Program-made: the position numbers and the translations under genes
NCBI GenBank assembly: GCA_030668875.1
Contig: DAOVER010000016.1
Coordinates: forward strand, 34,098-66,097
DNA from: Candidatus Heimdallarchaeota archaeon
GTDB taxonomy: Archaea; Asgardarchaeota; Heimdallarchaeia; Heimdallarchaeales; Heimdallarchaeaceae
Reading direction: 5' to 3'
Length of the DNA stretch: 32,000 nucleotides
Shown: piece after piece, positions 1-32,000 of the stretch
Layout of the letters: each line of letters begins with the position of its first letter
Numbering within the stretch: position 1 is the stretch's first letter
The notes under the pieces: generated by a model
The model's database searches: none
The model's input: the letters and a program-made list of their open reading frames with translations, nothing else
Told to the model about the DNA's origin: nothing

Positions 1-85
1 AATTAAGATAAAATATTTTATTGATAGATCATGATGTGCCCCTGGCACTTCTAAAGAATTTGTACAGAATTCATATCATGGAGAT

Positions 86-1801
86 TTAATCATTAACTGG
101 AATAGTCCCTTTTGGGTCATTGTCTTTTATAGTTACTTCTCCACTATACCTTTCCAAAGTTTTTTTTACTATATAGAGTCCTAGGCCTGAACCAGCAGTT
201 TTTCCGTATTTGAATCCTTGTCGAAATAACTTCTTTTTGTATTTTTCAGGGATACCTTTTCCATTGTCGGCTACTTCAATCATGCAATAATTATCACAAG
301 GATCGATAGAAACTATAATTTCATCTGCTTTTCCATGTTTAATTGCATTTCCGATTAAATTATCCATAACAGAGAATATAGCATTATTTGCAATAATTAT
401 TCCATTGCCTTCAATTTTAAATGAAACTGAAGCAGTTGGGTAACCTATAATAACTTTTTCAACTATTTTCCTAACATCAATTTCTTCTAATTCCTTTTCT
501 TCAACAAGTAATCCTTCAAGGTCTTGCATTTTCTGAATAAGGTCAAAACTTTTGTCAACAGCATATTTAGTCATTTCGAGAAATGCATCATCTCTAATAT
601 CAAGGAATGCACCAAGAGAACCCTCGATTATAGAAATATTATTACCTAAATCATGACGAAGAATATCGTTAATTATCTTAAGAGATTCATTAAGTTCTTC
701 AATACGTTTTCTAGCTTGTAGTTGTTCAGTGACATCCTCAATTGTTCCAATAAAATAACGAGGTTTACCTTCAACATCGAAAACTTCCCAAACAGTTAAA
801 TGAACAGGAATAAATGATCCATCCTGTTTAATATATCTTTTTTCAACTACAGCTACAGGAAGTTCTTTGTTAATCACTTTTTGGACAGTTTCATTATTTA
901 TTTCTTTATCATCTGGATGAGTAAGGTTTCTTAACTTTCTCTCTTTTAATTCATCATAAGAATAGCCTAACATTTGAATAAGCGCTGGATTACACCTCAA
1001 TAGATTTCCTTCCGTATCTTCAAGGGCAACACCAATAGGAGAATTATCAATAATAGAACTTAGTAGTTCTTCATTTTGCTGAAGAGCTGCTTCTGCTTCT
1101 TTTCTTTTAGTAATGTCTGAAATAATTAGTAGTAAAAGATTATCATTCCTAGAAATAAAAGGAACTATGTAGTAATCTAACCAAGCTTGCTTGCCAAAAG
1201 ATGTTAAAAACACAGTGTCCAATTTTCTGATCTCATTAGAAGATAATGCTTCTTCAGCAGCTTGAAGAAGACCATGTTTTTTCCAAGACCCAATTTTTCT
1301 GAAATTCTGTTCTAAGAGTTCATCAACACTAGCACCAACTATATCTGCATGAGCTTCATTTGTAGAAACGCATTTACCTGAAGAATCATAGGTTGCGATT
1401 CCAATAGGTAAATTTTTGATAATTGAACTTAAGAATGCCTCATTTTGTTGAAGTTCGCTTTCTACTTTCTTCTGTTCTATAGCCAAAGCGTAAACAACTG
1501 CAAATTTTTCTATTATCTGAATATCCCTATCAGTGTAGTTGCGATCGGAATTAACTAATGTAATCTGACCAATAAGTTTGTTACTTATCAAGGCAGGTAC
1601 AGATAGAAAACGTTTGATTTGAATGTGACCTTTTAGAGTACTAACAGATGCTTGATGTTCTGTAGGCTCATTAGTTACTAATGATTTTTTATTCTTTAGA
1701 ACCCAGCCCCATAGACCACCAAATTTCTCATAGACTATTGCTTTAATAAAAAAATATGAACATGATAGATAAGGGTTATGAATTCCTCTACTAATTCGTG
1801 A
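86..1801 (-). pseudogene. GAF-PAS-PAS sensor histidine kinase, 5'-truncated and probably frameshifted at the extreme C-terminus
   Basis: H-box ILRHDLGNN, N-box DNLIGNAIKHG, G1 DNGKGIP, G2 GSGLGLY, two PAS domains. The frame is open upstream of the TTG at 1591 to a TAA at 1802-1804 and encodes more GAF (YEKFGGLWGWVLKNKKSLVTNEP...HIQIKRFLSVP) without any start codon. It ends in an atypical GTIPVND*, whereas another frame gives FQLMIKSP* (stop 76-78). Confidence 0.75.
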
Positions 1802-1916
1802 TTAGAACTCCCTAACCACACAAATTATCAGGTAATGGTGCAATTTGTTCTTCTGATTCAGTTCTTTGTTTGAACTCCGGAATAAATTCTTTTAACTAAA
1901 GTATATAGGAATTTAC

Positions 1917-3338
1917 TCACATAATTTTTTGAGATTTTTCTCCCCAATTAACCAATCTTCTTTCCCCTTCTAGTTTACGTATAGAGGTAACATCTTGCAT
2001 GACTTCTAATGTTCCTCTGTAAGTACCAGAACTATCTCTAATCGCAAAGTAGCGTATGTGTACAAATTTTTCTCCCATATTTATCCAGAACCCTGCAACA
2101 TCTTTTTGATCAGTTTTGAAAGCTTCAATAATTTCCATAACTTTGTCAAGACTTTTTGGTGGGTGGCATCTTTGGACTTTTCTACCAATAACACCTGGAC
2201 TGCGGGGAAATATTCGTTCTTTAGTATCTGAGTAGTATATTACTTCCTCATTCTCATTAATGAAAGATACTTCAACTGGAAGATTAGTCATAATCAAATT
2301 GATTTGCTCTAGAGTAAGTTTACCAGTTTGTACATCCAAGATATCTTCAAGCTGAGGTTTTTCTTCTACTTGATGAATTACTTCTGGAGTGACAGGTTTC
2401 CATTCGTCTCCTGGGGTGACCCACGCAAAGCCTATCTCTTCCTCACCTTTTTTCACCCTTTGCCAATCTTGACTGGTCAACAGTTCTAAACTTGTTGGGA
2501 AGAGTATTGTTTCTTCTTTAAATATCATATCTTCTACTTGTTTAGTAAATTCTTCAACATCAATTTCGCTTCCTTGACGAATCAATTCTCGAACTTCATC
2601 ATGTTTTGCCCACATTACTTGAGTTGGTCCTTCGAATTCCTTTTTCTCCAACATGGGAAACAGCTGATTTTCCAGTCTAGTATAGTGAAGCTCAATATCG
2701 GCTAGTTTTTGAACTAATTCTGGAGTTGGATTTTCTCTAATGCTTTTAATTAACTCTTCAGCAGCACGATTTTCTTCCATATAGGTATGTATTGGGTGAC
2801 CTGGAGTTTCTTGAGGTGTCTGTTTTTTTTCCAATGTATCTTCAAAGATTCCTACATGTAAATCGCATAACAATGTGATTTGTTCAACAGTTAGCTCTCC
2901 AGAATTGATCAATTCTTGTTCCATTGAAGCTATGTCTGTAGCTTCTACATCCCCTAGTATTTCTTTGAACCGAACTTTCAATGCAGATTTTTCCCCTCCT
3001 GCATGAAGCTCTAGCACAAGAGCTTTAAGCATTTCACGCTTTCTTACTTGTTCATCTTCAAAACCACTTATACCTGTTGAACCAATTTGTATGTCCACTT
3101 TGGTTTCTGTTTGTTGTTCAATTTTGATTGAGAAAAAATCTACTATAGATTTAAGATCTTGATGAATGAGGTTTGCAACATCAGTCATTGTAGCTTTTCT
3201 ACCCACAGTTTTACGAAGGATAGGGTTTTGAAAGCGTTTTAGAGTAGGATCTAATTCCGCTAATAGTTCCTCTAGAAAGGGAAATTTATCAATTAGATCT
3301 ATAATTTTTGTTGCTTCAGATATAATATAGTTTGACAC
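1917..3338 (-). CDS. DUF438 family protein (DUF1858-like N-terminus, DUF438, hemerythrin-like HHE domain, C-terminal PAS)
   Basis: Motifs NPILRKTVG, DIASMEQELI, GHPIHTYMEEN, HYTRLENQLFPMLE, WAKHDEVR, and PAS LPVEVSFINENEEVIYYS...VIGRKVQRCHPPKS; GTG start. Confidence 0.88.
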   Translation of the reverse strand: MSNYIISEATKIIDLIDKFPFLEELLAELDPTLKRFQNPILRKTVGRKATMTDVANLIHQDLKSIVDFFSIKIEQQTETKVDIQIGSTGISGFEDEQVRKREMLKALVLELHAGGEKSALKVRFKEILGDVEATDIASMEQELINSGELTVEQITLLCDLHVGIFEDTLEKKQTPQETPGHPIHTYMEENRAAEELIKSIRENPTPELVQKLADIELHYTRLENQLFPMLEKKEFEGPTQVMWAKHDEVRELIRQGSEIDVEEFTKQVEDMIFKEETILFPTSLELLTSQDWQRVKKGEEEIGFAWVTPGDEWKPVTPEVIHQVEEKPQLEDILDVQTGKLTLEQINLIMTNLPVEVSFINENEEVIYYSDTKERIFPRSPGVIGRKVQRCHPPKSLDKVMEIIEAFKTDQKDVAGFWINMGEKFVHIRYFAIRDSSGTYRGTLEVMQDVTSIRKLEGERRLVNWGEKSQKIM

Positions 3339-3519
3339 AGTAAATCACTCTTGACATTTTGCGAACCATCAAATAAAAAACATATGGTTTGGTCAAAAAT
3401 TTTCTGCAACTTATTAATTTCTTAGAAATACCATGATACTGATGACAAAGTAGTATGTCTGATAGAAACTGACTATGTAGCTTTCTACCAAATAATTATT
3501 CTTAAGTAAATAACACAAA

Positions 3520-3527
3520 TTAATATA
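3520..3527 (+). promoter_or_regulatory. Archaeal TATA box (TTAATATA) of SDR copy 1, probably giving a leaderless transcript
   Basis: Lies 22 nt upstream of ATG 3550; the same octamer is at the same spacing before SDR copy 2 although the flanks have diverged. Confidence 0.6.
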
Positions 3528-3549
3528 CGACTTATTTTTTCTATTTTTA

Positions 3550-4404
3550 ATGAATAATAAAAATGTCATTGTTACTGGAGCTAATGCAGGAATTGGGAAA
3601 GAAACTGCCTTTAGGTTAGCTGAAATGGGAGCTCATGTTATACTAGTCTGTAGAAACGAGAGAAAGGGTATCAAAGTTCTGGAAGAGATAAAAGAGAAAA
3701 CAAGTAATGAAAATCTAGATTTGATGATCTGCGATTTTGCTTCTTTGAAGTCAATTAATGATTTTGTGAAGAGTTTTAAGAAGAAATACAAGCAGCTTGA
3801 TGTTCTAATCAATAACCATGGAGCTTTCTCAATAAGAAAGGCATTAACAGAAGATGGTGTTGAAACAACTTTTGCTGTTAATCATATTGGATATTTCAGC
3901 TTAACTTTACAACTACTAGATTTACTCAAAGCAAGTTCATACTCCAGAATAGTTAATGTGGCTTCAAGCTCAAATTATAGTGTGAAATCATTAAACATTA
4001 ATGATTATAATTGGGAGAAAAGAAGATATAAGATGATGGATGCTTATGCAGAATCAAAGATATAAAACATTATGTTCACTTTTCTGTTATCTGAAAAATT
4101 GAAGGGAACGAGAGTAACTGCAAACTGTCTTCATCCAGGTTATGTAAAAACTAATGTTGGACTGAACCATTTTCTGCTTAGGTTAATTGCACCATTAGTT
4201 AAAGTGGGAGCTATATCTACTGAAGAAGGAGCTAAAACTTCGTTATACTTGGCAACATCAGAAGAGGTTGAAGGAGTAACAGGAGTATATTATCACAGAA
4301 TGAAACTAAGAGAACCAAATATACTAGCACTAGATAAGAAAGCTCAACAAGAGTTATGGGACATGAGTTTGAAACTTACGGAACTTTCCTCAAATTTAAT
4401 TTGA
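3550..4404 (+). pseudogene. Short-chain dehydrogenase/reductase (retinol dehydrogenase-like classical SDR), copy 1, interrupted by an in-frame TAA
   Basis: TGANAGIG, NNHG and YAESK motifs. ORFs 3550-4065 and 4072-4404 are in the same frame, and TAA at 4063-4065 aligns with TAC (Tyr) of the intact paralog (ESKLYNIM vs ESKI*NIM). Confidence 0.88.
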
Positions 4405-4540
4405 TATTTTATCATTTTGATCTGAAACACGCTTCAATTAACATTTGTTAAGATAATATTTTACTATTTTAGGTGGATTTTGATTCCATAGTTATTTATA
4501 ACCATACGATAAAATAATCTTTGATGCAAAGGGTGTTTAG

Positions 4541-5803
4541 ATGAAAATAAACAAAAAAAGTTTATTCACGATAGGAATACTGGTTTTCTTTAGTTTTTCA
4601 ATTATCTCACCAGTATTTTGTAAAGCTACAGCAGCTCATGATGTGATATGGGATTTAGAGCAGGATAATTATCTTCTAAAAAACTTCTATGTTGATGAAG
4701 ATGATAATTTCTATTTCTCTTACAAAAATACAGATGAAAATCAGTTCTATTTTACTAAAATTTCAGATGAAGGAGTAAATTATTATACAAAAAATCTTGA
4801 TTCAGAACCTTCTTTCTATAGCTATTTTGTCGATGATTCAATTAGTTACTTTTTTGTTTCTATCGATAAACAAATATTTCCTGGAGATAATGTATTAGGA
4901 AGAGAATTTACAATTGTCAAATATACAAATGAGTTGATTTTAGATTCCATATTTCACATAAATCTCTCAAGTTATTTCGAAGGTAATTTGGTAGGAAATC
5001 TTCGATATGTAGATAGTGATTGCGTTTATATCGATATAAGGGAGTATCAAACAGAGCTTACTGATTTAGATAGTCTTCAATTAGCCAAATTCAATACTCA
5101 AGGTGAGCGGTTATGGAATAGAACGATTGCACTTAATCCCGATAGAAAATTCTTTAGCTTTTGCAAAAACAATCTAGAAAATGTTTATGTAGAGCATGAA
5201 GGAGTTCTCTATTACTTCAATGGTGAAGATGGATCGGAACTTTGGAAGAAAGAAATCATATTAGATGATCCTGGTTTAATTGCGTTTGAAGAAAATGTTC
5301 TGATGGTAAAGTATACACAAGATGGAAATTTAGCTCTATATCTTGTCAATGTTAATCAAAATATTGAATGGGAGTATATTATTCAAAAAACCATGACAGA
5401 TAGCTATTTTGAAATTCAAAATGTTTACATAAAAGACTTATCTATCGGTGTTTCACTTAAAGAATTAAAATTTGATAGTGCAAAAGAAACAATGACAAAT
5501 ATATTTCATTTAAAGATTCTAAATGCAACAAAAGATGTTCTTTATGAAGAAAAAATTGAGAGAATGGATAACGTTGAGACTCATGCTGATATATTTAGGA
5601 ATATCAAAATATATCCTACATCGGATGGAAATTTTTATCTTTACGAATTAATGAAAGATAGAGTTAATGATTTCGCAAAAAATACTATTCAGTACTGTAT
5701 ACCAAGAGCTAATTTTAGTTCAGGGTTCACGATATTTGCTTCGCTCACAAGTGTCAGTATTCTAGTTCTATTGGTTATCTACAGACGAAGAACATCAAAG
5801 TAA
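4541..5803 (+). CDS. Secreted/surface protein with beta-propeller-like (PQQ/WD-like) repeats and a C-terminal membrane anchor, copy 1
   Basis: N-terminal basic plus hydrophobic signal; repeats such as AKFNTQGERLWNRTI and YYFNGEDGSELWKK; C-terminal TM plus basic tail (SILVLLVIYRRRTSK); paralog at 8209. Confidence 0.7.
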   Translation: MKINKKSLFTIGILVFFSFSIISPVFCKATAAHDVIWDLEQDNYLLKNFYVDEDDNFYFSYKNTDENQFYFTKISDEGVNYYTKNLDSEPSFYSYFVDDSISYFFVSIDKQIFPGDNVLGREFTIVKYTNELILDSIFHINLSSYFEGNLVGNLRYVDSDCVYIDIREYQTELTDLDSLQLAKFNTQGERLWNRTIALNPDRKFFSFCKNNLENVYVEHEGVLYYFNGEDGSELWKKEIILDDPGLIAFEENVLMVKYTQDGNLALYLVNVNQNIEWEYIIQKTMTDSYFEIQNVYIKDLSIGVSLKELKFDSAKETMTNIFHLKILNATKDVLYEEKIERMDNVETHADIFRNIKIYPTSDGNFYLYELMKDRVNDFAKNTIQYCIPRANFSSGFTIFASLTSVSILVLLVIYRRRTSK

Positions 5804-6004
5804 CTCCTCTTCCTTCTTTGCTTTTATTTTATTATTTCTATAGCTAATCCAGTGAATTTCGTCCCCTAGTAAATCTGATATGATTTTTGAGGATTTGACT
5901 CCTTTGGAGAGATTCTGCATTTTAACTAGAACCCATTCGAATGAGTCTTTCATCTTGATTTGTATAAATAATCTCACCGCTAACTCATAGAATAGTAATA
6001 TGTA
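5795..6004 (-). pseudogene. 3'-terminal remnant of the HGSNAT/DUF1624-like gene that is intact at 9503-10921
   Basis: Translates YILLFYELAVRLFIQIKMKDSFEW...SSKIISDLLGDEIHWISY, collinear with the end of the 472-aa protein; similarity stops at about 6006 (vs 9714). Confidence 0.85.
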
Positions 6005-6069
6005 AGTTCGAAGAAAATAAGTTTGTTAAATCTGTTGGAAATATATTTATTCTCTCTATTATATATTCA

Positions 6070-7176
6070 ATGGAGATGAAAATAAGTGAGCAAGAATCTC
6101 TGATAAATCACACTCACTATAACAATACAGATTCCTTTGAGGAGAAAAAAGAAGAATCACTAACAGAGATAGATAAGAAAAAGAAGCGTTATTTGAGTAT
6201 AGATCTTTTTAGAGGACTAGCAATAGTAGGAATGGTTTTCGTAAATATCCTAGCTGAATTTGATAATACTCCTGATTGGTCTAAACACACAGTAGATTAT
6301 GGATTAACATATGTAGATTTAGTCGCTCCCTTCTTCATTTTCGCTATAGCTTTAACGTACAAGATGTCTTTTGATAGATATCTAAAAAGAGAAGGATACG
6401 TGAAAACTTATACGAAATTTGTTGTTCGTTATGGTGCATTAGTAGGTTTTGGATTTATGGGAAGCATAGGAACATTTGCTACTGATGGAACAAAATTTTC
6501 TTGGGGTGTTTTACAAGCTATAGGCTATGCAGGTATTTTTACTCTATTCTTCATTATTCTACCAAGAATTGTTAGATTTGTAATTGGTATAGGTACATTA
6601 GTAGCTTACCAATTCATTCTTATGATTACTGTTGAAGTTGAAGGTGTTTTTATCTCCTTAGCAGACTTGAATCTTCTAGACAGTCATGGAGGGGTCATAG
6701 GTGGGATTGGTTATGCAGCTCTGATGCTAATTGGCACTGCTATTATAGATGTTTTTAGTGAAAAAAGAAAGTTACCTATTCTCGTTAGTGGGATTGTCTT
6801 TTCGATAGTCGGAACAGCAGTTCATTTTATTTGGAAGTTCTGTGAAATTCCACTATATGGCGGAATATCTAAAGAGAGAATGACTCCTTCATATGTGTCT
6901 GTGGCAATGGGTTTAGGAGCAATATTGTTCTGGTTAATCTGGTATCTTTTCGACAAAAAAGAAATAACTAAAGACAAAAGTTACTTCCTTCAACCATTTG
7001 GAAGAAATGCATTTTTCTTGTACATTTGTCATCCGCTCTTAATTCTGTTAGCAACTCTTTACCTCCCTCAGAACAGTCATGTAGCTCTGGTGACATTTGT
7101 AGTTGTAATGAATGTAGGTATTATTTGGTTAATAGCTTTTATGATGGATAGAAATAAAATATACATAGTTCTCTAA
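6070..7176 (+). CDS. Heparan-alpha-glucosaminide N-acetyltransferase-like (HGSNAT/DUF1624/DUF5009) membrane protein
   Basis: RYLSIDLFRGLAIVGMVFVN, H..DYGLTYVDLVAPFFIF, GVLQAIG, ISKERMTPSYV; multiple TM segments. Confidence 0.8.
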   Translation: MEMKISEQESLINHTHYNNTDSFEEKKEESLTEIDKKKKRYLSIDLFRGLAIVGMVFVNILAEFDNTPDWSKHTVDYGLTYVDLVAPFFIFAIALTYKMSFDRYLKREGYVKTYTKFVVRYGALVGFGFMGSIGTFATDGTKFSWGVLQAIGYAGIFTLFFIILPRIVRFVIGIGTLVAYQFILMITVEVEGVFISLADLNLLDSHGGVIGGIGYAALMLIGTAIIDVFSEKRKLPILVSGIVFSIVGTAVHFIWKFCEIPLYGGISKERMTPSYVSVAMGLGAILFWLIWYLFDKKEITKDKSYFLQPFGRNAFFLYICHPLLILLATLYLPQNSHVALVTFVVVMNVGIIWLIAFMMDRNKIYIVL

Positions 7177-7225
7177 TCTTCATTTGATTATGTAGCTTAA
7201 AAAGAATAAGAAGTAATTCCAAGTA

Positions 7226-7233
7226 TTAATATA
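7226..7233 (+). promoter_or_regulatory. Archaeal TATA box (TTAATATA) of SDR copy 2
   Basis: 21 nt upstream of ATG 7255; conserved with copy 1. Confidence 0.6.
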
Positions 7234-7254
7234 CTCATCAAAATTTGTCCTTTT

Positions 7255-8109
7255 ATGAAAGACAAAATTATCCTCGTTACTGGAGCAAATGCAGGAATAG
7301 GGAAAGAAACTGCTCTCAAGTTAGCTGAAATGGGAACTCAAGTTATATTAGTCTGCAGAAATGAGAAAAAGGGGATCAGTGCTCTTGAGGAGATAAGAGA
7401 GAAAACCAGTAATGATAATCTTGATTTAATGATTTGTGATTTTGCTTCTTTGAATTCAATTAATGATTTTGTGAAAAGTTTTAAGAAGAAATACAAACAA
7501 CTTGATGTTTTAATTAATAACCATGGAGCTGTCTCAATAAGAAAGGCATTAACTGAAGATGGAGTTGAAACAACTTTTGCTGTTAATCATCTTGGTTATT
7601 TCAGTTTGACTTTACAACTTCTGGATTTATTGAAAACTAGCTCATATTCCAGAATTGTTAATGTAGCTTCAAGCTCAAATTACAGAGTTAAGGAATTGAA
7701 CATCACTGATTATAATTGGGATAAGAGAAAATACAAAATGATGGATGCTTATGGTGAATCAAAACTATACAATATTATGTTTACCTTTTTACTTTCTGAA
7801 AAACTGAAAGATACAAACGTTACAGCTAATTGCCTCCATCCCGGTTATGTTAAAACTAATATTGGTTTGAATCACTTCTTGTTAAGAATGCTTCGCCCAC
7901 TTGTAAAGGTGGGAGCAGTTTCCCTAGAAGAAGGTGCACAAACAACCTTACATTTAGCTACATCATCAGAGATGGAAGGAGTTACTGGAGTATATTATCA
8001 CAGAATGAAACTAAGAGAACCAAATAAATTAGCTTTAGATCAGAAAGCTCAGCAAAAATTGTGGGATTTAAGTTTAGAATTAACTGGTTTAACTAAAGAT
8101 TTAGTGTGA
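7255..8109 (+). CDS. Short-chain dehydrogenase/reductase (retinol dehydrogenase-like SDR), intact copy 2
   Basis: TGANAGIG Rossmann motif, NNHG, VNVASSS, catalytic YGESK, LHPGYVKT. Confidence 0.93.
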   Translation: MKDKIILVTGANAGIGKETALKLAEMGTQVILVCRNEKKGISALEEIREKTSNDNLDLMICDFASLNSINDFVKSFKKKYKQLDVLINNHGAVSIRKALTEDGVETTFAVNHLGYFSLTLQLLDLLKTSSYSRIVNVASSSNYRVKELNITDYNWDKRKYKMMDAYGESKLYNIMFTFLLSEKLKDTNVTANCLHPGYVKTNIGLNHFLLRMLRPLVKVGAVSLEEGAQTTLHLATSSEMEGVTGVYYHRMKLREPNKLALDQKAQQKLWDLSLELTGLTKDLV

Positions 8110-8208
8110 ATTATCTTGAATTGTTTAGAAATCTTTAAACCTAATAAATAATTCAATTAACATTAAATAATTCCATGTACAAATCTATCTTGACAAATCG
8201 GTGTTTAT

Positions 8209-9510
8209 ATGAGAATACATAAAAAAAATCTTTTTGCTTCTGGAGTATTGGTTTTTCTTTTTCTTTTAGTTATCTCACCAATGTTCTGTACAGCAGAAGC
8301 TTACAGTGTTCGATGGGAAATAGAACTGGAGACAAATTCACCCCGTGGCTTCTCCGTTGATATTGATGATAATCTTCATTTCTCTTATTGGAATTCTGAC
8401 ATAAGTAACAACTACTTCTCTAAAATTTCAAAGGAAGGATTAGAACTTTTTGATAAAGCTCTTAATCCACAACCTAGCTTCAACACATATCTAATTGATG
8501 ATTTTGGTAAATACTTTTTTGTATCTATCGAAGAAATGATAAATACTTGGAGTGGATATTTGGGTAAGGAATTTACAATAGCACAATATTCTGATGAACT
8601 CATCTATATTTCGACATTTAATATAAATCTTTCAAGCTACTTTGAAGGGGAATTTCTTGGAAATCTTAAATATGTTGATAGTGATTGTATCTATTTTGCT
8701 ATATTGGAATATCAAGGAGAATACGATGAATTGAACACTGAATTAGATTGCATTCAGTTAGCTAAATTTAGTACTACAGGAGAGAAACTTTGGAATAGAA
8801 CAATAGCCCTTAATCCAGATAGCACTATTTTTGGTTTTTGTAAAAACAGTTATGGAAATGTCTATGTTGAGAATGAAGGAGTTCTGTATTACCTTGATGA
8901 TGAAAATGGAATGGATATTTGGCAAAATACTATTTTAATAGATGATCCAACCATCTCACTAAACTCTGTTGAGAGTAAATATTTGATGGCGTTTGAAGAA
9001 AATACTTTGCTGGTAGTTATTACTCTTGGTTTAAGACTATTTACGAAATTTTGTAAAGTAGATGGGACTTTTGATTGGGAGATGAAACTTGAAACAGAGA
9101 ATACTAATCGTGTTTTTACCAGCAAAAGTATTGCTGTTGAAGATGATTTTTTGGGTATCACTACTCTTGAAGAAGACTTTGTTTATGATGAAAGAGAGAA
9201 AACAAATATATTCCATTTACATCTATTAAACTCTGCAAAAGAAGTTCTTTATGAAGAAAGAATAGAGATAATAGATGAAGTTGATGCAAGTTCAGATATA
9301 TTCAGACTCATTAGAATTCTCCCTACTTCAGAAGGACATTTTTACCGTTACGATTTAACGAGAGACTTTGTGAATGATATAGTTGAAAGCACAATCAAGT
9401 ATTGTATACCAAAAACTAATTTTATCACAGGTTATACATTAATAATCTCCATTTCAAGTATTAGTATACTCGTTTTATTAGTTGTTTATAGGCGGAAAAC
9501 ATCTAAATAA
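8209..9510 (+). CDS. Secreted/surface beta-propeller-like protein with C-terminal membrane anchor, copy 2
   Basis: Signal peptide, AKFSTTGEKLWNRTIALNPD shared with copy 1, C-terminal TM plus YRRKTSK. Confidence 0.7.
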   Translation: MRIHKKNLFASGVLVFLFLLVISPMFCTAEAYSVRWEIELETNSPRGFSVDIDDNLHFSYWNSDISNNYFSKISKEGLELFDKALNPQPSFNTYLIDDFGKYFFVSIEEMINTWSGYLGKEFTIAQYSDELIYISTFNINLSSYFEGEFLGNLKYVDSDCIYFAILEYQGEYDELNTELDCIQLAKFSTTGEKLWNRTIALNPDSTIFGFCKNSYGNVYVENEGVLYYLDDENGMDIWQNTILIDDPTISLNSVESKYLMAFEENTLLVVITLGLRLFTKFCKVDGTFDWEMKLETENTNRVFTSKSIAVEDDFLGITTLEEDFVYDEREKTNIFHLHLLNSAKEVLYEERIEIIDEVDASSDIFRLIRILPTSEGHFYRYDLTRDFVNDIVESTIKYCIPKTNFITGYTLIISISSISILVLLVVYRRKTSK

Positions 9511-10921
9511 CTCCTCTTCTCTTCTTTTCTTTTACTTTATTATTCATATAACTAATCCACTGAATTTCATCCCCCAGTAAATCAGAGATAATTTTTGAAG
9601 ATTTGACTCCTTTAAAGAGAGCTTGTACTTTAACTAGCAACCATTCAAAGGATCCTTTCATCTTAAATTGTATAAACAGTCTTATCGCTAACTCATAGAA
9701 CAATAATATGTAAGCTATTGCTAGAAACATCCACAACTCTTGCCCTCTACCTATTATTCCTTCTTCCATGAAATTATACCCTGGTAGTTTCTGTAAAATG
9801 AGCGACAGAATCCATCGAGGAAGTAGCTCTAATATATGCAAAGAATAGATAGTCAAAGAAAGAATTGACCATCTTCTAAAGAATTTAACGATTCTTCTAT
9901 TTGCAAATGTTTTACCTTTCCCTCTGTATTCTATTAAAGCTAGAAGAGTCATAAGTAAGCAAACCTGCCCTCCTAATCTAAGTAGGTAAGTGGTTATTGC
10001 AGGAGGTTGTTCAAGAAAAGTGAAAGGCAATCCTAAAACAATTAGGATTAAACCTGCAATGATCATTAAAACACCTACAAGACTTAGCCACAACAGTATT
10101 TTTTTCGGAGGTATTGGATCTGCAAGAAGCATACCGATAAGCGCTCCAATGAATGAAGAAGCTAGATAGGGGAAGAGAGGTTGTTTGGGACCATTAACTA
10201 TTGTTAAGAACCAAGTTCTAGCAGATCTATTGTGATAAACGAATTCTATGTCAGGCCAACCAAATTCTCCTGAAGGATATAACCAAGTAGAGTTTGAAAT
10301 CCAGTTGGAAATAAATGGAGTAAGAACTATAACAAATAGAATGAGACAAGCAAAAATAGCAATGTTTCTTATAACCTTCTCATAGCCTTTATTACGCATC
10401 AAAATATACATGAGTAATCCATTAATTACTAAACAAATACCTATTATCTGCAAGGTTTGGAACCAAAGAACTTCAACTTTGAAGTAAGCGAAATTAGTCC
10501 ATTCTAATGTTCTTATTGAATATCCAATATCGCCATAGTATCCCAAGATTCCCTCTATGAAGTAAGCTAATATTATAAGAACTACTCCTGTTGTAATTTG
10601 CTTTAGAAGTGATTTTAAAGGACTAATGTCAGCTTTTGTTTTTCTTATAAAAGTGTAAGAATTCACCACTGAAGAGATAAACAAGAAGAACCCATACCAA
10701 GATCCGAGGTAAGCAAATAATCCCATGATAATCAACAAAATTATAGGAAATTTTAGTATCTCTTCTTGGTTTGCCATAAATCCTTCAACATCGTACATCT
10801 TGAAGAGAATATGAAAAAGAGTCATCCCGAAGATTGCTACTCCTCTAAGAAAATCTAGAGTAACTAATCTTTTAGGTATTTTTGGTAATTCTTCTGATGA
10901 AGAAGGGGATTGAAGGTCCAA
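9503..10921 (-). CDS. HGSNAT/DUF1624-like multi-TM acyltransferase-family protein
   Basis: RLVTLDFLRGVAIFGMTLFH N-terminal motif, FQTLQIIG, PLFPYLASSFIG, SLTIYSLH, GSFEW; many TM helices; converges on and overlaps the 8209 gene by 8 nt. Confidence 0.78.
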   Translation of the reverse strand: MDLQSPSSSEELPKIPKRLVTLDFLRGVAIFGMTLFHILFKMYDVEGFMANQEEILKFPIILLIIMGLFAYLGSWYGFFLFISSVVNSYTFIRKTKADISPLKSLLKQITTGVVLIILAYFIEGILGYYGDIGYSIRTLEWTNFAYFKVEVLWFQTLQIIGICLVINGLLMYILMRNKGYEKVIRNIAIFACLILFVIVLTPFISNWISNSTWLYPSGEFGWPDIEFVYHNRSARTWFLTIVNGPKQPLFPYLASSFIGALIGMLLADPIPPKKILLWLSLVGVLMIIAGLILIVLGLPFTFLEQPPAITTYLLRLGGQVCLLMTLLALIEYRGKGKTFANRRIVKFFRRWSILSLTIYSLHILELLPRWILSLILQKLPGYNFMEEGIIGRGQELWMFLAIAYILLFYELAIRLFIQFKMKGSFEWLLVKVQALFKGVKSSKIISDLLGDEIQWISYMNNKVKEKKRRGVI

Positions 10922-11350
10922 GTCTATCTCTCGAAATCTTAAATATTAATGATTCTTGTTCTCCTAAACCATATTAAAGTTTTTCAAAAAACTCAATTGA
11001 ATAGAATCATAAACAGTCTGTTAAATTCTCTATCATATACTTTCATGCAAAAAACTACTGAAATAATTATTTTTGTAGCTGTAACAGCTTATGTGACAAA
11101 TATCTGTCTTCAGAAAAGATAAATTACAAGTTGAAAAGAAGACAATTTATCCTTCTTTCTTTCCACAAATGTTCGTTTAAATGATTCTATAAACGGGTAT
11201 ATCTTTTAAGTTAATGATTATGTGAACAAAGAATAACATGAGTTTTAAATACTAGCTAATACATATTACTTCGGCAAATTGTGGACGTGGAGAAGTAACA
11301 AAGAAAGTATATACATTTGATTACAATTTTGCTAAATATGAGGTATAAAA

Positions 11351-12451
11351 ATGCAAATTAGAAATAAATATAGAATTTCTCTGCTCATTGTTCTTATACT
11401 GAGTATGAGTGTGATAACAGCGATAACATCGCCTGTTATGGGAGTTACCATCGTGAAGATGGGAGATAATAATGCTATTGATAAAAGCATATTAGTAATT
11501 AGAGAAGATGTGCCAAATCCTTCAATCATGGAATATAATTCATTGGAATTTTCCTTGAGAATTAGCCATTGTTTTGGTCCTGTAATATGGATAGGGCATG
11601 GGAATGATCAGGGAATTACAACAGAAAATACCCAGATGTCTTGGGTTGAATTCGCTTCAAACATTGAAAAAACTCCTGCTAAAGATATAGTACTGTCTTG
11701 TGATTCTAAGAATCTAGTAAAACAAACAGATTTAGAAGAAATAGATGTGTTTACATTTGAAGGATCAATTGATGCAGTAATTGGAGGATTGTTTACATCA
11801 TATATAATAACTAGATCTCAAACTATTATCGACAAACTGCTTGTAAGAGCAATTGATATTGTATCAGGAATAGCTCAAAAAGAAGAGCTCGCAGTGGTAA
11901 TTGGTGATGGAGGTGGAGGAGGAACTACAACATCTACAGTTAATTACATTGTACGTAATCCTTTCGGTCCAGAAGGCGGATGGGGAATAGTAGAAACTAT
12001 ATGGAACTGCGGTAATCTGGCAATGGTTTTAATAGGCGCTTTACTTACCTTTTCATCATGCTGGATTGTGGTAAAAGTGAAATCAGTAATCAGCGCGGCA
12101 AGTGTAAATTTCTTTACTGCTGCGGCTAACTTCTTTGCTGTGCTATTTAATCATATGAGTAATGTTGCAATGATAGGTGGTGCGTTACTTGCCTTTTTAC
12201 CTGAAATAGTTATTTTTATCTGTACTAAACTGATCCCTGCAATAGCTTGGTTTCTTCAAGCTGCAGCAATTGCAGATGTGACTGCTCAAGCTGGGGTAAT
12301 AGCAACAACAGCTGGAACTGCTACTGCCCTTAAAGTATTGCAAATTATTTCAATAATTGCAACAGTTGTATGGTGGATAATAGGATCTATTTCGGATCTT
12401 ACTGATAAAGATGATATCTGCAATATGCCAGCTTGGATGTTTGGTGGATGA
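11351..12451 (+). CDS. Secreted protein: signal peptide, putative clan CD (caspase/CHAT-like) cysteine peptidase domain, poly-Gly linker, hydrophobic C-terminal domain; candidate toxin precursor
   Basis: SD GAGGT upstream; VIWIGHG (His83) and DIVLSCDS (Cys117); IGDGGGGGTTT linker; about 150 aa of Ala/Gly/Ile-rich helices with 4 Cys. Confidence 0.6.
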   Translation: MQIRNKYRISLLIVLILSMSVITAITSPVMGVTIVKMGDNNAIDKSILVIREDVPNPSIMEYNSLEFSLRISHCFGPVIWIGHGNDQGITTENTQMSWVEFASNIEKTPAKDIVLSCDSKNLVKQTDLEEIDVFTFEGSIDAVIGGLFTSYIITRSQTIIDKLLVRAIDIVSGIAQKEELAVVIGDGGGGGTTTSTVNYIVRNPFGPEGGWGIVETIWNCGNLAMVLIGALLTFSSCWIVVKVKSVISAASVNFFTAAANFFAVLFNHMSNVAMIGGALLAFLPEIVIFICTKLIPAIAWFLQAAAIADVTAQAGVIATTAGTATALKVLQIISIIATVVWWIIGSISDLTDKDDICNMPAWMFGG

Positions 12452-12503
12452 AATTAAACAATTCAAAAACATTAAAAGAATTGAATATGGAGATGGATTT
12501 GAA

Positions 12504-13349
12504 ATGAAAAGATCTAATTCATCTTCAAAGTTTTTTTCTCAAGATAAAGAAGATCTACAAATTTGGGGTTTCTCACGAAAAAAATCAATAAAAATATTAA
12601 TGCTGATAACACTCTTTCTGTTCATCTTAGTAACTCTTTTCCTATTATGGGGATTAGCAATTACTTCGAGGTATAGGGTATATTGGTATGATATTTTTAA
12701 TCTTAAAAGCTTCTTAATGGTTATTATTGCAGGGGGATGGATGAGTTTCGCTCCAAGTGCTATAGCGTTTTTATTGAAACCAAAGAAACGAGAAAGACGT
12801 TTTCTTTTAGGTATGAATTGGCTCTTAGCTATTATTGGAACAATTATTACAACAATAGCCTATGTTTTATTAATCATTTTTGTTTGGATTCCTTCCTTAT
12901 CCGTTTCTGATCAATTGATACCATCCTTAAAATATGGTGTACCAATTATCTTACCAGTAATAGTATGGCCTTCTGTTTTTATCCTTTGGTTCTCCTATAT
13001 TCTCTTAACGACATACACTAATATAGTAATTAATCAGAATATAAAGGAAATATTAGTTTACGGGCGCACAGCAAAAGGAGATAGATTCAGTTATACCTTT
13101 CCTCTTTCACCGGAATATCAGTTAGCAATTATGAAATATGATTTAAAAAACTCCCCTGAAAAATTCCAACGGTGGGGAATATTTTTAGAAACTGAAACGC
13201 AGTTAGTAAGACTCTACTCAGGATACGAAAAAGGAGTTAAACAATTTCTTGAAGAACTAGTAGCAATAACAAATTGGATAACAGTTACAAAGACAGATGA
13301 AGAACCACCAAATATATTAGAAATTTGTACTCCTAAAGGTTCCGTATAG
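12504..13349 (+). CDS. Membrane protein (about 4 TM plus C-terminal soluble, possibly PH-like domain); candidate immunity/partner protein
   Basis: Four hydrophobic segments then a soluble beta-rich tail. I prefer ATG 12504 (GGAG upstream) to the track start 12411, which overlaps the previous gene by 41 nt. Confidence 0.6.
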   Translation: MKRSNSSSKFFSQDKEDLQIWGFSRKKSIKILMLITLFLFILVTLFLLWGLAITSRYRVYWYDIFNLKSFLMVIIAGGWMSFAPSAIAFLLKPKKRERRFLLGMNWLLAIIGTIITTIAYVLLIIFVWIPSLSVSDQLIPSLKYGVPIILPVIVWPSVFILWFSYILLTTYTNIVINQNIKEILVYGRTAKGDRFSYTFPLSPEYQLAIMKYDLKNSPEKFQRWGIFLETETQLVRLYSGYEKGVKQFLEELVAITNWITVTKTDEEPPNILEICTPKGSV

Positions 13350-13462
13350 AACACCAAAATCAGTTTGTATTATGATTAGTTTCTATTATTGTTTATCGTT
13401 TAATTTTGTAAGATTAATATACTTCCATGTGAATATATATCCAATAAAGTAATGGTGGTTTT

Positions 13463-13954
13463 ATGACACAGAAAAGAAATAGCAATTTCTTACAATCAAG
13501 TGGTATTTGGGAAGGTGTTTTTGCCAATTATGTGAACAGAGATGGTGGCATTGAACAAGAAGGCAAAATAATAGTTAAAGTAGAAGTCGATACTAATGGA
13601 GTTATCACTCATGAGAATTCCTTTTTTAGGCTTGATGGAACACAGAGTGATTATGTGGGTTCATTAAACGTTAGAGTAGAAGGAAATAATCTCATCAACT
13701 TGTTGGAAATTGATGAAGATCCAAATACAAAGAACAAAATAAAAAATCACAGATTTGAAGGTTATATTGTGAAGAATCACATTTTTATTTATGAAACATA
13801 TGAAGAGATTTTTCCTAATGGAAAAAAAGATTTTCGTCGAAACTCTGTTCATTATTTCTTCATTAAGGAAAATGAATTAATCATGCTAGCTGATGTATAT
13901 TTAAATGACAAATTGCTTGTTTTCGCAAACACAAAATTAGAAAAAAAGGACTAG
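13463..13954 (+). CDS. Hypothetical protein, beta-strand rich (possible lipocalin/streptavidin-like barrel)
   Basis: 163-aa ORF with GGTGG SD; alternating-pattern strands and WEGVF near the N-terminus; fold call is inference. Confidence 0.6.
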   Translation: MTQKRNSNFLQSSGIWEGVFANYVNRDGGIEQEGKIIVKVEVDTNGVITHENSFFRLDGTQSDYVGSLNVRVEGNNLINLLEIDEDPNTKNKIKNHRFEGYIVKNHIFIYETYEEIFPNGKKDFRRNSVHYFFIKENELIMLADVYLNDKLLVFANTKLEKKD

Positions 13955-14059
13955 AATTTACTATGTGGAGAAGTTACTCCAGAAATAAACTAGAAGTGAT
14001 TTTCTCATCAGTTGCATTTTTTGCAATAATAATTTTTTTGCAAGAAACTAACTAATTTA

Positions 14060-15532
14060 CTAGAAACCTAAAGCTATAAGACCGATTGAATAGAGTACAC
14101 CCAACACTCCACAAGCTAATGTTAAAGGTAGCATCTTTTGTACGTATTTGAGAAAAGATATAGGAAAATCTTCCCTTCGAAGTATCTCTAGTGACATTAG
14201 AATAGTAATTGATCCAAGAGGTGTCAATGCACCACCAATATTCCCAGAAAGAACAAAACCAATCCACAAACCTACTCCTGTTGCCACACCTAATCCTAAA
14301 GCTTGGTAGATATAAGAGAAAATAAGTGCTGCTGAAAAACTATTCATAAATCCTGCTATTAATAATCCTACGGCACCAATTATTATTGCTACCAAAATTA
14401 ACCCTCCTATTGTTGGTTCCCCACTCCTTAAGTAAACATCTGCAATGGAAGATGGAAGGACGAGAATTGGATTTTTCTCTAAAATCCCTCCTAAGATGGT
14501 GTTCAGCGGAACTAGGGCACCTGCAGCTGTTAATAAACCCATAAGAATAAAAAGAGCGATAGCGAAAATAATCATCTCCCATTCGACACCTTCTCGAAGA
14601 TAACGTTTCAAATCTGTCTTGAAAAGAAAAAGACCGAAAAATACAGCAATTAGAGCTGTAATAGCTACATCTAGAGGATTACCTGGAATGCTTGTAAGTA
14701 TAAATCCTATAAAAAGAAATCCAAGAAGAATTAATGATTTCCAAATGTTTTTTCTATCAGTAATCCCTGACCAAGGATTAATTCTTCCAATCTGCTCTCC
14801 TTTCTCATCTGTGACTTTAATTTGTAGTTGCTTCTTATAAATAAGGAAGAAAAATGCTGTAGCAAGAGCAAAGAAAAGAATTGCAATAGGGAGCATATAT
14901 GCTGTAAATGTGATGAAGTTAATATTTGCTTCTGGATACAAGTTGAAGAAAATGATATTAGGTATCGAAGAAACAGGAGTGGGTAAACCTCCAATTATGG
15001 TGTTGATTCCAACGAATAGCACGTAAGGTTCTGGGTTAATTTCGAGCTGTTTACATGTAACAACTGTTAAAGACCCTAGAAGAATAATAGCACTTAAATT
15101 ATCAAAAAACATTGAAACAAAAAATGTTAGTCCACCTAAAGCTATTAGTAGTTTTTTTGGATCACCTTTAGTCAATTTAACAATGTATAGCGATACAAAG
15201 TCAAAGAAACCTGCACCTTTGGTAATAGCAACTATTATACCTATAGAAAAGATGATTAGTATAGCTTCTATATTCACTGTTTTTGCTAAGGCTTCTAGAT
15301 AATGGACATTCTCAGATATTTCTTCATATCCTAAGTTTTTTTCAAAACCTTCCTTCCAGTTCATAAGTACTAGATACAATGTTGAAACTGCTAATGCACC
15401 AGCAGCGGTGACTTTTGTAGAATCAATTCCCTCTTTTGTTAGTAAAATAATTGTAATTAGAACGATGATTACAATAAGTATTGTTCCAATCCACTGGTAA
15501 TTTTCTCCTAACAGATTTATGGGGTTTGACAA
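14060..15532 (-). CDS. ArsB/NhaD (ion transporter superfamily, SLC13/P-protein-like) permease
   Basis: About 12 TM; NIEAILIIFSIGIIV, AGFFDFVS, SMFFDNLSAII, GGLPTPVSSIPNII, GNIGGALTPLGSIT. Confidence 0.87.
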   Translation of the reverse strand: MSNPINLLGENYQWIGTILIVIIVLITIILLTKEGIDSTKVTAAGALAVSTLYLVLMNWKEGFEKNLGYEEISENVHYLEALAKTVNIEAILIIFSIGIIVAITKGAGFFDFVSLYIVKLTKGDPKKLLIALGGLTFFVSMFFDNLSAIILLGSLTVVTCKQLEINPEPYVLFVGINTIIGGLPTPVSSIPNIIFFNLYPEANINFITFTAYMLPIAILFFALATAFFFLIYKKQLQIKVTDEKGEQIGRINPWSGITDRKNIWKSLILLGFLFIGFILTSIPGNPLDVAITALIAVFFGLFLFKTDLKRYLREGVEWEMIIFAIALFILMGLLTAAGALVPLNTILGGILEKNPILVLPSSIADVYLRSGEPTIGGLILVAIIIGAVGLLIAGFMNSFSAALIFSYIYQALGLGVATGVGLWIGFVLSGNIGGALTPLGSITILMSLEILRREDFPISFLKYVQKMLPLTLACGVLGVLYSIGLIALGF

Positions 15533-15536
15533 TTGT

Positions 15537-15722
15537 TCACCTTTGTAAATTCATCTTTTTCAGAGTAGGGTTCAATCTTATAATTGTTTGTTGAATTATA
15601 GTATCGAACCGTTTGTTCAACTCTTCTGCTGATAATACTGCGTTTCTAGATTTTGCTGTACCATCAATAATAAGCAAACCTTTCCAGTATCGATGATCTA
15701 ACAGAAGGTAATGTTCAGAAAT
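15537..15722 (-). pseudogene. Possible remnant of a universal stress protein (USP)-like gene
   Basis: Start-less frame reads YWKGLLIIDGTAKSRNAVLSAEELNKRFDT, resembling the USP N-terminal strand/helix (ILVxIDGSxxSxxAL..A.EL.K.F); stops 4 nt before the permease start. Confidence 0.35.
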
Positions 15723-15980
15723 TTATTAAGAGTGATTTTTAAAATGACCTTCTGTTTATTAGGATCCATATGCTTATCATGCTTCACTTAAAGCTTAACC
15801 TAAAAAGGCTTTAGATATGAATGACAAAATCTTCTTCTTATAACTTCCAAACTATGTGAAAGTGATGAAAAAACATTTTCTTCAATCTATTTTTTTCCTT
15901 GAATTTCCACAACAAAAATTTAAGGTTGTGAATTTCATTAACAAAATTAAAGAAAAATAGAAAAATGTATTAGAAGCAAG

Positions 15981-16793
15981 TTAATTCCTAACATGCTTTC
16001 TAATGAGTAAAACAGAAGGTACAACGAGTATCATTAATAAAAAGAACATTGAGAATTGGTTTATATTTAATTCTGATATTATGGGTACGGGGGATTCTGC
16101 TAAAGGATAGGGATCAGCAAACTTTCCACCATCAATGGAGTAATTCCCAGTTCCAGAATAATCATTCCAAAAATTACCTTCATTTGTATTGACATCATAC
16201 CAAACAGAATAATTTCCGGCGTCATAAGCCTGAGGTATACCTAGTCCTAGAGCATTCGAAATGAAAGAATTGTGGTGAAATATATTATATTCGTTTACTA
16301 GAGGATAAAGATAGACTCCCCATTCAACATTCTCTTGTATGAGATTATAAGTAAAATTACAATGATTGGTATACGTTAGAACTATACCCATTACACTACC
16401 CATGAGAGTATTATTAGAAATAGTGTTGTTAAAGCAATATTGTATATACAAGGCATAATTTTCATTATCGTAACATTTATTGAGAGAAATATTCGAGTTA
16501 CTAACAGCCATTAAGTTTATGTCTTTATTGGTTTGATTGTAACAAACATTTCCTTTGATCTCTACTCCACCAGAATTTATTACCCTTATTCCTATTTCTT
16601 GGTTATAACAGGTATTATCTTCAACTATTGCTCCATCTATCTCTTCTAGATGCATTCCAACTGCGTTTTCAGAGCAAGTATTTTCTAGTAACAAACAATC
16701 ATACGTATCAAATAGTTCTATATCATTGTTGTTCCATTTATAAGTATTGTTAGAAAATGTACTATAATCAACATGAAGTTTAATCCTAATGCT
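15981..16793 (-). pseudogene. NosD/right-handed beta-helix surface protein, 5'-truncated
   Basis: Parallel beta-helix repeats (NNTLMG, YNLIQEN, HHNSFISN), NFWNDYSG...DPYPL, C-terminal TM plus basic tail. The frame extends upstream of TTG 16694 with more repeats (STFSNNTYKWNNNDIEL) to a TAA at 16794-16796 with no start or signal peptide. Confidence 0.7.
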
Positions 16794-17443
16794 TTATACT
16801 AATCTAGATTTGAATTGGGGGAATAGACATTAGAAATGACTGGAATTGTTAAAATCAAGAGAACTTCGTTTAGACAATATTACTAGCATCAAACATTTAT
16901 CACTTTGAGGAATCACTCCATTTATATCTAGATTGTTCTAGAGTTCATGTAAATTTAATTAATTTTGAAGTTTCCTTAGTCAACTGCCTAGCAGTAAATT
17001 TCTTTGATCTTACTTAATCTCTAACTATTTCTTTTCTTCTCTGCCTAAATCGTTTATTATATAGTTTAAAGGAAGAGTTCAATATTCTTATATCTGATAT
17101 TTTGAAAAAAATATCTTAATTTCATTAACTGAATGTGGTGTTCAAGTTAAACGTTGTGTAAAGGTGACCTACTTATTACTTCCAAACTATATTAAAGAGC
17201 CTTCTTAATCTAATGATAGAATCTAATAACAATGTAGAAGATATGAAAAGATACCATTTTGAATGCGAGATGATTTTTCTTTGCTCTATTTTGAAAAACA
17301 AGAATTCTAACAAGTCTTGCATATTTATTAGAATTGCTTCCTTCACAATAAATTTTCCAAGATGATTATCTTCGCTAGCAGAAAAGATGCTAAACGAAAA
17401 TCATTAATAAGTAGCAATGAAATAATAATGCAGGTGAAATTCA

Positions 17444-17668
17444 TTGTTAATAAAATTTGAGATATATAAAGATGAAGACTTCTGGTGTGCAAGAGGTATT
17501 GGAATAGATATTTTTACTCAAGGTAATACAATGGATAATCTGATGGATAACATTAAGGAAGCAGTAGAAGTCCATTTTGAAGATATTTTAAACAAAGGAG
17601 AAGAGATAAGAATCCTTTCAATTTCAGAAATTGAGGTAGGTTCAGTTGCCAAAATTGCCAGTAATTAG
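17444..17668 (+). CDS. hicB: HicB family antitoxin (short, no DNA-binding domain)
   Basis: YKDEDFWCA...IFTQGNTMDNLMDNIKEAVEVHF; SD AGGTGA upstream of TTG. Confidence 0.85.
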   Translation: MLIKFEIYKDEDFWCARGIGIDIFTQGNTMDNLMDNIKEAVEVHFEDILNKGEEIRILSISEIEVGSVAKIASN

Positions 17669-17894
17669 TGGTAATCACTTAATCAAGATGTTATCAAAAT
17701 TAGGTTACAAGATAATCAGGCAAAGGGGGAGTCACGTAAGTCTAAGAAAAACAACTGAAGCTGGAGAACATAATATTACAGTCCCCTTACACTCTGAAAT
17801 TGCAAAAGGAACATTGAGTGATATATTATCAAAAATATCAATTTGGAATAATATTCCAAAGGATAAACTAATTGAAATAATAAGGAAAATCTAA
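17646..17894 (+). CDS. hicA: HicA family mRNA interferase toxin
   Basis: MPKLPVISG..LIKML.KLGY..IRQRGSHV...ITVPLHSEIAKGTLSDIL; overlaps hicB. Confidence 0.92.
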   Translation: MPKLPVISGNHLIKMLSKLGYKIIRQRGSHVSLRKTTEAGEHNITVPLHSEIAKGTLSDILSKISIWNNIPKDKLIEIIRKI

Positions 17895-18122
17895 ATAAAA
17901 AATAAGTTACTAGGAGTTCGAGTTGAAATTTTAATCTTCAAGAAAGAAAAGTCAAATGGAATAATATTTAAAAGGTTTATCTCTTTTCATTTTAATGCAT
18001 AGACTATATTCTTCTAATATAGAGGATTATTCAAGAGAATTAATATCTGTTGATCATGTGGAAAATAATTAGAGATTGAATCTTTTAATAAGTAATTGCA
18101 CTTCACTTATTTGGAGATAAAA

Positions 18123-18362
18123 ATGGCAGATGTTTGGATGGAGAATATAGCATCAAAAATAGACATATGTCATGGAAAAGTATGCATTAAGGGTACAAGA
18201 GTAATGCCTTCCGTGATTCTTGACAACTTAGCTGAAGGGTTATCTGAAGAGGAAATTCTTTCTGAATATCCTTCCTTAAAGAAAGGAGATGTTAATATTG
18301 CTATTCTCTACGCTGCTTCCTTAGCTAGAGGGGATATAATACCATTAAAGGCAGAAAGCTGA
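18123..18362 (+). CDS. DUF433 domain protein (antitoxin-like wHTH)
   Basis: ICHGKVCIKGTRVMPSVILDNLAEGLSEEEILSEYPSL; ATG 18123 with GGAG SD preferred over TTG 18096. Confidence 0.88.
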   Translation: MADVWMENIASKIDICHGKVCIKGTRVMPSVILDNLAEGLSEEEILSEYPSLKKGDVNIAILYAASLARGDIIPLKAES

Positions 18363-18469
18363 GGGAATGTAAATGCAATTCAAATTTTTTTGATTACTTC
18401 TCTTTAATTTAACATTGTGGCAGGATATAGAAAATCTATTTAATATATTTCGAGATTTAAATTGAAGAT

Positions 18470-19066
18470 TTATTGTTTTTCAGAATCATTTTCTTCTCTG
18501 ATAAATTCTTTCGCTTCTTCAATGAATTTATCAATTAAATTTTCTACTCCAATGCTCTTTGCTCTTAATTGTAGATCTTGGTCTGTAAAATTATCTTCAT
18601 TATGAGCATAAACAGCTAAAGCATCTTCGTAATCTTGTTCTGAACCAAATTTCAGTTTGTAAGGTATCATATTTATTGGGTTATCAATTTTTACTTCAAC
18701 TTCATCAAATTTGAAATCTATCGCCATTTCTATACTTTCATTTTCTAATCTTGAATAATTACCCTTCAGTTCAATTCTAAATGAACTATTTTTTGGATAA
18801 AACGTGCAATGAGATTGTTCATCTAACCCATCTAAATCTGACAAAGTGATATCAAAACCACGATTTGACATTGAATTCACAAAATCTTGTTTTTTTAGTT
18901 TGGAATGGTTTATAATAAGATCTAAATCCATTGTCATTCTTGCTCTACCAATTGCATTAACTGCTAAACCACCAACAATGACATAAGGCACACTATTCTC
19001 CTTAAAATATGTAACCAAGGATTCGATGTAATCTGAAATATTTTCTGTCACTTTAATCTTCCTCAT
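18470..19066 (-). CDS. Nucleotidyltransferase (Pol beta superfamily, DUF6036/AbiEii-like)
   Basis: YVIVGGLAVNAIG..RMTMDLDLII (G-G/S and DxD motifs); C-terminal KLKFGSEQDYEDA. Confidence 0.82.
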   Translation of the reverse strand: MRKIKVTENISDYIESLVTYFKENSVPYVIVGGLAVNAIGRARMTMDLDLIINHSKLKKQDFVNSMSNRGFDITLSDLDGLDEQSHCTFYPKNSSFRIELKGNYSRLENESIEMAIDFKFDEVEVKIDNPINMIPYKLKFGSEQDYEDALAVYAHNEDNFTDQDLQLRAKSIGVENLIDKFIEEAKEFIREENDSEKQ

Positions 19067-19236
19067 TTCTTCTTGCTTTTCTTCCGTTGTCGATTTCTTA
19101 ATCCAAAATTGATGAAATCAGCTGCTTCACTTGTATATCTTTCAGTAGGAATCATTTTTGCTTTTAAAGCATCTTTTACAGCGTCTTTTTTCCTTTGTTC
19201 AATCCTTTTTTTCTTCCTATCGATATTAATGCTCAT
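19063..19236 (-). CDS. 57-aa basic protein translationally coupled to the nucleotidyltransferase (not in the ORF track)
   Basis: MSINIDRKKKRIEQRKKDAVKDALKAKMIPTERYTSEAADFINFGLRNRQRKKSKKK*; its TGA overlaps the NTase ATG (ATGA); TATA-like TTTATATT about 25 nt upstream. Confidence 0.7.
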   Translation of the reverse strand: MSINIDRKKKRIEQRKKDAVKDALKAKMIPTERYTSEAADFINFGLRNRQRKKSKKK

Positions 19237-19346
19237 TAATTATACTTTTTGATTTAAATATAAAAATTCTCGTCTGTTATCTCCTGGTAACCATTGGAAT
19301 GTGACCCATAATGCAATCAGTATAACAAGCCAAACACAAACAACAG

Positions 19347-20219
19347 TTAACTCATTTTGAATATAGATAACTCAATTGAAATCAATATGCATGCGATAAT
19401 GAAAGAACTAATCACGGCTGACCACTTGTGTTCCTTAAGTTTCGTATGTGAAATTCTATCCAGAAATGTAAGCACCTTGTTATAAGTAAGTATTCGAACG
19501 ATCAAGAACAATAGTTGAAATACAGTCCCAATTGAAACAATAATCACATATTCAGGTATCGTACTTATGTAGAAAGATGATGAAACGATTAGAATTAGCA
19601 GAGTATATACAATATAAGTGAGATGAATTAACATAACTCTCCAAAAAGAATCTTTGGGAGATATATTTAGTAAAGGCCATACTAACCAGTTAAGTACAAA
19701 ACTAATTAAAATCAGTAGTGTAAAAATAACTCCTAGAATTACAGGATGTACACCCTTTTCCAAAAGACTTCCCCAATCATTAGGATTATCAAAAAAAGGT
19801 TTGAGGAATACACTGTAACCATTTAATCCTTCCATTAAATACGCAAAACTTGAGGTTAGTAAAAATGGGAGAAGATATTGATTTCTGAAAAACACAGAAT
19901 TAAAGTCATAATTGTCGTGGTAGCTATGCTGAAAATTGGTCCTGCTAAGGACACAAATACTTCATCTTGAGCTAGTAAAGGTGTTCCAGTATATGTCACC
20001 ATAAAAAGGGTTAACTTCAATCCTAACATCAGGATAACCCTTGACTATGAGCGCAAGAGCATGACCAGCTTCATGTAAGAGAATATAAAGGCTAATAGAG
20101 AAAAAAACGAACCAAAAAACAACAAGCTACTCTTCAAAGTATCTTTTTTTTGTGGCAAAATGATTCTTTAGAAAAATTTCTGTATTTGTCTCTGTTTCAC
20201 CTTTTTCTGTGTCATTCAT
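19347..20219 (-). pseudogene. M50-family (site-2-protease-like) membrane zinc metallopeptidase, broken by one nonsense codon and two frameshifts
   Basis: ATG 20219 frame: ...YFEE*(TAG)LVVFWFVFFSISLYILLHEAGHALAL...NPFYG. Second frame: TYTGTPLLAQDEVFVSLAGPIF. Third frame is track ORF 19347-19895 (NDW motif, TM helices). HExxH plus LAGP are M50 hallmarks. Confidence 0.8.
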
Positions 20220-20269
20220 ATAGATGCTTAAGTTAAAGCACTTATAAGATCTCTATTTTATAAACCAAA

Positions 20270-20327
20270 CCTTGCATTCAGTTCTCCTTCTTCGAGTTTC
20301 CTGACTATGTGAAAGGATTAGTGCAAT
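20270..20327 (+). repeat. 58-bp direct repeat, copy 1
   Basis: ccttgcattcagttctccttcttcgagtttcctgactatgtgaaaggattagtgcaat; 56/58 identical to 22352-22409. Confidence 0.95.
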
Positions 20328-20590
20328 ATGTCATTAGCAACAACATATAGGTGCTTGCAAAAAGTGTCAGAAATAAAATTGATAACCGCACATTACTTAA
20401 CAGAGAAACCAGGGCAAGTATTATAACGAATAGCAAAAGAGGGGAGTTCAATAATCATTAAATTGTATGAACTACTAGGAGGAAGCATGTTACCCCCATA
20501 TGTAGAAAGCAAACCTGTAGTTGAAACAGAGATCTAATGTTAAACATTGTTAGACAAAGTATATTAGGTCTTAAGATAAAATTATAGCTA

Positions 20591-22339
20591 ATGTTCTTCA
20601 GTAGCAAAATGAAGATTGGTTTAAAATCTATAATGTTCATAATATTTATTATTTCAATTCTATTTTCTTCTATAGTTTACTCGTCATTATATTCTGTGGA
20701 ACATAAACATGATAGTATACTAGCTCAAGTGTCATTAAAAGATTCCTTGATACTTGAAAATCATGATCCAATTATCATTAATAGTGATTCAAATTTAGAT
20801 GCTTCAGGATTTCCTGGGAATGGAAATTATGCTGATCCTTACATTATAGAAAATTTTCACATAGTTACAGATGATTATTATTCCATCTCAATTTCAAGCA
20901 CATCAAAATATATTACTATTAGAAGCTGTTATACTGAATCAAAAAATTCAGGAATAAAAATTGATGATACAGTGAGTTTAAACACAGTATTGATTGAAAA
21001 TAATGAATGTAGAAATAGTGTCTATGGAATTAAGATTCGATCTTCCTCTTCAATTATTCAAAATACATGTATTAATAATACCTATGGTATTTCAATTAAA
21101 ACTTCACCTAATTCAAAGGTTCATAATAATGAATGTTTAGAGAATAAAGTAATGGGAATAACAATTTCAGGTTCAACAAATTCTGAAGTAAAGAGCAATA
21201 TTTGTTCAAATAATAAAAGAGAAGATGGAATTCATATTGACGATTCTCCTAATACAAGAATAGAAGACAATATTTGTGAGAATAATGGCTATAATGGGAT
21301 TTGGCTTCGATTTTCTCACTCATCGATTATTTCCTACAATGAATTAACAAATAACGGGTTAACAATCTACGAAGATAATGTGGAGGATTATTTGTCTCAC
21401 ACCTTTGAAGGCAATAGCGTTAACAATAAAACTCTAGGATTTTTTGAATCCCAAAAGGATATCATACTAGATGAACCAATATATGGCCAAATATTCTTAA
21501 TAGATTGTGAAAATGTCATCGTGGAAAATCAAGAGATTTATGATGCTAGTATAGGAATTAAGGTTCTATATTCCAAGTTTGTAACGATTCGAAATAATAT
21601 CTGCAATAAAAATTCTTGGTATGCAGGAATATATATTGATCTCTCTATCGGGTGCAAAGTCATTGATAATGAGTGTTTGTACAATGAAATGACCGGCATA
21701 CGAATCGCATCTTCATTAGATACAACAATAGAAAATAATCTTGTTGTCTATAATAGGATTGGAATTTCTATTGCTTATTCCTTTTTTGCAACAATTATAG
21801 ATAATCAAATACTAAATAATTCTTTTTCGGGATTAAGCGCATATGAAATTAATTCTTCTTATATTTGGAATAATACCTGTTTCAGGAATGACGCAGGAAT
21901 AGCTATAGCTGCAACTTCAGATTGTGAAATTGTAGAGAATTTATTCTTAAACAACACATTACATGGTCTAAACTTAAGATACGAGACTTATAACAATACA
22001 GTACATCACAATGCGTTTGTTGATAACAATATCAATGAATATTCTCAAGCTAAAGATGACGGTGAAGGTAACTTATGGTATGAAGTGAGTTCTGAGGAAG
22101 GAAATTACTGGTCAAATATTGGACAAAATTATACTTATATGATAGCTGGGAAAGCAAATTCCACAGATCCTTATCCATTATATGAATCACCAATATCAAT
22201 TGAACTTCCAATACTACCTATTCCCCCAGTTATAGATACTGAAGAGGTAATTTTTCAATTCTATCCTATTTACGTAATAGGCTTATTGTTTGTGATCTAT
22301 ATATTCAGGAAAAGAAGAAAAAAATGCTGCATTGACTGA
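20591..22339 (+). CDS. NosD/parallel beta-helix repeat surface protein with signal peptide and C-terminal TM anchor
   Basis: HDPIIINSDSN...GNGNYADPYIIENF lead-in, many NNxC/IxxN repeats, GNYWSN...DPYPL, TM plus RKRRKK. Confidence 0.85.
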   Translation: MFFSSKMKIGLKSIMFIIFIISILFSSIVYSSLYSVEHKHDSILAQVSLKDSLILENHDPIIINSDSNLDASGFPGNGNYADPYIIENFHIVTDDYYSISISSTSKYITIRSCYTESKNSGIKIDDTVSLNTVLIENNECRNSVYGIKIRSSSSIIQNTCINNTYGISIKTSPNSKVHNNECLENKVMGITISGSTNSEVKSNICSNNKREDGIHIDDSPNTRIEDNICENNGYNGIWLRFSHSSIISYNELTNNGLTIYEDNVEDYLSHTFEGNSVNNKTLGFFESQKDIILDEPIYGQIFLIDCENVIVENQEIYDASIGIKVLYSKFVTIRNNICNKNSWYAGIYIDLSIGCKVIDNECLYNEMTGIRIASSLDTTIENNLVVYNRIGISIAYSFFATIIDNQILNNSFSGLSAYEINSSYIWNNTCFRNDAGIAIAATSDCEIVENLFLNNTLHGLNLRYETYNNTVHHNAFVDNNINEYSQAKDDGEGNLWYEVSSEEGNYWSNIGQNYTYMIAGKANSTDPYPLYESPISIELPILPIPPVIDTEEVIFQFYPIYVIGLLFVIYIFRKRRKKCCID

Positions 22340-22351
22340 CATTGACTCTAT

Positions 22352-22409
22352 CCTTGCATTCAGGTCTCCTTCTTCGAGTTTCCTGACTAAGTGAAAGGAT
22401 TAGTGCAAT
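22352..22409 (+). repeat. 58-bp direct repeat, copy 2
   Basis: ccttgcattcaggtctccttcttcgagtttcctgactaagtgaaaggattagtgcaat; 12 nt after the NosD stop codon. Confidence 0.95.
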
Positions 22410-22541
22410 CTATTCTTTTTACACTTTGCATACTTAATAACATTAAATCTCAAAAAATAACTCCTTAGGTAAACTAAAAGACATACTTTCATATACTCAA
22501 ATAAAATATTCATTTTTAATAAATATCTCAGAGGTTTAATC

Positions 22542-23498
22542 TTGTTAAAAGCAGAAAATGTGTCTAAGACCTATCCTATGAATGGTGTAAGAGCTTTAGA
22601 CAGTTTTTCTATCGATATTAAACCTGGAGAGATTATGGGGCTATTAGGGCCTAATGGTGCAGGTAAATCAACTTTTGTAAGAATTGCTGTTGGAGTTCTT
22701 GATAGAGATTCTGGTTCATTGTCAGTTTGCGGATGGGATTCTGATTCAGAGAGAAAGAAGATATCAAATTTAGTTTCATGGATTCCTCAAGAGGGAACTT
22801 CTAAGATGATTCTAAATAGAACTGGTCGAGAGAATATAATCTATTATTCTTGGATAAGAGGTATATCTAGAAAAGAAACAGAAAGAAGAATTGATGAGAT
22901 TCTTGAAAAATTAAACATTGAAAAAAAGATATTAAACAAAACCTACCGAATCATGAGTGGAGGACAAAAACAAATAACAAATATTATCAATGGTTTGATA
23001 ATGAATGCAAAATTATTATTTTGTGATGAGATATCAGTAAGTATTGATCCGATTATTACTAAGTCAATTTATGATTATCTCAAAGAATACACTTCTAATG
23101 GTCGTTCTGTTCTTCTTACATCACAAAATATATCAGAAGTGGAAAATCTTTCAGATAGAATAGCAATAATACAAACTGGAAAATTAGTGGCACTTGATAA
23201 ACCACGAGAAATTTCTAAAAAAATACTTAAATATGAAATCATCGACTTAAGTTTTGAAAATAGCGTTATAAAAGGTAAGGATTTTTCTAGTTTCAATTTA
23301 GAATTAGAACAACAAGACTATTTTCGATCAAAAGAGCTAAGTAATAATATTCTTCATATTAGATCCGATAACGCTAATAAATTGCTCAATTCTATCCTTG
23401 TTTTGCTAGAAAAATATTCCCTAAATCCTTCAATAGAATCTGGTAAAGCGAATCTTAGTGTAGCTCTTCAAATGCTGAAAAAGGAGGAGAAAAATTGA
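22542..23498 (+). CDS. ABC-2/DrrA-type exporter ATP-binding protein
   Basis: Walker A GPNGAGKST, signature MSGGQKQ, Walker B LLFCDEI, switch TSQN (Gln in place of His); SD GAGGT; TTG start. Confidence 0.92.
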   Translation: MLKAENVSKTYPMNGVRALDSFSIDIKPGEIMGLLGPNGAGKSTFVRIAVGVLDRDSGSLSVCGWDSDSERKKISNLVSWIPQEGTSKMILNRTGRENIIYYSWIRGISRKETERRIDEILEKLNIEKKILNKTYRIMSGGQKQITNIINGLIMNAKLLFCDEISVSIDPIITKSIYDYLKEYTSNGRSVLLTSQNISEVENLSDRIAIIQTGKLVALDKPREISKKILKYEIIDLSFENSVIKGKDFSSFNLELEQQDYFRSKELSNNILHIRSDNANKLLNSILVLLEKYSLNPSIESGKANLSVALQMLKKEEKN

Positions 23499-24337
23499 GG
23501 ACTTTCTATGCGAATTTCTGGAGAGAAATGAAATACAACCTTGGTCGAAGAGGTGTATGGATGGGAAGACTAGTAAATGTTACTGTCTCCATAATTACAG
23601 CATTCGCAATGGGGATTATTTATTCTTTTAGTGCTGAAGCTCAAACAACTGTAGGAATAGCAAATGTTGGCTTGTTTCTCTTAACTGGTTTTTTCTTACA
23701 GTATTTAGTTCTTTCAAGTGTTACAATAGCTCCTAATACTTTTTGGGGTGATATAAGAAGTGGATCTTTCGAATTCATCTTTCACTATGAATTTAGTATC
23801 TCTGAATATATTTTTGGAATTTACTTTGCTCAGTTTATTATAGACTTCGTTATTTCTTTGCCTTTTCTTATTGCAATTATTATCGTAGCAGCAGGACAAT
23901 CAACTCCAGCCATTCTCATCATCTCGTTTATTGGGTTCCTTATTTTTTCGTTCCTGTGTTTATTTTCTATTACAATGTTATACTCTTCTCTTTATGTTCT
24001 AAGTAAACAATTTATGGGTTATCATGGAGCTGTTACTTATATCGCTTATTTCATCTGTGGTGTCTATTTCCCTATTTTAGGATATCTTTCTCTCTTTGGA
24101 ACAAAAGCAGGATGGGCGATAATTGGTGTAATTTCTATTCTCCCATATACGCAAGTATTTGACATCGCTAGATACATTATTTTCGGTCAAAATTATGTTC
24201 TTGCTTATCCTACTCTATGGCTAGCTTTTCTAATCATGATTTCTACCTCAGTTATTTTCTATGTCTTATCACTAATCATATTCAGGAAAGGTTTCAAAAA
24301 TCTGAGAAAGGAAGGTTTCGCAGCTTACCGTTACTAA
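23495..24337 (+). CDS. ABC-2 type exporter permease
   Basis: About 6 TM, DIRSGSFEF motif, ICGVYFPI, SILPYTQVFDIARY; 4-nt overlap with the ATPase. Confidence 0.88.
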   Translation: MRTFYANFWREMKYNLGRRGVWMGRLVNVTVSIITAFAMGIIYSFSAEAQTTVGIANVGLFLLTGFFLQYLVLSSVTIAPNTFWGDIRSGSFEFIFHYEFSISEYIFGIYFAQFIIDFVISLPFLIAIIIVAAGQSTPAILIISFIGFLIFSFLCLFSITMLYSSLYVLSKQFMGYHGAVTYIAYFICGVYFPILGYLSLFGTKAGWAIIGVISILPYTQVFDIARYIIFGQNYVLAYPTLWLAFLIMISTSVIFYVLSLIIFRKGFKNLRKEGFAAYRY

Positions 24338-24408
24338 TTTTCTTACACAGAAAATTTAATATCAAGTTATACTACTTTCTAGAAAGAGTTGAATATCGAG
24401 GGAATAAA

Positions 24409-25509
24409 ATGAATAAGGAAGAACAACCAATAACTCCTACATTACCTTACGTTTTTCAAACCAAAGTTACTCAACAAGGCATTATAACAATCCCCTACAC
24501 TTTAAAATTAGATTTAGATAAGCATTATTTGTTCAATTTCCAACCTCTAAAAAGTGAAATCATATATTCCCAGGTTAAACAGATAAAACATTCAGGACAA
24601 AGACAATATGTTTCTTGTCGAATTAAATCTCCTTTCTTGCAAAAGGGAGATGAAGTAAAGATTACCATAATCAAGGAATTTAAAGCTTCATCAGAGCTTA
24701 CATTTGATGATGATGAAGAGTATTCTCTCTTGTTTAACCAATCTGTTCGATGTTTATTTCTGTACTCTTTTCAAGAGAAAGATGAAATCTTGACTGCAGA
24801 GGAAAGCAAAGACTTTCTATGTGAGTATCCAAATTTCACTCAACAGGAGTTTATCAAAAACTCCCTTGATTTGCTTAGCAAGAAAAACATTTTATTTGAA
24901 AAAGAAGAAGGAGAATTCTTTGATATATTACGTTTTCAAAATTATGCTGTAATTAGGTTTGTTGGAACGAAAAGATTATTGAGTTTTGATATCCTTCAGC
25001 AAAAACCCTCAGAAGAGGCAAAAATTGCCTATGAAACACATATTCCATTTGTCTTCCTTGTTCTAACAAAGATTGATTACCTTCAATTTTTACTCTCTCA
25101 ACATATTAGAACTAGATTCAAACTCTTTCTAGATAAATTTCAAAGTGTATCATCATATCTACCTTATGTGATTAAGGAGTTTTCTTCACTTCTACAGAGT
25201 GAAATATTTGAGATAATGACCAAGGCTGATGATAGTATAAGAAAATTTAACAGTCTTGATGATGTGAGATTCTGGTTCTTTATACCTGCTGAATATCATG
25301 ATCTAATCAAAAAAATCCAGATGGATTTTTACTCAGGAAAGAAATTTGTAATAATAAACGAATTGATAGAATCAATTAAAACTAAAGATGGAAATCTTGA
25401 AGCAAAGCAACTCGTAGTTAATGCAATAGAATGGTTGTATAGGCACCAAGTGATAAATGTAAGAGAGATGGATGGAGAGAAAATAGTGGAGATGTATAAG
25501 ATTGAATAA
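24409..25509 (+). CDS. Hypothetical protein: N-terminal AbrB/swapped-hairpin-like domain plus probable winged-helix domains
   Basis: FQTKVTQQGIITIPYTLK and LQKGDEVKITI match the AbrB pattern; helix-helix-hairpin segments SLDLLSKKNILFEKE and AIEWLYRHQVINVRE. ATG 24409 preferred because the track start 24217 lies inside the permease. Confidence 0.55.
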   Translation: MNKEEQPITPTLPYVFQTKVTQQGIITIPYTLKLDLDKHYLFNFQPLKSEIIYSQVKQIKHSGQRQYVSCRIKSPFLQKGDEVKITIIKEFKASSELTFDDDEEYSLLFNQSVRCLFLYSFQEKDEILTAEESKDFLCEYPNFTQQEFIKNSLDLLSKKNILFEKEEGEFFDILRFQNYAVIRFVGTKRLLSFDILQQKPSEEAKIAYETHIPFVFLVLTKIDYLQFLLSQHIRTRFKLFLDKFQSVSSYLPYVIKEFSSLLQSEIFEIMTKADDSIRKFNSLDDVRFWFFIPAEYHDLIKKIQMDFYSGKKFVIINELIESIKTKDGNLEAKQLVVNAIEWLYRHQVINVREMDGEKIVEMYKIE

Positions 25510-26308
25510 ACAATATAAAAAATTAAATTCTCATGTTATTAGCTTCTATTCATATAGAGGTGGAACAGGAAAATCAACCGTCGCGTCGAACCTTGCTACA
25601 GTCTCTGCAAAAAAACACAAAACAATTCTCGTAGATTTAGATCTCTATTCTCCTCAACTAACATACATCTTTGAGAAAACAAGCAAGAATTACATCAATG
25701 ATTATCTGCACTCCTCGCTCTTCACATCTAAACATGCTAGAAATAGAATTGAAAGCTTAGATGAGGTGATTTGTGAAAGCTCGTTTGAAAACCTTGATCT
25801 TATATTAGCAAACCCTAAGATGTCTCTCACTGATAACACAATTTTGCATGATGAAGTAATTACAAAAAAAGTTTTTCCTTGCTTCCAACATATGATAGAA
25901 TTACTCAAAACCCAATATGAAGTAATAATCCTAGATTGCCCTGGAGAATTGAATTACTATACACTTAATGGAATAGCTGTAGCAGATAGAGCGGTAGCAG
26001 TAAGTATACCCACCATAGCTAATGTAAAGGGAATGATAGAATTATTGAAAATTTTTAGTTCTGCACTTCAAGGTAAAAAAACTGATATCATTCTGATGAT
26101 GATAACTCCAAGACCTTCAAAAAAGAAAATAGAGAAATTAGTAGAATGGAAACAAGAACTCGAAAAATTTGAAGTGGAAAATTATCTTTGTTTTGATTAT
26201 TCAGAAAACATTGCTTATAGACATCAATTTGAAGATGACTTCTTTTATCTCCCAGAAGAGGAGGAGTATCAGAAATTGGAAGAATACCTGACTGCAATTC
26301 TGAAGTGA
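25502..26308 (+). CDS. MinD/ParA family ATPase
   Basis: Deviant Walker A variant SYRGGTGKST, LVDLDLYSP, IILDCPG, ADRAVAV; overlaps both neighbours. Confidence 0.88.
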   Translation: MNKQYKKLNSHVISFYSYRGGTGKSTVASNLATVSAKKHKTILVDLDLYSPQLTYIFEKTSKNYINDYLHSSLFTSKHARNRIESLDEVICESSFENLDLILANPKMSLTDNTILHDEVITKKVFPCFQHMIELLKTQYEVIILDCPGELNYYTLNGIAVADRAVAVSIPTIANVKGMIELLKIFSSALQGKKTDIILMMITPRPSKKKIEKLVEWKQELEKFEVENYLCFDYSENIAYRHQFEDDFFYLPEEEEYQKLEEYLTAILK

Positions 26309-27627
26309 CTAACATGGAACTCAAAACTCTGCTTTCGGTAAAGAAAAAGGATAAATGGATACATTATAATCTGATAAACCAAACAATGGTAAAAACTTCT
26401 CTTTCTCCAACAGAGTTAGATAGATCTCCTTCAGATATCAAAGAAGAGCTGTTGTATGGTACAGATAAAGAAATGCTAATAGAATCTCACAAGCTATATT
26501 ATCAAAAAATAAAGAAGGAAATGATGAAGAAAAGAGAGTTGAATTCTCCTTTTCTATCAAGAAGTGAAGTTAATCTAACTCTATGGTATGATTGTAACTT
26601 TGATTGTCCATATTGTTACCAACAAGAAGAATATTATGCTGGAGCAAAAGAAAGCGATAAAATCAATATAGAGAAGACCTTAGAATTCTTTAGAAATAAA
26701 TCAAAAAATGATGAATTTCCTCCAAAAACTGTTGTTTTCATAGGAGGTGAACCTTTACTAAAAGGTAAGAGAAATAGAGATACTATAATAACACTAATGG
26801 GATATCTCAATGAACACTTTCCTGGAATTGAAATACACGTCATCTCAAATGGTTATCTTTTAGGTGAGTATGCTGAAACCCTTTCTAAATTCAAGGATTT
26901 GAATTTCGTATTGACAATTACTCTGGGTTCTACAAGAAAAAACCACAAGTATGAAAGAATTCTCAAAACCAATAATTCAGTAGATACTTTTGAGCAAATC
27001 TTCGTAGGTATGAAGGAATTCAGAAAAAAAATTCCTAAGGGTTGGATTAATATTAGAATGAATTTTGCAAAGGATTACAGAGAAGTAGATGATACAAAGG
27101 AATTGATGTATCTGATTAAAAAAGAAATACCAGATGTAAGATTTGAACTCTCTCCAGTAGTTTCATTTTCGAATCATCAAGAAATTGGCTTAGGGTTTTT
27201 CAAATTGCTTAAGGATTTAATGTCAAATGAGGTTTTTTCTAAGTCCTTCGTAATGAAACTAAATGACAATCTATACTTCTTACTACGCAATTCAATTCCA
27301 CAACTAGAAAATAAGGAAATTTCATCAAAACCAAAAATATGCAATGCAGTTTCTTTTACAACAAACTATGATTTGTTCTCAGACTTCCAAATTCAACCTT
27401 GTGAGGATTTTAGATATTATAAGAGAATAGATGTGGATGATTTGAAAATATCAGATCTCTTCTTAGAATCTCTTGATAAGAGAGTAGAGCAATGTATAGA
27501 TTGCCCTTTTTTTGTAGGTTGTATTTCAAATCCATGTAAAATAATAAAAAGAAAAACTATAGCGAAAAAAGTATGCTATGAAAAAGAATTATTACCACTC
27601 TTTCAAATAATTGAAGAATTTTATTGA
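26305..27627 (+). CDS. Radical SAM/SPASM-domain enzyme, putative peptide maturase
   Basis: CNFDCPYC (CxxxCxxC), FIGGEPLL, ISNG; seven C-terminal Cys (KIC..QPC..CIDCPFFVGCISNPC..KVC) in SPASM spacing; about 85-aa N-terminal extension resembling an RRE. Confidence 0.88.
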   Translation: MTNMELKTLLSVKKKDKWIHYNLINQTMVKTSLSPTELDRSPSDIKEELLYGTDKEMLIESHKLYYQKIKKEMMKKRELNSPFLSRSEVNLTLWYDCNFDCPYCYQQEEYYAGAKESDKINIEKTLEFFRNKSKNDEFPPKTVVFIGGEPLLKGKRNRDTIITLMGYLNEHFPGIEIHVISNGYLLGEYAETLSKFKDLNFVLTITLGSTRKNHKYERILKTNNSVDTFEQIFVGMKEFRKKIPKGWINIRMNFAKDYREVDDTKELMYLIKKEIPDVRFELSPVVSFSNHQEIGLGFFKLLKDLMSNEVFSKSFVMKLNDNLYFLLRNSIPQLENKEISSKPKICNAVSFTTNYDLFSDFQIQPCEDFRYYKRIDVDDLKISDLFLESLDKRVEQCIDCPFFVGCISNPCKIIKRKTIAKKVCYEKELLPLFQIIEEFY

Positions 27628-27682
27628 ACTATAAAAGGGAATATATTTAAAAGAGCGAGTGTCATTAATGTAACAAGGTGCT

Positions 27683-27871
27683 ATGATGGGAAGAAAAGAT
27701 AAGAAAACAGAAGAAAACACAGCATTTGAAGTGCTTTTACGAAATACCAGTGGTGTAAACCCTGGTATTGAAACAGTTTATGATCCTCCAGGTGATCTGC
27801 CAGGAAATTGTAACCAATCTACAGCAAATCTTTCTGTTCGATCCTCAGTCTGTGATATTTTACTGATGTAA
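27683..27871 (+). CDS. 62-aa peptide, candidate RiPP precursor
   Basis: Strong SD AGGTG (27676-27680); 55 nt after the rSAM gene; charged N-terminal leader-like part and a Pro/Gly/Asn/Ser-rich C-terminal part with Cys43 and Cys57. Confidence 0.65.
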   Translation: MMGRKDKKTEENTAFEVLLRNTSGVNPGIETVYDPPGDLPGNCNQSTANLSVRSSVCDILLM

Positions 27872-27896
27872 TAAGGTGGTACTATGAGGAGAATTG

Positions 27897-29585
27897 GTGT
27901 TTAAAATACTATTCTCTTTCATTTACTTGAAGAAAAATCATCCTTTAAGGGAGAGTGTACTAGAATCTAGTAAACTTTTTTGTAATTATTCAGCTTCAGA
28001 TTCTGATTTGATAGAATCAGCAAGAAAGTTACTAAAAATTTCAAAAAACCATCAGCTAAAGGACGAAGAATTGTTTACAATAAAATCTACAGTAGATTGT
28101 ATTGAAGTTTTTCTAAGGGATTATGACTTTAAGAGATTTGATGAAATTTGTGCAAAAGCAAAGACTGGAGGATATCTTGAAAGTTATGTTGATTTATTAC
28201 TCTTAAAGGGTTTCATTCTATGTTCTTCCAGTATGTCTGGAATAAATCGTGCTTTTAGAATAAGAGAAAAAGAGAAAATTTTTACTTCATTGAATGAAAT
28301 TGGTGTGGAAGAGAACATCTATCTAGACTTAATATATGGGAAGTATCTCTTCATCAAGGGAGATGAGAAACAAGCTGCAATACTTTATGAAAAACTAAAA
28401 AACAAAATTGATCAGGATGATTGTGCTGCTAAAGTTATTCTCTTGAATCTTCTCTTCTGTATATACGAGCGAGATCCTACCAAACAGCTTGCTATTATAC
28501 AAGAAGGTTTGAATGGAACTTGCTTCTATTGGAATTTCGTTATTCAATATATTGACTTTTTAACACAAAGAGGAAGATATGTTGAACTAATAAACGAAGG
28601 TTCTATTTTTTTGCATAAACTAAATGAAAACAATGAAGAAAATAGAATTCCTAATGAACTTAATATTTTGGACCATATGATAAAAGCATCCTTTAAATTG
28701 AATGAGCAAGATAAATTGCATAATTATTGTCATCAATTTAGGAAATCTCTAGACACACTTCCCGAGGATGATCATGGTATGAAAAAAAATTACGCGTTTC
28801 TTCAATTCACACATGAGGTTTTATATCAAGTACTTTTTGAAGAGGAATTACTAATTGATTTGAGTGAAAAAACTATCCTCAATTATAGCACAAATCATTA
28901 TCTGAAAATGTTGAGGTCATTTCTTATCCTGAACCCATTAATAAGTAGGTTGATACAAGATAATGAATTTGATCAAGCTTTTACTTATATAAACAATATC
29001 GAAAGAGGAAAAGGTTATTCTAGCTCTACTGATGATTTATTAACTTTCATTAAAAATTTCTTTCTTTCACTTCTTATTGATAAATCACTAAAATGGAAGA
29101 AGTACAACAGTAAAAACTATGAAGGGGATCAGACTGAAGTAGCGTTAACCTATTTAGAAGAAGCTGTTGCATATCTGGGTGAACTTGATTATTCATTCAA
29201 AATAGCATCTATTCTTCAAGAAATTATCTTGAAATCTAGATTAGGTAGATTAGACGAAGTAAAAGAAACAGTTTTAGATGAAATACTGCTAACTGAAGGT
29301 TATGATCGTATACTTTCATTGATGGTATCACTGCTATACTATTCGGGTAAAGAGGAGATAGATAAATATCGGCAAATCAAAGAGATATTACTCTACGAAC
29401 TTGACAAATATAGAAACTTGAATTCTTATACTACATGGAAAAAACATCTAAGTGATATCTTTTCATTCTTAGATGTCAAAGACAAAGTTCTCTCTACAAA
29501 GAAAACATCATTTTTAGATATAGAACAAATCAAATCCTATACATCTTTCTTACAAAATCAGCTTAACAAACAACTGATTCAGTAA
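27897..29585 (+). CDS. Alpha-helical repeat (TPR-like) protein
   Basis: About 560 aa of amphipathic helices with TPR-like segments (YGKYLFIKGDEKQAAILYEKL; ALTYLEEA); no catalytic motif recognised; start uncertain (TTG 27894, GTG 27897, or out-of-frame ATG 27884). Confidence 0.6.
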   Translation: MFKILFSFIYLKKNHPLRESVLESSKLFCNYSASDSDLIESARKLLKISKNHQLKDEELFTIKSTVDCIEVFLRDYDFKRFDEICAKAKTGGYLESYVDLLLLKGFILCSSSMSGINRAFRIREKEKIFTSLNEIGVEENIYLDLIYGKYLFIKGDEKQAAILYEKLKNKIDQDDCAAKVILLNLLFCIYERDPTKQLAIIQEGLNGTCFYWNFVIQYIDFLTQRGRYVELINEGSIFLHKLNENNEENRIPNELNILDHMIKASFKLNEQDKLHNYCHQFRKSLDTLPEDDHGMKKNYAFLQFTHEVLYQVLFEEELLIDLSEKTILNYSTNHYLKMLRSFLILNPLISRLIQDNEFDQAFTYINNIERGKGYSSSTDDLLTFIKNFFLSLLIDKSLKWKKYNSKNYEGDQTEVALTYLEEAVAYLGELDYSFKIASILQEIILKSRLGRLDEVKETVLDEILLTEGYDRILSLMVSLLYYSGKEEIDKYRQIKEILLYELDKYRNLNSYTTWKKHLSDIFSFLDVKDKVLSTKKTSFLDIEQIKSYTSFLQNQLNKQLIQ

Positions 29586-29833
29586 GAGCAAATAAGTTTT
29601 CACAGATTTTTCTTTTAAAAACTATATAAAGATGAAACAAAAATTTTCAAATAAGCGAAATTTAGTGGTTTTTTTAGCAAAGAATTATTTTGCCACTTTT
29701 TTTGTATGTTCTTTTTAAAACCCTTTTTTGATATTTATATCTCTTTGAGAATTGTTGTATAGTTCTCTCAGCCTCTTCTAAGGAAGATAGTTGGAGAGGA
29801 CCATAAATGAATAAACAATAAAAAACAAAAAAA

Positions 29834-31975
29834 GTGAAAAAAATGAAAAACGCGAAAAAAACAATTGTCCTCGTAACGTTTTTTATTACAATTTTTTTAG
29901 CAAGTAATATTTCTAATGTTATGAGTTTTAGTTTTGAACCAGAACCCCCTCCAGATGATCCTCCTCCTACCCCCCCACCCCCCGCAGATACAACAAACCC
30001 ATCTATAACAATCACTTCACCTGGAAATGGAGCTATTTTATATGAAACAACGACTATAAAAGCTACAGCTACAGATAATGTTGGAATTCTTCAAGTTACG
30101 TTTAGCATGGATGGCAACCAGCTAGGTTATGATACATCATCACCTTATGAAGTTACTTTTAATGCGATAAACTATGACGAGGGATATCATACAATTACTG
30201 CATTAGCTATTGATACAAGCTATAATACTAAATCTAGTAGTATTACAGTACAAATCAAGAGACCATTTGCACTAGAAGTAGAGAGAAATGACTTCACCTA
30301 CACAGACGATTACTTTAAACAATTGTGGTTATTAGATTTATGCAATTGGGATACAGTAAATTACAACTATCATGCTAGAAGTTGTGATGATGGTATTGTA
30401 GAGATAAGTGAAGTTTCTGGTAAAGCTGGATCTTCAGCATATGTTTCTGGTGCTCTCGATCTGAGTAGTTGGACTGGAATAGGTGATTTGAATTTAGAAA
30501 TAAAGGTTCGAGTCCAAAGTAGCTATTGTGGATCTTCCTCTGTTACTCAGCTTCGCTTAGGAATAGTTACGTGGGGCGAAAGTCCAGTAACTAAATGGTC
30601 CTATTATGAAAAATTTACTTACACTAAAGATACAGGCTGGATTGTAAAACAAATAACTATCCCTGAAGAAAATCTAATCTCATATGGAGGTTATTACAGA
30701 TTCTACTGGGGATTCTATGATAGTTGGTCTCATGATTGGAATCAAAAAGTGAGTATAGACTATCTAAAGGTGACTGGTGATGCTTATCCTGAGGCTACAT
30801 TGATTCGTGCTCAAGAAGCTGTGACAACAAAACCTCAAGTGAATGCATTTATGATAGAACCTGAATTTGATCATGATAGAGTAGATATTGGTTATAGCAC
30901 CAAAGTTTCTGGAATTGATACTCTTGGATTTGGATATGTAGATGAACCACTAATTGAATCAGCTATTCAGATTGTACTTGATCCCGATGAAGACAAAAAT
31001 GCTGCTCACTATCGTTACAATTTAGTTGATTTTGTGATGATTACAATACAAATTGAAAATGTCATATCCGGAAATCTATATGAACCTCGATTAGAGGGAG
31101 TATGGACTAATGAGGTAAACGAAGTTGAAGGAGATATGGCAGAGTTGGATACATTTTGGGACGTGGTAGGTCTTATTGGAACATATGTAGCAGCTGCTGC
31201 GGGCATTATATGTTTAATTCCTGGAGGGCAAATTGCGGCTCCTGTTGCTGCCGTTGGAGGTATTGTTTCAGGACTAGCCGCTTTGGGTGGTGCTATCACC
31301 GATTATGCAACGAAGGAATATGAGACGTATACTCTGACCACAGTTTATGATCCTACTGCCAAAAAGACTTATGTAAAAATTGATTTCAATGAACCTAAAC
31401 TTGGTTCTACAGATTTAAAACTTAAACTTGCAGTTAGACCAATTTTTGATTTCATAAATAACAGAAATACCTATTACAGAGTTAAAATTGATTATGATGT
31501 AGGGCTTAAACATGTCCAACATAGAATTAACAAAGAAACAGACTTTGCTCCAATTTCCTATTCTGAATGTTTTGATTATATTACCTATGATACTACACAA
31601 GACAATGTAAGGATTGTTGATAAAAATAGTTGTACCTTTTTAGATGGTACGCTAATGGATTTTTATTTCAATGCCCCAGTTAGTTTGTCAGGCGATCCAG
31701 GTGATTATGTTCTTGAAACTGTTAACGGTCCTCAATGGTATCTAGTTGTAGGTTCATCTGGAAACTCAGTATATTTAGATGCACCAGATCAATTTACATA
31801 CTCAATTTTGTTTGTAGATCATCTTTTCCAATTTGAAAAAATAGAAATGAGATACTGGCAACCGACTGTACTTCAATTGAATCCGATTAGTTATGCCTCA
31901 AATCAAATAAACAGAATTTTAGAAATTAATGTTCTGTTCTATCAATTTAGAATAGAATACAATCAGATAACTTAA
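29834..31975 (+). CDS. Secreted protein: signal peptide, Pro-rich linker, bacterial Ig-like (Big) domain, beta-rich domains, Gly/Ala-rich hydrophobic hairpin
   Basis: PEPPPDDPPPTPPPPA; DTTNPSITITSPGNG...ATATDNVGILQVTF..DG...YDEGYHTITALAID is a typical Big domain; DVVGLIGTYVAAAAGIICLIPGGQIAAPVAAVGGIVSGLAALGGAIT; no C-terminal anchor. Confidence 0.72.
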   Translation: MKKMKNAKKTIVLVTFFITIFLASNISNVMSFSFEPEPPPDDPPPTPPPPADTTNPSITITSPGNGAILYETTTIKATATDNVGILQVTFSMDGNQLGYDTSSPYEVTFNAINYDEGYHTITALAIDTSYNTKSSSITVQIKRPFALEVERNDFTYTDDYFKQLWLLDLCNWDTVNYNYHARSCDDGIVEISEVSGKAGSSAYVSGALDLSSWTGIGDLNLEIKVRVQSSYCGSSSVTQLRLGIVTWGESPVTKWSYYEKFTYTKDTGWIVKQITIPEENLISYGGYYRFYWGFYDSWSHDWNQKVSIDYLKVTGDAYPEATLIRAQEAVTTKPQVNAFMIEPEFDHDRVDIGYSTKVSGIDTLGFGYVDEPLIESAIQIVLDPDEDKNAAHYRYNLVDFVMITIQIENVISGNLYEPRLEGVWTNEVNEVEGDMAELDTFWDVVGLIGTYVAAAAGIICLIPGGQIAAPVAAVGGIVSGLAALGGAITDYATKEYETYTLTTVYDPTAKKTYVKIDFNEPKLGSTDLKLKLAVRPIFDFINNRNTYYRVKIDYDVGLKHVQHRINKETDFAPISYSECFDYITYDTTQDNVRIVDKNSCTFLDGTLMDFYFNAPVSLSGDPGDYVLETVNGPQWYLVVGSSGNSVYLDAPDQFTYSILFVDHLFQFEKIEMRYWQPTVLQLNPISYASNQINRILEINVLFYQFRIEYNQIT

Positions 31976-31979
31976 CATC

Positions 31980-32000
31980 CTTTTTCTTCTTCCTTTTTTT
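31980..32000 (+). terminator. Oligo-T tract, possible archaeal intrinsic terminator
   Basis: Pyrimidine/T-rich run immediately after the stop at 31975; cut by the window edge. Confidence 0.4.

Follow-up and report, generated by a model that had tools for sequence, protein, structure and literature searches.

A two-gene locus in a Heimdallarchaeota archaeon pairs a predicted caspase/CHAT-like peptidase and its diversifying membrane-helix tail with a co-varying membrane protein: a candidate surface conflict or recognition cassette

The question raised by this locus is what an apparently exported, caspase-like protein with a hydrophobic C-terminal region, encoded directly upstream of a membrane protein, does for an Asgard archaeon. 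The initial annotation of the stretch analysed here (32,000 nucleotides, called the window below) proposed an antagonism module in which the peptidase frees a membrane-active toxin and the neighbour gives immunity. On the evidence presented below, this interpretation as a whole is partly supported.

The first open reading frame (11351-12451, forward strand) encodes a protein of 366 residues, P0001, in which an N-terminal signal/anchor helix, an alpha/beta domain of 150 residues (the head), a Gly5 linker, some five helices of moderate hydrophobicity and an acidic tail follow one another. Its stop codon ends at 12451, and the ATG of the second gene, P0002, lies at 12504, with 52 nt in between; this start is preferred over the in-frame ATG at 12411 because GGAG is found 12 nt upstream of 12504. 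The features of the locus are as follows.

11340-11344, + strand: GAGGT, Shine-Dalgarno-like motif of P0001, 6 nt before the ATG (read from the sequence)
11351-12451, + strand: P0001 gene, head and tail, stop codon included (open reading frame, translation, 167 representative homologues)
11351-11437, + strand: residues 1-29 of P0001, basic N-terminus, hydrophobic helix and A-L-S-x-P-type motif (model and conservation)
11438-11896, + strand: residues 30-182, predicted caspase/CHAT-like (clan CD type) alpha/beta domain (AlphaFold2 model, structure matches)
11597-11599, + strand: codon of His83, GHG motif, predicted catalytic His (110 of 111 homologues; follows strand 78-81)
11699-11701, + strand: codon of Cys117, L-S-C-x-S motif, predicted catalytic Cys (all 111 homologues; follows strand 112-115)
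11897-11980, + strand: residues 183-210, Gly5/Thr-rich flexible linker (low pLDDT, low conservation)
11981-12391, + strand: residues 211-347, tail module, some five helices of moderate hydrophobicity (full-length model, hydropathy)
12392-12448, + strand: residues 348-366, acidic tail SDLTDKDD, then ...MFGG at the C-terminus (conservation in 111 homologues)
12488-12491, + strand: GGAG, ribosome-binding-like motif of P0002, 12 nt before the ATG (read from the sequence)
12504-13349, + strand: P0002 gene, partner membrane protein of 281 residues, stop codon included (translation)
12504-13028, + strand: P0002 residues 1-175, four strongly hydrophobic TM segments (hydropathy scan)
13029-13346, + strand: P0002 residues 176-281, soluble C-terminal domain of about 100 residues (conservation of K211, F248, E251, T256, W258 and E266)

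Both are real genes and not chance open reading frames, since P0001 has 167 representative homologues at E<=1e-3 and dN/dS is low against the orthologous locus (L055). P0001 has a value of 0.20 overall, with 0.14 in its head and 0.23 in its tail; the partner has 0.22 and the flanking genes 0.14. Between close orthologs, tail and partner are therefore under purifying selection (dN/dS 0.22-0.23), and positive selection was not seen. The sequencing runs that contain this stretch are of marine-sediment DNA only, and no RNA runs are listed.

In the AlphaFold2 model (pLDDT 97.3, pTM 0.92), the head of P0001 is a clan-CD-type fold with an intact, conserved His/Cys dyad, and peptidase activity is predicted. 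The caspase/haemoglobinase fold has a sheet with strand order 2-1-3-4-5-6, flanking helices a1-a5 and a small hairpin between b3 and a3 (PMC4357240). Along the chain, the modelled head follows the clan CD order of elements, b1-a1-b2-a2-b3-hairpin-a3-b4-a-b5-a4-a5-b6, with the hairpin at residues 88-97 and a last short strand at 179-181. The putative catalytic residues are placed as in clan CD, H83-G84 after b3 (78-81) and C117 after b4 (112-115). The motifs named in the initial annotation were all recovered, namely VIWIGHG with H83, DIVLSCDS with C117, VFTFEGSIDAVIG at residues 133-145 and EELAVVIGDGGGGGTTTST at residues 178-196, and the dyad that it had proposed is conserved across the family: among 111 homologues, C117 is kept in 111, H83 in 110, S119 in 108, G88 in 107, D141 in 106 and G84 in 104. 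The conserved L180 and strand 179-181 were also considered as a substrate-like segment in the active site, a possible Leu-specific site of self-cleavage; this reading was rejected, as the caspase topology puts the antiparallel b6 of clan CD there (PMC4357240).

Structure comparison bears out the clan CD assignment made by that annotation. With VIA-align, the best solved match of the head is the SAVED-CHAT structure 8tl0 (Z 10.8, 140-141 of 153 residues aligned), and the next unrelated folds score Z 8.6-8.8, 2 Z units lower. The known dyad of 8tl0, H375/C422, falls inside the range aligned to the P0001 head and in the same order. Legumains follow at Z 7.5-8.4 and procaspases at Z 7.3, the clan CD structures being aligned over 125-151 of the 153 residues, and the AFDB neighbours of the head include CHAT, gingipain, C80 and C14 proteins. 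Foldseek against the PDB gives legumain as the best match (E 5e-3) amid PurE and flavodoxin folds, and is indecisive alone.

Sequence searches return far less. P0001 has no Pfam match at E<=1, and for P0001 and P0002 nothing significant was found in Pfam, NCBIfam, PDB sequences, PADLOC or PHROG, including their toxin, immunity and defence models. The best PDB sequence for the P0001 family profile is the MARTX CPD, at a non-significant E of 1.2 and with the first strand-helix aligned. The CHAT model (PF12770) matches 0 of the 111 homologues and nothing in this genome at E<=10, and Peptidase_C80 (PF11713) gives no match at E<=10. Peptidase_C25 (PF01364) does not match P0001 and matches 2 of the 111 homologues weakly (best E 0.008). 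A third, more distant relative in the same genome, on contig C29, passes this last model (E 4e-5, 23.5 bits against a cut-off of 23), and when it is aligned to the P0001 family profile the GHG motifs coincide, as do the SC.S motifs (hhalign E 1.3e-3); this is a weak bridge at the sequence level. No Pfam or NCBIfam model exists for the family, hundreds of Asgard genes belonging to it are annotated only as hypothetical proteins, and a description of it was not found in the literature.

Residues 1-29, at the N-terminus, probably act as a Sec signal peptide or as a signal anchor. A helix is modelled at residues 2-26 (pLDDT 86-96), and the hydrophobic helix at residues 9-27 ends in the family-conserved A-L-S-x-P motif, with P28 present in 86 of 111 members and S18, A24, L25 and S/T26 also conserved. 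The hydrophobic helix of the signal peptide proposed earlier (residues 1-31) holds, and from the family motif the putative signal-peptidase site looks to be near residues 26-27 rather than at residue 31.

Between head and tail, the pLDDT of the linker falls below 50 across residues 186-203, and a D-[PG]-G-G-G-G run occurs in approximately 40% of homologues. Of all segments, close orthologs differ most in this linker (68% identity). In the full-length model, the tail forms helices at residues 213-234, 238-265, 271-294, 300-319 and 324-351 (pLDDT 48-87), whose mean Kyte-Doolittle values of 1.2-1.8 and internal charged residues make them moderately hydrophobic. The Ala/Gly-rich region with four Cys and an acidic end described in the initial annotation is as described, with Gly and Ala making up 24% of the C-terminal 186 residues and the terminus reading SDLTDKDD...FGG. 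Polar and loop positions are retained: E215 is kept in 90 of 111 homologues, and a loop Gly is aligned with N267 in 91 and with T325 in 63. In the acidic tail, D349 is kept in 94 of 111 members, D352 in 71 and D354 in 55 (Asn in a further 21); the pattern D..D.[DN] occurs within the last 35 residues of 58 of the 111, compared with 3 of 869 background windows, and a C-terminal Gly is present in 29 of 111.

As judged from these alignments, the tails are one homologous, fast-diverging module and not a set of unrelated toxin domains; median identity across the family is 15% for the tail and 25% for the head. Two homologues carry a Gly run followed by a weak HINT-like domain, which in one of them sits after an Ig domain, and this placement suggests that the end of the tail is extracellular. 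Because they come after a Sec-type signal, the tail helices themselves are most likely inserted in the membrane of the producer, which speaks against a halocin-like peptide set free from the cell. The same expectation, that an exported chain with 4-5 such helices remains in the membrane of the cell that made it, also counts against a conflict cassette, which would have to reach another cell.

The product of the second gene was confirmed as the four-TM protein of 281 residues reported earlier, starting 52 nt downstream. Its TM segments are centred at approximately residues 31-50, 72-90, 105-127 and 145-168, with hydropathy peaks of 1.8-2.95, and W128, P130, L132, P147 and L150 are conserved within this part. 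The C-terminal domain is probably cytoplasmic by the positive-inside rule. The sole lead to its fold is a language-model likeness to a bacterial PH-domain cluster (0.83, under the reliability mark). Orthologs of P0002 with 80-85% identity adjoin orthologs of P0001. A complex prediction of P0001 (residues 28-366) with P0002 gave ipSAE values of 0.00 and 0.01, which carry no weight either way.

Together the two genes make up one cassette, and its family, previously undescribed, has so far been seen only in Asgard genomes. The P0001 family is present in 123 of 399 of these, in up to 9-10 copies per genome, and is patchy within the genus (11 of 23 genomes). The present genome, which is 92% complete, holds two full pairs only, and an array of spare cassettes was not found in it. 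The pairing recurs elsewhere, as a homologue with 39% identity (P0004) has, in another genomic context, a partner with 36% identity 4 nt downstream. A second relative, P0005 (locus L006), has an adjacent P0002-like gene on the opposite strand, and the paralog on contig C65 of this genome differs in its tail and is paired with an unrelated protein of 6 TM segments. The partner gene thus follows the tail type of the first gene. At 21 of the 30 loci with enough flank, a co-directional open reading frame with >=2 TM segments lies <=400 nt downstream, and these frames belong to many unrelated clusters; the other 9 have no downstream membrane open reading frame. The same head also stands first in large surface proteins that contain PKD or Ig domains.

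Head and tail show a mosaic pattern of similarity. Compared with P0006, P0008, P0012 and P0017, the head of P0001 is 40-60% identical in windows of 30 residues and the tail only 7-20%; compared with P0004 and P0005 the pattern is reversed, the tail being more alike than the head. The sliding-window identities cross over at approximately residues 150-195. In the head tree, P0001 stands apart from the proteins with its tail type (support 98/80), but an AU test did not reject a single head clade for all proteins of this tail type, that is, vertical descent (p 0.26). P0004 and P0005 lie on long branches in this tree, and faster evolution of the head in their lineages could mimic mosaicism.

Spare, degraded and orphan forms are found in relatives. 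An island in a genome of the same order (G029) holds one full-length gene and four head-truncated copies, all of which start at the same VKSSxxQRHFFLSCDS block. Two of the copies are 73-93% identical to the full gene at the DNA level over approximately 90-120 nt around this block and random beyond it; within the peptidase domain, the place of the block is between the His and Cys motifs. The island also carries three P0002-like genes and numerous small open reading frames with TM segments. Other loci hold a tail-only fragment with a partner (G004), a split head gene (L056) and a solitary partner homologue, P0162 (L054), whose upstream gene has a family match in none of the frames.

Taken together, the mosaic similarity of heads and tails, the tracking of tail type by the partner and the spare copies in the relative are consistent with a cassette like those of polymorphic toxins. 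Counting against it are the outcome of the AU test, the common origin of the tails in one module, the purifying selection on tail and partner, the presence in this genome of two full pairs only, the 9 loci that lack a downstream membrane frame and the failure of toxin, immunity and defence models to match either protein. The pattern for which the initial annotation had proposed a check is present in part: tails and downstream genes vary, and truncated spare copies exist in a relative, while the tails proved to be one conserved module in place of unrelated toxin domains. In the mechanism envisaged here, the product of the first gene would be exported via its Sec-type signal, with the clan-CD peptidase head outside the cell. 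The flexible Gly linker would connect the head to 4-5 helices of moderate hydrophobicity that form a bundle, and the conserved acidic D-x-x-D-x-D tail at the end of the bundle would probably face outward. The second gene would supply a membrane protein of four helices, which varies together with the tail module. Variability would reside in the tail, which would be membrane-active and putatively toxic or would carry the specificity; the partner would act as cognate protector or receptor of the tail, and the head as a processing peptidase. We infer the catalytic activity and self-cleavage of the head, the membrane topology and the protection by the partner. Of the readings considered, the most likely is that P0001/P0002 are a diversifying cassette for conflict or recognition at the cell surface, similar in kind to a polymorphic toxin/immunity pair, and its chances appear evenly balanced. 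The wider proposal, that Asgard archaea own widespread polymorphic surface cassettes for conflict or kin recognition, in which a minimal autoprotease of caspase/CHAT-like type processes an exchangeable membrane-active tail with a cognate membrane-protein antidote, is advanced only tentatively.

The strongest rival takes P0001 for a resident surface ecto-peptidase, which may for example trim or mature surface or secreted proteins; its tail would be a polytopic anchor and the neighbour a substrate, regulator or chaperone, with no antagonism involved. The annotation had itself set a simple conserved membrane anchor against its own model, and the tail comes near to this description, being one module, of the same architecture across the family, in which some polar residues are close to invariant and the acidic end is conserved. 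Purifying selection on both genes fits a resident enzyme, as do stable membrane insertion, the default expectation for helices after a Sec-type signal, and the use of the same head to open large PKD/Ig surface proteins. Under this rival the acidic tail may bind metal, in keeping with the Ca2+ dependence of several clan CD enzymes, which is documented for metacaspases, gingipain and separase (PMC4357240). On the other hand, one helix suffices as an anchor, whereas 4-5 are kept here and diverge much faster than the head. Nor does a housekeeping enzyme lead one to expect truncated spare copies with a common homology block, unrelated partner families that track tail type, or a patchy distribution with up to 9-10 divergent copies in one genome. 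A resident protease is thus considered rather unlikely.

In the model of the initial annotation, the protease cuts its own linker and frees a diffusible, halocin-like membrane-active toxin from which the 4-TM neighbour protects the producer. The order of signal, caspase-like domain, linker and C-terminal module does place the head where 'releasing peptidases' stand in the polymorphic toxins of bacteria (PMC3482391). The linker, too, is flexible and little conserved, the next gene codes for a membrane partner, and a few homologues have weak glycine-zipper or Bacteriocin_IIc Pfam matches. But no cleavage site was identified, and the conserved L180 before the linker is best read as part of strand b6 and not as a substrate residue. 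A segment of 170 residues with 4-5 helices that leaves the Sec channel should insert in the producer's membrane and not diffuse. No sequence link to halocin C8 was found: P0001 and P0002 are unmatched by the halocin C8 / HalI models (TIGR04449 / PF22862) in NCBIfam and Pfam, and P0001 resembles no bacteriocin model. The protein-language-model look-alikes of the tail, in colicin, SseC, translocon and glycine-zipper clusters, score 0.76-0.80, which is noise level. Release of a diffusible toxin is accordingly judged improbable.

An antiviral or abortive-infection membrane module, in which the external head would sense a virus or foreign surface and the tail, restrained by the partner, would perturb the membrane, is very improbable: CHAT/caspase-like proteases are common in prokaryotic defence (e.g. 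SAVED-CHAT, Craspase) and the distribution of the family is patchy, multi-copy and decay-prone, but PADLOC and PHROG models are unmatched, no relatives were found on viral contigs with P0001 as query, no defence genes lie near the pair in the window, and the predicted location of the head is extracellular, which sets it apart from the CHAT proteases known in defence.

If the reading as a conflict or recognition cassette is true, the locus represents a lineage-specific system of cell-to-cell antagonism or self-recognition in Asgard archaea, which are hard to culture and about whose social biology, to our knowledge, almost nothing is known. The lineage closest to eukaryotes would then have a native archaeal equivalent of the polymorphic toxin/immunity systems of bacteria, with one of the smallest known caspase-fold domains at its core. 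The design of a secreted caspase-like peptidase, a variable end and an immunity gene has so far been described mainly in bacteria, and would then have arisen, or been rebuilt with new parts, in archaea. Whatever the function, a fully equipped caspase/CHAT-type head of 150 residues is a useful minimal model of clan CD, and it bears on the early evolution of caspase-like proteases, close to the point where eukaryotes arose.

Among known systems, CHAT proteases (PF12770; 8tl0, Csx29/TPR-CHAT; clan CD) are the best structural neighbours of the head. They share with it the His-Gly and small-residue-Cys-x-Ser motifs after hydrophobic strands, in the same order, and many CHAT proteins occur among its AFDB and ESM-atlas neighbours. 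The head is unmatched by the CHAT HMM and is about half the size (150 residues against a model of 289 positions). The CHAT proteases known so far act in the cytoplasm, in signalling or defence, whereas P0001 would be exported and is fused to a membrane-helix module.

Legumain and GPI8 (PIGK; MEROPS C13) offer another parallel, as exported or luminal clan CD domains with GHG and C-x-S type motifs and C-terminal membrane helices; they align with up to 151 residues of the head (Z 7.5-8.4), and PIGK is among the Foldseek matches. There is no match to P0001 at the sequence level, C13 domains are approximately 260 residues long, and GPI8 has a single C-terminal helix and works in a multi-subunit complex. 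The CPD of MARTX and TcdA-TcdB toxins (MEROPS C80) is likewise a small, self-processing clan CD domain of exported toxins; it gave the best, non-significant, profile-to-PDB match and is among the Foldseek and AFDB neighbours of the head. In C80, an InsP6-binding beta-flap replaces helices a4 and a5 (PMC4357240), whereas the P0001 model has helices at residues 142-154 and 158-172 in place of the flap.

Pore-forming colicins are comparable by analogy only. They also combine a homologous, diversifying, helical membrane-active domain with an adjacent cognate immunity gene of 3-4 TM segments, sometimes on the opposite strand, as in L006. The Pfam Colicin model is unmatched, and the language-model similarity of 0.77 is at noise level. 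Colicins are not Sec-exported and carry receptor and translocation domains.

In bacterial polymorphic toxins, caspase-like releasing peptidases stand just upstream of the toxin domains (Zhang et al. 2012, PMC3482391), and classical systems of this kind are reported to be rare in archaea (PMC3482391). P0001 differs from them in having neither RHS, filamentous nor other delivery domains, in variable parts that are divergent forms of one hydrophobic module and not unrelated enzymatic domains, and in that the homology block of the spare copies lies within the peptidase domain. The likeness lies in the order of export signal, caspase-like peptidase, variable C-terminus and small gene directly downstream, in the mosaic similarity of head and tail with a partner that tracks the tail, and in the orphan partner genes and truncated spare copies with a common homology block that are found in relatives.

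The P0001 and P0002 genes of the window, which had been read as a secreted caspase/CHAT-like protease gene followed by a membrane protein gene, were confirmed by the open reading frames, the motif positions and the gap between the genes. P0001 comprises a head (residues 30-182), a linker (183-210), and a tail of helices (211-347) with an acidic end (348-366); P0002 is the partner membrane protein. These genes and their neighbours are as follows.

Features of the locus
8209-9510, + strand: 433-aa exported protein, weak PQQ/beta-propeller match, C-terminal helix
9503-10921, - strand: 472-aa polytopic membrane protein without family assignment, syntenic in the orthologous locus L055
ahead of the P0001 gene, + strand: GAGGT
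11351-12451, + strand: P0001 gene, 366 aa (open reading frame and translation)
12 nt 5' of the P0002 ATG, + strand: GGAG
12504-13349, + strand: P0002 gene, 281 aa, start ATG at 12504, 52 nt past the end of the P0001 stop codon (12451)
13463-13954, + strand: 163-aa open reading frame between the partner gene and a CitMHS transporter gene, weak DUF3598_N match (E 0.008)

In P0001, the motifs VIWIGHG (with H83), DIVLSCDS (with C117), VFTFEGSIDAVIG and the EELAVVIGDGGGGGTTTST linker all lie where they were first placed; the final 186 residues are 24% Gly plus Ala, contain 4 Cys, and end in SDLTDKDD...MFGG. P0002 has four strongly hydrophobic segments followed by a soluble end of ~100 aa. The GC content is ~31%, a near-identical homologue carries the label Candidatus Heimdallarchaeaceae, and window DNA is contained in marine-sediment metagenome sequencing runs, among which a search found no RNA data for it. 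Both genes are evidently real: a search of 1.8 billion proteins gave 167 representative homologues of P0001 at E<=1e-3, and the comparison with L055 (dS ~0.43) gave dN/dS values of 0.14 for the head, 0.23 for the tail, 0.22 for P0002 and 0.14 for the two flanking genes. Selection between close orthologs is purifying, not positive. In L055, L056 and L005, all orthologous loci, ~150 nt separates the partner gene from the CitMHS gene and the 163-aa open reading frame is missing, which suggests an insertion confined to the window's genome.

Of 399 Asgard genomes, 123 gave matches to a head profile of the family, representing 44 of 85 genera; some genomes have up to 9-10 copies, and in the window's own genus the presence is patchy (11/23 genomes). 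Named members are all Heimdall-, Prometh(Loki)- or Hod-archaeota and are annotated 'hypothetical protein' throughout, and the head also occurs N-terminally in longer proteins with PKD or Ig domains. In the same genome, a second head-plus-tail gene of 381 aa (contig C65, L002:639-1784; tail ending ...DFLDQDSIAG) is followed by the gene for an unrelated 279-aa 6-TM protein (L002:1885-2724); its head is 39% identical to that of P0001, and its tail is barely alignable. A transposase-like open reading frame lies just upstream of this gene and runs off the contig end. A third, more distant relative in that genome is an open frame on contig C29 (L057:1144-2166, - strand) that barely passes the Peptidase_C25 cut-off (E 4e-5). 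It carries the motifs FIGHG and LSSCYS, whose GHG and SC.S align with the family profile, then hydrophobic helices and, at the tail, DFDPNN; possibly it is built in the same way as the family but has decayed or been fused. A Gly-rich LDPGEGGGGGG stretch lies upstream in the same frame, and a start codon is absent ahead of the GHG motif.

Measured in 30-aa windows, similarity within the family is mosaic. Compared with P0001, the members P0006, P0008, P0012 and P0017 are 40-60% identical in the head and 7-20% in the tail, whereas P0004 and P0005 are 13-47% identical in the head and 40-63% in the tail, and the crossover falls near P0001 residues 150-195. In the head tree, P0001 groups with P0006, P0008, P0012, P0017 and P0022 (support 98/80), apart from P0004 and P0005; because these two sit on long branches and a single clade is compatible with an AU test (p 0.26), exchange of modules between heads and tails is suggested, not proven. 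The partner gene appears to follow the tail type: P0004, whose genomic surroundings are unrelated, has a 36%-identical P0002 homologue 4 nt downstream, P0005 adjoins a P0002-like gene on the opposite strand, and members with V-G tails tend towards a different, 6-TM partner family. A co-directional open reading frame with at least 2 TM segments lies <=400 nt downstream in 21 of the 30 loci with enough flank, and these frames fall in many clusters. The expected variability of C-termini and downstream genes holds insofar as tails diverge and partners are diverse, but the tails are one homologous module. Prediction of a P0001-P0002 complex returned no answer.

Spare copies were found in a relative of the same order, where a 27-kb island (L052/L053, G029:C4:889000-916000) contains one full-length family gene, four head-truncated copies all starting at VKSSxxQRHFFLSCDS, three P0002-like genes, many small 2-4 TM open reading frames, and two more 4-TM-plus-soluble-domain genes of another family. 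Two truncated copies are 73-93% identical in nucleotides to the full gene from ~-60 to +30 nt around this block; farther upstream the identity drops to chance level, and on the downstream side it fades, a pattern that appears to be the signature of orphan cassettes retaining a recombination handle. Such an array is absent from the window's own genome. Elsewhere, the pair occurs in three decayed or orphan states: a tail-only 142-aa fragment accompanies an 80%-identical partner (L005, G004:C107), a head gene is split into 50 + 306 aa beside an intact partner (L056), and a 40%-identical partner homologue stands alone, with no family gene found nearby (L054). A diversifying conflict or recognition cassette is the reading to which we give about an even chance. 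The toxin and immunity proposal of the initial annotation is partly supported by this comparative genomics, namely the mosaic similarity, the partner tracking the tail and the spare copies, but not with the tail as a free bacteriocin.

The N-terminus of P0001, a basic stretch, then a hydrophobic helix (2-26 in the model) with a conserved A-L-S-x-P motif at its end, is consistent with Sec export and a cut by signal peptidase, and the head would be extracellular. The tail is most probably located in the membrane of the producing cell. A protease that stays at the cell surface, with P0002 as its accessory partner, is a doubtful, though serious, alternative to the diversifying cassette. The model shows no order in the Gly-rich linker, which is the least conserved of all segments. 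Conserved L180 was considered as the self-cleavage residue and rejected, its position being the expected strand b6.

In the full-length model, the tail forms five helices in residues 213-351 at modest confidence, of moderate hydropathy (1.2-1.8, with charges inside) compared with 2-3 in the P0002 segments. E215 is kept in 90 of 111 members, two loop glycines are conserved family-wide, and D349, D352 and D354 occur in 94, 71 and 55 (plus 21 Asn) of 111; a D..D.[DN] motif lies within the final 35 residues of 58/111 members versus 3/869 background windows. The C-terminal residue is Gly in 29/111, often as V-G. The tail is one conserved, fast-diverging membrane module, neither a free bacteriocin nor an assortment of unrelated domains, and literal release of a halocin-like toxin is unlikely. 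In P0085 (511 aa) and P0111 (643 aa), a Gly run leads into a segment that starts with Cys and weakly matches HINT/intein domains (E 0.005-0.008), after an Ig domain in one and after the acidic tail in the other; these extensions suggest that the tail end faces outwards and hint that processing to a C-terminal Gly matters for the family's function. An antiviral module is very improbable.

Whatever the role of the proposed recognition cassette, its head has the clan CD fold that was first supposed, as far as prediction goes. P0001 is unrecognised by Pfam, NCBIfam and PDB sequence search. Among 111 full-length homologues, C117 is invariant (111/111), and H83 (110), G84 (104), G88 (107), S119 (108) and D141 (106, the remaining 5 being Glu) are nearly so. 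The AlphaFold2 head model (109 aligned domains; pLDDT 97.3, pTM 0.92) has the order b1-a1-b2-a2-b3-hairpin-a3-b4-short a-b5-a4-a5-b6, which is that of caspases, and H83 and C117 sit exactly at the places of the caspase catalytic His and Cys, the ends of b3 and b4 (PMC4357240). Bridges at the sequence level are weak: Peptidase_C25 matches 2/111 members and, just above its cut-off, the C29 frame, the match to MARTX CPD is non-significant, and the CHAT and C80 HMMs gave no match. Foldseek against AFDB clusters returned the family's own members, then CHAT, gingipain, C80 and C14 proteins. Given the fold, the dyad, the structural neighbours and the failing family HMMs, the head is therefore placed in clan CD, closest to CHAT and outside every existing family, an assignment to which fold and dyad lend good support. 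In a VIA-align search of 48,161 PDB representatives, legumains (Z 7.5-8.4) and procaspases (7.3) covered 125-151 residues, and the runners-up were unrelated LacI/PurE-type folds (Z 8.6-8.8, ~110-125 residues aligned). The top match was SAVED-CHAT 8tl0 (Z 10.8, 141 residues aligned), whose published dyad H375/C422, compared by range and order only, falls in the aligned part, residues 306-486, with His ahead of Cys as in H83/C117.

Follow-up and report, generated by a model that had tools for sequence, protein, structure and literature searches.

A candidate radical SAM/SPASM-like peptide modification operon with ParA-like, AbrB-like/winged-helix and solenoid partners in an Asgard archaeon

Results

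Organization of the operon

The window analysed is a 32,000-nt stretch of DNA from an uncultured Heimdallarchaeota-type Asgard archaeon from marine sediment, in agreement with the archaeal host that the first-pass annotation had assigned from the sequence alone. Nucleotides 22542–29585 contain seven ORFs, all on the plus strand and overlapping or abutting, as that annotation had described. Genes 1 and 2 overlap by 4 nt and a 68-nt gap precedes gene 3; overlaps of 8 nt (genes 3 and 4) and 4 nt (genes 4 and 5) are followed by gaps of 55 nt and 22 nt before genes 6 and 7, respectively. A T-rich intergenic stretch (29586–29833) with several runs of 5–7 T directly after the last stop codon likely marks the operon end, and we infer that these runs constitute an archaeal oligo-T terminator. 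No mobile-element genes or tRNA were found at the operon borders, and its base composition is that of the surroundings. Five kb upstream there is a hicBA-like pair.

The downstream gene (29834–31975, plus strand) encodes a 713-aa secreted or membrane protein with a Big_7 domain (PF17957, 67 bits) and hydrophobic segments at the N-terminus and at two internal positions. Orthologues follow the related locus L001 (84% identity) and lie 3′ of both peptide genes of L003 (36% identity), whereas in locus L012 ABC genes come after the counterpart of Y, the last gene of the operon described here. As a conserved neighbour separated from Y by 248 nt with T-runs, it is of uncertain membership in the system.

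The first gene (22542–23498, plus strand) encodes a 318-aa drrA-like ABC transporter ATP-binding protein with a C-terminal extension, matching PF00005 (ABC_tran) with 87.6 bits and TIGR01188 (drrA) with 175.9 bits, the latter under the model cut-off. The second (23495–24337, plus strand) encodes a 280-aa integral membrane permease with six predicted TM segments, apparent as hydrophobic stretches. It matched ABC2_membrane only below threshold, with E 0.14, and the best orthologue reached 1.2e-5. The ABC ATPase named previously was confirmed, and its partner is probably an ABC-2 type permease.

The third gene (24406–25509, plus strand) encodes an orphan 367-aa protein, designated X. The ATG at 24406, rather than the previously chosen start at 24217, is most likely correct; all homologues have the 367-aa form. 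X has no sequence match in Pfam, NCBIfam or PDB. VIA-align comparisons of a predicted AF2 model (pLDDT 73.7) related residues 11–96 to PhS018 (2glw, Z 8.8), residues 109–270 to the FLCN longin domain (6nzd_H, Z 9.0), residues 111–274 to 8yqg (Z 8.1) and residues 280–367 to winged helices (Z about 9); in AFDB the SpoVT/AbrB protein Q5JD22 was matched with probability 1.0. X is predicted to combine an AbrB-like swapped-hairpin barrel, a longin-like domain, and a long helix with a winged helix. The barrel and winged helix had been recognized earlier, but the longin-like middle domain had been missed. The X family comprises only six clusters among 1.84 billion representatives.

The fourth gene (25502–26308, plus strand) encodes a divergent 268-aa ATPase of the ParA/MinD superfamily, as had been proposed; AAA_31 was matched with 77 bits, and CbiA, ParA and MipZ were also matched. 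The best match to PDB profiles reached only 44 bits. Walker A reads SYRGGTGKST, and RGGTGKST, DLDLYSPQL and D145 are invariant; no Cys residue or metal motif is conserved across the compared homologues.

The last gene (27894–29585, plus strand) encodes the 563-aa orphan protein Y, which matches no family in Pfam or NCBIfam. Its AF2 model (27 helices, pLDDT 73.7) resembled TPR/PPR solenoids in Foldseek at probability 1.0, bearing out the TPR-like assignment made before. Y is conserved in L001, L002, L003 and L012 and is also present at the start of the remaining DNA of L010; no Cys or His is invariant once the L012 member joins the alignment. The operon genes encode neither a leader peptidase nor any other tailoring enzyme.

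The radical SAM enzyme

The fifth gene (26305–27627, plus strand; alternative start ATG 26314) encodes a 440-aa radical SAM (rSAM) enzyme (PF04055, 52.6 bits) with an N-terminal domain of about 90 aa and a 7-Cys SPASM-like C-terminal domain. The CX3CX2C motif (C97/C101/C104), the GGEPLL motif and all seven C-terminal Cys residues (C346, C366, C397, C400, C406, C411 and C424) are invariant, the cysteines in seven homologues. The rSAM core, N-terminal domain and seven cysteines therefore stand as first annotated, but a SPASM model match does not: the C-terminal domain of the window enzyme gave none at E≤10 in Pfam and NCBIfam or at E≤0.01 in the genome search, and TIGR04085 (SPASM) matched three relatives with 19.8, 15.4 and 14.1 bits, all under the cut-off. 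RRE models had also been suggested; no RRE/PqqD signal was detected by sequence.

In a profile search of PDB the best solved relative was CteB (5wgg, E 5.8e-11), with anSME at E 0.02 and SkfB at E 0.8. The best NCBIfam matches of all seven family members were CefB, PapB, TIGR04463, FlmE/OhkG and Clo7bot, to which the alignments begin in register inside the maturase N-terminal domains; that to PapB extends to residue 401, within the Cys domain. The enzyme reaches no family model (best 54.6 bits versus cut-offs of 340–600). Models for anSME, MoaA and tungsten-cofactor maturases are also matched weakly, and in all seven members peptide maturases outscore anSME and MoaA. Kinship with peptide maturases rather than sulfatase maturases, as anticipated, is thus upheld. 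Distant bacterial relatives of the enzyme adjoin small ORFs and ABC transporters, in clusters that contain no ParA, X or Y.

The candidate precursor peptide

The sixth gene (27683–27871, plus strand) encodes a candidate 62-aa precursor peptide. The ORF is genuine, and homologous ORFs occur in other loci; where a Shine–Dalgarno sequence had been noted, AAGGTG precedes the ATG by 5 nt. The peptide has a basic N-terminus, an amphipathic leader-like FEVLLRN segment, a Pro/Asp-rich linker and a C-x13-C core. Homologues are present singly in L001, L002 and L010 and in two copies in L003, where the genes are relocated 3′ of the solenoid gene. All six type-1 ORFs are kept in frame and all six contain Cys43; G24, N26, I29, D38, C43, S51, R53, S54 and C57 are invariant in a five-sequence alignment. 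The second Cys is not universal: the G019 peptide keeps the first one only, which speaks against a simple disulfide. A candidate ORF of 57 aa with two Cys occupies the same place in the type-2 locus L012 and aligns poorly to the type-1 peptide (8% identity). The first-pass annotation had asked whether a short Cys peptide accompanies each homologous rSAM enzyme; one does in every readable locus, peptide and enzyme being co-inherited.

Between close loci the peptide evolves with a dN/dS of 0.19–0.47 and a dN about 5-fold that of the operon enzymes, as is typical of precursors. A peptide profile searched against the genomes matched only the locus copies. Complex prediction for the rSAM enzyme with the peptide gave a score of 0.39 (runs 0.52, 0.11 and 0.39; best control 0.00), the runs sharing at least 50% of contacts with a partner pLDDT of at least 36. 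Of 80 solved complexes, 58 reached the mark for such predictions, as did 2 of 110 mismatched pairs; at scores of 0.60 or below, only 7 of the 80 solved complexes reached it, plus both passing mismatches. The prediction weakly favours the pairing.

Recurrence and conservation of the gene set

At least six loci, which fall into three diverged subtypes, carry the gene set. It recurs in L001, L002, L003, L010 and L012, and in part also in L009 and L021; this recurrence is more than chance. Among the 399 Asgard genomes searched the system is present in three, all of one genus (3 of its 24 genomes), with two paralogous loci in one genome. ABC exporter genes belong to both the type-1 and type-2 sets. 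They head the type-1 loci, the ATPase gene is at the tail of L012, and ABC and peptide genes change position among some subtypes while the set remains the same. The order X, ParA-like, rSAM is kept wherever visible in types 1, 2 and 3, with overlapping or abutting stop and start codons, and the ParA-like gene is directly 3′ of X in every subtype. A divergent double-wHTH gene adjoins the type-2 and type-3 loci.

The most conserved operon genes are those for the ParA-like ATPase, which has the lowest dN/dS of the operon (0.11–0.12), and X, rather than the rSAM gene. On one 3.7-kb contig ParA is followed by a minus-strand 190-aa gene instead of the rSAM gene, and then by a cut plus-strand gene. 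Because of this conservation and this contig, the X–ParA pair may be the functional centre of the system. No X-family member was seen where absence of an rSAM gene could be shown.

Discussion

We consider that the operon is, with a probability of about one half, a new and very narrowly distributed rSAM/SPASM RiPP-like system predicted to produce a Cys-cross-linked, exported peptide, with ParA/X and Y as accessory components. The 62-aa product would be the precursor, and its conserved amphipathic N-terminal half would serve as a recognition (leader) sequence that docks on the rSAM enzyme at its N-terminal domain of ~90 residues. The enzyme would cleave SAM at the CX3CX2C cluster, its seven C-terminal Cys residues holding two auxiliary clusters, and would join Cys43 (and Cys57, in peptides that have it) to a carbon atom in a second core residue, yielding a thioether of the sactionine/ranthionine type. 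Export of the product, or protection of the producing cell, may fall to the DrrA-like ATPase with its 6-TM partner. The least certain step concerns the ParA-like ATPase and the translationally coupled X, which might form an ATP-dependent switch that, with solenoid Y, regulates the operon or organizes a precursor–enzyme–exporter complex.

An unlikely alternative is an intracellular signalling or conflict (anti-selfish-element) system gated by a peptide, with the ParA-like ATPase and DNA-binding X as its core, Y as sensor, the rSAM-modified peptide as ligand, signal or effector, as suspected for Fxs, and an ABC pump that handles the peptide or confers immunity. Such a role is possible because similar, mainly archaeal ParA–wHTH dyads have been cast as putative immunity modules, in which the gene coupled to that for ParA encodes a long helix and wHTH, sometimes with a profilin-longin-like fusion (Li, Burroughs and Aravind, bioRxiv 2026, doi 10.64898/2026.10.19.760177). 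Compared by description, X fits this elaborated partner; the fixed succession and strong constraint of X and ParA, the patchy distribution, the fast-evolving peptide, the hicBA-like pair and the double-wHTH neighbour also agree, and rSAM peptides with NTPase/TPR proteins have precedent (eLife 2020). However, in the ConB2 clade that holds the ParA–wHTH system Arg replaces the P-loop Lys (KGGVGR; doi 10.64898/2026.10.19.760177), whereas RGGTGKS here carries Arg for the first Lys and retains the P-loop Lys, and the KGGVGR model was missed (53.6 versus 90 bits). PADLOC gave only generic ATPase and viperin-like radical SAM similarity, no toxic effector domain could be recognized in the operon, Y does not resemble FxsT in sequence, the borders and composition give no sign of a mobile element, and the preprint reports no rSAM/peptide link for the dyads.

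Less probable still is that X–ParA is an independent module (regulator, partition-like or defence) nested in a conventional rSAM–peptide–ABC cluster, taking no part in maturation, with Y as a generic scaffold. AbrB and wHTH domains typically belong to transcription factors, the distant bacterial rSAM relatives do without ParA, X and Y, and no rSAM gene directly follows ParA on the 3.7-kb contig. That contig, however, ends in a cut plus-strand gene, X is never seen in a demonstrably rSAM-free context, and the X–ParA–rSAM order was held tightly while ABC and peptide genes moved. It is very improbable that the rSAM enzyme matures a protein or metallocofactor, with the ParA-like protein as a SIMIBI metal/cluster-delivery chaperone (HypB, CooC and NifX/NifU-associated ParA clades) and a target that might be the downstream surface protein or a cofactor moved by the ABC system: metal-centre insertion is common among SIMIBI ATPases, ParA clades beside rSAM–wHTH, NifX and ferredoxin genes are on record, anSME, MoaA and tungsten-cofactor maturase models match weakly and the Big_7 gene is a conserved neighbour, but peptide maturases score higher in 7 of 7 members, the ParA-like protein has neither a conserved Cys nor a metal motif, the small ORF is inherited together with the enzyme and duplicated in one locus, and the Big_7 gene lies beyond the T-runs and does not follow Y in the type-2 locus.

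Returning to the peptide-modification reading, the operon makes a good candidate for a modified-peptide system of a new kind because a putative rSAM enzyme, Cys peptide and exporter are joined by three partners not described in the compared clusters. The suspicion that this combination was undescribed holds for the whole set, of which we found no description in the literature searched; its parts are less novel, since the ParA and wHTH dyad has been described and rSAM–peptide–NTPase/TPR sets exist in Fxs.

Close in layout are the CteB/SCIFF and PapB thioether (ranthipeptide/sactipeptide) maturases (Clostridium thermocellum CteA/CteB, PDB 5wgg; PapB, NF047865; SCIFF maturase, TIGR03974), which likewise have an N-terminal domain of ~90 aa, a CX3CX2C core with GGEPLL and a 7-Cys C-terminal domain. 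An adjacent small Cys peptide gene is also common to both, and thioether chemistry is predicted here. The enzyme scores 39–55 bits against CteB/PapB-type families (cut-offs 340–600), the peptide carries one Cys residue or two and lacks the six-Cys SCIFF motif, the host is archaeal, and X, ParA and Y are additional. Canonical SPASM Cys spacing is CX2CX5CX3C, whereas that found here is CX2CX5CX4C.

The Bacillus subtilis subtilosin alb and skf operons follow a like logic, uniting a precursor, an rSAM/SPASM enzyme (AlbA/SkfB) and a DrrA-like ATPase/ABC-2 permease for export or immunity, with SkfB matched only at E 0.8 in the PDB profile search. AlbE/F-like and CAAX-type peptidases are absent here, and we know of no counterparts of ParA, X or Y in those operons. 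With the ParA–wHTH system, X shares its described layout and a position always 5′ of the ParA-like gene; X differs in its extra AbrB-like barrel, the ParA-like ATPase in its RGGTGKS motif, and the dyad lies inside an rSAM/peptide/ABC/solenoid operon, a context not in the preprint.

The actinobacterial Fxs system (FxsA peptide, FxsB rSAM/SPASM TIGR04269, FxsC and FxsT TPR/STAND) likewise brings together an rSAM/SPASM-modified peptide, an NTPase and a TPR-repeat protein. FxsB is matched weakly by the rSAM family (best member, E 1.3e-10); Y has no sequence match to FxsT, nor any operon gene to FxsC. The archaeal system lacks TIR and STAND domains and its peptide does not end in FxSxx, whereas it includes an ABC exporter and belongs to an archaeal lineage.

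Seven co-oriented genes form a conserved locus

Seven plus-strand ORFs lie between 22542 and 29585, in agreement with the first-pass annotation except for the start and domain content of the third gene and the strength of the SPASM signal. The locus opens with an ABC ATPase gene (22542-23498), which overlaps by 4 nt the gene for a 280-aa membrane protein (23495-24337). These are followed by the gene for X, a 367-aa orphan protein whose start was set by its homologues (ATG at 24406, extending to 25509), and by genes for a ParA/MinD-like ATPase (25502-26308; 8-nt overlap with X) and a radical SAM enzyme (26305-27627; 4-nt overlap with the ParA gene). The last two ORFs encode a 62-aa peptide (27683-27871), with AAGGTG upstream, and Y, a 563-aa predicted solenoid protein (27894-29585). 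T runs lie directly after Y, and the following gene begins 248 nt further on. Searches of the operon with Pfam and NCBIfam found no peptidase gene. G+C content is about 31% all through the window, and the locus has no compositional break; with neither an integrase nor a tRNA, and with composition continuous with the surroundings, an integrated mobile element was rejected. NosD/right-handed beta-helix proteins are encoded upstream of the operon at 15981-16694 (minus strand) and 20591-22339 (plus strand). In the former, a protein of 237 aa, the match is confined to the final portion of the NosD model (positions 31-212), with a membrane anchor after it; it is possibly a truncated copy.

Distribution and gene order

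The source assembly of the window (3.2 Mb) is 92% complete, and two further genomes of the same genus carry the system, including Candidatus Heimdallarchaeota archaeon YT1_002. Within the genus, the radical SAM gene was found in 3 of 24 genomes, and it was not found in the 36 others searched from the class; an X profile matched 3 of 399 Asgard genomes, all of that genus; since most of the assemblies searched are 63-96% complete, a missing gene means 'not found' here rather than 'absent'. Among 5.8 billion protein clusters the enzyme had five close relatives and X had six, and when the X profile was run as a full HMM search over 1.84 billion representatives, six clusters only were returned. Scanning genome contigs with the radical SAM protein yielded only a distant Bacteroidales relative. 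In bacteria, distant relatives of the enzyme have small ORFs and ABC transporter genes as neighbors and lack ParA, X and Y. Four DNA sequencing runs, all from one study of marine sediment, contain the stretch itself and may be its source; the listed sequencing runs containing it include no RNA run.

The same seven genes occur on two metagenome contigs (L001 and L002), in identical order, and on a Heimdall contig (L003), where the order differs and two copies of the peptide gene both lie downstream of Y. A fifth locus of this type 1, in genome G019 (L010; enzyme 47% identical), contains the ABC, permease, X, ParA and radical SAM genes, followed by an ORF of 66 aa and the first part of Y. The window's own genome also holds a paralogous second locus (type 2, L009; contig C20, 1-2916), in which genes for X (371 aa), ParA (271 aa) and the radical SAM enzyme run to the contig edge; the core proteins are 29-42% identical to those of the window. 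No second copy of Y to complete this locus was found in that genome, where the type-1 profile matched the window copy only. The full metagenomic counterpart of the second locus (L012) reads X, ParA, radical SAM, a candidate 57-aa ORF with two Cys residues, Y and ABC ATPase, with the transporter at the tail, whereas it is at the head in type 1. A third, more distant type (L021) consists of X, ParA and radical SAM genes followed by the contig edge. Thus the order X, ParA, radical SAM is constant while the other genes shift, which argues for joint action of these proteins.

Two further genes neighbor some of these loci. Divergently from X, loci L009 (2996-3505), L012 (2112-2537, minus strand) and L021 (57-629, minus strand) encode a small protein in which reading of the sequence suggests a wHTH-like repeat, single or double; it may be a dedicated regulator, and the window's type-1 locus does not contain it. 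Downstream of the operon, the window encodes a secreted Big_7-domain protein (29834-31975, plus strand), whose sequence includes a Pro-rich linker and a double hydrophobic segment rich in Gly and Ala. Orthologues lie downstream of type-1 loci L001 (11403-12581, 84% identity) and L003 (12127-14049, 36%), and the type-2 locus does not include such a gene. A link between this protein and the operon system is possible.

The radical SAM enzyme resembles peptide maturases

The enzyme matched PF04055 at 52.6 bits (cut-off 29.5), placing it in the radical SAM superfamily. C97-x3-C101-x2-C104 and GGEPLL are invariant in seven homologues, as are seven C-terminal cysteines arranged as C346-x19-C366-x30-C397-x2-C400-x5-C406-x4-C411-x12-C424. 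A SPASM domain was defined by seven Cys residues in the form CX9-15GX4C ... CX2CX5CX3C ... C, reaching TIGR04085 / PF13186. Three relatives scored 19.8, 15.4 and 14.1 bits against TIGR04085, all below the cut-off of 27; this model left the window copy unmatched in a genome-wide search at E<=0.01, and PF13186 gave no match in the enzyme. Pfam and NCBIfam searches with the C-terminal 117 and N-terminal 92 residues of the window enzyme returned neither SPASM nor PqqD. Of the first-pass assignment of a seven-cysteine SPASM domain in a radical SAM protein, the radical SAM core and the cysteines stand, but the SPASM models themselves respond weakly, and only in relatives.

The N-terminal domain of about 90 residues is conserved, with W18, Y21, N22, Q26, T31 and P35 invariant. 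In RRE-bearing RiPP maturases an N-terminal PqqD-like recognition element binds the leader; in the window enzyme, residues 1-92 matched no PqqD/RRE model in Pfam. Alignments to the models for CefB, FlmE/OhkG, StsB and HxsB start at residues 30-42 and keep the register of the N-domains of those models, and the PapB alignment extends through residue 401.

In a PDB profile search CteB ranked first (E 5.8e-11), followed by ChlB, MoaA, viperin, anSME (0.02) and SkfB (0.8). The best NCBIfam models for all seven members were peptide maturases (CefB, PapB, TIGR04463, FlmE/OhkG and Clo7bot), with scores of about 40-60 bits against cut-offs of 340-600. The enzyme fell short of the SCIFF/ranthipeptide equivalogs (TIGR03974, 39.6 of 425 bits; PapB NF047865, 52.6 of 340) and of the sactipeptide maturases AlbA (NF012164), SkfB (TIGR04403) and StsB (NF045574), StsB giving 26.9 of 625 bits. 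An anaerobic sulfatase-maturing enzyme was rejected: TIGR03942 gave 39.4 bits against a cut-off of 349, anSME ranked far behind CteB in the PDB search, and the window contains no sulfatase gene, so that the automatic JGI name 'AslB' for two of the proteins (P0002 and P0003) is unsupported. Given a SPASM-like layout that reaches no named maturase family, we treat the enzyme as a putative new radical SAM/SPASM subfamily.

At other places, this genome codes for at least four canonical SPASM radical SAM proteins and one further, sub-threshold protein (contigs C33, C22, C50, C40 and C91; loci L029-L033). One is NirJ/PqqE-like, one is nif11/PapB-like, and the sub-threshold protein on C91 is metalloenzyme-maturase-like. 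When the enzyme family profile was compared with two genomic SPASM proteins using hhalign, only the radical SAM core aligned.

A small peptide is co-inherited with the enzyme

It had been predicted beforehand that a short Cys-containing peptide should accompany each homologue of the enzyme, and this was the case in the loci whose DNA could be read: a homologous small ORF lies beside or near the radical SAM gene in all five type-1 loci, and the type-2 locus has a candidate ORF. The general mark of a RiPP cluster, a precursor gene co-inherited with its modifying enzyme, is therefore present. In genomes G000 (the window's own) and G005, a peptide profile matched the locus copies only. Five type-1 peptide sequences align over their full length, with G24, N26, I29, D38, C43, S51, R53, S54 and C57 invariant. 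A basic N-terminus is followed by an amphipathic F/L-E/K-V/I-L/I segment, a G-x-N-x-x-I motif with a Pro/Asp-rich linker, and a C-x13-C core; the six-Cys SCIFF motif is missing. The peptide of G019 keeps the leader-like part and the first Cys only; a frameshift behind the loss of the second was rejected, as no alternative frame restores a Cys.

The window peptide is 52-56% identical to those of L001 and L002, compared with 79-93% for the enzymes, and the peptide dN exceeds that of the enzymes about fivefold. Its dN/dS was 0.33-0.47 for the window against L001 and L002, and 0.19 for L001 against L002, indicating a coding ORF under weaker or diversifying constraint. Complex prediction for enzyme and peptide gave a weak score of 0.39 (best control 0.00), with a partner pLDDT of 36-40.

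X and the ParA-like ATPase

X belongs to no sequence family in Pfam or NCBIfam. A sequence profile search of the PDB returned nothing at E<=10, Foldseek against the PDB returned nothing at E<=0.001, and an ESM Atlas search by features gave no usable match. The AF2 model (pLDDT 73.7) has three domains. Residues 11-96 resemble the single-chain AbrB-like barrel of PhS018 (2glw; Z 8.8, rmsd 3.1, 83 residues aligned) and also a Thermococcus SpoVT/AbrB protein. The segment 109-274 is longin-like and resembles the domains of FLCN (6nzd_H, Z 9.0) and a Lokiarchaeal Roadblock-Longin protein (8yqg, Z 8.1), with further likenesses to Lst4, SMCR8 and NPRL2 in the Atlas. Residues 280-367 are modeled as a winged helix (Z ~9, many tied matches). 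As such Z values fall in a range where only a common arrangement may be shared, X is likely, but not certain, to combine an AbrB-like barrel, a longin-like domain and a winged helix. The gene first annotated as AbrB/wHTH exists, but its start and domain content had to be amended.

The ATPase matched AAA_31 at 77.3 bits (cut-off 27) and CbiA at 35.5 bits (cut-off 25.4), which assigns it to the ParA/MinD (SIMIBI) group. A ParA is characterized by a deviant Walker A motif, xKGGxGK[ST], together with the Walker A' and B aspartates. SYRGGTGKST, DLDL and ILD145 are invariant in this family, with Arg in place of the signature Lys in 7/7 sequences. It is distant from every solved ATPase (<=44 bits) and is the product of the most constrained gene of the operon (dN/dS 0.11). 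A role like that of the Fe-S ATPases NifH or Nbp35 was rejected, as the lack of a conserved Cys argues against it.

Y and the transporter

The predicted model of Y is a 27-helix TPR/PPR-like solenoid. Foldseek matched it to TPR/PPR solenoids with a probability of 1.0 but TM values of 0.2-0.4, and no TPR model of Pfam was reached. Once the type-2 member is added to the alignment, no Cys or His is invariant, which fits a binding or scaffolding role for Y rather than catalysis. An ABC-2 type exporter of the DrrAB kind pairs an ABC_tran ATPase with an ABC2_membrane permease. The first gene of the operon matched PF00005 at 87.6 bits, as expected of an ABC ATPase. Its partner, the permease, has six TM segments; PF01061 stayed below its cut-off, with 12.1 bits in the window copy and E 1.2e-5 in the best orthologue.

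Other genes in the window

A PAS-domain histidine kinase gene adjoins the gene for a DUF438/hemerythrin/PAS_10 protein at 86-3338 (minus strand), a pair that probably serves oxygen or redox sensing. At 3550-4404 (plus strand) a short-chain dehydrogenase gene is split by one in-frame TAA (4063-4065) into ORFs 3550-4065 and 4072-4404, which share a frame and whose combined length equals that of an intact paralogue (7255-8109). Read-through, a nonsense mutation or an error in the assembly could each explain the split. Overlapping ORFs of 74 and 82 aa at 17444-17894 (plus strand), judged by eye, resemble a HicB/HicA toxin-antitoxin pair, and an 88-aa ORF behind them (18096-18362) appears DUF433-like on the same basis.

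Discussion

We propose that the operon encodes a radical SAM/SPASM RiPP-like system in which the conserved Cys of the neighboring peptide would become cross-linked and the ABC pair would export the peptide, and we put the probability of this reading at about 0.5. The gene set, the motifs and the co-inheritance of peptide and enzyme are observed, while the chemistry, the export and the functions of X, ParA and Y are inferred. In the operon, putative peptide maturation is linked with a ParA-type ATPase and a protein that has a longin domain. If these accessory proteins act in maturation or export, they would represent a new organisation of RiPP biosynthesis. The seven genes also make a compact, conserved test case. 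X, Y and the peptide are all without a family.

Longin domains are prominent in NTPase regulation in Asgard archaea and eukaryotes. An alternative is that the operon, rather than being a RiPP cluster of the conventional antibiotic type, encodes a peptide-controlled NTPase switch of a new class in Asgard archaea, in which Y would read the cross-linked peptide and X would relay the signal to ParA. The switch would then act either on DNA, by regulating genes or intercepting invading DNA, or on the exporter. We consider this switch unlikely. If true, it would connect a ribosomal peptide signal with a regulatory longin-NTPase pair resembling those of eukaryotes. The lack of a peptidase gene in the operon, the very strong conservation of X and ParA, and a preprint in which similar dyads are read as immunity modules (Li, Burroughs and Aravind, bioRxiv 2026, doi 10.64898/2026.10.19.760177) keep a signalling or conflict reading open beside the RiPP-like system.

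Reports of archaeal ranthipeptide-type clusters have so far come from genome mining, and in the library searched we found no description of a radical SAM peptide system from Asgard archaea. The Fxs system, a radical SAM peptide with TIR/STAND/TPR proteins, is a conceptual parallel; no Fxs-specific NCBIfam model was matched by Y or the other partners. PADLOC returned only generic ATPase/viperin-like similarity. The suggestion of the first-pass annotation that the combination may be undescribed holds for the gene set, on which no paper was found, but a similar ParA and wHTH dyad appears in the preprint. This mainly archaeal 'ParA-wHTH system' is proposed to coat invading DNA, and its wHTH carries a long helix at the N-terminus and, in some cases, a fused profilin-longin-like domain (Li et al. 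2026). The clade holding it, ConB2, is defined by KGGVGR, in which Arg replaces the P-loop Lys (Li et al. 2026). In contrast, the window ParA lacks this signature: the KGGVGR variant model (NF047398) gave 53.6 bits against a cut-off of 90, and the motif RGGTGKS retains the P-loop Lys. Nor do Li et al. (2026) report a link of the ParA-wHTH system to radical SAM or peptide genes. The predicted architecture and the gene coupling of X and ParA nevertheless fit that system, and if the peptide controls a ParA switch, the operon would offer a tractable archaeal ParA-wHTH example with a defined ligand.

Follow-up and report, generated by a model that had tools for sequence, protein, structure and literature searches.

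A candidate RiPP-type precursor peptide beside a radical SAM/SPASM enzyme in a marine-sediment Heimdallarchaeota genus

Immediately downstream of a radical SAM (rSAM) gene, in a 32,000-nucleotide stretch of a Heimdallarchaeota genome (the window), lies a short open reading frame that an earlier note, made from the sequence alone, had singled out as a precursor-like peptide tied to that enzyme. This raises two questions: is so small a frame a gene at all and, if it is, does it encode the substrate of the enzyme beside it? Asgard archaea are the closest prokaryotic relatives of eukaryotes. Our literature searches turned up no characterised RiPP, and no description of an rSAM RiPP system, from this group; they yielded only BGC surveys and a report from Thermococcales, to which we return below. 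The locus would present a compact and testable enzyme-substrate pair of 440 aa and 61 aa.

A short conserved gene downstream of the enzyme

The frame has two adjacent in-frame ATG codons, at 27683 and 27686. Translation of 27683-27871 on the plus strand is letter for letter the peptide quoted in the earlier note, with Tyr33, Cys43 and Cys57, and with NPG at residues 26-28, PPG at 35-37 and LPG at 39-41, all where the note had placed them (these residue numbers follow the 62-residue count from the first ATG). The start that it gave, 27676, needs correction, because that position lies inside the AAGGTG element. Its preference for the second ATG was well founded: the peptide genes of two close orthologous loci, the JGI metagenome contigs L020 and L021, have a single ATG (M-G-R-K-D), which aligns with the second ATG of the window and follows the same CAAGGTG. 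TATA-like runs also precede the peptide genes of G005 and G019, two Heimdallarchaeota MAGs of the same genus as the window genome, at a similar distance to the block in the window. A promoter of its own is plausible for the peptide gene, as judged from sequence in a genome whose GC content, like that of the window, is 32%. Rfam models run over 26000-29000 found nothing relevant. The features are collected in Table 1.

Table 1. Coordinates of the features discussed, in positions of the window
Feature	Coordinates	Strand	Basis
DrrA-like ABC ATPase of an ABC-2 type transporter	22542-23498	+	Pfam/NCBIfam
6-TM ABC-2 permease	23495-24337	+	Pfam/NCBIfam
366-aa protein with AbrB/SpoVT-like N-terminal motif G-I-I-T-I-P	24409-25509	+	Alignment of six orthologues
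ParA/MinD-like ATPase	25502-26308	+	AAA_31/CbiA matches; invariant motif in 8/8 loci
Radical SAM/SPASM-type maturase with RRE-like N-terminal domain	26305-27627	+	Pfam Radical_SAM (7.8e-14), Cys motifs, folds
A/T-rich TATA-box-like block	27637-27655	+	Same sequence in window, L020 and L021; some 30-50 nt 5' of the start
Shine-Dalgarno-like AAGGTG	27675-27680	+	5 nt before the second ATG; CAAGGTG conserved in L020 and L021
Candidate precursor-peptide gene, 61 aa plus stop	27686-27871	+	ORF/translation, alignment, dN/dS, cross-validated profiles
F-E-V-L-L-R-N, a motif of leader-recognition type (61-aa product, residues 14-20)	27725-27745	+	Pattern in 8/8 peptides
Core block C-x7-S-x-R-S-x-x-C	27809-27853	+	Cys codons TGT at 27809-27811 and 27851-27853
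563-aa all-helical TPR/PPR-like solenoid	27894-29585	+	Model pLDDT 81, about 28 helices

Eight copies of the surrounding gene module were counted: those of the window, L020, L021, G019 and G005, of two more distant contigs, L028 and L029, and an incomplete copy, G000:C20. The window peptide and its syntenic counterparts in L020, L021, G019 and G005 (which has two) make up six alignable peptides, and the mini-ORFs of L028 and L029 bring the number compared to eight. The window DNA itself is present in marine-sediment metagenome runs.

Could the frame be an untranslated accident of the intergenic spacer? Among 20,000 random or shuffled sequences matched to the 266-nt gap in length and composition, 1.3-2.2% contained an ATG-to-stop ORF of at least 61 codons, so that a single locus is suggestive at most and the comparison across loci has to decide. 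Every locus that extends far enough has, on the same strand and within the module, an ORF of 50-67 codons. Seven loci pair the rSAM with such an ORF of 50-67 aa, and in L020, L021, G019, L028 and L029 it lies directly 3' of the rSAM gene. Profiles built from some of the peptides also recover the others. The profile of the window, L020 and L021 peptides found both peptides on the G005 contig (E 7e-7 and 6e-5), the G005-peptide profile found the window peptide (E 1e-4), and a five-peptide profile from which G019 was left out matched the G019 ORF marginally (E 0.04); the target of this cross-validation was all six-frame ORFs of a contig, and the syntenic ORF was the top match. Pairs of peptide genes have dN/dS values of 0.2-0.8, with synonymous sites near saturation. 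A conserved, alignable, same-strand frame that stays open with dN/dS below 1 is more than a chance frame, and the Shine-Dalgarno element and start codon are conserved as well; we regard a chance origin as scarcely credible.

The peptides diverge faster than the enzymes. The rSAM orthologues of L020, L021, G019 and G005 are 85%, 79-81%, 47% and 39% identical to that of the window, respectively, whereas the L020 and L021 peptides are only 56% and 52% identical to the window peptide, a disparity that would be typical of RiPP precursors. Among 30 related genomes the peptide profile matched only those that bear the rSAM, and among 5.8 billion proteins it returned syntenic peptides only, a single-sequence query of the same set returning the window's own peptide alone. 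Neither Pfam nor NCBIfam has a match to the peptide, in keeping with the earlier statement that it resembles no known precursor family. Weak tblastn matches in G018, G004 and other genomes were rejected: they were not significant against the peptide profile (E 0.6-0.75), and the frame in G018 runs antisense inside a 286-aa ORF. The mini-ORFs of L028 and L029 are likewise not recovered by the six-peptide profile, their similarity not being significant, and on their sequences we treat them as positional analogues rather than proven homologues.

From these comparisons we conclude that the peptide is encoded by a genuine gene, one that is conserved and strictly linked to the rSAM family. Both the frame and its cysteines, whose loss from syntenic loci would have spoken against the original proposal, are kept there, save for the second Cys in G019, and the proposed tie to the adjacent enzyme is upheld by syntenic homologues beside rSAM orthologues and by co-occurrence with the rSAM alone.

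The enzyme and its predicted contact with the peptide

The probable true start of the 440-aa enzyme is the ATG at 26314 (M-E-L-K), as in its orthologues. It has the CX3CX2C motif (C97, C101 and C104) and, at the C-terminus, seven invariant cysteines with CX2CX5CX4C spacing, that is, the combination of CX3CX2C with a SPASM/twitch domain expected of sactipeptide and ranthipeptide enzymes. Pfam recognises Radical_SAM and Fer4_12 only. The enzyme reaches the cutoff of no named NCBIfam maturase family, SCIFF, PapB, CefB, Clo7bot, StsB and RumMC included: the CefB, Clo7bot and PapB models give 54.6 bits (cutoff 600), 54.3 bits (cutoff 600) and 52.6 bits (cutoff 340), FlmE/OhkG is also among the best at about 50 bits, and the SCIFF maturase model gives 39.6 bits against a cutoff of 425. 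Because these scores fall so far short of the thioether-maturase cutoffs, the chemistry cannot be transferred by homology; and as a member of no named maturase family the enzyme may carry a new cross-linking chemistry.

When 1.84 billion representative proteins were searched exhaustively with a profile, five came out below 1e-30; past these, scores drop sharply to generic SPASM maturases at 1e-24. The nearest outgroup proteins are unclassified neighbours of CefB, TIGR04463, PapB and Clo7bot. The enzyme occurs in three of 399 Asgard genomes, all of one genus, and in three of the 23 genomes searched in that genus. Contig scans of metagenomes and genomes with the rSAM profile added nothing further except L027, a distant partial rSAM; an additional rSAM protein, P0010, is 76% identical, its contig position not having been located. 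Billions of proteins yield some six clusters of the enzyme, which makes this a very rare family; its ecological reach would therefore be small even if its chemistry proved new.

The best sequence match of the enzyme in the PDB is CteB, the SCIFF thioether synthase (3.7e-9). Foldseek searches with the AlphaFold model, which is of moderate confidence (pLDDT 63), put SuiB at the top, with CteB, SkfB and TigE also among the top matches. When only the core plus SPASM region is aligned, ChlB (Z 14.6) and anSME (Z 13.9) come ahead of CteB. Over the whole length, the model aligns with TigE at Z 11.9 (352 residues, rmsd 6.2, covering residues 6-440) and with CteB at Z 10.2 (340 residues, rmsd 5.8), alignments that take in residues 5-90 of the enzyme. 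This N-terminal part is predicted to fold as beta3-alpha3, with strands at 9-14, 17-22 and 28-31 followed by three helices, at a local pLDDT of 40-77. The predicted fold is consistent with a putative RRE; we keep the assignment at that level because the N-terminus has no match to the Pfam PqqD/RRE models at E values up to 10.

The earlier note had proposed a co-fold of the peptide with rSAM residues 1-90 as a check. A co-fold of peptide and rSAM, run with the alignments of both, gave an ipSAE of 0.58, above all three controls (the best of which scored 0.00), but was graded as weak support only. The mark that it reached is attained by 58 of 80 solved complexes and by two of 110 mismatched pairs, and scores of 0.60 or lower among those reaching it belong to seven of the 80 solved complexes and to both of the passing mismatches. 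Agreement between the runs extends to at least 21% of contacts, with a partner pLDDT of 36 or more. The predicted complex slightly strengthens an expectation that was already high on the grounds of synteny.

Conserved features of the peptides and the possible product

The N-terminal part of the peptide has the features of a leader. All eight peptides, including the dissimilar ones of L028 and L029, have the pattern [FLI]-[EKD]-[VI]-x-[LIVAM]-x-[NT] there. The note had read the segment around FEVLL as a helix-prone leader; as a conserved, leader-like region it stands, but the helix is doubtful, since the motif is rich in beta-branched residues. To judge from these residues, it looks more like a segment that would pair as a strand with an RRE. 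The comparison of peptides does not allow a leader/core cleavage site to be identified.

The core is variable apart from its Cys, Ser and Arg positions, and the C-termini vary too. Cys43 is present in all six alignable peptides, and Cys57 is invariant, together with the surrounding S-x-R-S-x-x-C, in five of them, as is the C-x13-C spacing; the proposal that the two cysteines are core features is thus well borne out. Ser51, Arg53 and Ser54 are conserved to the same degree as the cysteines, and other positions kept are a Gly and an Asn-x-x-Ile, along with a spacer that is loosely Asp/Pro-rich (D-P-x-G-D-x-P). The exception is the G019 peptide, which has one Cys only and lacks the second together with the R-S-x-x-C block; no frameshifted continuation of its gene restores them. 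A two-Cys product is therefore not universal. The peptides of L028 and L029 have two cysteines each, the first in the context K-[ST]-x-x-C, which aligns with R-S-S-V-C around the second Cys of the window peptide. Position, a similar leader motif and two cysteines are all that they share with the other peptides.

Two further features to which the note had drawn attention did not survive the comparison. The triple xPG motif is not conserved, not even in the closest relatives, which are 56% identical, and the same is true of Tyr33, so that a cross-link at a conserved Tyr is unlikely.

Overall, these data suggest that 27686-27871 probably encodes the 61-residue precursor of an undescribed rSAM/SPASM RiPP-type system of a marine-sediment Heimdallarchaeota genus. 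The generic traits of RiPP precursors are there, namely a short ORF that co-occurs with an enzyme and a conserved leader region followed by a more variable core. So is the conserved donor Cys in the core that characterises sactipeptides and ranthipeptides. Because the cysteines are the sole core residues common to the whole set, and because the enzyme has Cys-thioether maturases as its nearest relatives, our best, though tentative, guess by analogy is that the product contains a Cys thioether cross-link, which we hold to be possible rather than probable.

The peptide might instead be a substrate of the enzyme that undergoes some other reaction, such as epimerisation, C-C or C-O cross-linking or an anSME-like oxidation of Cys, the two cysteines then serving as a disulfide or as ligands of a metal or cluster. 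SPASM enzymes catalyse many reactions, ChlB and anSME outdo CteB in the core-plus-SPASM match, the G019 peptide makes do with a single Cys, and the conservation of the Ser-Arg-Ser positions equals that of the cysteines. Against this, only the Cys within [KR]-[ST]-x-x-C is shared with the peptides of the distant loci; every one of the nearest named families has a Cys-containing peptide as its substrate; and no aromatic residue of the core is invariant among the alignable peptides, an argument against links of the cyclophane or streptide type. We consider such other chemistry somewhat unlikely, yet a serious alternative.

A working model for the proposed precursor can be outlined. The gene would be expressed from its own TATA-like element and Shine-Dalgarno sequence. 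The N-terminal 30 or so residues would act as the leader, with F-E-V-L-L-R-N docking on the RRE-like domain of the rSAM, as the weakly supported co-fold suggests. With the SAM cluster and the two auxiliary clusters of its SPASM domain, the enzyme would then take a hydrogen atom from the core block, and, by extension from its nearest relatives, one or both Cys thiols may be joined to a backbone or side-chain carbon in a thioether of the sacti or ranthi type. The ABC-2 transporter might export the product or confer immunity, and the TPR solenoid, the ParA-like ATPase and the AbrB-like protein are candidate accessory, scaffold or regulatory factors.

The set of an rSAM/SPASM enzyme, an RRE (putative here) and a small peptide recurs in PqqE/PqqA and MftC/MftA, and three copies of the module lack the transporter, so that the peptide could in principle give rise to a redox cofactor of the PQQ or mycofactocin kind rather than to a secreted or bioactive peptide. 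The core, however, varies greatly even among close relatives, unlike the strongly conserved precursors of cofactors; the module contains neither a dependent oxidoreductase nor a processing peptidase, and the peptides show no strict C-terminal residue pair of the kind known from those systems; the distribution within the genus is sporadic; and G005 has two diverged tandem copies. Taken together, these points make a cofactor precursor very improbable.

The gene module and its relation to known systems

The core module consists of five genes, co-oriented in the window, for the AbrB-like protein, the ParA-like ATPase, the rSAM, the peptide and the TPR solenoid. The first of these is always the first gene of the module; we call this 366-aa protein AbrB-like on the strength of its motif, and it matches no Pfam or ESM Atlas family. 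The ATPase has a deviant Walker A motif, S-Y-R-G-G-T-G-K-S-T, in which Arg replaces the signature Lys, and this is invariant in all eight copies. A role as an Fe-S carrier of the Mrp/NBP35 kind was considered for it and rejected, there being no CxxC. The solenoid is 541-563 aa long across the loci and always part of the module. Its fold matches are generic (TPR/PPR proteins, the MalT sensor domain, NprR), the ESM Atlas gave generic TPR matches only, and a LanC-like cyclase was rejected for want of any invariant Cys or His. The ABC-2 transporter is present in five of the eight copies and absent beside three distant modules. PADLOC found no defence system in the module, only generic matches to the ATPase and the rSAM core. 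The invariant co-occurrence of ParA-like, AbrB-like and TPR proteins suggests an unusual logic of maturation or regulation.

The constant presence of the TPR protein invites another interpretation, in which the peptide is a real small protein that the rSAM does not modify, acting instead as a ligand of the TPR or AbrB-like protein, an adaptor, a regulator or a signalling peptide like that of NprR/NprX. In G005 the TPR gene even stands between the rSAM and both peptide genes, and NprR and the MalT sensor domain are among the weak fold matches. Such matches are generic for helical repeats, however, and the peptide and the rSAM occur together in every complete locus, the predicted N-terminal domain of the enzyme is of the leader-binding type, and the co-fold with the enzyme scores above all controls, though weakly. 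A ligand or signal of this kind seems to us quite improbable, and we retain the reading of the peptide as an rSAM substrate.

The arrangement differs somewhat between loci. In G005 (L015, G005:C76, 12875-15108) the TPR gene directly follows the rSAM, and then come two diverged tandem precursor genes, at 14594-14797 and 14911-15108, each after its own TATA-like run. The second, paralogous module of the window genome, on the minus strand (G000:C20:1-2916, L019), holds genes for a 371-aa AbrB-like protein and the ParA-like ATPase and then an rSAM gene that runs into the contig end. L029 is its orthologue, at 87% identity. The peptide and TPR genes of this second module are not in the assembly. 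L029 itself has a different two-Cys mini-ORF at 5983/6004-6156, plus a TPR protein.

No leader peptidase is encoded in the conserved module. Farther upstream in the window, at 19350-20230 on the minus strand, are fragments resembling an M50/site-2 protease, L-L-H-E-A-G-H (HEAGH at about 20070) being followed in another frame by V-S-L-A-G-P; the pieces are broken by a stop and frame changes and have no Pfam match. A role for this pseudogene as the leader peptidase of the cluster is not supported, as tblastn finds no counterpart in the seven other loci, and it probably lies outside the peptide module. NosD/beta-helix surface-type proteins flank the region (20591-22339 and 15981-16694). The former, just upstream of the ABC genes, has an N-terminal signal-like and a C-terminal hydrophobic segment, and no NosD-like gene occupies this place in the related loci. 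On the other side, 3' of the TPR gene, 29834-31975 encodes a 713-aa secreted-type protein with a signal-like N-terminus, a Pro-rich stalk, Big_7 and an internal hydrophobic stretch at about residues 441-490; in L020 and L015, too, large ORFs lie 3' of the TPR or peptide genes, a comparison by position only. At 3550-4404 a short-chain dehydrogenase appears to be divided between a 171-aa ORF, which matches only the N-terminal part of adh_short, and an adjacent 110-aa ORF, and an intact 284-aa paralogue lies at 7255-8109; the split may be a frameshift or an assembly error.

How does the locus compare with characterised systems? SCIFF/CteB, PapA/PapB, CefA/CefB and Clo7bot all have, as here, a short precursor with conserved core cysteines beside an rSAM-SPASM maturase with an RRE, a putative one in the window enzyme. 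Their peptides are nonetheless different: SCIFF and ranthipeptide systems have six cysteines or C-x3-D/C-x4 repeats, the SCIFF signature being six cysteines in about 45 aa, whereas the window peptide has two in 61 aa (one in G019), spaced C-x13-C. The enzyme differs from sactipeptide and ranthipeptide maturases in its CX2CX5CX4C SPASM spacing and in scoring 50-55 bits against family cutoffs of 340-600. Unlike SCIFF and sactipeptide systems, the locus belongs to an Asgard host, and its module has no peptidase but does encode a TPR solenoid along with the ParA-like ATPase and the AbrB-like protein. SuiA/SuiB and TigB/TigE share the three-domain architecture of the enzyme, but SuiB makes a Lys-Trp C-C cross-link and TigE forms cyclopropylglycine on repeated motifs, and the alignable peptides have no conserved Trp/Lys pair and no Val repeat, nor the conserved aromatic in a repeated core motif that marks triceptides and streptides.

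Within the archaea, sactipeptide clusters of the subtilosin A/AlbA type have been reported in Thermococcales (bioRxiv 10.64898/2026.07.27.741052). For those clusters, as here, an archaeal rSAM-modified peptide with Cys-based cross-links is proposed, and an ABC partner accompanies it; they are, however, recognisable homologues of bacterial bacteriocins, whereas the peptide and enzyme described here have no recognisable bacterial counterpart. The most far-reaching interpretation would be a first RiPP family native to Asgard archaea, with a new type or topology of cross-link on the C-x7-S-x-R-S-x-x-C core and with the trio of R-for-K ParA, AbrB-wHTH and TPR proteins replacing the usual logic of peptidase and transporter; we think this unlikely. 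The locus resembles sactipeptide, ranthipeptide and SCIFF-type systems and belongs to no named family. The pairing of an rSAM/SPASM enzyme with a leader-core peptide is familiar in principle; novelty lies in the clade of the enzyme, in the family of the peptide, in the host lineage and in the accessory genes.
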